From a virus: a stretch of DNA of 34,325 nt. The position numbers were made by a program, and so were the translations under genes. The notes below the pieces were generated by a model. That model saw only the letters and a program-made list of their open reading frames with translations. It was not told where the DNA came from and ran no database searches. The stretch lies in IMG/VR virus record IMGVR_UViG_3300005613_000227, one strand, 5' to 3'. Of this stretch, positions 1-34,325 are shown one piece after another. The first letter of the stretch is position 1, and the number at the start of each line of letters is the position of its first letter.

Positions 1-123
1 GGATAAAGTTCCTGAAGATAATCTACAAGCAACAAAATTTGCTGATAGGTTTGATATTTATTATGCCTTTGAACCTGAGGGAAGATTAGGAAGAAATTGG
101 GAAGATTATATCCCTGATCCAAA
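1..123. repeat. Terminal direct repeat, copy A (identical to 34203..34325); circular-assembly overlap
   Basis: The string ggataaagttcctgaagataatc...tatccctgatccaaa is read identically at both window ends. It lies inside an ORF that runs across the junction. Confidence 0.9.
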
Positions 124-214
124 CAATCCAACAAAAGTAGTAATTGCTCCTGACAGTATTAGAAAATATATGGGTTACATTTATGAATTTACAAGATATA
201 CGATAGAAATTTAA
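2..214 (+). CDS. C-terminal part of the wrap-around tail-tip protein (continuation of 33754..34325; about 220 aa in the circular genome)
   Basis: The frame is open from base 2 to TAA at 212..214, which overlaps the next start as TAATG. The C-terminus is ...VVIAPDSIRKYMGYIYEFTRYTIEI. Bases 1..123 duplicate the window end. Confidence 0.7.
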   Translation, partial: DKVPEDNLQATKFADRFDIYYAFEPEGRLGRNWEDYIPDPNNPTKVVIAPDSIRKYMGYIYEFTRYTIEI

Positions 215-1329
215 TGGCAGATATACAAATAGTTAATGACTTGCCTCTAGCCTACGAAGACACAGTTGCAGATCGTCTTGATGCAAATTTTAGAACTTAT
301 TTCCTTCAAGAAAAAGGAAACGCAATCGTTAATGTAGAGAAATGGACTGCTAAAAAAGTAGATTACCAACCTAGCAAACTTGGAAAGGCAAGGGGAAGAC
401 CACATTTAAATCAATACTTAATTAAAGAAGATTCTTTCACCGACATCGGTGGAGGAAGAATGGTTTTTTTAAGACATTTTGCTCAAATTCCTGAACCTTG
501 GTTTGATTTCGAGCAAAAGTCGGTTTTATATTACCATAATCCTTCTCTTGTAGGAATCAATTTTGATTCTAAATATGGAAGATATGGGTGGCTCAATGAT
601 ACAGATTCTTTAAAGAATGTGCCATTCATAGCCAAAGCGACAAGATACTATGTTACGAAAACAACAATGGATTTTTACTTGGCTACAAGATATTCTCTAA
701 TAGGAGATTTTGATAATAATTGGTTATATCCTCACGCATTAATAGACAACACTTTCTTAACTAACGCATCCACAGGATACAAATATCCTGCGAAACTTTT
801 TGTAAACAATCCAAGAGTGTTATTAGGTTCAGCAGACGCAACTCCTGTTGCACTCGCTCCTGACAAAGTTACATTATGGAAACCAAATATTTATGAAATA
901 ACACGCTATGAATCGAGTATAAATTACAGAGTATTACTTGAGAGCGAGGCTTATGGTGTTGCAATTACATTTAGATGGATTGCAGGTGCAAATTTTGACG
1001 AAGAATCTGTTTATGATAATGGAACACTTAGAGTTGATTATGGTAGAGAAGGAGCTACAACCTTTGGAAACACATTTAATTCACAATTTGGAGCAAAGAA
1101 AAATCAACTTCGTTTTCAGCAATCATTAAGAAGCTCTGTTGAAAAAGAACAGTTTAACAACTTTAGAATAAGAGTTCAAAGTCAGACAGGATTAAAGGTT
1201 GTAGATACGCTTCTAGGTGGGGCAGAGTTTGAGAATCCACTCGATCAGGAATCGGACGATCAAACTTTTGCTCTTAAATGGGATGGAGAATCGGCTCAAA
1301 TAAATTTAACATTCGTAATAGGTAAGTAA
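214..1329 (+). CDS. Tail-tip/baseplate structural protein, paralog of the preceding wrap-around ORF
   Basis: 371-aa ORF. It shares three blocks with the previous ORF: FTDIGGGRMVFLRHFAQIPEPWFDFEQ vs FQDIGGGLQTFERHYATFPSSWYDFQE, AKATRYYV vs AKATRYYL, and APDKV..IYEITRY vs APDSI..IYEFTRY. It is the second gene after the tape measure. Confidence 0.7.
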   Translation: MADIQIVNDLPLAYEDTVADRLDANFRTYFLQEKGNAIVNVEKWTAKKVDYQPSKLGKARGRPHLNQYLIKEDSFTDIGGGRMVFLRHFAQIPEPWFDFEQKSVLYYHNPSLVGINFDSKYGRYGWLNDTDSLKNVPFIAKATRYYVTKTTMDFYLATRYSLIGDFDNNWLYPHALIDNTFLTNASTGYKYPAKLFVNNPRVLLGSADATPVALAPDKVTLWKPNIYEITRYESSINYRVLLESEAYGVAITFRWIAGANFDEESVYDNGTLRVDYGREGATTFGNTFNSQFGAKKNQLRFQQSLRSSVEKEQFNNFRIRVQSQTGLKVVDTLLGGAEFENPLDQESDDQTFALKWDGESAQINLTFVIGK

Positions 1330-1330
1330 T

Positions 1331-1663
1331 ATGGCAGAACAAATTGAAAGACTAAATGCAGGACAAACTCCATCCTTGTTGCAAGCAGCTAAAGGTAATG
1401 AGTTGATCGATGCAATTAATGCTTTAAGAAAATCTAAAAGCACACAATCGGCAGACATTGCAGGTATATCATTGACAACAAAAAGTGATGGTTCGCTTGA
1501 GCTAAATATAACCTCCGATTTATTAGAGAAGCTAAATCCTCAAACAGAAAAAGAAGATGGGGAAGCTACAACCGACATTGCTTCAGGATTCGTTGAGCAG
1601 AGATATAACGCAACAGTCAACGGAGTATCGACAGGCACAGTTTTTTTAGTTAAGATAGGATGA
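1331..1663 (+). CDS. Hypothetical tail-associated protein (110 aa)
   Basis: Tightly packed ORF between tail-tip genes. Its stop overlaps the next start (ATGA at 1660). Confidence 0.55.
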   Translation: MAEQIERLNAGQTPSLLQAAKGNELIDAINALRKSKSTQSADIAGISLTTKSDGSLELNITSDLLEKLNPQTEKEDGEATTDIASGFVEQRYNATVNGVSTGTVFLVKIG

Positions 1664-2601
1664 GTGATTTATCTATTATTCAGCCATCCGATTTTCAGGT
1701 CACTCCATTTGTTCGATTTAAGCCAAGTCTTGAATACGGAATGAGGGTGAATCAAATGAGAAGAGTTAGGCGTTCAACATCTGACGAATACTCAAGTTCA
1801 TCTCCGATTAATCTAAGAGATGCAAGTTCGTTGTTTCATAATTTCTATGGCGTAGGAATCACAGGCAGTTTTAGCCACTCAGTTAGTGATGATCAACTAG
1901 GAGGATCAGGAGAATTTCAGGAATCACTCGATTATCAAAGCCTTGTAAAACCTGAATCTAGATACAATGGAAGCTCAGGTGGGTTTCACAATATGGATAT
2001 GCTTGGACTGCCAAGATTTCTTTCAGCATTCGCTGTTTTATATAATGTGACAAATGATATGGTTAGGCTTTATAGTCAAGAGCCTCCTGACTTTGATGAC
2101 ACAGGATTTATTGGCTTTGGAATTAAACTAGCAGAGATTAAAATGACAGGTGTTTCAAGTCCTAGAAGTGGGGGAAGTTTTAATAGAATTGTAACCTTAG
2201 CAAGTTATCCTGTGAAAAAAGAAAATGTTTTTATAGGAACACAGGTAGTAGGAGGAGAGAGACTTAGTTTTTGGGACGGAAGTTTGCAGGCTTATTGGGC
2301 TACAAAAGATTGGGGGCATCCTAGTTTATTTCCTGAAGCTGAGGGTACATTCGAGACATCGACATTCAGGCTTAGAGATAATAATGGAAATAATATTCCT
2401 TTAGTGAAAACAGTTGTAGAATATAAAGTTACGGCAAAAGCTCCCATATGGAAATACAATGAATCTACGCAAAAAAGCGAAATTATAGGTGCGACAAGAA
2501 CTCCTCCTCCAATCGGAGATTGTGACTTCGTAGGCTCAGGAAAGTTCTTTGATTATTCAGGAGATGTCAGTCACTTACAACCTAATAACTATCCAATTTA
2601 A
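1660..2601 (+). CDS. Hypothetical tail/baseplate protein (313 aa)
   Basis: Long ORF, translationally coupled, within the tail-tip cluster. No motif recognised. Confidence 0.6.
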   Translation: MSDLSIIQPSDFQVTPFVRFKPSLEYGMRVNQMRRVRRSTSDEYSSSSPINLRDASSLFHNFYGVGITGSFSHSVSDDQLGGSGEFQESLDYQSLVKPESRYNGSSGGFHNMDMLGLPRFLSAFAVLYNVTNDMVRLYSQEPPDFDDTGFIGFGIKLAEIKMTGVSSPRSGGSFNRIVTLASYPVKKENVFIGTQVVGGERLSFWDGSLQAYWATKDWGHPSLFPEAEGTFETSTFRLRDNNGNNIPLVKTVVEYKVTAKAPIWKYNESTQKSEIIGATRTPPPIGDCDFVGSGKFFDYSGDVSHLQPNNYPI

Positions 2602-2627
2602 TTAACAACTAACCTTTATTAGAATGG
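2595..2627 (+). repeat. Conserved gene-junction box, copy A (AATTTA-nn-TTAACAACTAACCTTTATT..ATGG)
   Basis: Near-identical to 4789..4823. The match spans the stop codon, the intergenic spacer and the next start. Confidence 0.7.
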
Positions 2628-4210
2628 GATTACAAATTTACGGCAATATTGATGCAGGGAGTCTGCTAAACGGAAAAGTTCAATCTATTAACAACCTTTC
2701 TGCTTCAGGCATAAAAAACCTTGTCGCAGGCGATGGTTTAGAAGTTGAATTATTCTTAACAAGTCAGACAGGCTTAGTAAACATTCAGAATTATTCTGTT
2801 CGCTTAGGGATCGGAGACTTAAATGCAAGACCGACAGGAGGAACTTTTGACTTAGGATCGACAACAGGGTTGGCTTACAATCTTTCAGCTAGTGATTTGC
2901 AAACTGCAATCGCTTCTGAATCGGCAGCTAATACAACAACACTCTTATCTCCATTCGTATTCAAAACAGTATTTACTGCAAACGGCTCTCAAACAATTCC
3001 TTCAATAGATTCAACAGGGCTAACTCCAAGCTCAACAGTTTCGATCACTAAATTAGTTGAGGGAGATGGCTCAACCCAAGAGCAATGGTTGACTCGAATT
3101 TTTGCCAATCCTTTAAGTTTTCAAGACACTTGGTCAAATTTCACAAAGACAGGAGTTGGAGAAGGTTTATCAGGGATATTGGGATTAGGAACTCCTGAAA
3201 TCTATTCACAGTTCAGCGAATCAGTAACATCATTCACTTCAACTTTGGAGATGGAGATTACTGACATTGATGGAAATGCAAACACAATTTTTCAGATTCC
3301 TGTTACCATAGGAGGAGAGTCAATCGGTGCAGGGATTACTGTAAGTTCCATTAATCCTTCTAATTTTGTTACTGCGACCGATGTAAACACAACAATCGAT
3401 TCAGTAACAACCCAAGCAAACACAATTTACATTTCGGCAGACAGAGGAAACGATGCAACAGGAACTCGCAACTCTACAACAAAACCTTATGAAACACTAG
3501 CAGGAGGCTACGCTGATGCTTTGGCAGAAGATACAATCGTTGTATTAGATGGAGACTTCTCATCTGAAGCGACTTTAAATTTGGCACACGCTAACAATTT
3601 CCATCTTCACGAAGGAGTCACTCTCGGCAACATAACTTCAACACAATCAGGAGTAGTAAGATTCAAGGCGATTGGTAGTTTTGCAAATGTTGGTATTTTA
3701 AATTTTGATGGTTCTTCTCATCAGATTAGCATAGAAAATTTGAAAGCTGAAATTTTAAATATCGGTAGCCAAAGTGCAAGATTGATTAATTGTGATTTCG
3801 CAGGAGGTTCAAATCACTCACTCACCATCTCCACAGCAAACACAACAAACATATATGCTAAAGATTGTGCATTTCAATCAAATGGTAATGAATCAATTCA
3901 TTTGGACGAAACTAACGCAAATTTATTTTTGGACAACTGCGTTGTCGGTTCTTTTACTTATTCAGGAGATGCAATAGAAATAACAAATGCAACCAACGCT
4001 CCTGATTCTATTTTAGTCAAAGATTGTATTATTTCGAGCAACTCAGGTAACGCTTTTTCTAGGTCTAGTACCAACACAACTGTTCAAATTGATTTCCTAG
4101 GTGGAGCAACTGAAGTTTCTGCTTTTAGTAATGCTTCCGACTTTACTATCGTTGGCAATTACATCATTGATTCTAGAGTCACAAATCTTCCTTATGTAGG
4201 CAAATTTTAA
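2624..4210 (+). CDS. Tail spike/fibre with C-terminal right-handed beta-helix (pectin-lyase-like) region; possible depolymerase
   Basis: 528 aa. ISADRGNDATGT..KPYETLAGGYADALAEDTIVVLDGDF is followed by repeated turns: NCDFAGGSNHSL, KDCAFQSNGNESI, DNCVVGS and KDCIISSNSGNA. Confidence 0.6.
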   Translation: MGLQIYGNIDAGSLLNGKVQSINNLSASGIKNLVAGDGLEVELFLTSQTGLVNIQNYSVRLGIGDLNARPTGGTFDLGSTTGLAYNLSASDLQTAIASESAANTTTLLSPFVFKTVFTANGSQTIPSIDSTGLTPSSTVSITKLVEGDGSTQEQWLTRIFANPLSFQDTWSNFTKTGVGEGLSGILGLGTPEIYSQFSESVTSFTSTLEMEITDIDGNANTIFQIPVTIGGESIGAGITVSSINPSNFVTATDVNTTIDSVTTQANTIYISADRGNDATGTRNSTTKPYETLAGGYADALAEDTIVVLDGDFSSEATLNLAHANNFHLHEGVTLGNITSTQSGVVRFKAIGSFANVGILNFDGSSHQISIENLKAEILNIGSQSARLINCDFAGGSNHSLTISTANTTNIYAKDCAFQSNGNESIHLDETNANLFLDNCVVGSFTYSGDAIEITNATNAPDSILVKDCIISSNSGNAFSRSSTNTTVQIDFLGGATEVSAFSNASDFTIVGNYIIDSRVTNLPYVGKF

Positions 4211-4212
4211 TT

Positions 4213-4800
4213 ATGGCACAAAGCAAATTTAATTCACAACTAGAAGTCACTCAAACTGTAACTCTCGGAGGCAGTTTAGATGTTACAGGAACAACCACTT
4301 TCAACGATCAGGTTGCAATCGTTGCAACCAACGACACAGTTTCAATCGTTGCAACAGGAGTTTCAATAACAGGATCAACAACGATCACAGGTGCAGTTCA
4401 AATTAATGGCGATACAACAATCACAGGAACAGTCACTATTTCAGGAAGCATTTATGTTGCAGCTACTGCAAGTTTCCAAGGAGAGATTAGTTGTAATTCA
4501 ATACAACTTCCATCTCCATCGGATAAAATAACAGATATGCTAACTCAAACATCTCAGATTAATTTTGGGAGTGTTGCAGGAGGGGCAGTCGCTACGATTG
4601 GAGTGGTTGTCACAGGTGCTTTATTAAGTTCCTTTAATGTCGTAATCGTTGACACTCCTGACATCTTAAACGATGCATTTATCGTTGATGGAGTGGTTAC
4701 GGCAGACGACACAGTTTCTTTAAAGCTCCACAATACTTCAAACGGAACAGAGAACGCAATTACTGCAACTTACAAAATCGCAGTCCTTCAATTTACTTAA
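4213..4800 (+). CDS. Tail-fibre-like protein with T/G/I-rich beta-helical repeats
   Basis: 195 aa. Repeats include VTGTTTF, VSITGSTTITGAVQINGDTTITGTVTISGS. Confidence 0.55.
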   Translation: MAQSKFNSQLEVTQTVTLGGSLDVTGTTTFNDQVAIVATNDTVSIVATGVSITGSTTITGAVQINGDTTITGTVTISGSIYVAATASFQGEISCNSIQLPSPSDKITDMLTQTSQINFGSVAGGAVATIGVVVTGALLSSFNVVIVDTPDILNDAFIVDGVVTADDTVSLKLHNTSNGTENAITATYKIAVLQFT

Positions 4801-4823
4801 CAACTAATCTTTATTTATAATGG
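4789..4823 (+). repeat. Conserved gene-junction box, copy B
   Basis: caatttacttaacaactaatctttatttataatgg compared with aatttaattaacaactaacctttattagaatgg at 2595..2627. Confidence 0.7.
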
Positions 4824-5071
4824 CAACAACTAAAGTCACAAATCAACCTAGGTCAGCAATAGATGCTCAGACAATTACTGCTTCAACAACTGCAACTCTT
4901 TCTAATTTAACAAGGTCAATCTATGTCGGAACGGCAGGAAACCTTTCTGTTAAATTCACTTCAGGAGGAGCAACAGTTACTTTCGCAAATGTTTCTAATG
5001 GTTATCATCCTCTTCAAGTTGAGGTGATCAACGGAGGAACTACTGCAGGTGATGTTATAGCGTTGTTTTAA
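4820..5071 (+). CDS. Small virion-region protein (83 aa)
   Basis: ORF with T/S/G-rich beta-type composition (YVGTAGNLSVKFTSGGATVTFANV...TTAGDVIALF). It directly abuts the next gene (TAA then ATG). Confidence 0.5.
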   Translation: MATTKVTNQPRSAIDAQTITASTTATLSNLTRSIYVGTAGNLSVKFTSGGATVTFANVSNGYHPLQVEVINGGTTAGDVIALF

Positions 5072-6115
5072 ATGGCTAATGTCACAGGCATAGGCACAAA
5101 CCTTGGCTTAAATAATTTTGCCAAGGAGGGAAGGCTGAGAAGTATTACAGGAACAAATGCTTTGCAGAATCCCTTGTTGGATGCCGACAATGGTTATCCT
5201 ATCGGATTTGTTTACAATGGTCAATTAAGTGGAAATTCTGACACAAGTTTTTATCCCCAACATTGGTCTCCAAATTCAGGAGTTTACATTGACGCTCCTT
5301 CAAGTTATAGAAGTGTCGCTCCTTGCTTTCATAATACAAATTACAGACCTTACGATGACACTGCTAAATTTGGAGGAACTCCATCAGGTGATCCTGAAAG
5401 CCATCTCGATGGTATAAATTATTCAGGAGGAAGAATCCGAAAGATGTATGGGCAAGGAACTGCCTTCACTTCTTTTACTGCCAATCCTGACAGAACTTAT
5501 CCTAACTATCCTGTCACTCATTGCACAACTGCAACAAAGACTGTTAATGGGACTACAACTTGGGAAGATGACGAATGTTGGTCAAAATATGAATGGACTC
5601 AAGGAGTCAGCATTCCTGACGGATTAAATACTTGCACTTTCGGAGCTTACATTAGATGTCCTTCAAATGATTTATTTAGAGAATTAAACTTCGGTGGCGT
5701 TTATGTTTGGCAAGATATTGCATCAACTCCTCCATCAAATGTTTATATCAATTCAATAGCAGTCAAAAGAGCAGCAACAACTTTAAACCTTAGAACAGGA
5801 AGTTGTCCTTCAGGGCAAGGAGCTTTTAATTGGTCAGGCAACTCAGAAGACTTAACAGGATTCCCTTCTCGCTACGGAGGAAGATGGAACGACACTTGTT
5901 TTATTCAAAGCATTACTTACAAAGACGCAGAAGATTATCCTGACTTTATAGCAGTTGAGAAGACTTTCACTTTACAATCAGGAACAGGAAGAAGATTAGG
6001 CTTCGGAACTTACTTTATGGAGAATCAATCCTATATGCCTATAACTCCTCCTTCCCCAAATCCTTTATCAGGTTCAATAGAATTTTATAATCCTTTCGTA
6101 ATTTTTAGTTCTTAA
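5072..6115 (+). CDS. Cys/Trp/Tyr-rich fibre-region protein; possible receptor-binding component
   Basis: 347-aa ORF in the distal part of the tail cluster. No catalytic motif recognised. Confidence 0.5.
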   Translation: MANVTGIGTNLGLNNFAKEGRLRSITGTNALQNPLLDADNGYPIGFVYNGQLSGNSDTSFYPQHWSPNSGVYIDAPSSYRSVAPCFHNTNYRPYDDTAKFGGTPSGDPESHLDGINYSGGRIRKMYGQGTAFTSFTANPDRTYPNYPVTHCTTATKTVNGTTTWEDDECWSKYEWTQGVSIPDGLNTCTFGAYIRCPSNDLFRELNFGGVYVWQDIASTPPSNVYINSIAVKRAATTLNLRTGSCPSGQGAFNWSGNSEDLTGFPSRYGGRWNDTCFIQSITYKDAEDYPDFIAVEKTFTLQSGTGRRLGFGTYFMENQSYMPITPPSPNPLSGSIEFYNPFVIFSS

Positions 6116-6116
6116 A

Positions 6117-6548
6117 ATGGTAGCAACTTTTGGTAGACATATAACTTCAATTTTTGATGTACTTACTGTTTCAGGTGTAAGTCTTCAAGGATTGGGTTTA
6201 GGTTTAAATTCAGGAGTTTCGGTTGCTAAGTCACAAGGTTCAGACCCAACTGCTACTCTTGTTTTAAAACACATAAATTATGGTTCAGGAAGAATCACAA
6301 TAGGAGGAACAGTTCTTAATTATGATGGAACGGAAGGAACTAATTTTCCTAATCCTATAACTAACACCGATGCTTTCGATGCAAACTTTAGAGCAATAGG
6401 AACAGATGCTAAATTTAATGGAAATCCTACCATAACAGGTGGCACATATACAGGTGATCTTGATGAGGCAGAAGACGGAGATTTACAAATTACTTGGGAC
6501 GGAACAAGCTCCGAAATAGTCATAACAACAAATGGATTTAAAGACTAA
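6117..6548 (+). CDS. Hypothetical tail-region protein (143 aa)
   Basis: Tightly packed ORF. It is G/T/N-rich and is the last gene before the membrane-protein cluster. Confidence 0.5.
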   Translation: MVATFGRHITSIFDVLTVSGVSLQGLGLGLNSGVSVAKSQGSDPTATLVLKHINYGSGRITIGGTVLNYDGTEGTNFPNPITNTDAFDANFRAIGTDAKFNGNPTITGGTYTGDLDEAEDGDLQITWDGTSSEIVITTNGFKD

Positions 6549-6709
6549 TGGAAGATATTATTCACAGAGGCATAATTGGTTCGTTCGGAACTGTTCTAAG
6601 TTTTTCACTACAAAGCATCGACACAGTTGCTTCAATTGCAGTCGCACTTGCAACATTGTGTTATATGATTTTATCAATAATTAAAATAGTAAAGGAGTTA
6701 TTAAAATGA
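6548..6709 (+). CDS. Small hydrophobic membrane protein (53 aa), holin-like
   Basis: Below the ORF-track length cutoff. Its ATG overlaps the upstream stop (TAATG) and its TGA overlaps the next ATG (ATGA). Sequence: MEDIIHRGIIGSFGTVLSFSLQSIDTVASIAVALATLCYMILSIIKIVKELLK. Confidence 0.5.
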   Translation: MEDIIHRGIIGSFGTVLSFSLQSIDTVASIAVALATLCYMILSIIKIVKELLK

Positions 6710-7104
6710 GCGATGAATTACTTGGATTAGGTGCAGGAAGCACAATGGGCTATGTCTTTAAATTTATGTCCACAATGCAACAACAACAAGCAGCAACAGT
6801 TGACAATCTTATAAAGAAACAGAATGTCGCTGACGAATCTGCCGACTTAGCAGCCAAAAGAGGCAATGACGGAGTTTGGGTTAGAAGAGGAATTGTGGCT
6901 ACAATCTTATTTGCAGTCGTTGTCATTCCTTTCATTATGGCTTTCCAAGAACAAGGACTGACAATTTCAAAAGAAACAAATGTTCTAGGCTTATTTACTT
7001 TCGAGAATTATAAAGAATTATCAGGTATGGTTCTGATAAGTGAAGTCAGAGTCGCTTTGCTTAGTATTATCGGATTTTACTTCGGTTCTTCTCAGGTAAA
7101 GTGA
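6706..7104 (+). CDS. Membrane protein with two predicted TM helices, holin-like
   Basis: Hydrophobic stretches GIVATILFAVVVIPFIMAF and VRVALLSIIGFYFG. It is one of the few genes with an AAGGAG box upstream. Confidence 0.5.
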   Translation: MSDELLGLGAGSTMGYVFKFMSTMQQQQAATVDNLIKKQNVADESADLAAKRGNDGVWVRRGIVATILFAVVVIPFIMAFQEQGLTISKETNVLGLFTFENYKELSGMVLISEVRVALLSIIGFYFGSSQVK

Positions 7105-7114
7105 TTTTTATGAA

Positions 7115-7942
7115 ATGGATAAAAAAACTGCCAAAGATAAACTTAAAGAATTACGAGATTCTATCTCAGAAGTATTGGACGAAAAAGAGTTCCAATCTGC
7201 TGAAGAAATTAAAGAGCAATCTAAAGAAGCTCTTGGGCAAGCTAGAGAAGCAAATAAGCAGTTTAAGAAAACGCTTATAGATAGAATAAAAGAGTTTCCT
7301 GTCGTTGATAAGGTTTCTCAGCTAGGAACGGCAGGAACTGTTGCAGTTAGTTCAGCAGCAGTCGTTCAGACAGAACTTGCTATTGATCAGACTCAGGTCT
7401 TTATTGCCGAAGTTGCAAACGATGTTGTTGAGCAAAGAATCGAAGCTCCATTCTTCTTAGATGCCTTCGTTGACTTCTATGAATTGAACGATTGGGGGCA
7501 AGTTGTTATTGCTGAGAAAGTTTCCGAGGCTCAGGCTTTCGTTGAGTCGGCTTCCGAACCACAACCGACTTCTCAACAAAACAATTCCTCCGAGCCGACC
7601 AAACCTGAAACCTCCTCTTCTTCCAAAGATAATTCCTCCGATAATCCCTCTGATAAGCAAGGCAATAGCACAGAGCCAAAATCAGAAGAAAAGGAATCCA
7701 AAGTAGAAGAAAAGAGTTCATTGGAAAAGAAGGTAGAGGAAAAGTCAGAGGAAGTCAAAAAAGAGGCACAAGAGACTCAAGAAGAGCCTAAAGAAGAAGC
7801 CAAGACTAAAGACACTCAGAAACAACAAAACGCTCCTGAAGACAAATCTGAACCTATTATTGACGAAATCCCTTTAGTAGAAACTCCAATAGACTACCAA
7901 GATGACATTAAACCACACCGACAAGTCTCTCCAACCAATTAA
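7115..7942 (+). CDS. Coiled-coil protein with an acidic S/E/K-rich low-complexity C-terminus
   Basis: 275-aa ORF. The N-terminus is charged and helical, the central patch LGTAGTVAVSSAAVV is hydrophobic, and the C-terminus is SSEPTKPETSSSSKDNSSDN...EEKSEEVKKEAQETQEEPKEEAK. Confidence 0.55.
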   Translation: MDKKTAKDKLKELRDSISEVLDEKEFQSAEEIKEQSKEALGQAREANKQFKKTLIDRIKEFPVVDKVSQLGTAGTVAVSSAAVVQTELAIDQTQVFIAEVANDVVEQRIEAPFFLDAFVDFYELNDWGQVVIAEKVSEAQAFVESASEPQPTSQQNNSSEPTKPETSSSSKDNSSDNPSDKQGNSTEPKSEEKESKVEEKSSLEKKVEEKSEEVKKEAQETQEEPKEEAKTKDTQKQQNAPEDKSEPIIDEIPLVETPIDYQDDIKPHRQVSPTN

Positions 7943-8339
7943 CGAATTAGATGGAATTTTTAAATTACATATTCGAGAACTACAACAACGACCTGACAGC
8001 GATCTTGTTCACTTATATTGGAATAGCCTCTATAATTTTGATGTTTTTGCCGAAGAACAATTTCTTCGTAAGGGCATTCAAGGAGATAGCCTCGATCTTT
8101 ACATCCTTGTTCAAGAAGTAGAATATCCTGAACTTCCTCTTTTAGAGTTCGATCCGAATCTAAAAATCAAACCGATAGTCAATCCTCACTTCAAGGAGAC
8201 TTGGTATTCTTTCGAGGCACAACCGACTGAAATAAATTATAACATCGGCATTCCTGAACCAAGCAGTTGGGGATTAGTAATGGGCTTAACATTGTTTGCT
8301 TTATTGTTTCCAATTAAGTGGCTGAAGAAATATTTCTAA
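7902..8339 (+). CDS. Hypothetical protein with a PEP-CTERM-like C-terminal anchor
   Basis: 145 aa ending in IPEPSSWGLVMGLTLFALLFPIKWLKKYF (PEP, then a hydrophobic helix, then a basic tail). It overlaps the upstream gene by 41 nt. Confidence 0.5.
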   Translation: MTLNHTDKSLQPINELDGIFKLHIRELQQRPDSDLVHLYWNSLYNFDVFAEEQFLRKGIQGDSLDLYILVQEVEYPELPLLEFDPNLKIKPIVNPHFKETWYSFEAQPTEINYNIGIPEPSSWGLVMGLTLFALLFPIKWLKKYF

Positions 8340-8341
8340 GC

Positions 8342-8367
8342 AAAAAAAAGCCTCTCCGAAGAGAGGC
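8342..8367 (-). terminator. Rho-independent terminator of the minus-strand operon (may also act on + transcripts)
   Basis: Stem GCCTCTC/GAGAGGC with a CGAA loop. The A8 run on the + strand reads as U8 on the minus strand. It lies between convergent genes. Confidence 0.7.
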
Positions 8368-8390
8368 TGAACAAACAATTATAAAGTTTT

Positions 8391-8633
8391 TTAGTCTTCT
8401 AAAAATTCTTTAGTAACGATTCCATTATCACTCAAGATGTGATGTAGTGTAATCCATTGCTCCAAGTATTTTGCCTTTAATTCCTTGTATAATTTTGGTT
8501 TATCAGGATTTAACTTTAAGATTTCTCTCAAGTTTTCTAAAGCCTCTGTAAGGCTATCGTACTTTTTGACCATATCCTCAACGACTTTTGTTTTTGTTCT
8601 AGTAGTAATGTTTTTATAATATTTGTTTTTCAT
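8391..8633 (-). CDS. Hypothetical protein (80 aa), minus strand
   Basis: ORF preceded by the leader AATCAACATTAACCTTATAAATTAAACGCT-ATG in gene orientation. Confidence 0.6.
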   Translation of the reverse strand: MKNKYYKNITTRTKTKVVEDMVKKYDSLTEALENLREILKLNPDKPKLYKELKAKYLEQWITLHHILSDNGIVTKEFLED

Positions 8634-8646
8634 AGCGTTTAATTTA

Positions 8647-8655
8647 TAAGGTTAA
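8647..8655 (-). promoter_or_regulatory. TTAACCTTA leader box (for gene 8391..8633)
   Basis: Exact 9-mer in gene orientation, 13 nt upstream of the ATG. Confidence 0.5.
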
Positions 8656-8668
8656 TGTTGATTAAAGG

Positions 8669-8839
8669 TTATTTTATCCCCTTTCTTGCTTTCCATCTCG
8701 CAACCATTTGTTCGTGAGTTTTTAATGCGTTTGCTCTGTAAGCCTCCTTTTCTTTTTGAGTTTCACGAATTTCGTTTACTGCGTTATTGAATTGCTCTTT
8801 TGAGATTCCTAAAAGTTTGAGTGATTGTGCTTGTGTCAT
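8669..8839 (-). CDS. Small protein (56 aa), possibly DNA-binding; first gene of the minus-strand operon
   Basis: Below the track cutoff. Sequence: MTQAQSLKLLGISKEQFNNAVNEIRETQKEKEAYRANALKTHEQMVARWKARKGIK. It is preceded by a TTAACCTTA leader and a promoter-like box. Confidence 0.45.
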   Translation of the reverse strand: MTQAQSLKLLGISKEQFNNAVNEIRETQKEKEAYRANALKTHEQMVARWKARKGIK

Positions 8840-8850
8840 AATGTTTTTTA

Positions 8851-8859
8851 TAAGGTTAA
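8851..8859 (-). promoter_or_regulatory. TTAACCTTA leader box (for gene 8669..8839)
   Basis: Exact 9-mer, 11 nt upstream of the ATG. The context ATTAACCTTATAAAAAACATT-ATG is identical to the leader of gene 28491. Confidence 0.5.
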
Positions 8860-8873
8860 TATTGAATATTCTT

Positions 8874-8916
8874 CTATAAAAATCGTTTTTTCTTAAATTG
8901 CAAGAAAAAGTTTAAC
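8874..8916 (-). promoter_or_regulatory. Promoter-like region for the minus-strand operon
   Basis: Read on the minus strand: GTTAAAC, then TTGCAA (8898..8903), an 18-nt spacer, and TTATAG (8874..8879). Confidence 0.35.
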
Positions 8917-8946
8917 TTTTTTTAATATTTTTTAATATACCCAAAT

Positions 8947-8975
8947 TTGACAAAATTAAACGATTAATCTTAAAT
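8947..8975 (+). promoter_or_regulatory. Sigma70-like promoter for 8983 (possibly a leaderless mRNA)
   Basis: TTGACA (8947..8952), a 17-nt spacer, then TTAAAT (8970..8975). The ATG lies 7 nt after the -10 box. Confidence 0.4.
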
Positions 8976-8982
8976 CCATTCT

Positions 8983-9519
8983 ATGGACAAAAAGATTATC
9001 GCTCTAACAGGAGCAAAGACTGTCGGAAAAACAACCATAGCAAAAGCAGCACAGGCTTGGGCTATTAATTCAAAGATCGTTTCGTTCGCTACTCCAATTA
9101 AAGAGATGCTTTGGCAGATGGGAGTTCCTTATGAATCTCTCAACGGCAACGATAAAGAAGTAATCATTGATCCACTCGGAAAGTCAGGAAGAGAATTAAT
9201 GCAGTCTCTTGGAACTGAGTGGGGAAGAAAAACCATCAACGAACATATTTGGGTTTTCGCTATGCAGAAACAAATCGAGAGAATGTCCGAAGAGATTATT
9301 ATTATTGATGACTTGAGATTTCCTAATGAAGCAAATTGGGTTTTAGTAAATGATGGAATAATAATTGAACTGAAAAGAGATGGCATCGAATGCAACGACA
9401 ACCACTCAAGCGAGCAACCACTCCCTAAACAATTTATCACACAATCAATCGACACAACCGATCTCGAAGATGGGATCAACAAGGTCATTGATGAAATTGA
9501 ACAAATGTTCTATTATTAG
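8983..9519 (+). CDS. Deoxynucleoside monophosphate kinase-like P-loop protein
   Basis: P-loop GAKTVGKTT. Also FATPIKEML, GRELMQSLGTEWGR and IIIDDLRFPNEA, a layout typical of phage dNMP kinases. Confidence 0.6.
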   Translation: MDKKIIALTGAKTVGKTTIAKAAQAWAINSKIVSFATPIKEMLWQMGVPYESLNGNDKEVIIDPLGKSGRELMQSLGTEWGRKTINEHIWVFAMQKQIERMSEEIIIIDDLRFPNEANWVLVNDGIIIELKRDGIECNDNHSSEQPLPKQFITQSIDTTDLEDGINKVIDEIEQMFYY

Positions 9520-9520
9520 T

Positions 9521-9775
9521 ATGGCATCTCCTGAAGAAGAAGCAGTCGAAGAAGTAAAAGCAAAGTTAGGCGAACACTTTCAGAACTATGCAATTGTTGT
9601 CCAATGGGATGACGGAGATGTTCAGTATGAGTTCAACAACGCTCTAGTCGGAAAGGCTCTGTTTAGAGAGAGCCTTGTTCTTATGAAGCGAGAGGAAGAA
9701 CTTGAGGACGAAGATGTCGAAGTTATTTGGGATGATGAAGAACCTGATGATTTCGGAGCTTCTGAATACGAATAA
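9521..9775 (+). CDS. Highly acidic small protein (84 aa)
   Basis: The ATG at 9521 comes directly after the upstream stop. The protein is D/E-rich at both ends (MASPEEEAVEEV..., ...EEELEDEDVEVIWDDEEPDDFGASEYE). Confidence 0.55.
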   Translation: MASPEEEAVEEVKAKLGEHFQNYAIVVQWDDGDVQYEFNNALVGKALFRESLVLMKREEELEDEDVEVIWDDEEPDDFGASEYE

Positions 9776-9780
9776 AAAAA

Positions 9781-9843
9781 GTTTAAAAAAGTTTAACTAG
9801 AGGCTTGACTCATTTGGGTTAAGCCTTTTTATTCAACTTATAA
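9781..9843 (+). promoter_or_regulatory. Early promoter cassette (tandem GTTTAAA/GTTTAAC boxes, TTGACT, TTATAA) overlapping a terminator hairpin
   Basis: GTTTAAA at 9781 and GTTTAAC at 9791 (10-bp spacing), TTGACT at 9805..9810, TTATAA at 9838..9843. A hairpin at 9801..9826 is followed by a T-run. Confidence 0.35.
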
Positions 9844-9852
9844 CAATTATTA

Positions 9853-9861
9853 TTAACCTTA
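9853..9861 (+). promoter_or_regulatory. TTAACCTTA leader box (gene 9872)
   Basis: Exact 9-mer, 10 nt upstream of the ATG. Confidence 0.5.
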
Positions 9862-9871
9862 TATAACACTT

Positions 9872-10348
9872 ATGAAAAAATCAGAAATCTTAGAAAACCT
9901 CTCAGAAAACTTCTACTACCAACTTAAAGATATCATCGACAGTATTAACTTTCAGTTGATGTTAAACAATAGCGAAACGCTACACAATGTTTCACTTACA
10001 AAACAAAACTGCACAAAGCACAAACGCTTCACAAATGAAGTAAAAGAATTAGAAAGAATCTCCAAAAAACTTGCAGACTTTGCGAGGTTTGAATGTTCTT
10101 TGAATTTCTTACTTACATTTGATGATTTATATTTCGTAGAAGTCACACTCGATTGGGATGGAAATTTAGGAATCACTTATGCAGGTTGCCATTACGATCT
10201 TATGGTTGGTCACAGTAAATTCGGAAAACAATTTGTTAAGGATTACTCAGATTGGGAAAAAGCAATCTCAGGCATCGCATCAGATGACTACGGATTCCAA
10301 TCAGACAAGGACATCCAATGGGAAGCCTTAAAGTCTAAAGTCGCTTAA
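9872..10348 (+). CDS. Hypothetical early protein (158 aa)
   Basis: ORF behind a promoter cassette and leader box. No motif recognised. Confidence 0.6.
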   Translation: MKKSEILENLSENFYYQLKDIIDSINFQLMLNNSETLHNVSLTKQNCTKHKRFTNEVKELERISKKLADFARFECSLNFLLTFDDLYFVEVTLDWDGNLGITYAGCHYDLMVGHSKFGKQFVKDYSDWEKAISGIASDDYGFQSDKDIQWEALKSKVA

Positions 10349-10373
10349 TTTTAACACTATAAATAAAAACATT

Positions 10374-10646
10374 ATGGCACTATCAGCAGAACACTTATTC
10401 TCAGACACCGAAACGGAAATCGTTGAGGTTAAGAAAAAAATCAGAGGCAAAGACTGCCTCTTCACAATCGAAGTAAAAGCAAACTATTCAACTTGGAGAG
10501 AGTATGACAACGAAGGTCACTCTTGCACAACAACTGAGTTCAATGGTTACGAAACAAGAATCTTTGACGAAGACAGAAAAGACTTCCCAAAGCTAACAAA
10601 GAATCAAAGAGCCGAAATCATTCAGGAGGCAGAATCAAAAGTTTAA
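10374..10646 (+). CDS. Hypothetical early protein (90 aa)
   Basis: ORF with a degenerate leader (TTTTAACACTATAAATAAAAACATT-ATG). Confidence 0.55.
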   Translation: MALSAEHLFSDTETEIVEVKKKIRGKDCLFTIEVKANYSTWREYDNEGHSCTTTEFNGYETRIFDEDRKDFPKLTKNQRAEIIQEAESKV

Positions 10647-10649
10647 ATT

Positions 10650-11072
10650 ATGATACCATACAAATTAATACTCGCAATTATTATGATAGAATCAGGAGGC
10701 GATCCTAAAGCAATCGGAGACGATGGGCTTGCCTTCGGAATCTTACAAATTCACAAAGCCTATTGCATCGATGCAGGGGAATACGCAGGAATCAGTTGGA
10801 TTCACAACGATGCCTTCGATCCTCAAAAAGCAACAGAGATGTTCAAGGCTTATATGGCTCGCTATGCGACTCCTGAGCGTCTCGGAAGAGATGTAACGGC
10901 AGAAGACATTGCTCGCATTCACAACGGAGGACTCTACGGCTACAAACGCTCTTCAACCGATGCTTATTGGGCGAAGGTCAAAGCCAAGCTCATTGAGTAT
11001 GGAGAACACAAGCTCGCTAACGGCAAGGTCATCTTTGAATATGAAGATCAACCACTTTCAGCAGTACATTAA
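10650..11072 (+). CDS. Lysozyme-like / lytic transglycosylase (SLT-type) enzyme; candidate endolysin
   Basis: The N-terminal catalytic-helix motif LAIIMIESGGDPKAIG contains the Glu. It is followed by GLAFGILQIH, and later IHNGG. Confidence 0.65.
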   Translation: MIPYKLILAIIMIESGGDPKAIGDDGLAFGILQIHKAYCIDAGEYAGISWIHNDAFDPQKATEMFKAYMARYATPERLGRDVTAEDIARIHNGGLYGYKRSSTDAYWAKVKAKLIEYGEHKLANGKVIFEYEDQPLSAVH

Positions 11073-11280
11073 AGAAGCAAATCAATCGAGCCGACTGCTC
11101 GATGGATTTGATTCTGCAATCGTAGGTTTAGACTCTCAGGGAAAGTTAGTCTATTCATTCAGGAAGCTCTCGAATCTATTAATCGAGAAAGGTTATTCTG
11201 AAGATCAATCCACTCAAGTAGTCGCTCTCTGCTTTGTTACAAACCCAACCATTAATCTAATTTACTCAAACGAAATTTAA
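11041..11280 (+). CDS. Small conserved phage protein (79 aa)
   Basis: Internal ATG of track ORF 10909..11280, overlapping the lysozyme end by 32 nt. The motif DGFDSAIVGLDSQGKLVYSFRKLSNLLIEKGYSEDQS resembles a small protein family I recall from other phages (not searched here). Confidence 0.45.
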   Translation: MKINHFQQYIKEANQSSRLLDGFDSAIVGLDSQGKLVYSFRKLSNLLIEKGYSEDQSTQVVALCFVTNPTINLIYSNEI

Positions 11281-11299
11281 TCACTAAATTAAAAACGCT

Positions 11300-11482
11300 A
11301 TGAGCATTACTAAAATAAAACCAAAGCCAACAAAGGCAAAAAAAGTTAATTACATCGGATTGAAGGTTGACGACTCTCTCCTATCACTTATAACGGAGGA
11401 AGCTCAATCTGAAGAGCGATCTGTTTCGGCACAAATCCGAAGCATTCTAATCAAACACTATAACAATAAAACTAATAATTAA
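11300..11482 (+). CDS. Ribbon-helix-helix (CopG/Arc-like) DNA-binding protein
   Basis: 60 aa. IGLKVDDSLLSLITEEAQSEERSVSAQIRSILIKH fits the beta-strand/helix/helix RHH pattern. Confidence 0.5.
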   Translation: MSITKIKPKPTKAKKVNYIGLKVDDSLLSLITEEAQSEERSVSAQIRSILIKHYNNKTNN

Positions 11483-11487
11483 AAATT

Positions 11488-12036
11488 ATGGCTATATTAA
11501 AACAACAAGCAGAATCCTCAAACGGATTCGACACCGAGGAGCTTGCTCCTGAAGGCGATTATGTCGCAACCTGTATTGATATTCAAGATGAGTTCGGAGT
11601 GACTCGCAGAAAATATCAATCCGAAGAAACCGAAGAGATTGATGTTACTCGATTCCTTTTCGGATTCAAAGCCAAGGACGGCAAACTCTACAAAGTTCAA
11701 ACTTGGGAGATGAAGATTTCAGGTTCTCCGAAATCCAAGCTCTTCAAGTTCTTATCTGATTGGCTAGGAAAAGCTCCTCAGATGGGTTGGGATTATTGTG
11801 AGTTAAAAGGTAAGGGAGCAGTTATCAAAGTCTCTCAGAAGACTTCTCAGCTAGGCAAGACCTATGCCTTCATTGATAACATCAATCCTCCAAAGAACTC
11901 GCTCAACGATTACACTTCTCAAGTGATTCCTGTTGAGCAATTCGGAGCAGGGCTTCAGCCTTCTCCTGAAGTGCAAGTCGCTTCCTCTCCAAACGCTTGG
12001 TCTCCTGAAGATGGAGATGACAACTGTCCTTTCTAA
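11488..12036 (+). CDS. SSB-like (DUF669-type) single-strand DNA-binding protein with an acidic C-terminal tip
   Basis: N-terminal LAPEGDYVATCIDIQ pattern. The C-terminus DGDDNCPF resembles the bacterial SSB tip DDDIPF. It lies within the replication module. Confidence 0.5.
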   Translation: MAILKQQAESSNGFDTEELAPEGDYVATCIDIQDEFGVTRRKYQSEETEEIDVTRFLFGFKAKDGKLYKVQTWEMKISGSPKSKLFKFLSDWLGKAPQMGWDYCELKGKGAVIKVSQKTSQLGKTYAFIDNINPPKNSLNDYTSQVIPVEQFGAGLQPSPEVQVASSPNAWSPEDGDDNCPF

Positions 12037-12045
12037 TTAAACTCA

Positions 12046-12078
12046 AGAGCGACTTCAATCAGGAGTCGCTCTTATTTT
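12046..12078 (+). terminator. Rho-independent terminator
   Basis: Stem AGAGCGACT/AGTCGCTCT, followed by TATTTT. Confidence 0.55.
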
Positions 12079-12085
12079 ACAAACT

Positions 12086-12874
12086 ATGGCAACACTAGAC
12101 GATCCAACAAAACTTGTAGACGCTCATTGGTATTCCAAGGACTGCCAACCTGCCTACAAGATTAAAAAGAAAGACGGAGGAGAGAGATCAACAACTCTTG
12201 CAGATGCAAGAAAGTATGGTTTCGTTCCTTCTGTAACAAGCATCTTCAACATTATGGCGAAGAGAGGTCTTGAACAATGGAAGCTCAATAAGGCTATCGA
12301 AGCAACTAAATCTAATCCACAGGGAGAAGAGGAAAGCGATCAGCATTATTTGGGCAGAATGGTTGAACTATCAAAGCAAGAAGTCAAAGAAGCTGCTGAC
12401 TTGGGAACTCGCATTCACGATGCGATTGATCAAAGTTTTGACGGCTTCCCAATAGCCGAAGAATTGCTTCCTTATGTAAATCCTGTTTTGGATTACATCG
12501 AGGCAAGTCACTTCTTTGACATTGAGAGAGAGGCAATCCTTGTCTCCAATCAATACGGCTACGGAGGGCGAGTTGATATGATAGCCAAGCAAGGCAGTCA
12601 TAAAATTATCATCGACTTCAAAACTCGAAAGACAAAGGAGAATCAAAAGATTACTCCCTATGAGTTCCAACCGATGCAGATTGCTGCCTATGCTCATTCT
12701 CGATTCGGTAGTTTTGATAAAGTGTTCGGAGCGAACATCTACATCTCAACAACCGAAGTGGGAAGAACAGAAGTGGTCACTTATAATTCTCAAAGGCTTC
12801 AGGAGGAGTTTGATGCCTTTTTAAATATGTTGGCTCTTTGGAGATACATTCACAAATTCGATCCAAGGTCTTGA
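12086..12874 (+). CDS. PD-(D/E)XK (RecB/Cas4-like) exonuclease
   Basis: GTRIHDAID, then GGRVDMIAKQGSHKIIIDFKTRK (D...D-x-K core), then QIAAYA. Confidence 0.55.
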   Translation: MATLDDPTKLVDAHWYSKDCQPAYKIKKKDGGERSTTLADARKYGFVPSVTSIFNIMAKRGLEQWKLNKAIEATKSNPQGEEESDQHYLGRMVELSKQEVKEAADLGTRIHDAIDQSFDGFPIAEELLPYVNPVLDYIEASHFFDIEREAILVSNQYGYGGRVDMIAKQGSHKIIIDFKTRKTKENQKITPYEFQPMQIAAYAHSRFGSFDKVFGANIYISTTEVGRTEVVTYNSQRLQEEFDAFLNMLALWRYIHKFDPRS

Positions 12875-12875
12875 G

Positions 12876-12983
12876 ATGGGAAAGGGAATGACACCGAAGA
12901 AGGGCTACGATCATAAGAAGTATAATGAGAATTATGATTCGATTGATTGGTCTAAAACTAGAAACAATAAAAAGAAGAAATGA
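12876..12983 (+). CDS. Tiny basic protein (35 aa)
   Basis: MGKGMTPKKGYDHKKYNENYDSIDWSKTRNNKKKK. It fills the gap exactly and its stop overlaps the next ATG (ATGA). Confidence 0.35.
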   Translation: MGKGMTPKKGYDHKKYNENYDSIDWSKTRNNKKKK

Positions 12984-13147
12984 ATTATCCAACCATAATG
13001 AAAGAGTCGCTGAAAACTCGGCTCAAACTTCTAAGAGATGAAAGCAATCTCTTATCGCTTAAAGTCAAAGCTATCCAAAAGAAAAAGAAAGAGATAGCCA
13101 ACGAATCAAAACAAATCAGAGAACTATTATCAGGAAGGAGCAAATGA
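12980..13147 (+). CDS. Small coiled-coil protein (55 aa)
   Basis: MNYPTIMKESLKTRLKLLRDESNLLSLKVKAIQKKKKEIANESKQIRELLSGRSK. Both ends are coupled by ATGA overlaps. Confidence 0.4.
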   Translation: MNYPTIMKESLKTRLKLLRDESNLLSLKVKAIQKKKKEIANESKQIRELLSGRSK

Positions 13148-13452
13148 CACATCCGAGCAAAGTAAAAGGAAACAACTATGAAAGAGAACTAGTCAAAGAG
13201 GCACAAGCCAAAGGACTAATCGCACAAAGAGCCTATGCCTCAAATGGCAAGGCTCTAGGCGAATGCGAGGAGGTTGACTTGATTGTCGAAGGTTGCCGAA
13301 TACAAGCCAAGAGACGAAAAGGTCTTCCTCAGTATCTCGCACTCAATGACGGAGTTGATGCCGTTGTTTTTAGAAAAGACAAAGGAGAATCACTTGTATT
13401 AATCAGGTGGCAAGATTTCACAGATAAAATAAAGGAGACAGATGGGTGGTAG
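13144..13452 (+). CDS. Holliday-junction-resolvase-like (Hjc/PD-(D/E)XK-type) nuclease
   Basis: GNNYERELVKEAQAKG...EEVDLIVEGCRIQAKRRK. GAAGGAG Shine-Dalgarno box upstream. Confidence 0.45.
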   Translation: MTHPSKVKGNNYERELVKEAQAKGLIAQRAYASNGKALGECEEVDLIVEGCRIQAKRRKGLPQYLALNDGVDAVVFRKDKGESLVLIRWQDFTDKIKETDGW

Positions 13453-13726
13453 TTACTCAGAAGAAGCGAGCAGTTGCGTTCGCTTCGCATCTCGGATTCT
13501 AGCTAGGGAGATGCAAAGAATTAAAGAACTAGAAGCACAGGGATTGAATCCCTACGAACTCGAAGAAAAGCCAATTCGCAAAACCTACGAAAAGGAAGAG
13601 CGAATCAGGATAACAAAAGCAATCAACGAAAAGCGACAACAGGGATTATCTTATCGCAAGGCTTGCGAGCTTTACGATCTTCCTGTCACAACTTATCGGA
13701 AGTGGAAACAAAGGCTGAAACTTTGA
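13442..13726 (+). CDS. Helix-turn-helix protein
   Basis: C-terminal GLSYRKACELYDLPVTTYRKWKQRL. AAGGAG Shine-Dalgarno box upstream. Confidence 0.5.
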   Translation: MGGSYSEEASSCVRFASRILAREMQRIKELEAQGLNPYELEEKPIRKTYEKEERIRITKAINEKRQQGLSYRKACELYDLPVTTYRKWKQRLKL

Positions 13727-13773
13727 AGTTTTGGAAGATAACCTACATAAACCCAATTCAGGAGGAGGCGAAG

Positions 13774-13890
13774 ATGATGAAGATTGCTTCTTCAGAGAAG
13801 GATGCTATAAAATTAGCAGAGAAGACTCTGAAGAGAAAGATTCAAGTCATAAGCGTAAAAGCAAAAGAAGTCTTTACTTGGATGAATTAA
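13774..13890 (+). CDS. Small protein (38 aa)
   Basis: ATG preceded by GGAGGAGG. This is the C-terminal part of the TTG-started track ORF 13663..13890. Confidence 0.3.
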   Translation: MMKIASSEKDAIKLAEKTLKRKIQVISVKAKEVFTWMN

Positions 13891-13912
13891 AAACTATTAA
13901 TCAACAACTACT

Positions 13913-15910
13913 ATGGGAACAAGCGAAAGAACAAGCGAACAAAAATCAATTGGATTTGGGACTCGAAGAATCTCCATCGTTGAACAAGCGAGGAAAGTCG
14001 AAACCAAAAACTACGAATTAAAAACAGTCCTTAAATGGATTCGAGAAGGCAAAGGAAAGTTTGCCGAAAATGTTAAAGAAGTCAGGAAGGCAATCAAAGA
14101 AGGAGACAAAGACAAGGCGAGCCAAGCAAAGCTCAACTTGCCTGCAGCTATGTTCTCAGGAACATTCTCCAAGCGAAGCTCAAAGGAATTAACCGAACAT
14201 TCAGGAATCCTTTGCTTAGACTTTGATCACTTAGACAATCCTCAAAAAGCCGTTGATGATATGAGATATGATCCTCATATTATTGCAGGCTTTGTCTCTC
14301 CATCAGGAACAGGTTGCAAATGCTTAATCGCTATCCCAAAAGATTCTGAAAACCATCGAGAAGCCTTCCTGAGTGCGTCAGCTTATATTAAGACAGTTTA
14401 TGGAATAGAAGCTGACGAAAGTGGGAAGGATGTCTCAAGGCTCTGCTTCCTGTCTTACGATCCTCAACTTCATTATTGCGATGATGCAGTTGAGCTTCCT
14501 GTTGCAATGCCAAGAGAACCTGAACCAATTCAAAGAGGCGAAGGCGAGCGAGTAGGAGACAAGTATAACCAAGCTCCTGACGCAAGAGATCGCTCTGCGA
14601 CAATACTTAGGAAACTAGGTTGGCAAATCGGCAGAGGCGATGCTGAGAAGACTTATTGCACAAGACCGAACAAGGACAGAGGAATCTCAGGCACTCTTTG
14701 GAGCAATGGTTCGTTCTATTGCTTCACAGATAATGCAACTCCCTTGGATGCTTCTACTTCTTATTCTCCCTTTGCTCTTTATTCCATTATCGAACACAAC
14801 GGAAACTTCAAGGAGGCTTGCAAAGATTTAGCCTCTCAGGGCTTCGGAGATGCTCCGAGTGTAAGTGGTCTAGATAGATATGGAAAGACTCCTGAAGCGA
14901 AATCTGAAGCCGTAGAAGAACAAAGAGAAGAAGTTGCTTCTGCTCTTCCGATATGGACTTCGGCTTCTGAGATTCCTGAAGACCTGAACAAGCGAATAAC
15001 AATGCGTTATCCTGTGTTGATTGATGGCTTAGTCCACAGAGGGACAAAGGTTATCCTTGGAGGAGGCTCAAAGTCTTACAAAACTTGGACGCTCCTGAAT
15101 ATGGCAATCGCAGTTGCAACAGGTCAGAAGTGGTTCGGAAGAGAAACTGTCTCAACCGACCAAGATGTTATCTTTATTAATTTCGAGGTTGCTCACGAGT
15201 TCTTCCTTCAGCGTGTCAGAACAGTTTGCAAGGCTATGAATACTGAGCCTCCAAAGAATCTCAAGATATGGTCACTTAGAGGAATCTCAAATGACTTGAG
15301 TGTTATCCTGAAAGCCTTAGACGAAAGACTCGACAACGGAGCTTCTCTAATTGTTATCGATCCAATTTATAAAGGACTAGCAGGAAGAGACGAAAACTCG
15401 GCAGGCGATATGGGACAACTAATGAATGAAGTCGAAGCGATTGTTGAGAAGACAGGAGCAGCAGTTGCATTTGCAGCACACTACTCCAAAGGCAACCAAG
15501 CAGACAAAGACCCATTGGATCGAGTTTCAGGTTCAGGAGTGTTTGCTCGTGATCCTGATACAATTCTCGGACTGACTGCTCACGAAGAACAGAATTGTTT
15601 TTCAGTTCATTCTGCTCTCCGAAACTTTGCAGGAGTTGAACCTTTTGTTGTCGAGTGGGACTTTCCTTTGTTTAGTATTCGAGAAGACTTGGATGCAAAC
15701 CGACTCAAGAAACCAAATCAAAAAGTCACAGGAAGTCAGGTCATCGATATTATTTCCGAAGCAATGCCGACAGGAATAAGAAAAGCAGAATTGGTTGATC
15801 GTTGCAAAGAGAGATTCTCAATCGGTAAATCGACAGTTTATTCTCAGGTCAAATCTTTAGTCTTATCAGGAAAGGTAACAGAGACGGCAGGAAACTTATT
15901 TACAAAGTGA
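13913..15910 (+). CDS. Primase-helicase: VirE-N/BT4734-like primase domain fused to a RepA/DnaB-like (AAA_25-type) ATPase, with a C-terminal wHTH-like tail
   Basis: LPAAMFSGTF..HSGILCLDFDHL..SPSGTGCKCLIAIP..SRLCFLSYDP. Walker A GGGSKSYKT, Walker B LIVIDPIYK, then AAHYSKG and SGSGVFARDPD. Confidence 0.8.
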   Translation: MGTSERTSEQKSIGFGTRRISIVEQARKVETKNYELKTVLKWIREGKGKFAENVKEVRKAIKEGDKDKASQAKLNLPAAMFSGTFSKRSSKELTEHSGILCLDFDHLDNPQKAVDDMRYDPHIIAGFVSPSGTGCKCLIAIPKDSENHREAFLSASAYIKTVYGIEADESGKDVSRLCFLSYDPQLHYCDDAVELPVAMPREPEPIQRGEGERVGDKYNQAPDARDRSATILRKLGWQIGRGDAEKTYCTRPNKDRGISGTLWSNGSFYCFTDNATPLDASTSYSPFALYSIIEHNGNFKEACKDLASQGFGDAPSVSGLDRYGKTPEAKSEAVEEQREEVASALPIWTSASEIPEDLNKRITMRYPVLIDGLVHRGTKVILGGGSKSYKTWTLLNMAIAVATGQKWFGRETVSTDQDVIFINFEVAHEFFLQRVRTVCKAMNTEPPKNLKIWSLRGISNDLSVILKALDERLDNGASLIVIDPIYKGLAGRDENSAGDMGQLMNEVEAIVEKTGAAVAFAAHYSKGNQADKDPLDRVSGSGVFARDPDTILGLTAHEEQNCFSVHSALRNFAGVEPFVVEWDFPLFSIREDLDANRLKKPNQKVTGSQVIDIISEAMPTGIRKAELVDRCKERFSIGKSTVYSQVKSLVLSGKVTETAGNLFTK

Positions 15911-15952
15911 TTGACTTTATAGAAGGAGTGGTTCGTAATCACTCCAACTATT

Positions 15953-16063
15953 ATGAGTAATACTATCAAACCAAACTCGCTAAGATATGAGAATCATTTA
16001 AAGCGACAAAAACGAAAGAAACTAATAAAGATATTCTTTCCATTCCTAGCAAAAGCCTCTTAA
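15953..16063 (+). CDS. Possible 36-aa peptide in a stand-alone mini transcription unit (could instead be non-coding)
   Basis: MSNTIKPNSLRYENHLKRQKRKKLIKIFFPFLAKAS. TTGACT at 15911 lies upstream and a terminator overlaps the stop. Confidence 0.2.
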   Translation: MSNTIKPNSLRYENHLKRQKRKKLIKIFFPFLAKAS

Positions 16064-16078
16064 TTGAGGTTTTTTTTT
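16053..16078 (+). terminator. Rho-independent terminator
   Basis: Stem AAGCCTC/GAGGTTT, then a T9 run. Confidence 0.55.
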
Positions 16079-16118
16079 CGTCCTGTAGGGTGCTTAAATA
16101 AAGGGATTAATAAAAAAA

Positions 16119-16174
16119 GTTAAATAAAGTTAAATATTTATTTGACATCTAATAAGCTATTTCGTAACTTATAA
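16119..16174 (+). promoter_or_regulatory. Early promoter cassette
   Basis: GTTAAAT at 16119 and 16129 (10-bp spacing), TTGACA at 16142..16147, TAACTTATAA at 16165..16174. Confidence 0.4.
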
Positions 16175-16186
16175 ACATAATCAAAT

Positions 16187-16195
16187 TTAACCTTA
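16187..16195 (+). promoter_or_regulatory. TTAACCTTA leader box (gene 16208)
   Basis: Exact 9-mer, 12 nt upstream of the ATG. Confidence 0.5.
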
Positions 16196-16207
16196 ATAAA
16201 AACACTT

Positions 16208-16522
16208 ATGAAAAACTTATCACAAATCGAATTAACTAACGAAAAACAAATCGGCTCACTATTAACAAAAAAAATGGAGTGGGTTATCGCCAAGCATATC
16301 AAGACAGGTAGATATAACCTAATGGAAGTTTTCTTTGATGGACAATTCAGAGGAGGTGCTTGGAGATATGCACTTAACAAAGGTAAGGATGGCTTACTAA
16401 GAAGAAGCGAAAAAGACAATGAGTGTCACCACGCTAAAAAACGCTCTTTAGAAAAGTATGAGTTTGTAAAAACTGTAAATATGAAATGGATAAACGAATT
16501 TAAATCAGCATCTATTGCTTAA
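16208..16522 (+). CDS. Hypothetical early protein (104 aa)
   Basis: AT-rich ORF behind a promoter cassette and leader. Confidence 0.6.
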   Translation: MKNLSQIELTNEKQIGSLLTKKMEWVIAKHIKTGRYNLMEVFFDGQFRGGAWRYALNKGKDGLLRRSEKDNECHHAKKRSLEKYEFVKTVNMKWINEFKSASIA

Positions 16523-16535
16523 ACTTTAATCAACA

Positions 16536-16544
16536 TTAACCTTA
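16536..16544 (+). promoter_or_regulatory. TTAACCTTA leader box (gene 16562)
   Basis: Part of the 17-mer AATCAACATTAACCTTA, in an intra-operon gap. Confidence 0.5.
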
Positions 16545-16561
16545 ATAAATTATATAACACT

Positions 16562-16999
16562 ATGGAAACAATCGTAACAAAACCAATCATCACTTCCAAC
16601 CTTGGAACAACAAGCGAAGTCTGCACTTTCGTTTTACCATCAGAGGGAACTTATTACTTAGCAGGAACAGTTCTTTTGACAGTCGAATATCATCAAATGG
16701 GAGAAGACTACACTCAATCCAAAATGACTATCACAGAGATCAACGACAAGTCAGGAGATGTAACAACCTATGATGACATTGATGACATCCGAACAATCTT
16801 AATCAATGCTTATTCAGGAGGACAACTCAACTCAAGAACAACTCAGGTTAAAAGAGAGTTTTGGTTGGAGTTCCCTAAAGACAGTTTATTCAACTACCAC
16901 AAAGGAAACTCAGTCTGCGAAAAATTTACTCTGATTGAGTGGGTTAAAGAAAAGATAAAGGAGAAAGCCAAAAGAAAGGAATTAGAATTTTCGTTATAA
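16562..16999 (+). CDS. Hypothetical early protein (145 aa)
   Basis: ORF with leader box. No motif recognised. Confidence 0.6.
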   Translation: METIVTKPIITSNLGTTSEVCTFVLPSEGTYYLAGTVLLTVEYHQMGEDYTQSKMTITEINDKSGDVTTYDDIDDIRTILINAYSGGQLNSRTTQVKREFWLEFPKDSLFNYHKGNSVCEKFTLIEWVKEKIKEKAKRKELEFSL

Positions 17000-17024
17000 A
17001 ATAGGGTTAATAACACAAAAAAGG

Positions 17025-17051
17025 GCATCTTGAAAAAGATGCTTTTTTTTT
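17025..17051 (+). terminator. Rho-independent terminator
   Basis: Stem GCATCTT/AAGATGC, GAAA loop, T9 run. Confidence 0.7.
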
Positions 17052-17062
17052 ACTTTTTTTTA

Positions 17063-17103
17063 ATTTAGGACTTGCAATTCGTTAAACTTGGTTTAACTTA
17101 ATA
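17063..17103 (+). promoter_or_regulatory. Early promoter cassette (24/25 identical to 28417..28441)
   Basis: ATTTAGGACTTGCAATTCGTTAAAC. TTGCAA at 17072..17077, GTTAAAC at 17081, GTTTAAC at 17091, TTAATA at 17098. Two phased T-tracts lie upstream. Confidence 0.45.
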
Positions 17104-17116
17104 ATCATAATCAACA

Positions 17117-17125
17117 TTAACCTTA
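17117..17125 (+). promoter_or_regulatory. TTAACCTTA leader box overlapping the ATG of gene 17125
   Basis: Part of the 17-mer AATCAACATTAACCTTA. The usual AAAAACACTATG tail reads AAAAACACTATC here and is now coding. Confidence 0.45.
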
Positions 17126-17370
17126 TGAAAAACACTATCAAAATTACAAAACATAAAAATTTCCACGGCTACAATGCATCAGTATCTAATGGCAAGCAAT
17201 ACTACATTGATTTTAACCACGAAGCAGAAAGAGATTCAGCTTGGTGCTTATTCGAGTGTACAGACGAACAAGTAAGAGACGGCTATGAGTTTAATGGCTT
17301 TGCATTAACTAACGCAAGCACCAAGAGAGAGTTAGTAGAGTGCATCAAATATTGGAACAACATAGACTAA
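17125..17370 (+). CDS. Hypothetical early protein (81 aa)
   Basis: ORF behind a promoter cassette. Confidence 0.55.
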   Translation: MKNTIKITKHKNFHGYNASVSNGKQYYIDFNHEAERDSAWCLFECTDEQVRDGYEFNGFALTNASTKRELVECIKYWNNID

Positions 17371-17379
17371 GATTTAATT

Positions 17380-17883
17380 ATGTCACACGCAAAAACAGTT
17401 TTAAATTCAGCTTGGTTGGGAAAAGAGTTTGGTCAGGAACTCGCAACAAAGTGGGGATATAATTTATCCGAACTACCAAAGGGCAAGAGAGGAAAATGGA
17501 AGGGCTACATCAAAGCGAACTTACATTGGGAAAAAGCAACTGTTGGTGGTTGGATGAATACTCTTCTAAATGTTTTTGACGCACACCAAGACTTGGGCAA
17601 AAAAATCAGCAACATCGTTTATCCAAATGAAATCTTGTGGTCTTGCATAGTTGATCAATACTCAGGAGAAATCCTTGGCTTTAAAGCACACGCAAAAATG
17701 TTTCAAGGCATCGAGTTAGACATCCAAAGAATTTACACTTGTAACCACAACAAGGAAAACAGAATATATGGATATGATGATTCAGTCTCAAGATTCGACA
17801 GTATAAGAGCGAGGCTAATTACCGATGACGAAACTCTTGCGAACTGCTACGATGATTATTGTAAAAGATATTTAACCAACTAA
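17380..17883 (+). CDS. Hypothetical early protein (167 aa)
   Basis: ORF. No motif recognised. Confidence 0.6.
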   Translation: MSHAKTVLNSAWLGKEFGQELATKWGYNLSELPKGKRGKWKGYIKANLHWEKATVGGWMNTLLNVFDAHQDLGKKISNIVYPNEILWSCIVDQYSGEILGFKAHAKMFQGIELDIQRIYTCNHNKENRIYGYDDSVSRFDSIRARLITDDETLANCYDDYCKRYLTN

Positions 17884-17892
17884 TTAACCTTA
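17884..17892 (+). promoter_or_regulatory. TTAACCTTA leader box (gene 17907)
   Basis: Exact 9-mer, 14 nt upstream of the ATG, in an intra-operon gap. Confidence 0.5.
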
Positions 17893-17906
17893 AAAATAAA
17901 AACACT

Positions 17907-18173
17907 ATGGAAAACTATTACGCAAAAGCTAACGCAATTAACGAAGCCTTCGGACTTCCTGAGTGGAATGAATATGACACTCTCAAAGTAAAAGGAGAAC
18001 TTATTAAAACTTATTATTTACGCTCTCGATGGGCAATGATCGAAGCCTATGAGAAAGGATTTCTTGTCTATAATTGCGTTGTCGGAACTAAACATTATTG
18101 CGAAACTTGGAACAAGGCAAAAGAATTGAGGCAACAACTCTCTGATAGATATACTGCTATTGAAAGATTTTAG
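17907..18173 (+). CDS. Hypothetical early protein (88 aa)
   Basis: ORF with leader box. Confidence 0.55.
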   Translation: MENYYAKANAINEAFGLPEWNEYDTLKVKGELIKTYYLRSRWAMIEAYEKGFLVYNCVVGTKHYCETWNKAKELRQQLSDRYTAIERF

Positions 18174-18202
18174 TGAAATAAGGTTAAATAAATACAAACA
18201 AA

Positions 18203-18228
18203 AGACTCTCTTCGGAGGGTCTTTTTTT
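18203..18228 (+). terminator. Rho-independent terminator
   Basis: Stem AGACTCTC/GAGGGTCT, TTCG loop, T7 run. Confidence 0.7.
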
Positions 18229-18229
18229 G

Positions 18230-18476
18230 TTTCCAAAGTCGTTGGAAATTGCTTGGAAATGGCTATCCTCGAAAAAGGGCATTTTCCAATGCCTTGGAAA
18301 TTTGTAAGTTTACCCAATTGCAAGGACTTAGAGTTAAATTTCCAATGCTTTTCCAAGCGTTTTGGAAATTTCTTCCAACCTATATAGTAATATGGAAGAA
18401 TATTCCGAGGAACTTGTTTCCACCGACTTCAAAATCAGTCGGAGGAAACAGTTCCAAGATTCCAAGCTTTTGGAAG
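18230..18476. repeat. Iteron-like array of TTGGAAA / TTTCCAA boxes (candidate origin or protein-binding array)
   Basis: Full 7-mers start at 18230(R), 18242(F), 18253(F), 18283(R), 18294(F), 18339(R), 18350(R) and 18362(F). TTCCAA/TTGGAA partial copies start at 18373, 18452, 18460 and 18470. Neighbouring boxes are 11-12 bp apart. Confidence 0.75.
18416..18449. repeat. Inverted repeat / hairpin inside the array
   Basis: GTTTCCACCGACT, an 8-nt loop, then AGTCGGAGGAAAC (13-bp arms with 1 mismatch). No T-run follows. Confidence 0.6.
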
Positions 18477-18488
18477 TCTGTGACAGAT

Positions 18489-18516
18489 TTGACAACAGGT
18501 TGAACTTTGTTAGATA
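18489..18516 (+). promoter_or_regulatory. Sigma70-like promoter for the packaging operon
   Basis: TTGACA (18489..18494), a 16-nt spacer, then TAGATA (18511..18516). The in-frame ATG at 18525 lies at the same 31-nt distance from the -35 box as in the 8947 promoter. Confidence 0.35.
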
Positions 18517-18794
18517 TGTTGATTATGGATAATACCGAAGAATTGAATGCTCTCAGAGATTTGAGAGAAACCAACCTAGCGATCAAAGAGCTAGAACAAC
18601 AACAAGCCATTGTCTCCAAAAACTTCAAGCGAGGGATTAGGCTTTTACAGAGAGAGGCAGCAATGACTGAATCTCAGATTGATGACGGAGGAGTGATGGA
18701 AGGATGCGAGTCTTGGAATGTAAGACACGAATCAATCAAACAACTAATCAGCAATCCCTGCATTGAGAACATCCCTGAAGATAATAATGTTTAA
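18516..18794 (+). CDS. Hypothetical coiled-coil protein (start uncertain: 18507 TTG, 18516 ATG or 18525 ATG)
   Basis: ORF containing NTEELNALRDLRETNLAIKELEQQQAIV. Its stop overlaps the next start (TAATG). Confidence 0.5.
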   Translation: MLIMDNTEELNALRDLRETNLAIKELEQQQAIVSKNFKRGIRLLQREAAMTESQIDDGGVMEGCESWNVRHESIKQLISNPCIENIPEDNNV

Positions 18795-19210
18795 TGAAAA
18801 CTGTTAGCCTAGTCGAGGCAATGGATTATCCTGAGCAAGTTCCTGATCCAAGACCTGAACATCATTCTATTGTCTCTGAGATAGCCTCAAGGCTTCAGGA
18901 GTTGGATGACATCGACAAAGGCTCAAAGCTCAGGTTGCCTTCAGGAGCAAGGCTAGTCAATAGGTTGGCAGCAATCCAACGCAGATCAATGCGAGCTTAT
19001 AGATTACTACTCGACCTATTAGGGGAGGGGAGGTCTCTCTCCGACTCCCTTGAGACCTTGGGTGCTAGGCATATTAATTCCAAAGGACTCCCCTGCAAGC
19101 GACAGGCTTGGCTTCAGAACGCTCAGGAGGATGTTGAGATTATCAAATCTATCTATCCTGAATTAGGCGAGGTTGTCGGAGAAGTTCTTAAAAGGAGACC
19201 TATGGAGTGA
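18794..19210 (+). CDS. Hypothetical protein (138 aa), locally GC-richer
   Basis: ORF. No motif recognised. It lies upstream of the packaging genes. Confidence 0.55.
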   Translation: MKTVSLVEAMDYPEQVPDPRPEHHSIVSEIASRLQELDDIDKGSKLRLPSGARLVNRLAAIQRRSMRAYRLLLDLLGEGRSLSDSLETLGARHINSKGLPCKRQAWLQNAQEDVEIIKSIYPELGEVVGEVLKRRPME

Positions 19211-19239
19211 TATACTTAAAAACATTTAAAAACGATTCT

Positions 19240-19277
19240 AGGGCTATTACAGGGCTACCCATAGGGGTGGGGATAGC
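19240..19277. other. GC-rich direct repeat plus imperfect palindrome; candidate cos/packaging recognition element
   Basis: AGGGCTA at 19240 and 19251. GCTACCCATAGGGGTGGGGATAGC at 19254..19277 has complementary ends. It sits in the 170-nt non-coding gap just upstream of terS. Confidence 0.25.
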
Positions 19278-19380
19278 TTAGGTACTATAAAACCAAACAC
19301 AAAAGCAAGGCACAAGCGAGCCTCTGCATTTTTGAGACTTTCTGTCGCAAAACCTTTTAAAATAAATTTAACAATATAAA

Positions 19381-19890
19381 ATGAAAGAACCAACTTGGTC
19401 ACAGATAGCCTCAGAGCTAGGCGTTACTCCTGTCACAATGTCCAAGTGGAGGTCAACCCATCCTGACTGTCCAAAGGATTCTAAAAAGATCGAGGATTGG
19501 AAACTGTGGCTTCAGGAGCGAGAACTTGGAGGCAAGGGATCAGGCAGAGTCGCAGTTGATGGGAAGGAATATACTGCTGCCGACATTCACGATCTGAAGG
19601 CGAAGCTGATTGCAGCACAGGAGAGGCGAGAGAATGCGATGGCACAGATTCGAGAAATCGAATTGCAACAGAAGAAAGATAATTTAATTCCTGAATCGGA
19701 AGCGACTGAGAAACTTATAAAACTACTAACTCCTCTAAGAAGATTGCTCGATGCCTTACCAAGGCAAATAGCATCTCAAGCAAATCCCCAAAATCCAAAC
19801 ATTGCAGAACTTGCAGTTCGCAATGGCTTAGACGATAGAGTCTTCGCTGAGATTGAGAAAATAATGAAGGACAATAGTGGCGAAGCGTAA
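19381..19890 (+). CDS. terS: Terminase small subunit (Nu1-like, N-terminal HTH)
   Basis: TWSQIASELGVTPVTMSKWRS is an HTH at the N-terminus. The middle of the protein is coiled-coil. It lies upstream of a GpA-type large terminase. Confidence 0.55.
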   Translation: MKEPTWSQIASELGVTPVTMSKWRSTHPDCPKDSKKIEDWKLWLQERELGGKGSGRVAVDGKEYTAADIHDLKAKLIAAQERRENAMAQIREIELQQKKDNLIPESEATEKLIKLLTPLRRLLDALPRQIASQANPQNPNIAELAVRNGLDDRVFAEIEKIMKDNSGEA

Positions 19891-20287
19891 AGAAGACAAA
19901 GTAATTAAATCACTTGGAAGGGCATTTCCGAAAATGGGAAAACTAAAAGACACTCACAGGACTGAGACTTTTGATTGCGAGAATGATAATTATATTATCG
20001 AAATCAAATGCAGAGACAAGCGTTATGACTCTTGGCTCTTTGAGCGTTCCAAATACGATTCTAATCTTCCGAAGGCTAAGGAGTCAGGAAGAGAGTTTAT
20101 TTACATTGTAGAATTTGGAGGACATTGTTGGGCTTGGAACATTAGCAAGATGGATGCGAACAAACACGACTTTGAATGGGAGGAGAGAGCAATGCCAAAG
20201 ACAACAGAGTTCTCGAATCGAACCATCATAAACAAAACAGTTGGATATGTTTATGAGAGGGATGCTTTACATTTTAATCTTTTATAG
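19877..20287 (+). CDS. Putative PD-(D/E)XK-fold nuclease-like protein (GTG start; alternative ATG 19 codons downstream)
   Basis: FDCENDNYIIEIKCRDK (D-x6-E-x-K). It sits between terS and terL. Confidence 0.35.
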   Translation: MAKRKEDKVIKSLGRAFPKMGKLKDTHRTETFDCENDNYIIEIKCRDKRYDSWLFERSKYDSNLPKAKESGREFIYIVEFGGHCWAWNISKMDANKHDFEWEERAMPKTTEFSNRTIINKTVGYVYERDALHFNLL

Positions 20288-21076
20288 ATGTCAACACGAA
20301 TGAACATAAACGCTCAGGGCTTCAATAATATGATAAGAGCATTGAGCAAAAAGACAGGAGCATCTTATAAAGATGTTATTCGAGGAGTTACATCTTCAGT
20401 CCTGACAAGATCAGCACAATTAACAAAAGGTTCTTCAGCTAAGAAGATCACAGAAGATGTAAATCGGATGCTTCGCAAACCTTACAAGACAAGAGACGGA
20501 GATTTGATTGCAGTCGCAAAGGATGGTCAGGTTTGGTATAATGGTTCAGGTTGGCAGAAAGACAGATGGATCAAAGTCAATGGAGACGGAAGATTAAAGA
20601 ATGTCGGAAAGACAGTTTTGAGAACAGGAAGACAAGCAGGTCAACAAGCCACTATTTCATCTCAGCTAAGAGCGAGAATCAATAAGGCAGTCAGAGAAGC
20701 GAAGGAAACAAAGACTCAACAATTAAAATATAAGAAGGCTCGGATTCACGCAGGCAAAAAATCTTTTCTTGAAATATTAAAGAAGCTCAGGATTCCAATC
20801 GCCAACACAAGAGGAATCGGAAAAGCAATGAAAGCAATTACTGATCCTGAACTTGGAAGGGCAGTTCAGGGCTTCCAAAGTAAATCTTCAAAAACAGACT
20901 ATGAGATTACAATTAAATCACACGCTCAATCTGCATTGAATCCTCACTCAGGAGGAATCTTTGCTTTCTCAAGAGCGTTGAATGGTAACATCAAAGCATT
21001 TGAAAAAGCTGCCGAAAAAGATTTGGAAACCTACGCTAAACAATTTGCTTTAAAGAATGGCTTCATTGTCCGATGA
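20288..21076 (+). CDS. Basic hypothetical protein (262 aa) between terS and terL
   Basis: Lys/Arg-rich ORF that overlaps the terL start by 20 nt. Confidence 0.55.
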   Translation: MSTRMNINAQGFNNMIRALSKKTGASYKDVIRGVTSSVLTRSAQLTKGSSAKKITEDVNRMLRKPYKTRDGDLIAVAKDGQVWYNGSGWQKDRWIKVNGDGRLKNVGKTVLRTGRQAGQQATISSQLRARINKAVREAKETKTQQLKYKKARIHAGKKSFLEILKKLRIPIANTRGIGKAMKAITDPELGRAVQGFQSKSSKTDYEITIKSHAQSALNPHSGGIFAFSRALNGNIKAFEKAAEKDLETYAKQFALKNGFIVR

Positions 21077-22868
21077 ATTGGCGAGACTATTCGCTCCTAG
21101 AAAACTCACTTCTCCTGTCGAGTGGGCTTATGAAAACTGTGTCCTGAGGGCTAACATCTCAGAACTGTCAGGAGCGTTAAAAATATTTCCTTACGCTGAA
21201 GAACCTTTAAACGCTTTGGTTGATCCGATGGTCAACAAAGTGACTCTCTGTTGGGGATCGCAAAGTTCAAAGACAACGACAATGTATGCAGGCGTTGCTT
21301 ATCTCTTGTCGGAGTTTCCTAAAGATACTCTTTGGATTATGCCTTCGGCTGAGAATGCGAGAAACTTTTCAAAGGGAAGGTGGCTTCCCTTCGTTGAAGA
21401 TTGCAAACCTTTGATGGATCAATGTCCGATCTCTGCTTCTTCAGGGAAGGTTGATACTGATAAGATTACTAATATGAGACAGGAGTTCCTGAACTGTGTC
21501 CTGACTTTTGCAGGAGCAGGAAGCGAGAACAATGTTAAGTCTGCTCCTGTCGCTTACTTGGTATTAGATGAGATTGATGAGATTGATCCTGACATAAGAC
21601 TCGCAGCACTCGAACGGATTAAGGGAAGGCGAGAATATAAGATTATTCAAACTTCAACTCCGAAGGAAGAGAAGGGAGGAATATGGGAAGAATATATTTA
21701 CGGAGATCAAAGAAAATATTTTATGCCTTGTCCTGAATGCGAAGAGATGATCGAGTTCCAATGGAGACAGAAAGACAAGGAAGGAAAGATGCGATATGGA
21801 ATCGGATTTGATGAAGACTCAAAGATGGATGACGGCTCTTATGATTTTATAAAGGTTGCATCCTCTGCTCACTATCGTTGCCAAAATTGCGACTTCAAGA
21901 TTCTCGATGCTCACAAACCGACAATGATAAAGAATGGAGAGTGGAGACAAATGAATCCTAACGCTCCTTCAGGTCATAGGAGTTATCATTTAAATTCTTT
22001 ATATTCTCCTGCAATGACATTCGCTGATTTGATTGTCGCTTGGCTTCAGGTCAGTTCAAGTATTTATGGATTGAAGAAGTTTGTTCAGGGAAACTTGGCA
22101 GAGGCTTGGAAGGAAGATTGGGTTAATCAGGATGAGAACGAAGCCAATGTTTTAGAATCTAATTATGAAAGAGGAGAACTAAAAGGAGACTTTAGAATCT
22201 TGGCAGTCGATACTCAAACCGATCACTTCCGATTTATTGTTCGAGGATTTGAATCGAGTGGCGAAAGTTATTTAATTGATTTCGGAAGCGTGGCTTCATT
22301 TGTTGACTTGGATAAGATATTCGAGGACAACAAGTGTCACAAGGCAATCATTGACTGTGCAGGAGACCGAACTCAGGAGGTTTATGAAGAAGTATTCAAG
22401 AGAAGAACTCATTGGTTCGGCTCAAGAGGTTGGAAAACAATGGCAGAACCTTATCGTTTGCAACAAAAAGACCCATTCACAGGAGACAACAAGGGAAGAG
22501 CAGGCAGAGGAAAGTTCCTTTATTTACATATTGATAAGAATATTTGGGAATCTGAGATTGCAAAACTCCGATCTCAGCAGTTGTCAGGCTTCTACACTTT
22601 CGCAGACACTCCAAAAGAATACTATGATCAGTTGTTTGCAGTCTATTGGGCGAAGGAAACTGACAGAAGTGGACACATTAAGACAGTCAGGAAGATGAAA
22701 AGGAGTCGAGGAGACCACTATTTTGACTGCGAATGTATGGCAAGGGCGTTAAGTAAGTTTGTGGGAATAGCGAGAGTTGATAGAATGAACGCTCAACCGA
22801 TGGGAGAACAACAACAAAGAAAGCCGAAGAGACCAAGGACTCGACAAACTTCTGAAAGTTGGTGGTGA
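21057..22868 (+). CDS. terL: Terminase large subunit, lambda GpA family
   Basis: Walker A-like WGSQSSKTTT and Walker B AYLVLDEIDE. Zinc-ribbon CPECEEM...CQNC, characteristic of GpA-type terminases. Confidence 0.9.
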   Translation: MASLSDELARLFAPRKLTSPVEWAYENCVLRANISELSGALKIFPYAEEPLNALVDPMVNKVTLCWGSQSSKTTTMYAGVAYLLSEFPKDTLWIMPSAENARNFSKGRWLPFVEDCKPLMDQCPISASSGKVDTDKITNMRQEFLNCVLTFAGAGSENNVKSAPVAYLVLDEIDEIDPDIRLAALERIKGRREYKIIQTSTPKEEKGGIWEEYIYGDQRKYFMPCPECEEMIEFQWRQKDKEGKMRYGIGFDEDSKMDDGSYDFIKVASSAHYRCQNCDFKILDAHKPTMIKNGEWRQMNPNAPSGHRSYHLNSLYSPAMTFADLIVAWLQVSSSIYGLKKFVQGNLAEAWKEDWVNQDENEANVLESNYERGELKGDFRILAVDTQTDHFRFIVRGFESSGESYLIDFGSVASFVDLDKIFEDNKCHKAIIDCAGDRTQEVYEEVFKRRTHWFGSRGWKTMAEPYRLQQKDPFTGDNKGRAGRGKFLYLHIDKNIWESEIAKLRSQQLSGFYTFADTPKEYYDQLFAVYWAKETDRSGHIKTVRKMKRSRGDHYFDCECMARALSKFVGIARVDRMNAQPMGEQQQRKPKRPRTRQTSESWW

Positions 22869-22960
22869 CAAATTTGACAAGTTGCCTATTTTGCCTTTTA
22901 TTTTATTTATTATCTACTTCTTTCGTAATATATATAGCAACTCATATTGTGGTCAGTATG

Positions 22961-22972
22961 TTATAAGGTTAA
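22961..22972 (+). promoter_or_regulatory. Inverted copy of the early-leader box (TTATAAGGTTAA) in the terL 3' region
   Basis: Perfect reverse complement of TTAACCTTATAA, which is found in the leaders at 8647, 8851 and 28471. It lies 5 nt upstream of the terminator stem. Confidence 0.4.
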
Positions 22973-22976
22973 AAGG

Positions 22977-23017
22977 AAAGTCTCTTCGGTTTTGGTAGTT
23001 CCGAAGAGACTTTTTTT
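22977..23017 (+). terminator. Strong rho-independent terminator between terL and the head genes
   Basis: Perfect 13-bp stem AAAGTCTCTTCGG/CCGAAGAGACTTT, followed by a T7 run. Confidence 0.8.
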
Positions 23018-23045
23018 ATATAAATTGACAAATAAACTTTTTTAG

Positions 23046-23288
23046 ATGGCATCGACAACTCCACTAGCAACACTTGTTCAAATTAGAGACAAACTTCTAA
23101 CTGCTTATTTAAAATTAGCAGAAGAGGGAGTTTCAAGTTATTCAATCGGAGATCAAACTTTTACTTTAAAAGACACAGGAAACATTTTAAACGAAATCGA
23201 GAGATTAGATAGGTTGATAGCCTTGAAAGATAGAACTCTCGGAGGAGGAGGACGAAACAGAATAACATTAAAGAACTTCGATGGCTAA
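23046..23288 (+). CDS. gpW-like head-tail joining protein
   Basis: 80 aa, positioned between terminase A and portal B as in lambda. Helical LLTAYLKLAEEG..IGDQTFTLKD..ILNEIERLDRLI pattern. Confidence 0.5.
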   Translation: MASTTPLATLVQIRDKLLTAYLKLAEEGVSSYSIGDQTFTLKDTGNILNEIERLDRLIALKDRTLGGGGRNRITLKNFDG

Positions 23289-24735
23289 GAAAAAGAAACC
23301 TTCAAGATTAGGATTTGCAACCAAGCAATTCCTGAAAGCATTCAGAGGATATGATGCAATAAAGAACACTCGCTATCGTGCGAGAAGAGGCTATGATGCT
23401 ATTCGATCCGAAGAGATTGAGTTAAGTAATTACGACAGAGATAAATTAATCTCTGCTGCTTTAGAATTTAGAAGAAACAATCCTGTCGTTGCTTCAATGT
23501 CTCGATTGAGAAAAGCCGACATTGTTGGAAGAGGAATTATTCCACAAGCGAACACAGGAGATGAAGCTCTCGATTCCAAGATTGAAGAGGAGTGGGCAGA
23601 GTTCAGTCACGATCCTGACATTACAGGTCAGTTTGATATGAGAGAGATTCAACAACAAATGGTTGATTCTCTTTTATTCTACGGAGACTGTGGGTTAGTT
23701 GTATTAGATGGAAAGGTTCAATTCATTGACGGCTCTCGAATCGGTAATCCAAAAGGACAAGCAACAGGATCAGAGAAAGACAACTTTCAAAACGGAGTTG
23801 AGATCAACGAAGTTGGAAAGCCTATCAACTATTCTATCGGTAATCGAGTAAATGGAAACCTAAAAGATTATAGATTAATATCAGCTAAAGACTTTATTCC
23901 TTTCTTTAGAAAGATTCGTCCTGTTCAATATCGAGGCATTCCTGAAATAGCAACGATTCTAAACACTCTCCAAGATTGTGATGAATACGATAGAATTGAA
24001 ATGATCTCAGCTAAGGTTGCTGCTTCATTATCGGTTGCAGTTAAGAGACAAAACTCTTATGAGTTTGAATTGCAAAATAGATTGAGTTCAGATGAGCAAG
24101 ATGAGATTGGGGGATTAGAAACTTTCGAGACAGGAAGATTTCATTACTTAGAACCTGACGAAGATGTCAGCGTTATAAGTTCAAACGGCAGACCGAATGT
24201 CGATGGAGTCGAGTGGGTTTCTTACTTGCTTCGTAAAGTAGGAAGTGCAGTCGGCATTCCTTTAGAATTTTTATTAATGGAGATCGGAGGAAGTTCTTTC
24301 TCTGCATCTCAGGGAGTCGTTCTTCAATATCAACAAACAGTTGAGAGTTATCAAACTGATTTGATTAGAGCGATGCAAACACTTTACAAAAGATGGTTGT
24401 CTCAAAAGATAGCCGATGATTCAATCTCAATTCCTTCAGGAGTGGAGAATCCTTTCAAGGTTCGTTGGCAAAGACCTGCATTCAGGTGGATCAATCGAGC
24501 AGCACAAGTAAAAGCTGACTTGGATTATTTCCGAGTCGGTGCAATGAGCTTGGACGATATAACTGCTCCTTTCGGATATACTGCCGAAGATGTTATGGTT
24601 CGCAAAGCTCAGAATATTACAAAAGCAAAACGAATCGCTGAACAGAACGGATTAGATTGGAAAGATTTAATTAATCCATTCCCAACATCACTATCAGGAA
24701 ATTATTCCGAAGTCATTGACGATGCCTCTGCCTAA
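23281..24735 (+). CDS. Portal protein, lambda gpB family
   Basis: 484 aa. RSEEIELSNYDRDKLISAALEFRRNNPVVASM...VGRGI...EEEWAEF...MVDSLLFYGDCG matches the lambda-type portal N-terminal pattern. Synteny also supports the call. Confidence 0.85.
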   Translation: MAKKKKPSRLGFATKQFLKAFRGYDAIKNTRYRARRGYDAIRSEEIELSNYDRDKLISAALEFRRNNPVVASMSRLRKADIVGRGIIPQANTGDEALDSKIEEEWAEFSHDPDITGQFDMREIQQQMVDSLLFYGDCGLVVLDGKVQFIDGSRIGNPKGQATGSEKDNFQNGVEINEVGKPINYSIGNRVNGNLKDYRLISAKDFIPFFRKIRPVQYRGIPEIATILNTLQDCDEYDRIEMISAKVAASLSVAVKRQNSYEFELQNRLSSDEQDEIGGLETFETGRFHYLEPDEDVSVISSNGRPNVDGVEWVSYLLRKVGSAVGIPLEFLLMEIGGSSFSASQGVVLQYQQTVESYQTDLIRAMQTLYKRWLSQKIADDSISIPSGVENPFKVRWQRPAFRWINRAAQVKADLDYFRVGAMSLDDITAPFGYTAEDVMVRKAQNITKAKRIAEQNGLDWKDLINPFPTSLSGNYSEVIDDASA

Positions 24736-26992
24736 ACCAACAAATAGCGAAAAGCAACCTGAGTTCGTAAATCGTTGTATGAGCGATGAAGAAACAGTCA
24801 AAGAGTTTCCTGATGAGAAACAAAGAGTTGCCGTTTGCATTGGTATTTATAAAAGAGAAACTCAACTGAACGAAGGTTCAAATGATAATGTTAGCGAGAC
24901 AGTTGAGAAGGGATTAAAGAAGAAACTCGAAGATCATAGAGAAGCAGTTGGCAAAGACCCAAAGAAGCAAACGACTTTAAGGAAACTCAAGATTGTTTAC
25001 AATCGAGGGATCGGAGCTTACAGAACAAATCCAAGTTCGGTCAGACCTTCTGTTGGTTCTCCTGAACAATGGGCGAACGCTAGAGTCAATTCATTCCTTT
25101 ACGCTTTGAGAAACCTTCGTTACAGAAGTGGGAAACACGATACCGATTTACTTCCAAAGGAACATCCAATCAGGAAGAACATAGAGAAAGATAAAGCAAG
25201 TTTAGATGAACACAGGAGATATGAAGACGGAGAGATTATTCCTTCTGCTCTTCCTCCTGCTTATAGAAAGAGCAGAAAAGATGGAGAAACAAAAGGACAA
25301 GCGTGCATTAATTGCAAATTTTACAAAGAGGATCAGAAGGATCATCGTTTTTATTGCACTAAATTTGAAGCTCCTGTTCGTCCTCAATATTGGTGCAAGG
25401 CTTGGAAAGCAAAAGGCGAAGCATTAGCAGAAACCTACAATGATTATCCTGAGTCAGCTTCAAACAATGCAAAGAGAGCTTTGAAATACAAAGCCGAGAA
25501 TCCTGACAACAAGTGTGGCACTCAGGTTGGTTGGGCAAGAGCTAATCAATTAGCTAAGAAAGAAAGAATTTCAAGAGACACGATTGCTCGAATGGCATCA
25601 TTCAAAAGACATCAACAACATAAAGATGTTCCCTACGATGAAGGTTGTGGAGGATTGATGTGGGATGCTTGGGGAGGAACTTCAGGAGTCGAGTGGGCGA
25701 TCAGAAAACTTAAACAAATTGACAAGAAGGCGAATAGTAAAATGAGTAGCAAACAATATGGATTTTCAGCGTTAAACATTTCCGAGTCTAAAATTGACAA
25801 GGATTCAGGTAAGATGTTTGGAGTCTCTCTCATAAGCGTAGGCGAAGCACTAGGTCACGAATTGTTTGTCGATGACGATAGTCTCGACACAATCCTCCAA
25901 GCGATAGACGGAGAAAAGATTCCTGCTTACATCACTCACAGAGGAGCTTTATTTGAAGACCGACTAACTAGAGAGATCGGAATGTTTACAAACTTTAGAA
26001 CCGAAGGCGACAGACTGATGGCAGACTTTGAAGCCTTCGATTCATTTAGAGAAGACGATGCTCGCAAATACAATCGATTATTCGAGATGGCAGAAAAGAT
26101 TCCTGAGCGATTTGGATTAAGCATTGTATTCTCAGCAACTCAGGCTTGGGCAACTCCTGAAGGAGATGTTGAATTAGGAGCAAGACCTGACAACGCTTTA
26201 TTTGATTTCCCATCAATCAGGGTTGAAGAAGTTACTTCTGCTGACTTCGTTGACACTCCTGCAGCAAATCAAAAAGGACTTTTTTCAAAATTAGATATTA
26301 AACCAACTAGCAAAATGTTAAAATCAGAACTCATCGAAGCAAATGAAAAACTCTCTGCTGAGAACGAAGCTCTTAAAGCTAAGATCGAAGACCAAGAGTC
26401 TGTCGAACAAAAAGCATTAGAAGCTCAAGTCTCACAAGAAGAGGCACAGATTGAGTCAAGCAACGAAGTTCAAGAAGAAACTTCATCCGAAGAAATCCAA
26501 GAGTCTTTCAATAAAGACGAAGAGATGGCAGTCACAGACAATGAGAAAACTATCAACAAAGGTGGTTCTCAAGGTTTAGAAGGTCACGAAGATGAAGAGA
26601 AACTTGAAGAAGAAGAAGAAGCTCAAGAGGAAGAAGAAAGCCTTGAAGAGAAAGTTGCTTCGCTTGAATCTGTTATCGAAGACCTAAAGGCAAAACTCCA
26701 AGAGAAGGAAGACGAAATGTCTAAACTTCAGGAGGAACTTGAAGGTCACGAAGAAGAAGAAAAAGAAATGAAAGAAAAGCTCTCCAAGGTAACCGAAGAG
26801 AACTCAAAACTTTCTGCTCTTATCAAAGGAGCTAATCCTATTGAAGTAAGTAAAGAAGACGATTCAACTTGGTCTCCAAGTAAATCTCTTAAAGATCAAT
26901 TCATTAAGGATTATGCTAAAGAAAATAATATTTCAGAATTTACTGCGACTCTTCGCTTAGGCAAAGAGAAGCCTGAACTTTTCAAACTATAA
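24722..26992 (+). CDS. Head maturation protease / scaffold polyprotein with N-terminal accessory modules
   Basis: The ATG at 24722 is preferred over the TTG at 24716. Modules in order: PEFVNRCMSDEETVKEFPDEKQRVAVC; VYNRGIGAYRTNPSSVRP..QWANARVNSFL; Cys4 CINC..C..WC; WARANQLAKKERISRDTIARMASFKRH..WGG; protease-like SLISVGEALGHELFVDDDSL...ITHRG; and an E/K-rich coiled coil at the C-terminus. Confidence 0.6.
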   Translation: MPLPKPTNSEKQPEFVNRCMSDEETVKEFPDEKQRVAVCIGIYKRETQLNEGSNDNVSETVEKGLKKKLEDHREAVGKDPKKQTTLRKLKIVYNRGIGAYRTNPSSVRPSVGSPEQWANARVNSFLYALRNLRYRSGKHDTDLLPKEHPIRKNIEKDKASLDEHRRYEDGEIIPSALPPAYRKSRKDGETKGQACINCKFYKEDQKDHRFYCTKFEAPVRPQYWCKAWKAKGEALAETYNDYPESASNNAKRALKYKAENPDNKCGTQVGWARANQLAKKERISRDTIARMASFKRHQQHKDVPYDEGCGGLMWDAWGGTSGVEWAIRKLKQIDKKANSKMSSKQYGFSALNISESKIDKDSGKMFGVSLISVGEALGHELFVDDDSLDTILQAIDGEKIPAYITHRGALFEDRLTREIGMFTNFRTEGDRLMADFEAFDSFREDDARKYNRLFEMAEKIPERFGLSIVFSATQAWATPEGDVELGARPDNALFDFPSIRVEEVTSADFVDTPAANQKGLFSKLDIKPTSKMLKSELIEANEKLSAENEALKAKIEDQESVEQKALEAQVSQEEAQIESSNEVQEETSSEEIQESFNKDEEMAVTDNEKTINKGGSQGLEGHEDEEKLEEEEEAQEEEESLEEKVASLESVIEDLKAKLQEKEDEMSKLQEELEGHEEEEKEMKEKLSKVTEENSKLSALIKGANPIEVSKEDDSTWSPSKSLKDQFIKDYAKENNISEFTATLRLGKEKPELFKL

Positions 26993-27011
26993 CAATTAAT
27001 TATTTAAAATT

Positions 27012-27383
27012 ATGTCAACAGTAATAAACGGAACTCAACGCACTTTTACTGCAACAGGCACAATGTCAGCTTACATCTTAACTAAGTTAAATACTGACGG
27101 AACTGTCTCAACTGCAACACAAGTAGCGTCAGGGGAAACTCGTGTAGGCTTCACAACAAGAGAAGTCTTAACAGCAGGGGATTCAACAGGAATCGCTTTG
27201 CTTAATGGTGGTGGTACTGCTTACGGAACAGCAGTAGGCACAATCACTAATGCAGGTACTGCTCTTTACGGAGCAAGTGGTGGTAAACTAGGAACAACTG
27301 CTTCAGGTGGTGTTGTTGGTTTCTCTTTAACTTCAGCATCAGCAGATGATGTTATCGAAGTTTTACTTCACGAATCTGCGTAA
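27012..27383 (+). CDS. Head decoration/cement-like protein (DUF2190-like)
   Basis: 123 aa, G/T/A-rich, located between the protease-scaffold and the capsid gene, as for lambda gpD. Confidence 0.5.
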   Translation: MSTVINGTQRTFTATGTMSAYILTKLNTDGTVSTATQVASGETRVGFTTREVLTAGDSTGIALLNGGGTAYGTAVGTITNAGTALYGASGGKLGTTASGGVVGFSLTSASADDVIEVLLHESA

Positions 27384-27402
27384 CATAGGAGAATTTTAAA
27401 TT

Positions 27403-28323
27403 ATGTCTTTATACGGAAACGCATCATTCAATCCTGTGCTTTCAGAAGCACTTAACAAAATTGGCGAAAATCGTTTTGTCGGAACTTCAATCCTTCCGAT
27501 CCGAAATGTCGGAACTAAAAACGGAGATTACCCAATCTTTTCAGACGATCAGTTCGATCTTAACGATTCAGCTATTCGTTCAGCAGGCTCTTCATTCGCT
27601 CGAAGAGATTTCGATTATGGTAAGCAATCTTATGCTTGCGTTCAATACGCTTTAGAGGGAGTTCTTCCTGACGAAGACGAAAGCAAAGCAAGTGATGACG
27701 GCATCTCAGATGCTGCAGGTGCTATCGCTCAAAAACTTCAGCGAGACATTATGGTTGGTCACGAACTTCGTGTTCAATCTGCATTGCAAAATGCAGGCTT
27801 CAATGCAACTGCTCAAACAGGTGCAGCGATGTCAGATGCAGCAGGAGCAAAACCTATCACAACAATTCAAAACGCAGTTGAGCGTTTGAATGCAAATGGT
27901 ATGTTCGACAACCTTGCACTTATCATCGAGTCTTCATTGTATAACGAAATGATCAACACAGACGATGTTCGTAACATCTTCAATGGCAATGGTCAATATA
28001 CAAGCAAAGACATCTTAACAAGTGCTTTAGGTGTTAGCAATATCATCGTATGTCCTACACGCTACAACTCAGCAGCTAAAGGACAGAGTGCATCTCGCAC
28101 AAAGATTTGGGAAACTGATACTTATTATGTTGCTCAAATCGCAGGAGGCGAGTTCTCAAATGGTGGTATCGGAAGAACATTAGCCTATTCTCCTGATGGT
28201 GGAGCATTTACTGCTGAAACTTACAGAGATGAGCCAATCAAATCTGACATCCTTCGTGTTTATATGTCAACAGACGAAGTGATCATCAATGCAAACGCAG
28301 GTGAAGAGATCACAGGTGCTTAA
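27403..28323 (+). CDS. Major capsid protein
   Basis: 306 aa, last gene of the head module, followed by a strong terminator. Position is equivalent to lambda gpE. Confidence 0.7.
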   Translation: MSLYGNASFNPVLSEALNKIGENRFVGTSILPIRNVGTKNGDYPIFSDDQFDLNDSAIRSAGSSFARRDFDYGKQSYACVQYALEGVLPDEDESKASDDGISDAAGAIAQKLQRDIMVGHELRVQSALQNAGFNATAQTGAAMSDAAGAKPITTIQNAVERLNANGMFDNLALIIESSLYNEMINTDDVRNIFNGNGQYTSKDILTSALGVSNIIVCPTRYNSAAKGQSASRTKIWETDTYYVAQIAGGEFSNGGIGRTLAYSPDGGAFTAETYRDEPIKSDILRVYMSTDEVIINANAGEEITGA

Positions 28324-28352
28324 TACTTTGTTTTATTCATAGTGTTGTAAAA

Positions 28353-28385
28353 AGTCCTCATTCTTCGGAATGGGGGCTTTTTTTT
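28353..28385 (+). terminator. Rho-independent terminator after the capsid gene
   Basis: 11-bp stem AGTCCTCATTC/GAATGGGGGCT (with G-U pairs), TTCG loop, T8 run. Confidence 0.7.
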
Positions 28386-28414
28386 GCTTTTTTTCACTTT
28401 TTTTCACTTTTTTT
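28378..28414. repeat. Four T-tracts phased at 10 bp (predicted curved DNA)
   Basis: T8 at 28378, then T7 at 28388, 28398 and 28408 (ctttttttcac repeated). Confidence 0.7.
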
Positions 28415-28416
28415 GC

Positions 28417-28458
28417 ATTTAGGGCTTGCAATTCGTTAAACAAAGTTAAATATTATAA
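28417..28458 (+). promoter_or_regulatory. Early promoter cassette inside the late region
   Basis: ATTTAGGGCTTGCAATTCGTTAAAC (24/25 identical to 17063..17087). GTTAAAC at 28435, GTTAAAT at 28445, TTATAA at 28453. Confidence 0.45.
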
Positions 28459-28470
28459 GCATATTAATTA

Positions 28471-28479
28471 TTAACCTTA
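28471..28479 (+). promoter_or_regulatory. TTAACCTTA leader box (gene 28491)
   Basis: Exact 9-mer, 11 nt upstream of the ATG. Confidence 0.5.
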
Positions 28480-28490
28480 TAAAAAACATT

Positions 28491-28970
28491 ATGGAAAACA
28501 TCAAATACACACACAAATTCAATAACATCAACGATGCTATCGATCACATTAACCTTACAGAAAGCACACACGCTTCCTACGCAAATAGATTCGAGCAAAT
28601 TCAAAACGCTACATTCAATTACAACACTCACTTAGAAAAGCTAAAACAAATTGAAGCTGACACAGAGAGTGGCGAAATCGAGTGCTTCTACATTATTCCT
28701 AAATTTGAAAATGTTTACTACGGAGATGAGAATAGCTACGATAGCAAATATGAAGAAATCGAAACAATATTTGTTAAAAGAAAATATGACATCAATGTTG
28801 TAAGACAGTTAAACACTTTAGGTGGTGGCTCTCTAACTAATCACGACTTCAAAGTTTATAACGACTTCGGAGACGGACAATTAACTTTTCTAGGTTACTT
28901 AAAAAAATCAAAAAGAGATGAAGTTAGAAAGGTAATGTCAGTTTACGAAAACGCAGTAGTAGTCGCTTAA
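28491..28970 (+). CDS. Moron: hypothetical protein (159 aa) with its own promoter and terminator
   Basis: ORF bracketed by terminators at 28353 and 28992, with an early-type promoter and leader. No motif recognised. Confidence 0.6.
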   Translation: MENIKYTHKFNNINDAIDHINLTESTHASYANRFEQIQNATFNYNTHLEKLKQIEADTESGEIECFYIIPKFENVYYGDENSYDSKYEEIETIFVKRKYDINVVRQLNTLGGGSLTNHDFKVYNDFGDGQLTFLGYLKKSKRDEVRKVMSVYENAVVVA

Positions 28971-28991
28971 AAATTTAAAAAACTAAAGCCG

Positions 28992-29023
28992 AGAGTCTCC
29001 TGAAAGGGAGGCTCTTTTTTTTT
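28992..29023 (+). terminator. Rho-independent terminator
   Basis: Stem AGAGTCTCC/GGGAGGCTCT (one bulge), then a T9 run. Confidence 0.6.
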
Positions 29024-29040
29024 ACAATCTTCCTATTGGT

Positions 29041-29373
29041 ATGAGTAGCATTATAAGTTCGTCATTGATCGGAGACAACCTGAACTTCGCAATCACGAAT
29101 ATGACAACAACCTTAACTGCCGTAACTCCAACCAATACGGAGACCTATGTCGCAAACAAGCAAGACATCGAGATTGCTTTTGCCATCTTCGAGGACGGAA
29201 GGGAGACAACTGTTGACACAAAGTTTTATTTGAATATCGGTAATTATACGACTCTTCCAACTAAAGGAATGATCCTGACAGATGGAACTAGAAACTATAA
29301 AGTCGTAAACACTCAAAAAGATGCAATAAATGTCACACTCAGAATCGATTGCCAAGCCGAAGGACAAAGATAA
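29041..29373 (+). CDS. Head-tail adaptor/closure-like protein
   Basis: 110 aa, first gene after the head module. The C-terminal pattern PTKGMILTDGTRNYKVVNTQKD..VTLRIDC resembles head-closure proteins. Confidence 0.4.
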   Translation: MSSIISSSLIGDNLNFAITNMTTTLTAVTPTNTETYVANKQDIEIAFAIFEDGRETTVDTKFYLNIGNYTTLPTKGMILTDGTRNYKVVNTQKDAINVTLRIDCQAEGQR

Positions 29374-30439
29374 ACTAAACCTTTATCTCATAGGATATTC
29401 TCCTGACTTAAAATATTTAAAGAGACTGCTCGCTCAGGTTAAGCCGATTGTAAAGTCTCTCTCTTTTGTCTGCACAGATGACAAGGACGATTGCTTGGAG
29501 GCGATAAAAGAATCAGGGATTCCTTATCAGTTCGAGAGATTAATCTTTCCGAGCAGAGAAGACTTTGATTTCTCCAAGGCGAGAAACCTTTCAAGGGAGA
29601 TGGCTTCTAAGAATGAAGGTTGGAGCTTTTGGTTGGACTGCGATGACACAATCGAGAATCCTGAAAAGATAATCGAGTTAATGATTAAGCATCCAAACGC
29701 TGAAGCCTACGGACTTCCTTATGATGTAAACGAACGCTCAGGGAATTTATTTAAGATTAGAATCCACAAAGATGGATGGCATTGGCAGAATAAGGTTCAC
29801 GAAGAGCTTATGCCTATCCTAGAAGGCGATAAGAAGAGAAATGTGACTGTTCTATCGGAATGTCCTGTCAAACACGCTCCTGATGAAGATAAGAGCAATC
29901 ACGAGTTTCATATTAGCCTTCTGAAGAAGAATGTTAAGACTGCTGAGGCAGATTACACTTATATTGCCAAAGAATACTTTAATTCCTTACAAAATGAGAA
30001 GGCAATCCCTTACATAAAGAAAGCCTTGGCAATTCATTCCTATCCTCACGAAATCTACAACCTTTGGATGATGCTTGGGATTTGTTATGCCGTTGACGAT
30101 AAGAACGAAGAAGCGAAGGAGGCTTGGCTTTCAGGGATTCCTGTCGCTCCTTATCGTAAGGAGGCTTATTACTATCTTGCCGAGCTTTACGGCAAGTTAG
30201 GAGACAACGAAAACCTTCACAAAGGTCTTGGATACATCTGTGCCTGTAACGCTCAAATTGATAAAGGAGAGCCTCTTCAAAATATGAATATATATAACTT
30301 TATGGGCTATCTTTTACACGCTCGATATTTACAAAAGTTCAATAAGTATAAGGAGGCTCTTGAAATTTTAGAACAAATCAAAGAGCCAAATGAAGAAGCT
30401 GATTTAATAAGAAAAGAAATAAACGATGCCTGCTCCTGA
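29330..30439 (+). CDS. Family-2 glycosyltransferase fused to TPR repeats
   Basis: DFDFSKARNLSREMA..GWSFWLDCDDTIE (DxD) and FKIRIHKDG..NKVHEEL. The C-terminal half is TPR-like (YIAKEYFNSLQNEKAIPYIKKALAI..., YYYLAELYGKLGDNE..., ARYLQKFNKYKEALEILEQ). Confidence 0.7.
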   Translation: MSHSESIAKPKDKDKLNLYLIGYSPDLKYLKRLLAQVKPIVKSLSFVCTDDKDDCLEAIKESGIPYQFERLIFPSREDFDFSKARNLSREMASKNEGWSFWLDCDDTIENPEKIIELMIKHPNAEAYGLPYDVNERSGNLFKIRIHKDGWHWQNKVHEELMPILEGDKKRNVTVLSECPVKHAPDEDKSNHEFHISLLKKNVKTAEADYTYIAKEYFNSLQNEKAIPYIKKALAIHSYPHEIYNLWMMLGICYAVDDKNEEAKEAWLSGIPVAPYRKEAYYYLAELYGKLGDNENLHKGLGYICACNAQIDKGEPLQNMNIYNFMGYLLHARYLQKFNKYKEALEILEQIKEPNEEADLIRKEINDACS

Positions 30440-31241
30440 TTTTACGACTCTACTAGATTTCGAGACTAATATCGAAACTGCTGCAACGACTTTCCTTGAA
30501 ACCGACACAGGACTGACTGCCTCAAGTTTATTTGCAACATTGGATCAGGATACTTTTGTTGTTCCAAGATTGGAAGTAATGTTTGAGAAAGGCGAAGCTC
30601 TCGATCCTCCGACTCCTCAAACTGAAAACAGTTCTCAGGTTGAATATATGCAACATAAAGGAGTTCTATCAATTAGAGTTGTTAGTGATGCTTCTGTTGC
30701 AGATACTCAAACAACTCACAGGCAGTTGAGAGGGAAGGTCAGAACTTCAATGCTCCTGAATGCTCAAAACTTTACAACTCCTTCAGGAGGCTCAACAGTT
30801 CTTCCTTATTATGAAGTAAAGTATATGAGACCGACAGGAACAACTTATGAAGTTGACGGAGACTTGGCGATTTCATCCCTGACTTACGATATGACAATCG
30901 CAATCAAAACCGATGCTTTTCCTTCAGCAAACTTGAGATTGAAAACCTTGAACAGATTAGGGGATATTATTTCAATAGGAAATCCTTTTTACGACACAAG
31001 CACTCCAAGCCTGACAACATCATTTCAAACAGTTGGGAAAATTGGATTATTGCAAGGAACTCAAACTGCAAATGTAATAGTTGCTTACAGTAGTTGGGAT
31101 ATAAATATAGAAGATTTTACAATCGTAAACGCAAGTAATTTGCAATATGGTCAGTCAGCAGGAGAATTTAGTTTTGATGTCGACACTAACTCTCTCTCAA
31201 ACGGAGACAATATTGACATCGGAGTTTTCTTTGAAAATTGA
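30426..31241 (+). CDS. Tail completion/terminator-like protein (DUF3168-like N-terminus) with a C-terminal extension
   Basis: 271 aa. N-terminal ETNIETAATTFLETDTGL...VVPRLEVMFE...VLSIRVVSDAS pattern. Position in the neck/tail module supports the call. Confidence 0.4.
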   Translation: MPAPDFTTLLDFETNIETAATTFLETDTGLTASSLFATLDQDTFVVPRLEVMFEKGEALDPPTPQTENSSQVEYMQHKGVLSIRVVSDASVADTQTTHRQLRGKVRTSMLLNAQNFTTPSGGSTVLPYYEVKYMRPTGTTYEVDGDLAISSLTYDMTIAIKTDAFPSANLRLKTLNRLGDIISIGNPFYDTSTPSLTTSFQTVGKIGLLQGTQTANVIVAYSSWDINIEDFTIVNASNLQYGQSAGEFSFDVDTNSLSNGDNIDIGVFFEN

Positions 31242-31289
31242 CAATCAATCAATTATTGAATCCTTTTTAATTTTTAATTTATTTTTATT

Positions 31290-31628
31290 ATGGCAGTAAT
31301 TTCAGATGGTGGACAAAAATTTGGTATAACCACAACCTTGGTAACTCCTTCCGATTCATTTGTTGTTGAAAGTTTCACAAAGAACTTCACTTCAAACCGA
31401 GTCGATTTAGATAATGGAGCAGGCGAACCTTTGGGTTCTGTAACTGTTACAGGTAGAACAGAGATTTCAATGACTGCACAGTTCGGAACTGCAACAAATG
31501 CAACTCCAACTGTGGGCGATGAAATCACTTATGGTTCTGACACAATTATCTTAACAGATGTTACTCTTAACGAAGCTCAAGCAGACTTCGTAAGATTGGA
31601 CTTATCAGGTTACATTAAGATCAACTAA
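31290..31628 (+). CDS. Putative major tail tube protein (small, 112 aa)
   Basis: Beta-rich ORF immediately upstream of the chaperone-like gene and the tape measure. Confidence 0.4.
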   Translation: MAVISDGGQKFGITTTLVTPSDSFVVESFTKNFTSNRVDLDNGAGEPLGSVTVTGRTEISMTAQFGTATNATPTVGDEITYGSDTIILTDVTLNEAQADFVRLDLSGYIKIN

Positions 31629-31639
31629 TTTAATTTAAT

Positions 31640-32251
31640 ATGTTTAAAGCAGTAGAGTTTGATAATACTGCTCAAGAGCGTATTAAAGAAGCTGCAGATT
31701 TCGAGAGAACTCTGAGGCTTGAGGCTTTAATTGGATTAGAGTCTGAGATTGAAGGCATCAAAATTCGTCAGATGACAGGTTTTGATGTCTTGCAGTTACA
31801 ATATGTCGAAAACAAACTAATAATCGGAGGAGTTCCTGACGAATCCGATTTTGCTCACTTCTTTTGGTTACTAAAATCCAAAGAAGAGAAAAGGTCTCAG
31901 GTAAAGTTGTTTAAATTTATAATTCAAAAGATGAAGAGCGTTGAGTTTATCAATGCAGTCTGCGATTACATAGATTATTGTTTTTTAGATTTACCACAAT
32001 CAGGAGGCTCAAAAGCAAGTTCGAGCTACAACGCAAGTTCTACTGTTTGGCTCAATGGGATAATCGATGGAATAGCCTCTGAATATGGTTGGACTTATGA
32101 GCAAATTCTTTCTGCTCCATTAGCTAGGATTTTGCAACTTTACCAATACTTGTTAAAAAGACAATTAGGGGATAAATATAAGATCAGGAATCCAATAACT
32201 GCTCAAGCATCTGCAAATGAACTCAATAAAATAAGGAACAACGATGGCTAA
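31640..32251 (+). CDS. Tail assembly chaperone-like protein
   Basis: 203 aa, directly upstream of the tape measure and overlapping it by 8 nt. Confidence 0.45.
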   Translation: MFKAVEFDNTAQERIKEAADFERTLRLEALIGLESEIEGIKIRQMTGFDVLQLQYVENKLIIGGVPDESDFAHFFWLLKSKEEKRSQVKLFKFIIQKMKSVEFINAVCDYIDYCFLDLPQSGGSKASSSYNASSTVWLNGIIDGIASEYGWTYEQILSAPLARILQLYQYLLKRQLGDKYKIRNPITAQASANELNKIRNNDG

Positions 32252-33761
32252 TTTTTCACTACTCGCAAAACTTGGACTCGATTCCAAATCATTTCAAAGG
32301 GGTTTAGATACTGCTAAGAAAAAGGCTCAAGGATTTCAAAGAAATCTTGGTAAGATATTTGCTGCAGGTGCTGCTCTAAGTGGGCTTGCTGCATTGGTCA
32401 GAAAGTCAATTGAGTTCGGTTCAGTTCAATCCGATGTTGCGAGTCAATTGAAGATTAACACAGAAGCCTTCCAAGTGTTCTCAGGAGCGATAAGAGATGC
32501 AGGAGGTTCTCAGTCACAAATGACTAAATCAATTATCGCAATGCAAGCTGCGATCGTTCAAGGTTCTGAAGGTTTGACAACTTATCTAAGAGCTTTTGAA
32601 AGATTAGGATTAGACATTAATTATATAAGAGGTTTATCTCCTGAAAAACAATTTGAGGAAATAGCAAAAGCCGTAGCAACTGCAAAAGATCAGCAAGGAG
32701 CATTTACGGCAGTTGTTGAAATATTTGGTAGAAGGAATGCTCCTCAACTTATTGAAGTAATGGAGAGACTTGCAAAAGAAGGATTTGGAGGATTAGCCGA
32801 AGAGATAAAAAGAACTTACGGCATAATGGATTCAGAGACTCAAAAAGCCTTAGATGCGATGGCTGATAGGTTTGGGCAGTTGGAAACGAAGACAACAAAT
32901 GTTTTAGGAGAACTTACAGTCAGAGTCGCAGGTTTTGTTTCTTATATTTTAGGACATCCATTAAAATTATTAACTTCAGGATTGATTCAACTCGGAGCTT
33001 CTATTTCAAATTATCTAAACTTAATCTTTGATCATTTAGTTGATGCGGCACAATTTGCTTTTGAAGCAGTAGCCAAAGAATCAAAAGTTGTTGGGAAGAT
33101 AATACTCAAAGCACTCAAGGGAGATTTTCAGGGAGTATTAAAAGAGGTTAAAAACTTTGGAAAGGGAACTGAAGATGCTCAAGAAAAATTAGGAAACAGG
33201 TTAGATAGAAACTCAAGAAGGTTCACAGGAAGAATGACAAAAGTTTTTAAAACATCTGACAGAGTTTTGGAGAATTTTATGAAAAAATCAAATGAAGCCT
33301 TCAATGATATGACAGGCAACTTTGATGCCAATATCAAAAAAGCAAATGATTTGTCAGATGCAATAGGAAATATTCCTGAAACTCCAACAGAAAAAGCAGA
33401 AGGAGAAGGAGACGGAGACGGCACAGGAGGCACAGGAGCAAAAGAAGATAAATTCGCACAGGCGAGAAGTGTCGCAAGAGAAGCATTCAAAGCGAGTGGA
33501 GGAGATTTAGCGAAGTTGGGAACTGCAATCCTTCAAGAGAAAGGAAAGGCAGGTAGTCGCATTGAGCAATTCAGAACTGTTGGAGGCGAAGAAAGATTTA
33601 GAAGATTTGATGGAGGAAGGGTCTCAGGAGAGTTCACAAGAGAACAGATTTCTGCAGCAATCGGTAAATCGGCACAAGAGGAAGTTGGTGGAGAAGGAGC
33701 TATCGAAAATTTATTGGAATCAATAAAAACAACCTTAGAAGGCAAGTTTAAGAATGAGTAG
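32244..33761 (+). CDS. Tail tape measure protein
   Basis: 505 aa, helical. The N-terminal half (FGSVQSDVASQLKINTEAFQVFSGAIRDAGG...AVVEIFGRRNAPQLIEVMERLAKEG) matches the usual tape-measure core. Confidence 0.8.
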   Translation: MANFSLLAKLGLDSKSFQRGLDTAKKKAQGFQRNLGKIFAAGAALSGLAALVRKSIEFGSVQSDVASQLKINTEAFQVFSGAIRDAGGSQSQMTKSIIAMQAAIVQGSEGLTTYLRAFERLGLDINYIRGLSPEKQFEEIAKAVATAKDQQGAFTAVVEIFGRRNAPQLIEVMERLAKEGFGGLAEEIKRTYGIMDSETQKALDAMADRFGQLETKTTNVLGELTVRVAGFVSYILGHPLKLLTSGLIQLGASISNYLNLIFDHLVDAAQFAFEAVAKESKVVGKIILKALKGDFQGVLKEVKNFGKGTEDAQEKLGNRLDRNSRRFTGRMTKVFKTSDRVLENFMKKSNEAFNDMTGNFDANIKKANDLSDAIGNIPETPTEKAEGEGDGDGTGGTGAKEDKFAQARSVAREAFKASGGDLAKLGTAILQEKGKAGSRIEQFRTVGGEERFRRFDGGRVSGEFTREQISAAIGKSAQEEVGGEGAIENLLESIKTTLEGKFKNE

Positions 33762-34325
33762 GCTTTTTGATTTCCCTGAATCTTTTCAAAACGATGAAAA
33801 TGCAATCTTATTAATAGATGCTAATAATTCGGTTTACCAACCTAATGATGTAAGCGATGGAGTTGTTTATGTTGAGAAATATTTAGTAAGAAAAGGCAAA
33901 TTTAGAGAAACTGAAAGACTTGATGAGAATGAAAATTTGGTTGCAAGCACAATTCGTCCAAATGCTTTTTTGGTAGATGAAACAAACTTCCAAGATATTG
34001 GAGGAGGCTTACAAACCTTTGAGAGGCATTATGCAACATTTCCCTCTAGTTGGTATGACTTCCAAGAAGTGTCTTATAGGACAGTTTATTGGGGTGCTAT
34101 AAATTGGAGAAGCAGATCAGGTACAGGAGCGACTTGGCAAACAGAAAGAAAAGTATTGGCAAAAGCAACTCGATATTACTTATCGCATAAAGATATTCCT
34201 ACGGATAAAGTTCCTGAAGATAATCTACAAGCAACAAAATTTGCTGATAGGTTTGATATTTATTATGCCTTTGAACCTGAGGGAAGATTAGGAAGAAATT
34301 GGGAAGATTATATCCCTGATCCAAA
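33754..34325 (+). CDS. Wrap-around tail-tip protein, N-terminal part (continues at 124..214 in the circular genome)
   Basis: The ATG overlaps the tape-measure stop (ATGAGTAG). The frame is open to the window end. It is a paralog of 214..1329. Confidence 0.7.
   Translation, partial: MSRLFDFPESFQNDENAILLIDANNSVYQPNDVSDGVVYVEKYLVRKGKFRETERLDENENLVASTIRPNAFLVDETNFQDIGGGLQTFERHYATFPSSWYDFQEVSYRTVYWGAINWRSRSGTGATWQTERKVLAKATRYYLSHKDIPTDKVPEDNLQATKFADRFDIYYAFEPEGRLGRNWEDYIPDP
34203..34325. repeat. Terminal direct repeat, copy B (identical to 1..123)
   Basis: Base-for-base identity with the window start. Confidence 0.9.

Follow-up and report, generated by a model that had tools for sequence, protein, structure and literature searches.

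The window, meaning the whole 34,325-nt stretch of viral DNA analysed here (IMG/VR record IMGVR_UViG_3300005613_000227), represents a phage genome of 34.2 kb that encodes a tape measure protein together with a TerL and a portal that are both lambda-like, and in which no T4-like genes were found. The phage is marine. A 20-kb portion searched by megablast against 50,697 phage records gave no match, no exact copies of the window's proteins are on record, and tblastn with TerL, the major head protein, primase, portal and dNMP kinase returned matches of at most 42% identity, scattered over many host phyla. A TerL-profile scan of 185,579 species genomes produced one match only, at 22% identity, in a Lentisphaerae MAG. 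Neither tRNAs nor lysogeny genes were seen in the window, and Rfam gave no match in it.

Within this genome the 9-mer TTAACCTTA, hereafter the box, occurs in 11 exact copies over both strands, against 0.45 expected from dinucleotide shuffles (maximum in any shuffle, 3), so that the enrichment claimed in a preliminary description, which had expected less than about one copy, is borne out. Eight of the 11 stand in sense orientation less than 30 nt before a start codon, a zone that makes up 2.1% of position-and-strand space (binomial P ~5e-12). The copies in front of genes, together with one inside a gene, are as follows:

9853 to 9861, plus strand: leader box before gene 9872-10348, downstream of TTGACT (~9820) and a tandem AAAGTTTAA pair
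16187 to 16195, plus strand: leader box before gene 16208-16522, in the leader CATAATCAAAT-TTAACCTTA-ATAAAAACACTT-ATG, with a promoter-like TTGACA upstream at 16142
16536 to 16544, plus strand: leader box before gene 16562-16999, within a 39-nt intercistronic gap
17117 to 17125, plus strand: leader box before gene 17125-17370, overlapping the ATG, at the 3' end of cassette 17044-17143
17884 to 17892, plus strand: leader box before gene 17907-18173, within a 23-nt gap
28471 to 28479, plus strand: leader box before gene 28491-28970, part of cassette 28398-28497
8647 to 8655, minus strand: leader box before gene 8391-8633, within a 35-nt gap
8851 to 8859, minus strand: leader box before gene 8669-8839, downstream of TTGCAA
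28549 to 28557, plus strand: exact in-gene copy inside the coding sequence of gene 28491-28970, where it is read I-N-L-T

The box-to-ATG distances are, in the order listed, 10, 12, 17, -1 (overlap), 14 and 11 nt on the plus strand and 13 and 11 nt on the minus strand. On recheck all box coordinates given in the preliminary description proved correct, and so did its gap of 10-17 nt with 17117 as the exception and its 17-mer in three copies (AATCAACATTAACCTTA, at 8647 on the minus strand, 16536 and 17117). The in-gene copy at 28549 is probably due to chance or a relic and is left out of the system; the gene that holds it is a moron-like insertion between head genes. A shuffle comparison suggested at the same time came out positive for the exact 9-mer and negative for its one-mismatch variants (10 non-exact matches against ~10 expected); because these variants are not enriched, the box is either exact or absent.

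The box lies as an invariant core within a 5' leader of ~30 nt that is transcribed, lacks G and has the consensus (C)ATAATCAAMW-TTAACCTTA-A-rich-ACAYT-ATG-(A/G)AA. The true repeat unit exceeds 9 nt: it is a leader of ~25-35 nt, extended at two sites to a 100-nt cassette; for example, the 25-nt stretch 16520-16544 is 96% identical to the minus-strand leader 8647-8671. Since boxes are found in intercistronic gaps of 23-39 nt, where their transcribed status is shown, as well as 37-42 nt downstream of -35-like hexamers, the earlier view that the box tracks translation starts rather than promoters is supported. Among metagenomic genomes the proposed search for related phages found the box kept in L002, L003/L020 and L125. 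The last was the only true relative to emerge from a 17-mer scan of viral contigs, which otherwise returned mostly single background matches, along with coding-sequence matches in an unrelated phage family.

All eight genes behind the box belong to one class of small, non-paralogous ORFans, and none of them matched a PHROG family. Paralogy as the source of the shared leaders was considered and rejected, as the genes are not paralogs; for the same reason, and given the lack of PHROG membership, the leader must be kept up independently of the genes. The core genes for the major head protein, portal, terminase (TerL) and primase carry no box. A Shine-Dalgarno (SD) core (GGAG, GAGG or AGGA, counted at -20 to -4 before the start) is present in 5 of the 47 genes of the genome. 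No box gene is among these five, in agreement with the preliminary description, which had seen no AGGAGG-type site before any box gene and SD sites in about four genes overall. The scarcity is genome-wide, however, rather than confined to box genes: 34 of the 39 non-box genes also lack an SD and start translation without one, which argues against the proposal that the box replaces the SD. Upstream G (-25 to -1) amounts to 10% against 20.7% genome-wide, and the translation initiation regions (TIRs) are A-rich (A = 45-55% throughout, 57% at -3). Because of these A-rich, G-poor TIRs and the 34 of 39 non-box genes, we regard SD absence as a property of the whole genome; other sublineages are likewise SD-poor. 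G makes up 0% of the box leaders between -30 and -4, so that they cannot self-fold and are accessible. A relaxed motif (A[AC]CT(T)A, G-free spacer, ATG) was found 13 times versus 1, an excess that was dropped as evidence because it is mainly due to all leaders being G-free in composition, which whole-genome shuffles leave uncontrolled.

SD-independent TIRs of Bacteroidia are A-rich, and there an A-run and A at -3 and -6 stimulate initiation (Baez 2019, PMC6847099). The phage TIRs show the same pattern: they lack both an SD and a G peak, are A-rich from -14 to -11, and have A at positions -3 and -6. The host may thus be a member of the Bacteroidota, to judge from the TIR pattern only.

Five cassettes flank the eight box genes. 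Those at 17044-17143 and 28398-28497 form a 100-nt repeat of 80% identity composed of terminator tail, promoter and leader: a hairpin with a T-run, followed by TTGCAA-N16/17-TAACTT, occupies 17017-17116, and the same arrangement recurs at 28398-28470. In five cassettes -35/-10-like elements lie 37-42 nt upstream of the box, and the cassettes also hold pairs of AAAGTTWAA, which are likely DNA sites. Minus-oriented cassettes occur at 8391-8859 of the window and in L169. A sigma-70 promoter scan of the window (39 hits versus 33.8 expected) was not enriched and did not pick up the box, and TAnnTTTG counts were modestly above those in shuffles. Gene content varies among the window, L002 and L003, and in L003 and L002 the same genes stand behind other partners. 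Homology between the window and these two relatives breaks directly after '...aatcaaca' at the box start, at the leader/ATG boundary, and directly before TAAGGTTAAataaata. Because homology breaks exactly there, box and anti-box (the complement described below) are parts of the regulatory frame rather than of the genes. The near-identity of the copies further suggests that the cassettes serve as crossover points for the swapping of accessory genes, much like the PeSLs of T4-type phages.

The anti-box, TAAGGTTAA, is the exact complement of the box. Two of the three remaining exact copies, and one copy with a single mismatch, read as TAAGGTTAA on the transcribed strand beside terminators, where they lie unpaired, 1-12 nt upstream of three terminator hairpins (P ~2e-5 for the terminator-side placement of the two exact anti-boxes):

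17002 to 17010, plus strand: anti-box TAGGGTTAA, one mismatch, 2 nt past the stop of gene 16562-16999 and 6 nt before terminator 17017-17050
17017 to 17050, plus strand: intrinsic terminator closing operon 16208-16999
18179 to 18187, plus strand: anti-box TAAGGTTAA, 5 nt past the stop of gene 17907-18173 and 12 nt before terminator 18200-18225
18200 to 18225, plus strand: intrinsic terminator closing operon 17125-18173
22941 to 22972, plus strand: anti-leader, an inverted copy of the whole leader in the gap between TerL and the next gene, with the core anti-box TAAGGTTAA at 22964-22972
22974 to 23017, plus strand: terminator hairpin directly 3' of the TerL-gap anti-box

The preliminary description placed the inverted copy at 22964 correctly but gave it no weight, and overlooked the one at 18179-18187; we find the inverted copies the most informative feature. 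Both operons thus carry boxes in front and a complement at the end. In operon 16208-16999 the boxes at 16187 and 16536 are followed by the anti-box at 17002, which makes the 3' UTR complementary to the TIRs; in operon 17125-18173 the anti-box at 18179 stands in the same relation to the boxes at 17117 and 17884. Intra-operon box/anti-box duplex energies are -9 to -13.5 kcal/mol. At the site equivalent to 17002, L003/L020 carry an exact TAAGGTTAA, and the 18179 anti-box is kept in L002 and L020 even with a different upstream gene. An anti-box ends only two of the five box-bearing transcription units; the terminators at 8349-8368 (minus strand), 16051-16074 and ~28990 are without one.

In the TerL gap the anti-box is predicted to be single-stranded between two hairpins in MFE, centroid and alignment folds (z = -3.65), and the longest stretch of the gap that four close relatives share without a change or an indel is GTTATAAGGTTAAAAG, the neighbouring 20 nt having 7 changes. 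The anti-box is invariant over this 16-mer and the rest of the inverted leader varies; a single-stranded seed 5' of a Rho-independent terminator is therefore more conserved here than its flanks. The stem at 22974-23017 carries compensatory changes in 8 relatives around an invariant loop, TTTNGGTAGTT. Among 11,318 plus-strand windows the TerL-gap segment is the top duplex partner of the 8 leaders (z = -5.5; duplexes of -10.7 to -20.4 kcal/mol), and the 17002 segment is also in the top dozen. After the TerL stop codon there is an invariant AA(A/T)TTGAC, and L003 and L005 there read TAAATTTG, the Bacteroidota -7 consensus; a clear sigma-70 -10 element is not present in the gap. A conserved minus-strand mini-ORF at the inverted copy at 22964 was rejected as an explanation, its ATG being ATT in L002 and its frame and length differing in L004.

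Across sublineages we found three box types: TTAACCTTA, AACCTA (L144 type) and CCTACTAAA (L175 type). In the L144 type, AACCTA stands in at least 8 leaders, and the sole plus-strand TAGGTT in 13.2 kb adjoins the operon terminator, where the TAGG core is kept in ~30 relatives. L144 has islands of 6 and 2 ORFan box genes, after TerL and after the major head gene. L144-type leaders carry small 5' hairpins. Strict base-by-base co-variation was sought in the L144 clade and not found: the outer anti-box bases vary (TAGGTT, TAGGAT, TAGGTA, TAGGTC) without clean compensatory leader changes, and only the TAGG/CCTA core is kept on both sides. L144-type self-pairing was no better than in shuffles (z = -0.9). 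In the L175 type, the exact complement TTTAGTAGG of the leader CCTACTAAA sits in a 12-nt loop of the operon terminator. This loop is present in L175/L177, L181 and L178, and the 9-nt complement within it is invariant though the stems have changed on both sides, differing by compensatory changes. Directly upstream lie AGTAGT repeats and, in L178, also TAGTAGGTT. In a duplex matrix, window leaders paired with window segments at -11.5 to -13.7 kcal/mol (z = -2.8 to -6.2) and with the L175 segment at -3.4 kcal/mol only, and L175 leaders paired with their own segment at -16.3 kcal/mol (z = -5.1). The core ACCT(T)A, A-run and CAC is kept across sublineages of 38-49% GC. At the level of sequence, complementarity is thus matched by lineage, with each sublineage keeping the complement of its own box at the operon terminator.

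We tentatively favour the interpretation, somewhat short of an even chance in our judgement, that RNA pairing between leader and anti-leader blocks the translation starts of the accessory-gene class. The box would be kept exact because it forms one half of a nucleic-acid duplex. Its complement would stay single-stranded at the terminator hairpins of the operons that carry the box, either beside a hairpin or within its loop, with a further copy in a putative small terminator-ended RNA region after the late gene TerL. The 3' anti-leader would pair with the leader box, sometimes as far as the AUG, either in cis, between the 5' and 3' UTRs, or in trans, with the terminator protecting a stable 3' fragment. 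The duplex would cover the region where ribosomes land on a TIR that has no SD and is otherwise unstructured, and translation (possibly stability) of the whole accessory class would be limited or switched off. Pairing in vivo, its repressive sign and its timing are what we infer. This fits the other role that had been suggested for the box, a handle for a post-transcriptional regulator. That the duplexes are short and AU-rich (9-12 bp) counts against pairing; moreover, the anti-leaders resemble inverted whole leaders, and inverted-cassette relics together with gene conversion could give part of the pattern.

A wider version is a possibility that we put forward with less confidence. Here an SD-less marine phage lineage would have its whole accessory set on one standard leader, controlled by terminator-embedded anti-leaders and the post-TerL small RNA region, with leader and anti-leader co-evolving (TTAACCTTA/TAAGGTTAA, AACCTA/TAGGTT, CCTACTAAA/loop TTTAGTAGG). 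If true, a captured gene dropped between box and anti-box would at once come under temporal RNA-based shut-off, and the frame would be a plug-in expression and silencing device for morons.

Other explanations have to be weighed against RNA pairing. Among these, the one that survives best, unlikely as we consider it, treats the box as a pure recombination linker within ordinary A-rich TIRs, in which the repeats come from the spread and homogenisation of cassettes and the anti-leaders are decaying inverted relics. Identity does extend far beyond 9 nt, one-mismatch variants are not enriched, as expected from copying rather than convergence, the gene contents of the window, L002 and L003 differ with breakpoints at box and anti-box, cassettes occur in both orientations, and PeSLs are a known precedent (PMC2839356, PMC4122927). 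Relics ought to lose similarity at an even rate, yet the TerL-gap 16-mer is invariant next to 7 changes in 20 nt, the L175-type loop complement is unchanged between altered stems, and three sublineages each retain their own box's complement at the operon end. The ACCT(T)A...CAC core also outlasts a divergence from 38% to 49% GC, which is longer than neutral homogenisation inside one genome would account for.

Slightly less probable still is an SD-independent enhancer, in which the ribosome would read the box through 16S rRNA pairing or S1 and initiation would be boosted, the inverted copies being incidental. The box occupies ~-27 to -11, the place of epsilon in the T7 gene 10 leader, and, as the preliminary description had it, is one position off T7 epsilon, UUAACUUUA, 8 of 9 bases matching. 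In SD-blind Bacteroidia initiation is stimulated by an A-run and by A at -3 and -6 (PMC6847099); the leader tail has both, and the core is retained over 38-49% GC. A general enhancer role is nevertheless hard to reconcile with the genes for the major head protein, portal, TerL and primase: since these essential and presumably most expressed genes have neither box nor SD, the box seems neither needed nor preferred for strong translation. Spacing of box to ATG is zero at 17117 and in L003, and T7 epsilon works with a strong SD, which is absent here. Moreover, the box differs among close sublineages, which is unexpected for a conserved ribosomal target but expected for a phage-encoded partner, and the matched complements at terminators are left unexplained.

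We think it improbable that the box is a double-stranded DNA site for a phage or host regulator, such as a roadblock repressor acting downstream of early promoters and at operon ends. A protein that reads the motif in either orientation would also explain the joint change of both copies among sublineages, as its specificity drifted; promoter-proximal copies keep a near-fixed 37-42 nt from the -35-like hexamer, and the AAAGTTWAA pairs show that other likely DNA sites exist in the cassettes. The box lacks dyad symmetry, however, all eight gene-proximal copies are sense with spacing tied to the ATG even far from promoters, and the inverted copies are confined to the transcribed strand, where each either directly precedes an RNA hairpin or sits in its loop. 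A search of the ORFs turned up no DNA-binding protein, which is weak evidence as most of them are unannotated. Finally, a -10/-7-like promoter element for a host or phage sigma, giving each small gene a leaderless or very short-leader transcript, would suit an asymmetric, orientation-specific motif 10-17 nt before the ATG of every gene of the class, internal ones included, yet it is very improbable, as box and ATG share bases at 17117 and in L003, so that transcripts starting past the box would lack the start codon, separate -35/-10-like elements stand upstream in five cassettes, the sigma-70 scan passed the box over, no RNA polymerase or sigma gene was detected in the window, and the terminator-side complements would make no sense.

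Little is known of how phages express, and later silence, their many small accessory genes, and least of all for phages of non-SD hosts such as the ecologically dominant marine Bacteroidota-like bacteria, whose initiation rules are only recent knowledge. If the RNA pairing is real, it would constitute a compact, directly testable RNA-only circuit with eight natural targets, three natural antisense sites and natural compensatory variants in sister lineages, it would explain the exact conservation of regulatory cassettes at mosaic junctions, and engineers of SD-blind bacteria would gain a portable SD-independent leader that comes with its matched off-switch. If it is not, PeSL-like modular shuffling is still documented outside the T4 group.

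Several known systems resemble parts of this arrangement. T4 RegA, a translational repressor, and RegB, an endoribonuclease, act at sites at the ribosome-binding sites of early genes and bring about class-wide post-transcriptional shut-off. The likeness lies in a class-specific sequence at the initiation region of many genes; in T4 it is phage proteins that recognise the sites, and RegB cleaves SD sequences at GGAG. No RegA- or RegB-like protein was identified in the window, and a nucleic-acid partner is favoured over such a protein because exact complements are present. The c4 RNA of P1/P7 and the CI RNA of P4 are small phage RNAs that shut early genes through short seeds against repeated leader or ribosome-binding-site complements. 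They are processed from, or encoded beside, their target operon and control that one operon for lysogenic immunity, whereas here the targets would be dispersed accessory genes and the antisense element is built in next to terminators or into their loops.

The T7 gene 10 leader epsilon, UUAACUUUA[A], is likewise a U/A/C-rich, G-free 9-mer in a phage 5' leader, ~10-20 nt upstream of a start codon, and UUAACCUUA matches it more closely than do the sublineage boxes AACCUA and CCUACUAAA. Epsilon works directly upstream of a strong SD (PMC9590205), whereas the box leaders are free of G in an SD-poor genome. It is also a single site before one very highly expressed late gene and has no matching complement at transcript 3' ends, in contrast to the box, which has one and heads eight small accessory genes, none major structural. 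With the Bacteroidia TIR (PMC6847099) the leaders share the missing G peak, an A-run at ~-14 to -5, frequent A at -3 and -6 and the depletion of G; that TIR is a degenerate compositional signal, whereas the box is an exact 9-mer limited to one gene class.

PeSLs are mobile promoter-early stem-loop cassettes of T4-type phages (Arbiol 2010, PMC2839356; Comeau 2014, PMC4122927). As in these, terminator hairpins and early-type promoters form composites around ORFans in plastic regions, sited exactly at the insertion or replacement junctions of close relatives. PeSLs belong to T4-type myoviruses and have been described as DNA-level recombination substrates rather than RNA pairing partners; the present genome is siphovirus-like, ~34.2 kb, with a probably non-enterobacterial host, and its unit extends through a leader with an invariant box, an anti-box framing the 3' side. 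Pairing of 5' and 3' UTRs at the TIR is known from bacteria in icaR of S. aureus (PMC3868564) and hbs of B. subtilis (PMC5737220), where, as in the sequence here, the ribosome-binding region of an mRNA has its complement in a short 3' UTR motif beside that mRNA's terminator. In icaR a 3' UTR anti-SD pairs with the SD, whereas here the target would be an SD-less box; and icaR and hbs are single host genes, whereas one phage anti-leader type could serve eight leaders, in cis or in trans.

The 9-mer TTAACCTTA (the box) occurs 11 times in the window against 0.45 expected, and eight of these copies read in the sense direction of a gene, the distance from their 3' end to its ATG being -1 to 17 nt. 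Start-proximal zones cover 2.1% of the sequence when the strands are counted separately, which gives P ~5e-12 for eight copies there. The excess and the position before start codons reported in the preliminary description are thus confirmed, and every coordinate it gave for the box was right, although its list overlooked one more inverted copy at 18179. When one-mismatch variants were counted as well, the exact 9-mer was in excess and the variants were at chance level; the box thus occurs in exact form or not at all. The eight box genes are small (56-159 aa); neither a PHROG family for them nor paralogy among them was found. The G-free stretch of ~30 nt around the box, the leader, has a consensus longer than 9 nt, (C)ATAATCAAMW-TTAACCTTA-(A-rich)-ACAYT-ATG-(A/G)AA. 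Leader copies at 8647-8671 (minus strand) and 16520-16544 share 96% identity over 25 nt, and a 100-nt repeat (17044-17143 and 28398-28497, 80% identity) comprises a terminator tail, a promoter-like element and the leader. Because they contain no G from -30 to -4, the box leaders are predicted to be unable to fold and to be fully accessible.

Two variations on this layout were seen. In gene 17125 (17125-17139) the shared leader's usual start position reads ATC, not ATG; an ATG made at the box edge (TTAACCTT-ATG) lengthens the ORF by 4 codons, and the former leader tail is now translated as MKNT, an arrangement kept in a metagenomic relative, L003 (6063-6077). A second shared leader, TTAACAACTAA(C/T)CTTTATT, which includes the box-like AACTAACCTTTA, is present in 2 copies (0.05 expected) at 2602-2620 and 4797-4815, ahead of two late tail-region genes (2624-4210 and 4820-5071).

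Three box copies sit in intercistronic gaps of 23-39 nt, with no space for a promoter. Five are found 37-42 nt downstream of a TTGACA/TTGCAA/TTGACT hexamer that is followed after 16-17 nt by a TAnnnT-like hexamer, a spacing that would put the promoter-proximal box near transcript positions +10 to +20. We infer that the box is part of the RNA. The ATG overlaps the box at 17117 and in L003, which excludes a transcript start downstream of the box for the gene at 17117 and makes it unlikely that the box is a promoter element. The narrow gaps bear out the earlier view that the box tracks translation starts rather than transcription starts. Separately, AAAGTTWAA occurs 10 times in the window (2.6 expected; sites at 9778-9796, 16116-16134, 8907-8919 and 28442-28450) in tandem pairs with a 10-bp spacing, which stand 10-25 nt ahead of the -35-like hexamers in accessory cassettes; cassettes of the L175 sublineage are likewise preceded by AAGTT(T)AAA repeats (10020-10050 in L175) and those of the L144 sublineage by AAGTGAA, and the motif is likely a UP-like element or a regulator site. 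At 18230-18368, where there is no convincing gene, eight TTGGAAA copies in both orientations fall within 140 bp (22 copies genome-wide, 13.3 expected); this iteron-like cluster, conserved in the relatives L002 and L003, is a candidate replication origin or packaging site.

A Shine-Dalgarno (SD) core at -20 to -4 was found in 5 of the 47 genes of the window, and no box gene is among them, as the preliminary description had claimed. G falls to 10% at -25 to -1 (20.7% genome-wide), and A makes up 45-55% across the translation initiation region (TIR) and 57% at -3. Such SD-poor, A-rich TIRs with little G upstream match the pattern described for the SD-blind Bacteroidia (PMC6847099). In the sister lineages, 0-26% of genes have an SD core. 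SD-lessness thus characterises the entire genome as well as its sister lineages, and the idea that the box replaces SD falls with it. The box is also absent before the major head, portal, terminase and primase genes, which argues that it is neither this phage's general route to translation start nor favoured for strong expression. The main assignable genes of the window are:

8983-9519, dNMP kinase
13913-15910, primase/helicase
21057-22868, large terminase (TerL), lambda-type
23281-24735, portal protein
27403-28323, major head protein
32244-33761, tape measure protein

A 756-aa protein encoded 3' of the portal gene (24722-26992) has weak Pfam matches to DUF5824 and a HiPIP iron-sulfur domain, and contains a long, acidic, GAAGAA-rich repeat region (26582-26776). 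Since bases 1-123 form a direct repeat of 100% identity with 34203-34325, the window is a complete, terminally redundant (or circularly assembled) genome of ~34.2 kb; its GC content is 38.5%. Relatives were found in marine viromes and metagenomes, with Line P/TARA-type metagenomes among the sources and one relative being a TARA contig. Nucleotide and translated searches of phage records found no close relative among cultured phages, and a TerL-profile scan found none in bacterial genomes.

Comparison with the relatives marks the cassettes as sites where genes are swapped. In L003 (95% TerL identity to the window), the homolog of gene 17125 stands behind another promoter cassette, with the homolog of gene 16562 coming next. 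The window's promoter cassette of 17125 is identical in L003 up to '...aatcaaca', after which come a degenerate box, ATAACATTA, an unrelated gene, and then TAAGGTTAAataaata with the same terminator as at 18200 of the window. In L002 the 16187 promoter and leader stand ahead of a different gene and the homolog of gene 17907 comes after another upstream gene, with homology beginning exactly at the box. Because homology to L003 and L002 breaks at the cassette edges, the regulatory frame is conserved and the genes inside are exchanged, as in the promoter-early stem-loops (PeSLs), mobile regulatory cassettes of T4-type phages (PMC2839356, PMC4122927). On these alignments, we regard it as shown that the leader belongs to PeSL-like cassettes located at mosaic junctions.

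Sequences complementary to the box (anti-boxes) occur beside terminators on the transcribed strand:

17002, plus strand, anti-box TAGGGTTAA (exact TAAGGTTAA in L003), 2 nt after a stop codon and 6 nt upstream of a terminator hairpin
18179, plus strand, anti-box TAAGGTTAA, 5 nt after a stop codon and 12 nt upstream of a terminator hairpin
22964, plus strand, anti-box TAAGGTTAA, 1 nt upstream of a terminator hairpin

Terminator-side placement of the two exact copies has P ~2e-5; none was found at the other four strong terminators of the window. The 22964 copy falls in the 177 nt that separate TerL from the next gene, where it forms the core of an inverted whole-leader copy of 32 nt that includes the start codon (72% match); it is predicted to be single-stranded between a small hairpin and the terminator (fold z = -3.65; the alignment fold agrees). 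When four close relatives are compared over the TerL gap, no ungapped invariant stretch is longer than GTTATAAGGTTAAAAG, and the 20 nt adjoining it have 7 changes. In a duplex scan of 11,318 plus-strand windows, with the region complementary to the minus-strand leaders set aside, the TerL-gap segment ranked first as a partner for the eight leaders (z = -5.5; -10.7 to -20.4 kcal/mol), and the 17002 segment was also in the top dozen.

Two further features touch on these sites. Plus-strand windows at 8122-8980 are by far the best duplex partners of the leaders (z about -10). On the plus strand no T-run comes after the hairpin at 8343-8368 (the bases there are GAACAAAC), so late tail-gene transcription could read into the convergent minus-strand accessory operon (8122-8980); such RNA, if made, would be the full complement of two box leaders and a partial one of the other six. 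The hairpin after TerL (22974-23017) keeps its stem via compensatory changes in 8 relatives, around an invariant loop, TTT(T/C/A)GGTAGTT, that resembles the anti-box-carrying loop of the L175 type. Two more invariant stretches in the relatives are AA(A/T)TTGAC, which directly follows the stop codon of TerL, and ATTGACA(A/G)A, 14 nt ahead of the start codon of gene 23046. By hand count, the loop and the primase TIR AACUACUAUG (~13903-13915) could form a putative duplex of 8 bp, one of them a G-U.

Two diverged sublineages allow a comparison of leaders and complements. The L144 type (72% TerL identity; 49.5% GC) has at least eight small genes with the leader ...(A)ACCTA-AAAAAA-CACGAC(T)-ATG. In L144 itself, the sole plus-strand TAGGTT in 13.2 kb directly adjoins the terminator closing the first accessory operon, and the 30 nt before that terminator hairpin read CAT-ACGTGT-aataaataaaa-TAGGTT, an inverted leader. 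Across ~30 L144-type relatives the TAGG core is kept at this spot, and no clean compensation in the leaders for the varying outer anti-box bases was found. Leaders of the L175 type (L175/L177, L181, L178) read AACCTACTAAAT(A/C)CTACTACT-ATG. There, ATAGTAGTAAAAATAGTAGT stands between the stop codon of the final accessory gene and a terminator whose 12-nt loop holds TTTAGTAGG, the exact complement of CCTACTAAA; its stems vary on both sides in three genomes (GCTCACATCC/GGATGTGAGC, TTCCACACCC/GGGTGTGGAA and TCCTCACCC/GGGTGGGGA), and L178 has an additional TAGTAGGTT adjoining the stem. In a duplex matrix, window leaders reached -11.5 to -13.7 kcal/mol (z = -2.8 to -6.2) on their own segments and -3.4 when matched with that of L175; the leaders of L175 preferred their own segment (-16.3 kcal/mol, z = -5.1), and L144-type self-pairing was weak (z = -0.9). 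We therefore regard two points as established at the sequence level, namely that a lineage-wide, G-free and presumably transcribed leader heads accessory genes, and that the complement of its core is maintained at operon ends and tracks each sublineage's leader.

In the sister lineages, a strong hairpin precedes the box of internal accessory genes by 2-10 nt; in many cases it has a UUCG loop and lacks a U-tail. A small stem-loop is present in promoter-proximal leaders, and its two arms seem to co-vary (GAAGCG/CGCTTC, GGGGCG/CGTCTC, ATCGGAAG/CTTCCGAT); these structures (L144 3595-3620 and 5570-5596; L009 ~7085-7110; L175 8509-8537) may be 5' stabilisers or processing sites. In L158 (3833-3839), L163 (3855-3862) and L164 (~3712-3720), whose operon-end motif is TAGGAT or TAGGTA, box-like motifs (ATCCTAA and AACCTTAA) immediately precede internal terminator-like hairpins; some L144-type genomes may hold a second box/anti-box pair inside the operon.

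What follows on function is drawn solely from sequence analysis. The leader and the anti-leader, its inverted copy, would pair as RNA, either in cis within one mRNA or in trans, by way of 3' fragments protected by a terminator and RNA from the TerL gap. Pairing would occlude the sole landing region of an SD-less TIR and switch the accessory class off, a reading we hold tentatively, at slightly short of an even chance. Gene conversion among cassettes, together with relics of inverted cassettes, can account for part of the pattern; we consider it unlikely, and it does not readily account for the uneven conservation in the TerL gap or for the invariant loop between co-varying stems. The enhancer proposed in the preliminary description agrees with the position of the box and its resemblance to the T7 epsilon element (PMC9590205), but conflicts with the gene class carrying the box, its variation between sublineages and the presence of complements, which leaves this explanation quite doubtful. 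A protein binding double-stranded DNA could account for motif and complement both being present, and we consider it improbable. A single-stranded-RNA-binding protein as reader of the box was rejected since it fails to explain the two together.

As far as we could find, the combination suggested here has not been described: a standard SD-less leader for an accessory class, with its own complement at terminators and in-step change across sublineages, in a phage of an apparently SD-poor marine host. Each ingredient has precedent in PeSLs, in 5'-3' UTR pairing and in phage antisense RNAs, P1 c4 and P4 CI being examples. The proposed pairing of leader and anti-leader within one mRNA would resemble icaR and hbs, in which the 5' and 3' UTRs of a single mRNA pair (PMC3868564, PMC5737220).

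Follow-up and report, generated by a model that had tools for sequence, protein, structure and literature searches.

We propose, from comparison of sequences, that a non-coding stretch of 247 bp (positions 18230-18476) is probably the replication origin of the uncultured phage described here, and that the short boxes which fill it are iterons read by the winged helix of the phage's own primase-helicase. The boxes form a real and phased array, the module to which they belong is conserved among related phages, the predicted recognition helix (H3) of the primase-helicase varies in step with the box, and arrays stand beside primase-helicase genes in unrelated genomic contexts.

The window, by which we mean the whole 34,325-nt stretch of DNA that was analysed, is a complete circular assembly whose first 123 nt are the same as its last 123 nt, with a phage genome of ~34.2 kb. 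Nearly all genes lie on the + strand, in the order tail region, a short divergent early region, dNMP kinase, exonuclease, RusA, a 94-aa HTH protein and the primase-helicase (13913-15910, + strand, 665 aa). These are followed by five ORFans, each group of them ended by a terminator, then by the array, by p89 (18525-18794, + strand; a small ORF and the first gene of the packaging operon), p138 (18794-19210, + strand; a small ORF before terS), terS, terL, portal and capsid. The ORFan island (16100-18173, + strand) is a variable insertion that follows the primase-helicase terminator and precedes the array; no family matches were found for it, and we do not count it as part of the proposed origin. 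Among the contigs compared (designated below by L numbers) it is absent from L111, where window position 16076 is joined to 18199, and is partly replaced in L002/L004, the upstream ORF of L002 being a different one. Megablast of positions 17000-20000 against isolated phages gave no match, and the TerL of the nearest isolated phages is only ~26% identical. GC skew, which is uninformative here because the genes lie on one strand, gave no origin signal in the window.

The box array and the module around it

The 247 bp hold 8 of the 22 TTGGAAA 7-mers of the window and 12 of its 60 TTGGAA/TTCCAA cores, the background for the cores being 0.35 per 250 bp over the 34,325 nt (Poisson P ~5e-15). An initial annotation of this DNA, made from the letters alone, had listed the eight 7-mers at 18230 R, 18242 F, 18253 F, 18283 R, 18294 F, 18339 R, 18350 R and 18362 F, every one of them exact in position and orientation, and four additional 6-mer cores at 18373, 18452, 18460 and 18470, all of which are present. 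The 12 exact cores span 18231-18475, and to these we add four degenerate boxes which the annotation did not contain (18392-18398, 18402-18408, 18417-18423 and 18442-18448). Distances from core to core are 11, 11, 31, 10, 46, 11, 11, 11, 79, 8 and 10 bp. The 11-bp phasing that had been suggested is borne out by a resultant vector of 0.80 at a period of 10.9 bp, a coherence found in 0.5% of random non-overlapping placements (P ~0.005).

Pairing of boxes into inverted repeats and a terminal near-palindrome had been pointed out as well, and we can now place four palindromic sites of 18-19 bp with the form TTTCCAA-N4/5-TTGGAAA (18230-18248, 18283-18300, 18350-18368 and 18459-18476), with extra half-sites one helical turn away from them. 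The boxes are gathered in clusters, to which, as to the core and the hairpin described below, we assign no strand. The left cluster (18230-18300) consists of palindromic site 1, the box at 18253-18259 and palindromic site 2. A variable spacer (18301-18338), replaced in L002 and L030, comes after it and carries at 18308-18324 a reversed copy of the 17-mer CTTGCAATTCGTTAAAC with 2 mismatches. The central cluster (18339-18378) has the arrangement R-R-F-R, with boxes at 18339, 18350, 18362 and 18372, and includes palindromic site 3. Two degenerate boxes, ATGGAAG (18392-18398) and ATTCCGA (18402-18408), lie to the right of the AT core, and the right cluster (18451-18476) is made of gTTCCAA (18451) and palindromic site 4, aTTCCAAgcttTTGGAAg. 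The region had been taken for non-coding DNA preceded by a terminator, and both points hold: an 11-pair stem (18200-18225) followed by a T run forms an intrinsic terminator (18200-18229, + strand) that closes the upstream operon, and the relatives carry indels of 1 and 2 nt in the region and keep no reading frame, so that the TTG-initiated ORFs predicted here are not genes.

The complete module is ordered as box clusters, a palindromic AT core, an extended hairpin, more boxes and a sigma-70-like promoter of the first packaging-operon gene. The core, CCTATATAGTAAT (18379-18391), contains the perfect palindrome CTATATAG and is the DNA-opening site that we propose; its palindromic part CCTATATAG occupies 18379-18387, and inverted arms at 18364-18377 and 18393-18406 flank the core. 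Boxes oppose each other across it, CTTCCAA (18372-18378) on one side of CCTATATAGTAAT and ATGGAAG (18392-18398) on the other, with 9 boxes to the left and 3-7 to the right, and an AT centre with opposed flanking boxes is found in L223, L227 and L229 too. The core 12-mer is present as a single copy in the window and is identical in L135, L138, L142 and L144, and the variants CTATATAG, CTTATAAGG and CTATATATAT are found in L223, L148/L150, L220 and L227. In a duplex stability scan no 30-mer of the entire locus is less stable than the core in the GC-richer L138, L142 and L144, and in L223 the core falls into the weakest 0.3% of windows; the window itself is AT-rich, and there other stretches of the region are less stable than the core.

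The extended hairpin, or palindrome, of 18 pairs (18409-18455) folds with a dG of -26.5 (+ strand) or -28.6 (- strand), and its stem is built of an outer part GGAACT/AGTTCC, a box-like middle part GTTTCC/GGAAAC and an upper part CCGACT/AGTCGG. The 13-bp inverted repeat that the initial annotation had seen at 18416-18449 is real, 12 of its 13 positions being complementary, and forms a part of this longer stem. A hairpin stands at the equivalent site in 11 of 11 lineages examined, and an alignment of eight lineages has compensatory changes in 11 of the 18 pairs. There are no G-U pairs in the window version and almost none across the lineages, which, together with the equal stability on both strands, argues for a palindrome that acts at the level of DNA rather than for an RNA made from one strand.

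The promoter-like site, as read from the sequence, is TTGACA, 16 nt, TAGATA (18489-18516, + strand) and begins ~35 bp beyond the hairpin; it was not among the sites listed by a simple consensus promoter scan. A TTGAC(A/T) hexamer is located 28-30 nt before the start codon in all lineages inspected. The likely start of p89 is the ATG at 18525, which would give a very short leader; the ATG at 18516 is missing from L135. A Bacteroidota-type promoter (TTTG ... TAnnTTTG) was considered because of the BT4734 domain of the primase-helicase, and was rejected: the spacing is ~10 or 29 nt against an expected ~20, and canonical TTGACA hexamers recur between genes.

The module in close and distant relatives

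The array is present in five contigs that are 85-96% identical to the window (L001, L002/L004, L030, L111 and L135). An exact-pattern scan with three boxes found L001/L004 among viral contigs and L030 and L111 among metagenomes; the remaining matches are unrelated arrays or chance, and among the metagenome loci only L030 and L111 share a protein with the window. One match, L005, is a chance occurrence within a capsid gene. L012 and L013, whose TerL is 73% identical, carry another module upstream and tell us nothing about the array. It had been proposed that conservation of the array, rather than of any ORF, should be looked for in related genomes, and this is what we see: reading frames are broken by indels, and 27% of box columns vary vs 43% of non-box columns (Fisher P = 0.018). 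The central cluster (18339-18378) is invariant over its 40 bp in 4 of 5 close relatives, and L001 and L111 have a two-base change at 18378-18379. L135 (primase-helicase 79% identical) retains 9 of the 12 boxes although its spacers are rewritten, and in its inverted repeat a C-G pair has taken the place of the outer G-C. Two of the degenerate boxes are exact elsewhere, the one at 18392-18398 being TTGGAAG in L135 and the one at 18402-18408 being TTCCAA in 4 of 5 relatives. The right cluster is less conserved: its 18459 box varies, and the one at 18470 reads TTGGAAA in four relatives but has disappeared from L135. In L111 the primase-helicase terminator is joined straight to the first box.

A homology search with the primase-helicase gave many proteins of 50-83% identity, encoded on contigs 33-39 kb long, and comparison of these contigs located the module at the equivalent place in more than 10 related uncultured phage lineages. 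The layout repeats itself: box clusters, short inverted arms around the AT palindrome (CCTATATAG or a close variant), ~25 nt, the hairpin, 0-3 boxes, and a promoter with TTGAC(A/T)-N16/17 and a weak -10 directly before the p89 start codon. One lineage, L137, seemed at first to be without an array and turned out to have a short one of TTCTCA boxes with the same core and hairpin. The box itself is a different one from type to type. It is TTTCCAA in the window lineage; TTTGACA, arranged as TTTGACA-N5-TGTCAAA, in L138-140, L142, L144, L148, L150, L219, L220, L222, L318 and L321; TTCTCA in L137; GCGACAT in L149; ACGACAT in L312; CGACACG in L225; TTCCCGA in L223 and L307; and AAGTCTA in L224. Several of these boxes are TTTnnnA 7-mers in 19-bp palindromes and look like diverged versions of one operator.

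The primase-helicase as candidate reader of the boxes

The product of the primase-helicase gene matches Pfam PF08800 and PF13481 (AAA_25) and comprises a BT4734-like archaeo-eukaryotic primase, an SF4 motor of the RepA/DnaB type and a predicted C-terminal winged helix. Its AlphaFold2 model, made from a 49-sequence alignment, has a mean pLDDT of 86.7; the top Foldseek matches of the model are DnaB and RSF1010 RepA (1nlf, TMt 0.66), and phmmer matches 1g8y. The winged-helix domain is formed by residues 607-664 (15731-15904, + strand), with the DSSP topology H-b-H-H-b-b and a pLDDT of 89-94, and the predicted recognition helix H3, KSTVYSQVKSLVL, by residues 639-651 of the model (15827-15865, + strand). 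The winged-helix call rests on this alignment-based full-length model; a single-sequence model of the C-terminal 69 residues gave no significant Foldseek match.

Between lineages the winged-helix domain is 12-38% identical vs 50-67% for the rest of the primase-helicase, that is, it evolves two to three times faster than the remainder. H3 stays the same within a box type but differs from one type to the next: KSTVYSQ goes with TTTCCAA, [DEN]R[TS][VI][YSH]R in five variants with TTTGACA (for example, SDRTVYRLLKNL in this lineage, B), NATAYRH with TTCTCA, ARTVERY with GCGACAT, VRTVQRY with ACGACAT and CGACACG, EKTIRNR with TTCCCGA, and QSTAKNH with AAGTCTA. The GCGACAT, ACGACAT and CGACACG types have RTV(E/Q)RY.KEL in common, and the bodies of their proteins are no closer to one another than to those of other lineages; similar helices go with similar boxes, even though, outside this domain, types C and F share only 59% identity. 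It would be logical to see in this a clear case of co-evolution between an initiator and its iterons, as far as sequences tell, and the co-variation is a correlative one, since the lineages differ in many proteins and the comparison rests on ~10 independent box types.

The initial annotation had stated that the cognate protein could not be deduced from a single sequence, which was fair, because it is only through relatives that we come to a candidate; and of the four that it named, the primase-helicase alone gains by the comparison. Among the DNA-binding proteins it is the only one that is both common to all lineages and variable with the box. The small terminase subunit TerS is 73-75% identical between the TTTCCAA (A) and TTGACA (B) lineages, with a nearly unchanged HTH and completely different boxes, and the 94-aa HTH protein is missing in L137 and L138, which have arrays; both were rejected. 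The RHH protein is disfavoured, none being called in the array-bearing L137; in B-type loci tblastn gave no RHH match, but with a query that was off-frame, so that absence there is not established. Two further proteins were rejected as well: p138, whose putative helix varies within the TTGACA lineage, and a DnaA_C-like protein of 100 aa, absent from lineage A and from L137.

From these relations we infer binding of the boxes, melting, loading of the helicase and origin activity, in the following possible sequence of events. The C-terminal winged helix would bind the boxes on either side of the AT core CCTATATAG (18379-18387), and the SF4 helicase would thereby be concentrated at the origin. 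The core would then melt, possibly aided by extrusion of the 18-pair palindrome (18409-18455), after which the helicase may load itself and the N-terminal BT4734-type primase may lay the first primers.

Placement of the array, other readings and known systems

Within the phage clade the array comes directly after the primase-helicase gene in L111, L149, L223, L224 and L312, and in the window is 2.3 kb away from it with the ORFan island between. In all of the ~15 phage relatives, by contrast, nothing intervenes between the array and the promoter of the first gene of the packaging operon, a pattern that an element controlling the promoter would produce as well. No phage with p138 and without the primase-helicase was found among loci with enough upstream sequence, and, since the two co-occur in all such loci, linkage of the array to the one is inseparable inside this clade from linkage to the other.

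Such a placement invites the suggestion that the array is an operator or enhancer of the packaging (late) promoter TTGACA-N16-TAGATA, bound by a phage regulator, possibly the winged helix of the primase-helicase or another protein, that represses or activates the promoter, with no origin there at all; we consider this unlikely. The array does lie directly upstream of the first packaging-operon gene in every phage relative, whatever lies upstream of it, and the strong terminator that precedes it means that a promoter is needed; but no boxes accompany the other promoter-like sites that follow late-region terminators (~23000 and ~28400). The palindromes of 18-19 bp, with half-site centres 11 bp apart, are typical of dimer operators, whereas 12-16 sites, together with an AT palindrome that does not vary and an 18-pair hairpin that covaries, exceed the needs of a promoter. 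The centre of palindromic site 4 lies ~55 bp before the inferred start of transcription, and in TTGACA lineages the box equals the -35 hexamer, one box of L142 even coinciding with the -35 of the promoter; yet within the array conservation is lowest in the boxes nearest the promoter, and no DNA-binding protein other than the primase-helicase is both common to all lineages and variable with the box.

Outside the phage clade, the closest homologs of the primase-helicase in cellular genome assemblies are encoded on Verrucomicrobiota contigs and are 32-42% identical. Two of them, in L227 and L229 (32-33% identical), have arrays that flank a TATATA palindrome just 3' of the gene. In L227 (Rariglobus) the array starts 5 nt past the stop codon and consists of 10 ACCGACA and an ACCGTCA around GGCCCCCCCTATATATAGGGGGGCC, the central palindrome among the ten ACCGACA being CCCTATATATAGGG. 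In L229 (Puniceicoccaceae, a 228-kb contig) it is situated ~45 nt past the stop codon and consists of four GGTGCAA, CCGGGATATATATCCCGG and two inverted TTGCACC, with the central palindrome GATATATATC between the GGTGCAA and the TTGCACC. The downstream genes in both are unrelated to p89, and this indicates that the array follows the primase-helicase gene and not the packaging operon, which speaks against the operator as the sole function. A replication origin was one of the roles that the initial annotation had offered for the array, and it is the one that these distant arrays and the box/H3 co-variation support.

Much less probable is a partition (centromere-like) or other nucleoprotein site, or a function of the hairpin and core as RNA, for example as a cis antitermination element made from a promoter within the AT core. 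Arrays of short boxes in both orientations, as we have here, are used by ribbon-helix-helix partition and repressor proteins such as omega and ParG; the annotated genes, however, are without a partition ATPase, an integrase or plasmid-maintenance genes, and in L137, which has an array, no RHH gene was, as said, called. For an RNA one could refer to the TATAGT contained in the core, with box-derived -35-like hexamers 15-17 bp upstream, as read from the letters, and to the internal terminators of the late region; a hairpin that is almost G-U-free and equally stable on both strands is unexpected for such an RNA, and Rfam and tRNA scans of the window found nothing.

The position of the cos end bears on packaging. 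L008 and L009 begin at 19304 and L006 at 19322, homology of L111 stops at 19303, and L137 ends at a point corresponding to ~19317; taken together with a TerL of the lambda GpA type, these contig ends put a probable cos cleavage region (no strand) at 19304-19317, ~70 bp before terS and ~830 bp beyond the array on its right. The array can hence hardly be a cosB- or pac-like site at which the small terminase subunit recognises DNA for packaging: it does stand upstream of a terS-terL operon with repeated boxes in both orientations, resembling the R sites of lambda cosB and the hexamer clusters of P1 pac, but four or five independent assemblies end at 19303-19322, which is 60-75 bp before terS, two genes lie between the array and cos, and TerS and the cos-proximal DNA TTTTTGAGACTTTCTGTCGCAAAA are conserved while the boxes switch.

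Returning to the replication origin, we note that its hairpin end is in all clade phages 30-70 bp from a near-leaderless sigma-70-like promoter, and that ORFan islands insert always upstream of the array, never between array and promoter. Occupancy of the origin may therefore, given a promoter only ~35 bp past the hairpin in the window, also affect the promoter of the packaging operon. A stronger version, in which origin and late-operon promoter are one fused unit and a single protein-DNA complex couples replication to late expression, is rather doubtful in our estimation. In such a unit the primase-helicase bound at the origin, or firing from it, could switch late transcription on or off, or, alternatively, transcription from the late promoter could activate the origin.

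Satellite phages and plasmids already offer examples of the logic of such an origin, of which ours would be a variant with an SF4 motor and a BT4734-type primase. In the pathogenicity islands of Staphylococcus aureus (SaPIs) the C-terminal winged helix of Rep (or PriRep) reads 6-12 short iterons located just downstream of rep and opposed around an AT-rich centre, and in SaPI5 a primase is fused to Rep (PMC9371898). In the window, likewise, a primase is fused to a helicase with a winged helix predicted at its end, and 12-16 boxes of 6-7 nt stand on both sides of an AT core. It differs in that the motor is SF4 (RecA fold) and not SF3/SF6, the primase is a BT4734-like AEP, the palindromic core CTATATAG is conserved in sequence and accompanied by a covarying 18-pair hairpin, and the ORFan island separates the gene from the origin. 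Phmmer detected no sequence homology to SaPI Rep proteins. The motor is assigned to SF4 by Pfam AAA_25, by the phmmer match to RSF1010 RepA and by the Foldseek matches to DnaB/RepA, which sets the protein apart from the SF3/SF6 Rep and alpha families. By analogy, then, the system of the window would work like SaPI Rep or P4 alpha, and it is not a member of those protein families.

The alpha protein of P4 is a primase-helicase with a C-terminal DNA-binding domain that binds octamer type I iterons in both orientations; its helicase is SF3, its primase is a different one, and P4 also needs crr, ~4.5 kb away. Unlike P4, this window has no second array, as judged by a scan for the 7-mer and 6-mer boxes. 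The oriV of the IncQ plasmid RSF1010 combines iterons, an AT-rich stretch and hairpin-forming ssi sites, and is served by the separate proteins RepA, RepB' and RepC, its iterons being 20-bp direct repeats. The helicase fold found here matches RSF1010 RepA, but one polypeptide would do all three jobs in the phage, and the iterons are 7-bp boxes standing mostly in palindromes. A primase-helicase-winged-helix protein of the pRN1 type needs a stem-loop 3' of its own gene that is conserved in structure and not in sequence (PMC4234260), and the C-terminal winged helix of AEP-helicase fusions has been predicted to recognise origins (PMC5862659). With ORF904 of pRN1, a crenarchaeal plasmid, the phage protein shares the fusion of AEP primase, helicase and winged helix and a cis element 3' of its own gene; pRN1 has an SF3 helicase and a 100-nt stem-loop, with no iteron array reported there, whereas in the phage the iterons dominate and the hairpin is of ~47 nt.

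These uncultured phages form a clade that is otherwise unannotated; if our reading is right, its largest non-coding feature would receive a function, a cis site would be paired with its protein, and the logic of SaPI, P4 and pRN1, in which a primase-helicase ends in a winged helix and has its origin beside its own gene, would be extended to an SF4 motor fused with a BT4734-type primase. The clade may moreover offer a natural series of at least 7-9 specificities of H3 against a 7-bp iteron, as material for a recognition code and for questions of origin incompatibility between co-infecting phages. An origin and a cos end that are marked separately would be useful for orientation of genomes, for coverage-based estimates of activity and for vector building. 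As a side observation, phages of this clade are mostly marine and possibly infect Verrucomicrobiota.

Genome closure and the probable cos site

The window begins and ends with the same 123 nt (1-123 and 34203-34325), which marks it as a complete assembly closed into a circle, about 34.2 kb in size. Contig ends among its relatives indicate a probable cos site at 19211-19380, with the junction at 19303/19304. Contigs L008 and L009 have exactly position 19304 as their first base (sequence AGGCACAAGCG...), L008 carrying four additional, adapter-like nucleotides (ATCT), and in L111, a close relative that carries the phased array of TTGGAAA/TTTCCAA boxes, homology to the window ends at 19303. The contig of L137, a relative with TTCTCA boxes, ends at the equivalent of ~19317, and contig L006 starts at 19322. 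Taken together, these ends suggest that the cohesive end is GC-rich, about 14 nt long and located 77 bp upstream of the terminase gene terS; between the two, TTTTTGAGACTTTCTGTCGCAAAA is kept across lineages, which makes it a candidate TerS site.

The ORFan island, repeated motifs and late terminators

The slot between the primase-helicase gene and the array is an insertion hot spot across the clade. In the window it holds an island of five ORFan genes (16100-18173, terminators at 16051, 17017 and 18200), which is absent from L111 and partly exchanged in the close relatives L002/L004; in L220, with its TTTGACA-type locus, the slot is occupied by methyltransferase and sugar-modification genes. 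Directly 3' of the L137 primase-helicase lies an odd 400-bp non-coding stretch (L137:11999-12418), distinct from the TTCTCA array of that phage, with four ACTCCCC repeats, two CCCTAG(G/A)GG palindromes and one (CACG)n run.

Two short motifs recur in the window. The 9-mer TTAACCTTA is found in 11 copies against 0.45 expected (8647, 8851, 9853, 16187, 16536, 17117, 17884, 18179, 22964, 28471 and 28549). Most copies are on the coding strand, with a start codon 0-12 nt downstream, and two, reversed, immediately precede terminators. The motif might act in translation as a non-Shine-Dalgarno signal, or it might belong to a -10 region. The 17-mer CTTGCAATTCGTTAAAC, which resembles a promoter cassette of a moron, lies downstream of terminators and ahead of ORFan genes (17071-17087 and 28425-28441, plus strand). 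Its reversed copy with two mismatches (18308-18324, minus strand) lies in the variable spacer of the array, in a segment replaced in L002 and in another array-bearing relative, L030, and similar cassettes are present also in the close relative L135.

Intrinsic terminators occur inside the block of structural, late genes (22975-23005, 28340-28385 and 28990-29020), 3' of the terminase gene terL and of the capsid gene, each being followed by a promoter-like sequence. With terminators so placed, late transcription must be either re-initiated or antiterminated.

The array 7-mer in unrelated contigs and the host

Dense TTGGAAA/TTTCCAA arrays were also found in unrelated metagenomic and viral contigs (L128, L073, L040 and L069, and also L054, L031, L094/L080, L120/L072 and L003:8520-8620), one recurring family having paired boxes that adjoin the start of a gene. 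Since these contigs have no proteins in common with the window phage, other DNA-binding systems seem to have taken up the same 7-mer independently. Two TTCCAA-N2-TTGGAA palindromes, rare by chance and spaced unlike the array sites, lie within ORFs of the window (16594-16607 and 30562-30575).

The closest homologs of the primase-helicase in cellular genomes are on Verrucomicrobiota MAG contigs (L226-L229; Verrucomicrobiales, Rariglobus, Puniceicoccaceae), a weak hint at Verrucomicrobiota as the host phylum. L229, situated on a 228-kb contig, is possibly an integrated element that carries an origin of its own.

What the first reader, a model, noticed from the sequence alone, without database searches (positions are those of the whole stretch)
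22951..23017. Inverted copy of the early-leader box next to a strong terminator downstream of terL: candidate anti-leader sRNA or 3'UTR
The 177-nt gap after terL contains no credible ORF. It does contain TTATAAGGTTAA (22961..22972), the perfect reverse complement of TTAACCTTATAA present in the leaders of genes 8391..8633, 8669..8839 and 28491..28970. It also matches the leader of 9872 at 11 of 12 positions. Just upstream, the context cagtATGTT also mirrors the AACAT-TATG start regions of those leaders. The box lies 5 nt 5' of a perfect 13-bp terminator hairpin with a U-run, which is the seed-plus-terminator layout of many trans-acting and 3'UTR-derived sRNAs. A TTGACA box (22874..22879) directly after the terL stop could drive a transcript of roughly 100 nt. 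Alternatively the element would be the 3' end of the late terS-terL mRNA. My inference is that a late RNA could pair with the leader and start region of early mRNAs and shut them off.
Basis: inference. Interest (0 to 1): 0.65.

Follow-up and report, generated by a model that had tools for sequence, protein, structure and literature searches.

The report
Orphan anti-leader box beside a terminator
The inverted "leader box" after the phage terminase gene is real and is one of three such copies, each just before a transcription terminator; it is probably the gene-less 3' end of an accessory-gene cassette whose RNA can pair with the start regions of small phage mRNAs, but that pairing has not been shown experimentally.

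Summary
TTATAAGGTTAA (22961-22972) is the exact reverse complement of a leader box found 11-18 nt upstream of eight small-gene start codons. It lies 4 nt before a 13-17 bp hairpin with a 7-T run.

It is not unique. Every other non-leader + strand copy (TAGGGTTAA at 17002, TAAGGTTAA at 18179) also lies 6-12 nt before an intrinsic terminator. In those two units, folding predicts that box and inverted box pair as a 5'-3' closing helix (P about 0.95).

Mosaic breakpoints between related phages fall exactly at boxes and inverted boxes. Relatives with different leader motifs (ACTACTACTA, CACACAC) carry the matching complements (GTAGTAGTAGTA, GTGTGT) before their terminators.

The terL-W junction is a hot spot holding 0-4 accessory genes in relatives. 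Here it holds only a conserved promoter-like element, no ORF, the inverted box and the terminator. That is an empty cassette that would give an RNA of about 110 nt with an exposed AGGUUAA.

I read it as the orphan 3' "anti-leader plus terminator" module of a cassette. Trans repression of the four leaders that lack their own inverted box is possible but unproven. The box decays in relatives with 87% terL identity. A relic cannot be excluded. The host is unknown and there are no RNA data.

The parts
22874..22902 (+). Promoter-like element directly after the terL stop: TTGACA (22874-22879), a 17-nt spacer, then TTTATT (22897-22902). The predicted start is near 22909.
   Evidence: Both hexamers are conserved in win/L001/L002/L004, while the spacer varies in sequence but not in length. 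AAATTTGACAA recurs at 8945, 16140 and 18487 ahead of other units. L193 has TTGACA-17-TATATT at the same position driving a junction cassette. Function not shown.
22903..22960 (+). ORF-less body of the gap. It diverges fast: 34 of 89 alignment columns vary among the four closest genomes, with indels.
   Evidence: No conserved ORF on either strand, and no tblastx or blastn similarity to junction genes of relatives.
22961..22972 (+). Inverted leader box (anti-leader) TTATAAGGTTAA. It marks the left edge of the conserved right-hand module.
   Evidence: exact reverse complement of three leaders, 11 of 12 for three more; 0 of 12 columns vary, against 38% to its left. AGGUUAA is predicted unpaired.
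22973..23017 (+). Intrinsic-terminator hairpin. The stem is 13 bp perfect (17 bp with A/G-U extension), the loop is TTTTGGTAGTT (22990-23000), and 7 T follow.
   Evidence: z = -5.0. The stem covaries while the loop GGTAGTT is invariant in L001-L007.
23024..23030 (+). ATTGACA, 15 nt upstream of the ATG of the W-like head-tail adaptor gene (23046). Invariant in all relatives. A second copy after the terL stop flanks the roughly 140-nt insert.
   Evidence: L027 has a single copy and only 24 nt between terL and W. Role unknown.
17002..17050 (+). Second anti-leader plus terminator module (T1): TAGGGTTAA (17002-17010), 6 nt, then hairpin 17017-17050. It starts 3 nt after the stop of gene 16562..16999.
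   Evidence: L029 has TAAGGTTAA here. The A-to-G change keeps pairing as G.U. It is predicted to pair with box 16187.
18179..18225 (+). Third anti-leader plus terminator module (T2): TAAGGTTAA (18179-18187), 12 nt, then hairpin 18200-18225. It starts 6 nt after the stop of gene 17907..18173.
   Evidence: Homology with L029 resumes exactly at 18178, after a different gene. It is predicted to pair with box 17117.
8644..8655 (-). Leader box TTAACCTTATAA of gene 8391..8633 (12 of 12 to the inverted copy).
8848..8859 (-). Leader box TTAACCTTATAA of gene 8669..8839, whose product looks like a helix-turn-helix protein of 56 aa (12 of 12).
28471..28482 (+). Leader box TTAACCTTATAA of gene 28491..28970, a promoter+gene+terminator insert after the major capsid gene (12 of 12).
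   Evidence: (repeat D3)
9853..9864 (+). Leader box TTAACCTTATAT of gene 9872..10348 (11 of 12).
16187..16198 (+). Leader box at the 5' end of unit U1 (gene 16208..16522). Predicted cis partner of T1.
16536..16547 (+). Internal leader box of gene 16562..16999.
17117..17128 (+). Leader box at the 5' end of unit U2 (gene 17125..17370; its ATG lies inside the box). Predicted cis partner of T2.
17884..17895 (+). Internal leader box of gene 17907..18173.

Best explanation
The element is the 3' boundary module of an accessory-gene cassette: an inverted leader box ("anti-leader") directly followed by an intrinsic terminator. It sits at the terL-W junction, a hot spot for such cassettes, but in this genome the cassette contains no gene.

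In this phage lineage, small accessory genes are built as promoter, leader box (TTAACCTTA, within the first nucleotides of the mRNA and 11-18 nt before the ATG), gene(s), inverted box, terminator. On the RNA the inverted box is the last unpaired stretch before the terminator hairpin. It can pair with the leader box and cover the region from about -20 to -9 of the start codon. These mRNAs have no Shine-Dalgarno sequence, so an unstructured leader should matter for initiation.

At two other units the partner lies on the same transcript, giving a 5'-3' closing helix. At 22961-23017 there is no cis partner. A conserved promoter-like element (TTGACA-17-TTTATT) plus the terminator would yield an ORF-less RNA of about 110 nt, and read-through from terL would give the same 3' end. 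Either RNA carries a free AGGUUAA seed. Any activity must therefore be in trans, most plausibly on the four leaders whose own units lack an inverted box (8644, 8848, 28471 at 12/12; 9853 at 11/12).

Shown: the sequences, their positions, their conservation pattern, the mosaic breakpoints and the predicted pairings.
Inferred: that the RNAs exist, that the pairing happens in vivo, and that it lowers translation or changes stability.
For: 1. Placement. Outside the two minus-strand leaders, all three + strand copies of TA(A/G)GGTTAA lie within 13 nt upstream of three of the eight intergenic + strand terminator hairpins. The chance of all three landing there is about 4e-8 genome-wide and 8e-5 within the 2751 non-coding bases.

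2. Cis pairing. Whole-unit folding pairs each 3' inverted box with the 5'-most leader box. The summed pair probability is 8.5-8.7 out of 9 in U1 and U2. The same holds in L029 and L002, which carry different genes.

3. Substitution pattern. The only substitution among the three inverted copies (A to G at 17004) keeps pairing as G.U.

4. Module edges. Homology with L029 resumes at 18178, which is the start of the inverted box. Other breakpoints are at 16213-16215, 16520, 17143 and 17877-17883, all at boxes. In the terL gap the inverted box is the left edge of the conserved part: 0 of 12 variable columns against 34 of 89 to its left.

5. Other lineages, other motifs.
- L193: leader ACTACTACTA x2, with GTAGTAGTAGTA before the pre-W terminator, predicted to pair at P about 0.8.
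- L194: leaders TACTACTACTATG and ACAACAC, with GTAGTAGTAGTATATAGTGTGTTGT before a terminator.
- L024: CACACAC leaders, with GTGTGTCAGTGTGTGT before a terminator.
- L020/L026: leaders AATACGAC, with the terminator loop GTCGTAT(T).
Across 31 terminators, complementarity to the genome's own leaders exceeds that to other lineages' leaders by 0.8 nt on average (one-sided Wilcoxon p = 5e-4).

6. Hot spot. Relatives hold 0 genes (L027), 2-5 plus-strand genes (L020, L024, L026, L193, L194), only minus-strand genes (L028), or genes on both strands (L022/L023) at this junction. L193 has its cassette promoter and its anti-leader+terminator at the same relative positions as the window's TTGACA and hairpin.

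7. Promoter-like pattern and exposed seed.

8. Leader context. The genome lacks Shine-Dalgarno sequences and the leaders have A at -3, -6 and -12. In Flavobacterium johnsoniae such mRNAs are tuned by secondary structure around the start codon (PMC6847099).
Against: - There are no RNA data. The host is unknown, so promoter use, termination and chaperones cannot be judged.
- The helices are short and AU-rich. The duplex energy with leaders is about -13.5 to -14 kcal/mol, and several unrelated sites in the genome score as well or better.
- Folding programs will pair any complementary ends.
- Three box-led units (the 8839 operon, the 9872 operon, 28491) have no inverted box at their terminators, so cis closure is not universal.
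- The inverted box at this junction is intact only in L001, L002 and L004. It is displaced by about 50 nt and altered in L003/L005 (CATAAGGTTG), and lost in L006/L007 (CATAAGCA). The hairpin loop and ATTGACA stay invariant throughout.
- A first global test against shuffles was weak. The sense-strand control was almost as high as the reverse-complement score (188 against 180).
- The lineage examples were noticed by eye before the formal test.
- The A-to-G change at 17004 also keeps a stop codon (TAA to TAG), so it is not a unique sign of RNA pairing.
Confidence: 0.45

Rival explanations
1. Evolutionary relic with no present function. The inverted box is what remains of a cassette that was lost or replaced at the terL-W hot spot. 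It is either the 5' leader of a decayed minus-strand gene or an orphaned 3' linker. It persists in the closest relatives only because too little time has passed.
For: - Minus-strand genes sit at this junction in L022/L023 and L028, and L027 has no insert at all.
- On the minus strand the window, L001 and L004 read box-15 nt-ATG, followed by ORFs of only 11-21 codons.
- L003/L005 read AACCTTATGAATGAAAAAG. That is leader + ATG + the usual AAAAA with a 4-nt duplication, followed by a 7-codon ORF.
- The box degenerates in L006/L007.
- The left half of the gap evolves fast, with indels.
Against: - L002 lacks the minus-strand ATG, and no minus-strand ORF is conserved.
- No protein-level or DNA-level trace of a gene remains.
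- The same inverted box+terminator layout occurs at 17002 and 18179, 3-6 nt after plus-strand stop codons. A minus-strand gene cannot have existed there.
- The box shows 0 of 12 variable columns next to a 38% variable flank.
- Different lineages show the same leader/anti-leader relation with different motifs.
Confidence: 0.27
2. Recombination linker only. Boxes and inverted boxes are short conserved sequences at cassette borders, used for homologous or microhomology exchange (and possibly inversion) of accessory genes between co-infecting phages. The complementarity has no RNA-level role.
For: - All mosaic breakpoints between the window, L029 and L002 fall at boxes or at the inverted box.
- Gene order and content between these borders differ among phages with more than 94% identical terL.
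- Leader regions form a repeat family inside the genome: D3 is 100 nt at 80% identity and I2 is 40 nt at 90%.
Against: - Exchange between phages needs direct repeats, not inverted ones, so this does not explain why the 3' border is the reverse complement of the 5' border.
- It does not explain the constant position of the inverted copy inside the transcript just before the hairpin.
- Breakpoints at conserved functional sequences are expected anyway.
Confidence: 0.13
3. Double-stranded DNA site for a phage or host DNA-binding protein. Such a protein would recognise the 9-12 bp box in either orientation, for example a regulator bound just downstream of promoters and at unit ends, possibly looping DNA.
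For: - The motif occurs in both orientations.
- Promoter-proximal boxes lie within about 10 nt of the predicted transcription starts.
- The genome encodes small proteins that look like helix-turn-helix proteins (8669..8839).
- It has other operator-like palindromes (GTTAAAC-ttg-GTTTAAC at 17081-17097).
Against: - The box is asymmetric.
- Internal boxes lie between genes of one operon with no promoter, and keep a fixed distance to the ATG rather than to a promoter.
- Inverted copies are always on the transcribed strand, immediately 5' of the hairpin.
- Relatives replace the motif with simple repeats (ACTACT/GTAGTA, CACA/GTGT) that keep only complementarity.
Confidence: 0.08
4. Plain terminator of the terL transcript, with a chance match to the leader box.
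For: The hairpin and T-run alone explain the position after terL. AT-rich 12-mers recur more often than uniform statistics suggest.
Against: - A specific 12-mer of this composition is expected about 0.01 times per strand in 34 kb (my calculation from the base counts).
- 0 of 100 shuffles reach the observed family size.
- Two more inverted copies lie at terminators.
Confidence: 0.03

Closest known systems
5'-3' UTR base pairing within one bacterial mRNA: icaR of Staphylococcus aureus (PMC3868564) and hbs of Bacillus subtilis (PMC5737220)
   Same: A short motif in the 3' UTR, upstream of the terminator, is complementary to the translation-initiation region or 5' UTR of the same mRNA. The pairing is expected to affect translation and/or RNase access. 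Units U1 and U2 here, and the L193 junction cassette, have this layout.
   Different: - The target is not a Shine-Dalgarno sequence but a lineage-specific leader box in SD-less mRNAs.
- The layout is repeated on several cassettes of one phage, and the motif differs between related phages.
- At 22961 the 3' motif has no cis partner.
- Nothing has been tested experimentally.
Phage- and prophage-encoded base-pairing small RNAs: anti-sRNAs AgvB/AsxR (PMC4104026), StxS from early termination of the late transcript (PMC7547250), review PMC12197685
   Same: A short non-coding transcript from a phage late region that ends at an intrinsic terminator, with a single-stranded seed just 5' of the hairpin.
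   Different: - Those RNAs act on host sRNAs or mRNAs with Hfq in enterobacteria. Here the predicted targets are the phage's own accessory-gene leaders, and the host and chaperone are unknown.
- There is no Rfam match.
- Existence of the RNA has not been shown.
Morons: promoter+gene+terminator inserts between conserved late genes of lambdoid phages (from my own knowledge of the HK97/lambda literature)
   Same: The position between two conserved head genes (terL and the W-like adaptor), its own promoter-like element and its own terminator. Relatives carry 0-4 genes at the same junction.
   Different: The insert in this genome has no ORF. The cassettes share a leader box and an inverted leader box, which to my knowledge is not a described feature of morons.
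Promoter-early stem-loop (PeSL) cassettes that mediate gene shuffling in T4-type phages (from my own knowledge, not checked here)
   Same: Repeated regulatory sequences at the borders of small genes coincide with mosaic breakpoints.
   Different: PeSLs are direct repeats of promoter+stem-loop. Here the 3' border is the reverse complement of the 5' leader. The phage is an unrelated lambda-like-head lineage.

Membership tests
Intrinsic (Rho-independent) terminator | G+C-containing stem-loop immediately followed by a U-run | tested here: met
   13 bp perfect stem (17 bp with the A/G-U extension), then 7 T. The 112-nt RNA folds with z = -5.0. The 11-nt loop is unusually long.
Intrinsic (Rho-independent) terminator | Structure rather than sequence is conserved in relatives | tested here: met
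   The stem sequence differs in L003/5, L006 and L007 but stays paired. There is one double-sided change among the four closest genomes.
Intrinsic (Rho-independent) terminator | Actually ends transcripts in vivo | not testable with these tools
   No RNA data. The downstream head genes must still be transcribed, so read-through or antitermination is possible.
Trans-acting base-pairing sRNA / 3'UTR-derived sRNA | Discrete stable transcript | not testable with these tools
   No transcriptome is available and the host is unknown.
Trans-acting base-pairing sRNA / 3'UTR-derived sRNA | Own promoter or a processing site | tested here: inconclusive
   TTGACA-17 nt-TTTAYT, with conserved hexamers and a variable spacer of constant length, in win/L001/L002/L004. 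The -10 is weak and the pattern is absent in L003/L005.
Trans-acting base-pairing sRNA / 3'UTR-derived sRNA | Seed complementary to the translation-initiation region of targets | tested here: met
   12 of 12 to three leaders, 11 of 12 to three more and 10 of 12 to two. Duplexes are about -13.5 to -14 kcal/mol, within roughly the top 0.1% of genome windows but not the best.
Trans-acting base-pairing sRNA / 3'UTR-derived sRNA | Seed accessible (single-stranded) | tested here: met
   AGGUUAA(AA) is unpaired between two hairpins in the MFE, centroid and consensus folds. UUAUA sits in a weak AU stem.
Trans-acting base-pairing sRNA / 3'UTR-derived sRNA | Seed conserved across relatives that keep the targets | tested here: inconclusive
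   Intact in 4 of 8 genomes. Displaced or altered in L003/L005 and lost in L006/L007, although L006 still has a TTAACCTTA leader.
Trans-acting base-pairing sRNA / 3'UTR-derived sRNA | Match to a described RNA family | tested here: not met
   No Rfam hit at gathering score. The best sub-threshold hits are about 21 bits against thresholds of 50-56, with E = 0.2-0.9.
Cis 5'-3' UTR pairing (icaR/hbs type) | Complementary 5' and 3' segments on the same transcript | tested here: not met
   For the terL-gap copy there is no TTAACCTT on the + strand between 18226 and 22960. The best candidate is an 8-bp CCUUUUAA/UUAAAAGG pairing with the 19381 leader, and the changes in L004 do not support it. The feature is met for the sister modules at 17002 and 18179.
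Cis 5'-3' UTR pairing (icaR/hbs type) | Pairing alters translation or stability | not testable with these tools
   Needs reporters or half-life measurements.
Moron / accessory-gene cassette in a late operon | Inserted between two genes that are adjacent in relatives | tested here: met
   terL and W are 24 nt apart in L027. Other relatives hold 2-5 genes at the junction.
Moron / accessory-gene cassette in a late operon | Carries a protein-coding gene | tested here: not met
   No conserved ORF on either strand. It is therefore best called an empty cassette.
Decayed minus-strand leader | Box followed on the minus strand by a start codon and a conserved (even if truncated) reading frame | tested here: inconclusive
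   An ATG lies 15 nt after the box in win/L001/L004, with ORFs of 11-21 codons. L002 has ATT instead. L003/L005 have box+ATG+AAAAA and a 7-codon ORF. No similarity to the minus-strand junction genes of L022/L028.
Protein-binding operator (DNA) | Dyad symmetry or a fixed position relative to promoters | tested here: not met
   The 12-mer is asymmetric. Three boxes are internal to operons, and distance is kept to the ATG, not to a promoter.

The most novel reading that the evidence does not exclude
This uncultured marine phage lineage builds its accessory genes with a modular RNA grammar: promoter, lineage-specific leader box, gene(s), reverse-complement anti-leader, terminator. Leader and anti-leader co-evolve (TTAACCTTA/TAAGGTTAA, ACTACTACTA/GTAGTAGTAGTA, CACACAC/GTGTGT). 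They close the mRNA 5' to 3' to set translation or stability in an SD-less system, and they also serve as the joints for cassette exchange. When a cassette loses its gene, as at 22874-23017, the remaining promoter+anti-leader+terminator becomes a trans-acting small RNA that silences the other cassettes' mRNAs. This would be a direct route from mRNA 3' end to phage riboregulator.
Probability: 0.22. Interest if true: 0.78.

Novelty: new variant of a known kind. Interest (0 to 1): 0.55.

Why it matters
If the pairing is real, it would be the first case I know of in which a phage uses a shared leader/anti-leader pair as a general design rule for its accessory genes. It would also be a case in bacteria or phages that translate without Shine-Dalgarno sequences, where control through leader structure is expected but few natural regulators are known.

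It would give a concrete, testable example of how a trans-acting small RNA can arise from the 3' end of a gene cassette. It would also explain why mosaic breakpoints in these phages fall exactly at those short motifs.

If the element is only a relic, it is still a useful marker of cassette turnover at the terL-W hot spot, but of local interest only.

Tried and rejected
- **Known RNA families.** Rfam gave nothing at gathering score over the whole window. At the locus the best sub-threshold hits scored about 21 bits, including the Bacteroidetes FopS family at E = 0.41.
- **Cultured relatives and host.** Megablast against GenBank phages found nothing. tblastn of terL found only hits at 27% identity or less. 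The genome-contig scan returned one unrelated 24% hit, and the cluster look-up carried no names. The host stays unknown. The SD-less, A-rich leaders and a BT4734-like primase domain hint at Bacteroidota, but the TTGACA-type -35 elements do not fit the Bacteroidota promoter consensus (from my own knowledge), so I make no assignment.
- **Is the box widespread?** Scans of IMG/VR with 16-17-mers of the box gave about 150 loci. Nearly all were chance matches inside coding regions of unrelated viruses, and only L178 is a relative. The box is lineage-specific.
- **First global test.** I compared the 25 nt before terminators against leaders using shuffles. The reverse-complement score (188) was barely above the sense control (180), so I judged the test too noisy. 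I replaced it with a comparison of each genome's own leaders against other lineages' leaders.
- **Cis partner in the late operon.** The only candidate is an 8-bp match to the 19381 leader, and the substitutions in L004 do not support it.
- **Gene remnant in the gap.** blastn-short and tblastx against all relatives found nothing.
- **More relatives.** A primase-based scan of IMG/VR gave 2 loci and the metagenome scan gave 12, mostly short. That is too few for substitution statistics on the box.
- **16S rRNA, IHF and integron core sites** as explanations for the box. I considered these from memory and dropped them for lack of fit. They were not tested.
- **Hairpin loop as a second seed.** The loop complement ACTACCAA lies at -11..-4 of gene 7902, and AACTAC lies at -9..-4 of the primase ATG. 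My estimate of the chance probability is about 0.08, so this is left as unexplained.
Full report
**Setting**

The window is a 34,202-bp phage genome assembled with a 123-bp terminal overlap (1-123 = 34203-34325). Its head module is lambda-like:
- GpA-type large terminase at 21057-22868
- an 80-aa W-like head-tail adaptor at 23046-23288
- portal at 23281-24735
- a 758-aa protein at 24716-26992, whose homologues in relatives carry a weak DUF5824 match
- a 123-aa protein at 27012-27383, whose homologues carry weak cement-protein matches
- major capsid protein at 27403-28323

No cultured phage is close and no host could be assigned. Almost no gene has a Shine-Dalgarno sequence. Leaders are G-poor and A-rich, with A at -3, -6 and -12.

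- terL ends at 22868 and the next gene starts at 23046, a gap of 177 nt.
- TTGACA is at 22874-22879.
- TTATAAGGTTAA is at 22961-22972.
- Four nt later comes a perfect 13-bp stem (22977-22989 with 23001-23013), an 11-nt loop, and seven T.

TTAACCTTATAA occurs perfectly in the leaders of 8391..8633, 8669..8839 and 28491..28970. It occurs with one mismatch before 9872, 17125 and 17907. That is 7 sites against 0.35 expected, and no shuffle reaches 7.

The gap has no ATG-started ORF of 20 aa or more. Its three + strand TTG-started ORFs (32-38 aa) are disrupted by indels in the closest relatives.

**What the leader box is**

The core TTAACCTT occurs 11 times.
- Eight copies lie 11-18 nt upstream of the ATG of small genes of unknown function: 8633-, 8839-, 9872, 16208, 16562, 17125, 17907 and 28491.
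- One copy lies inside a coding region.

Three of the eight (8644, 16536, 17884) sit between genes of one operon with no promoter. This argues for a role on the mRNA rather than as an operator.

Where a promoter-like TTGACA/TTGCAA ... TTATAA precedes the box, the box falls within about the first 10 nt of the predicted transcript.

The carriers are not all early genes. Gene 28491 is a promoter+gene+terminator insert behind the capsid gene, and its 100-nt upstream region is 80% identical to that of 17125 (repeat D3).

**The inverted copy is one of three**

The remaining two TTAACCTT copies are inverted, at 22965 and 18180. A one-mismatch third copy lies at 17002 (TAGGGTTAA). Each sits just 5' of a + strand terminator hairpin:
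- 17002-17010, 6 nt before hairpin 17017-17050
- 18179-18187, 12 nt before hairpin 18200-18225
- 22964-22972, 4 nt before the hairpin at 22977

The first two start 3 and 6 nt after the stop codons of 16562..16999 and 17907..18173. Outside the two minus-strand leaders there is no other + strand copy.

With eight intergenic + strand hairpins, the chance that three copies all fall within 15 nt upstream of one is about 4e-8 genome-wide, or 8e-5 within the 2751 non-coding bases. The association with terminators is therefore real.

**Predicted pairing in cis**

I folded the two complete predicted units, 16175-17052 (878 nt) and 17105-18228 (1124 nt). In both the MFE and the ensemble, the 3' inverted box pairs with the 5'-most leader box. 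The summed pair probability is 8.5 and 8.7 out of 9.

The same result holds in relatives with other gene content:
- L029 unit 1: P = 0.95-1.0 over eight of the nine pairs (0.72 for the last)
- L029 unit 2, with a different gene and a shifted AACCTTA at the start codon: P about 0.8
- L002: P about 1.0

The only substitution among the inverted copies (A to G at 17004; L029 has A) keeps pairing as G.U. It also keeps a stop codon, so it is weak evidence.

Three box-led units have no inverted box at their terminators: the 8839 operon, the 9872 operon and 28491. Their leaders are the ones that match the terL-gap copy best (12/12, 12/12, 11/12 and 12/12).

**Cassette borders**

blastn of 15900-18600 against close relatives shows shuffled small genes. 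Every breakpoint falls at a box or at the inverted box:
- Homology with L029 resumes at 18178 after an unrelated gene.
- Other edges lie at 16213-16215, 16520, 17143 and 17877-17883.

In the terL gap the same applies. Among the window, L001, L002 and L004, 34 of 89 columns vary to the left of the box. In the box 0 of 12 vary, and from the box through to the W start codon 11 of 86 vary. The inverted box is the left edge of a conserved "inverted box + terminator + ATTGACA" module.

**The terL-W junction is a hot spot**

- L027 has 24 nt between terL and W.
- L020, L024, L026, L193 and L194 have 2-5 plus-strand genes.
- L028 has only minus-strand genes there, and L022/L023 have two minus-strand and two plus-strand genes.

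L193 (terL fragment 81% identical) is instructive. Right after terL it has TTGACA-17-TATATT, then a leader with ACTACTACTA twice, then two genes, then GTAGTAGTAGTA, 16 nt, a terminator, ATTGACA and W. Its anti-leader is predicted to pair with the first ACTACTACTA at P about 0.8.

The window has the same frame without the contents:
- TTGACA (22874)-17 nt-TTTATT, with hexamers conserved and a spacer that varies in sequence but not in length in the four closest genomes
- about 60 nt of fast-evolving ORF-less sequence
- the inverted box and the terminator

An RNA from about 22909 to 23017 would be about 110 nt. It folds into a weak 5' hairpin and the terminator, with AGGUUAA(AA) unpaired between them.

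**Other lineages, other motifs, same relation**

| Lineage | Leader motif | Complement near a terminator |
|---|---|---|
| L194 | TACTACTCATG, ACAACACTACTCATG, TACTACTACTATG | GTAGTAGTAGTATATAGTGTGTTGT before a terminator |
| L024 | CACACACAC-rich | GTGTGTCAGTGTGTGT before a terminator |
| L020 / L026 | AATACGAC | GTCGTAT(T) in the loop of the pre-W hairpin |

I spotted these cases by eye, so I then ran a formal test. For 31 intergenic terminators in nine genomes, I measured the longest exact complement between the 30 nt before the hairpin (plus long loops) and size-matched samples of the genome's own leaders. I compared that with the leaders of the other eight genomes. Own leaders scored 0.8 nt higher on average (one-sided Wilcoxon p = 5e-4). 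The largest excesses were at the window's terL-gap site, L193 and L194, each with a 12-nt match.

An earlier shuffle-based test was weak. At least one self-match (L026 16178) may be trivial because it overlaps a true minus-strand leader. I take the trend as real but modest.

**Limits at this particular locus**

- The inverted box is intact only in L001, L002 and L004 (terL 94-99% identical).
- In L003/L005 the related sequence TTTTTCATTCATAAGGTTG lies about 50 nt from the hairpin.
- In L006/L007 it has decayed to CATAAGCA.
- Throughout, the hairpin loop GGTAGTT and ATTGACA remain invariant.
- On the minus strand, the window, L001 and L004 read box-15 nt-ATG, and L003/L005 read box+ATG+AAAAA. 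L002 has no ATG, no frame is conserved, and no trace of a gene is detectable.
- Duplex energies with leaders (about -13.5 to -14 kcal/mol) are in the top 0.1% of genome windows but are not the best.

**Interpretation**

The element is best described as the orphan 3' module (anti-leader + terminator) of an accessory-gene cassette at a hot spot. The module's usual partner is the leader box of its own mRNA.

Pairing would cover about -20 to -9 of the start region. In SD-less translation, initiation is tuned by secondary structure around the start codon (PMC6847099). Comparable cis 5'-3' pairings control icaR and hbs (PMC3868564, PMC5737220).

At 22961 there is no cis partner.

My estimates are:
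- 0.45 for the cassette-module / RNA anti-leader reading, within which I put trans activity of this copy at roughly 0.25-0.3 overall
- 0.27 for a functionless relic
- 0.13 for a recombination linker only
- 0.08 for a DNA-binding site
- 0.03 for chance

**Novelty**

No described RNA family matches. The mechanisms invoked are known. The repeated, lineage-specific leader/anti-leader design of phage accessory cassettes, and an ORF-less cassette as a possible source of a small RNA, would be a new variant. All functional steps remain to be tested.

Noticed in passing
window 1-123 and 34203-34325: Exact 123-bp direct repeat at the two ends of the window. This is a circular or terminally redundant assembly, and the unique genome is 34,202 bp.
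   Followed up: partly
window about 19305-19325; L001, L004, L005 contig starts: Three independent contigs begin 60-77 nt upstream of the ATG at 19381, inside AGGCACAAGCGAGCCTCTGC. This suggests the physical genome end (cos) lies here. Gene 19381..19890 starts with a sequence that looks like a helix-turn-helix (MKEPTWSQIASELGVTPVTMSKW) and is probably the small terminase, rather than 20288..21076.
   Followed up: partly
window 18226-18500: Twelve copies of TTGGAA/TTCCAA (5 + 7) are packed into 275 nt right after terminator 18200-18225. This iteron-like array could be an origin, terminase-binding sites or an activator array.
   Followed up: no
window 22990-23000; L001-L007: The 11-nt loop of the terminator hairpin ((T)TTNGGTAGTT) is invariant in seven relatives while the stem covaries. 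Its complement occurs just upstream of the start codons of 7902 (ACTACCAA) and the primase 13913 (AACTAC). In L020/L026 the loop of the equivalent hairpin is complementary to their leaders (AATACGAC). Unexplained.
   Followed up: partly
window 23024-23030 and 22872-22879; all relatives: ATTGACA lies 15-19 nt before the ATG of the W-like gene and is invariant even in relatives with 70% terL identity, including L027, which has no insert. It is too close to the ATG to be a normal -35. A second copy after the terL stop flanks the roughly 140-nt insert like a duplicated target. In L028 the motif is inverted and fits the -35 of the minus-strand junction operon.
   Followed up: partly
window 17081-17097, 28435, 8910, 9791: GTTAAAC-ttg-GTTTAAC is a perfect palindrome between the -35 TTGCAA and the -10 of the 17125 promoter. 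Single GTTAAAC/GTTTAAC copies lie near other promoters or terminators. These may be operators of a repressor.
   Followed up: no
window 17117-17140: Gene 17125..17370 starts at an ATG created inside the leader box (TTATAA to TTATGA). The position where sister leaders have their ATG reads ATC, 12 nt downstream and in frame. The start codon appears to have migrated into the box.
   Followed up: no
window 28338-28348: The sequence just before the terminator after the capsid gene contains CATAGTGTT. This is the reverse complement of AACACTATG, which is the start-codon region of 16562 and 17907. It may be another anti-start element or chance.
   Followed up: no
window 8669-8839 (-) and 8860-8983: The only minus-strand genes form a two-gene operon. 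Its first product (56 aa, MTQAQSLKLLGISKEQFNN...) looks like a helix-turn-helix regulator. It is divergent from a TTGACA-17-TTAAAT promoter whose gene 8983 (dNMP kinase-like) would be nearly leaderless. In L178 the operon has three genes, each with a box.
   Followed up: partly
window, all gene starts: Shine-Dalgarno sequences are essentially absent, with A-rich, G-poor leaders as in Bacteroidia. Yet the promoter-like elements have TTGACA/TTGCAA -35 hexamers rather than the Bacteroidota -33/-7 consensus (which I know from memory). The host clade is therefore unclear.
   Followed up: partly
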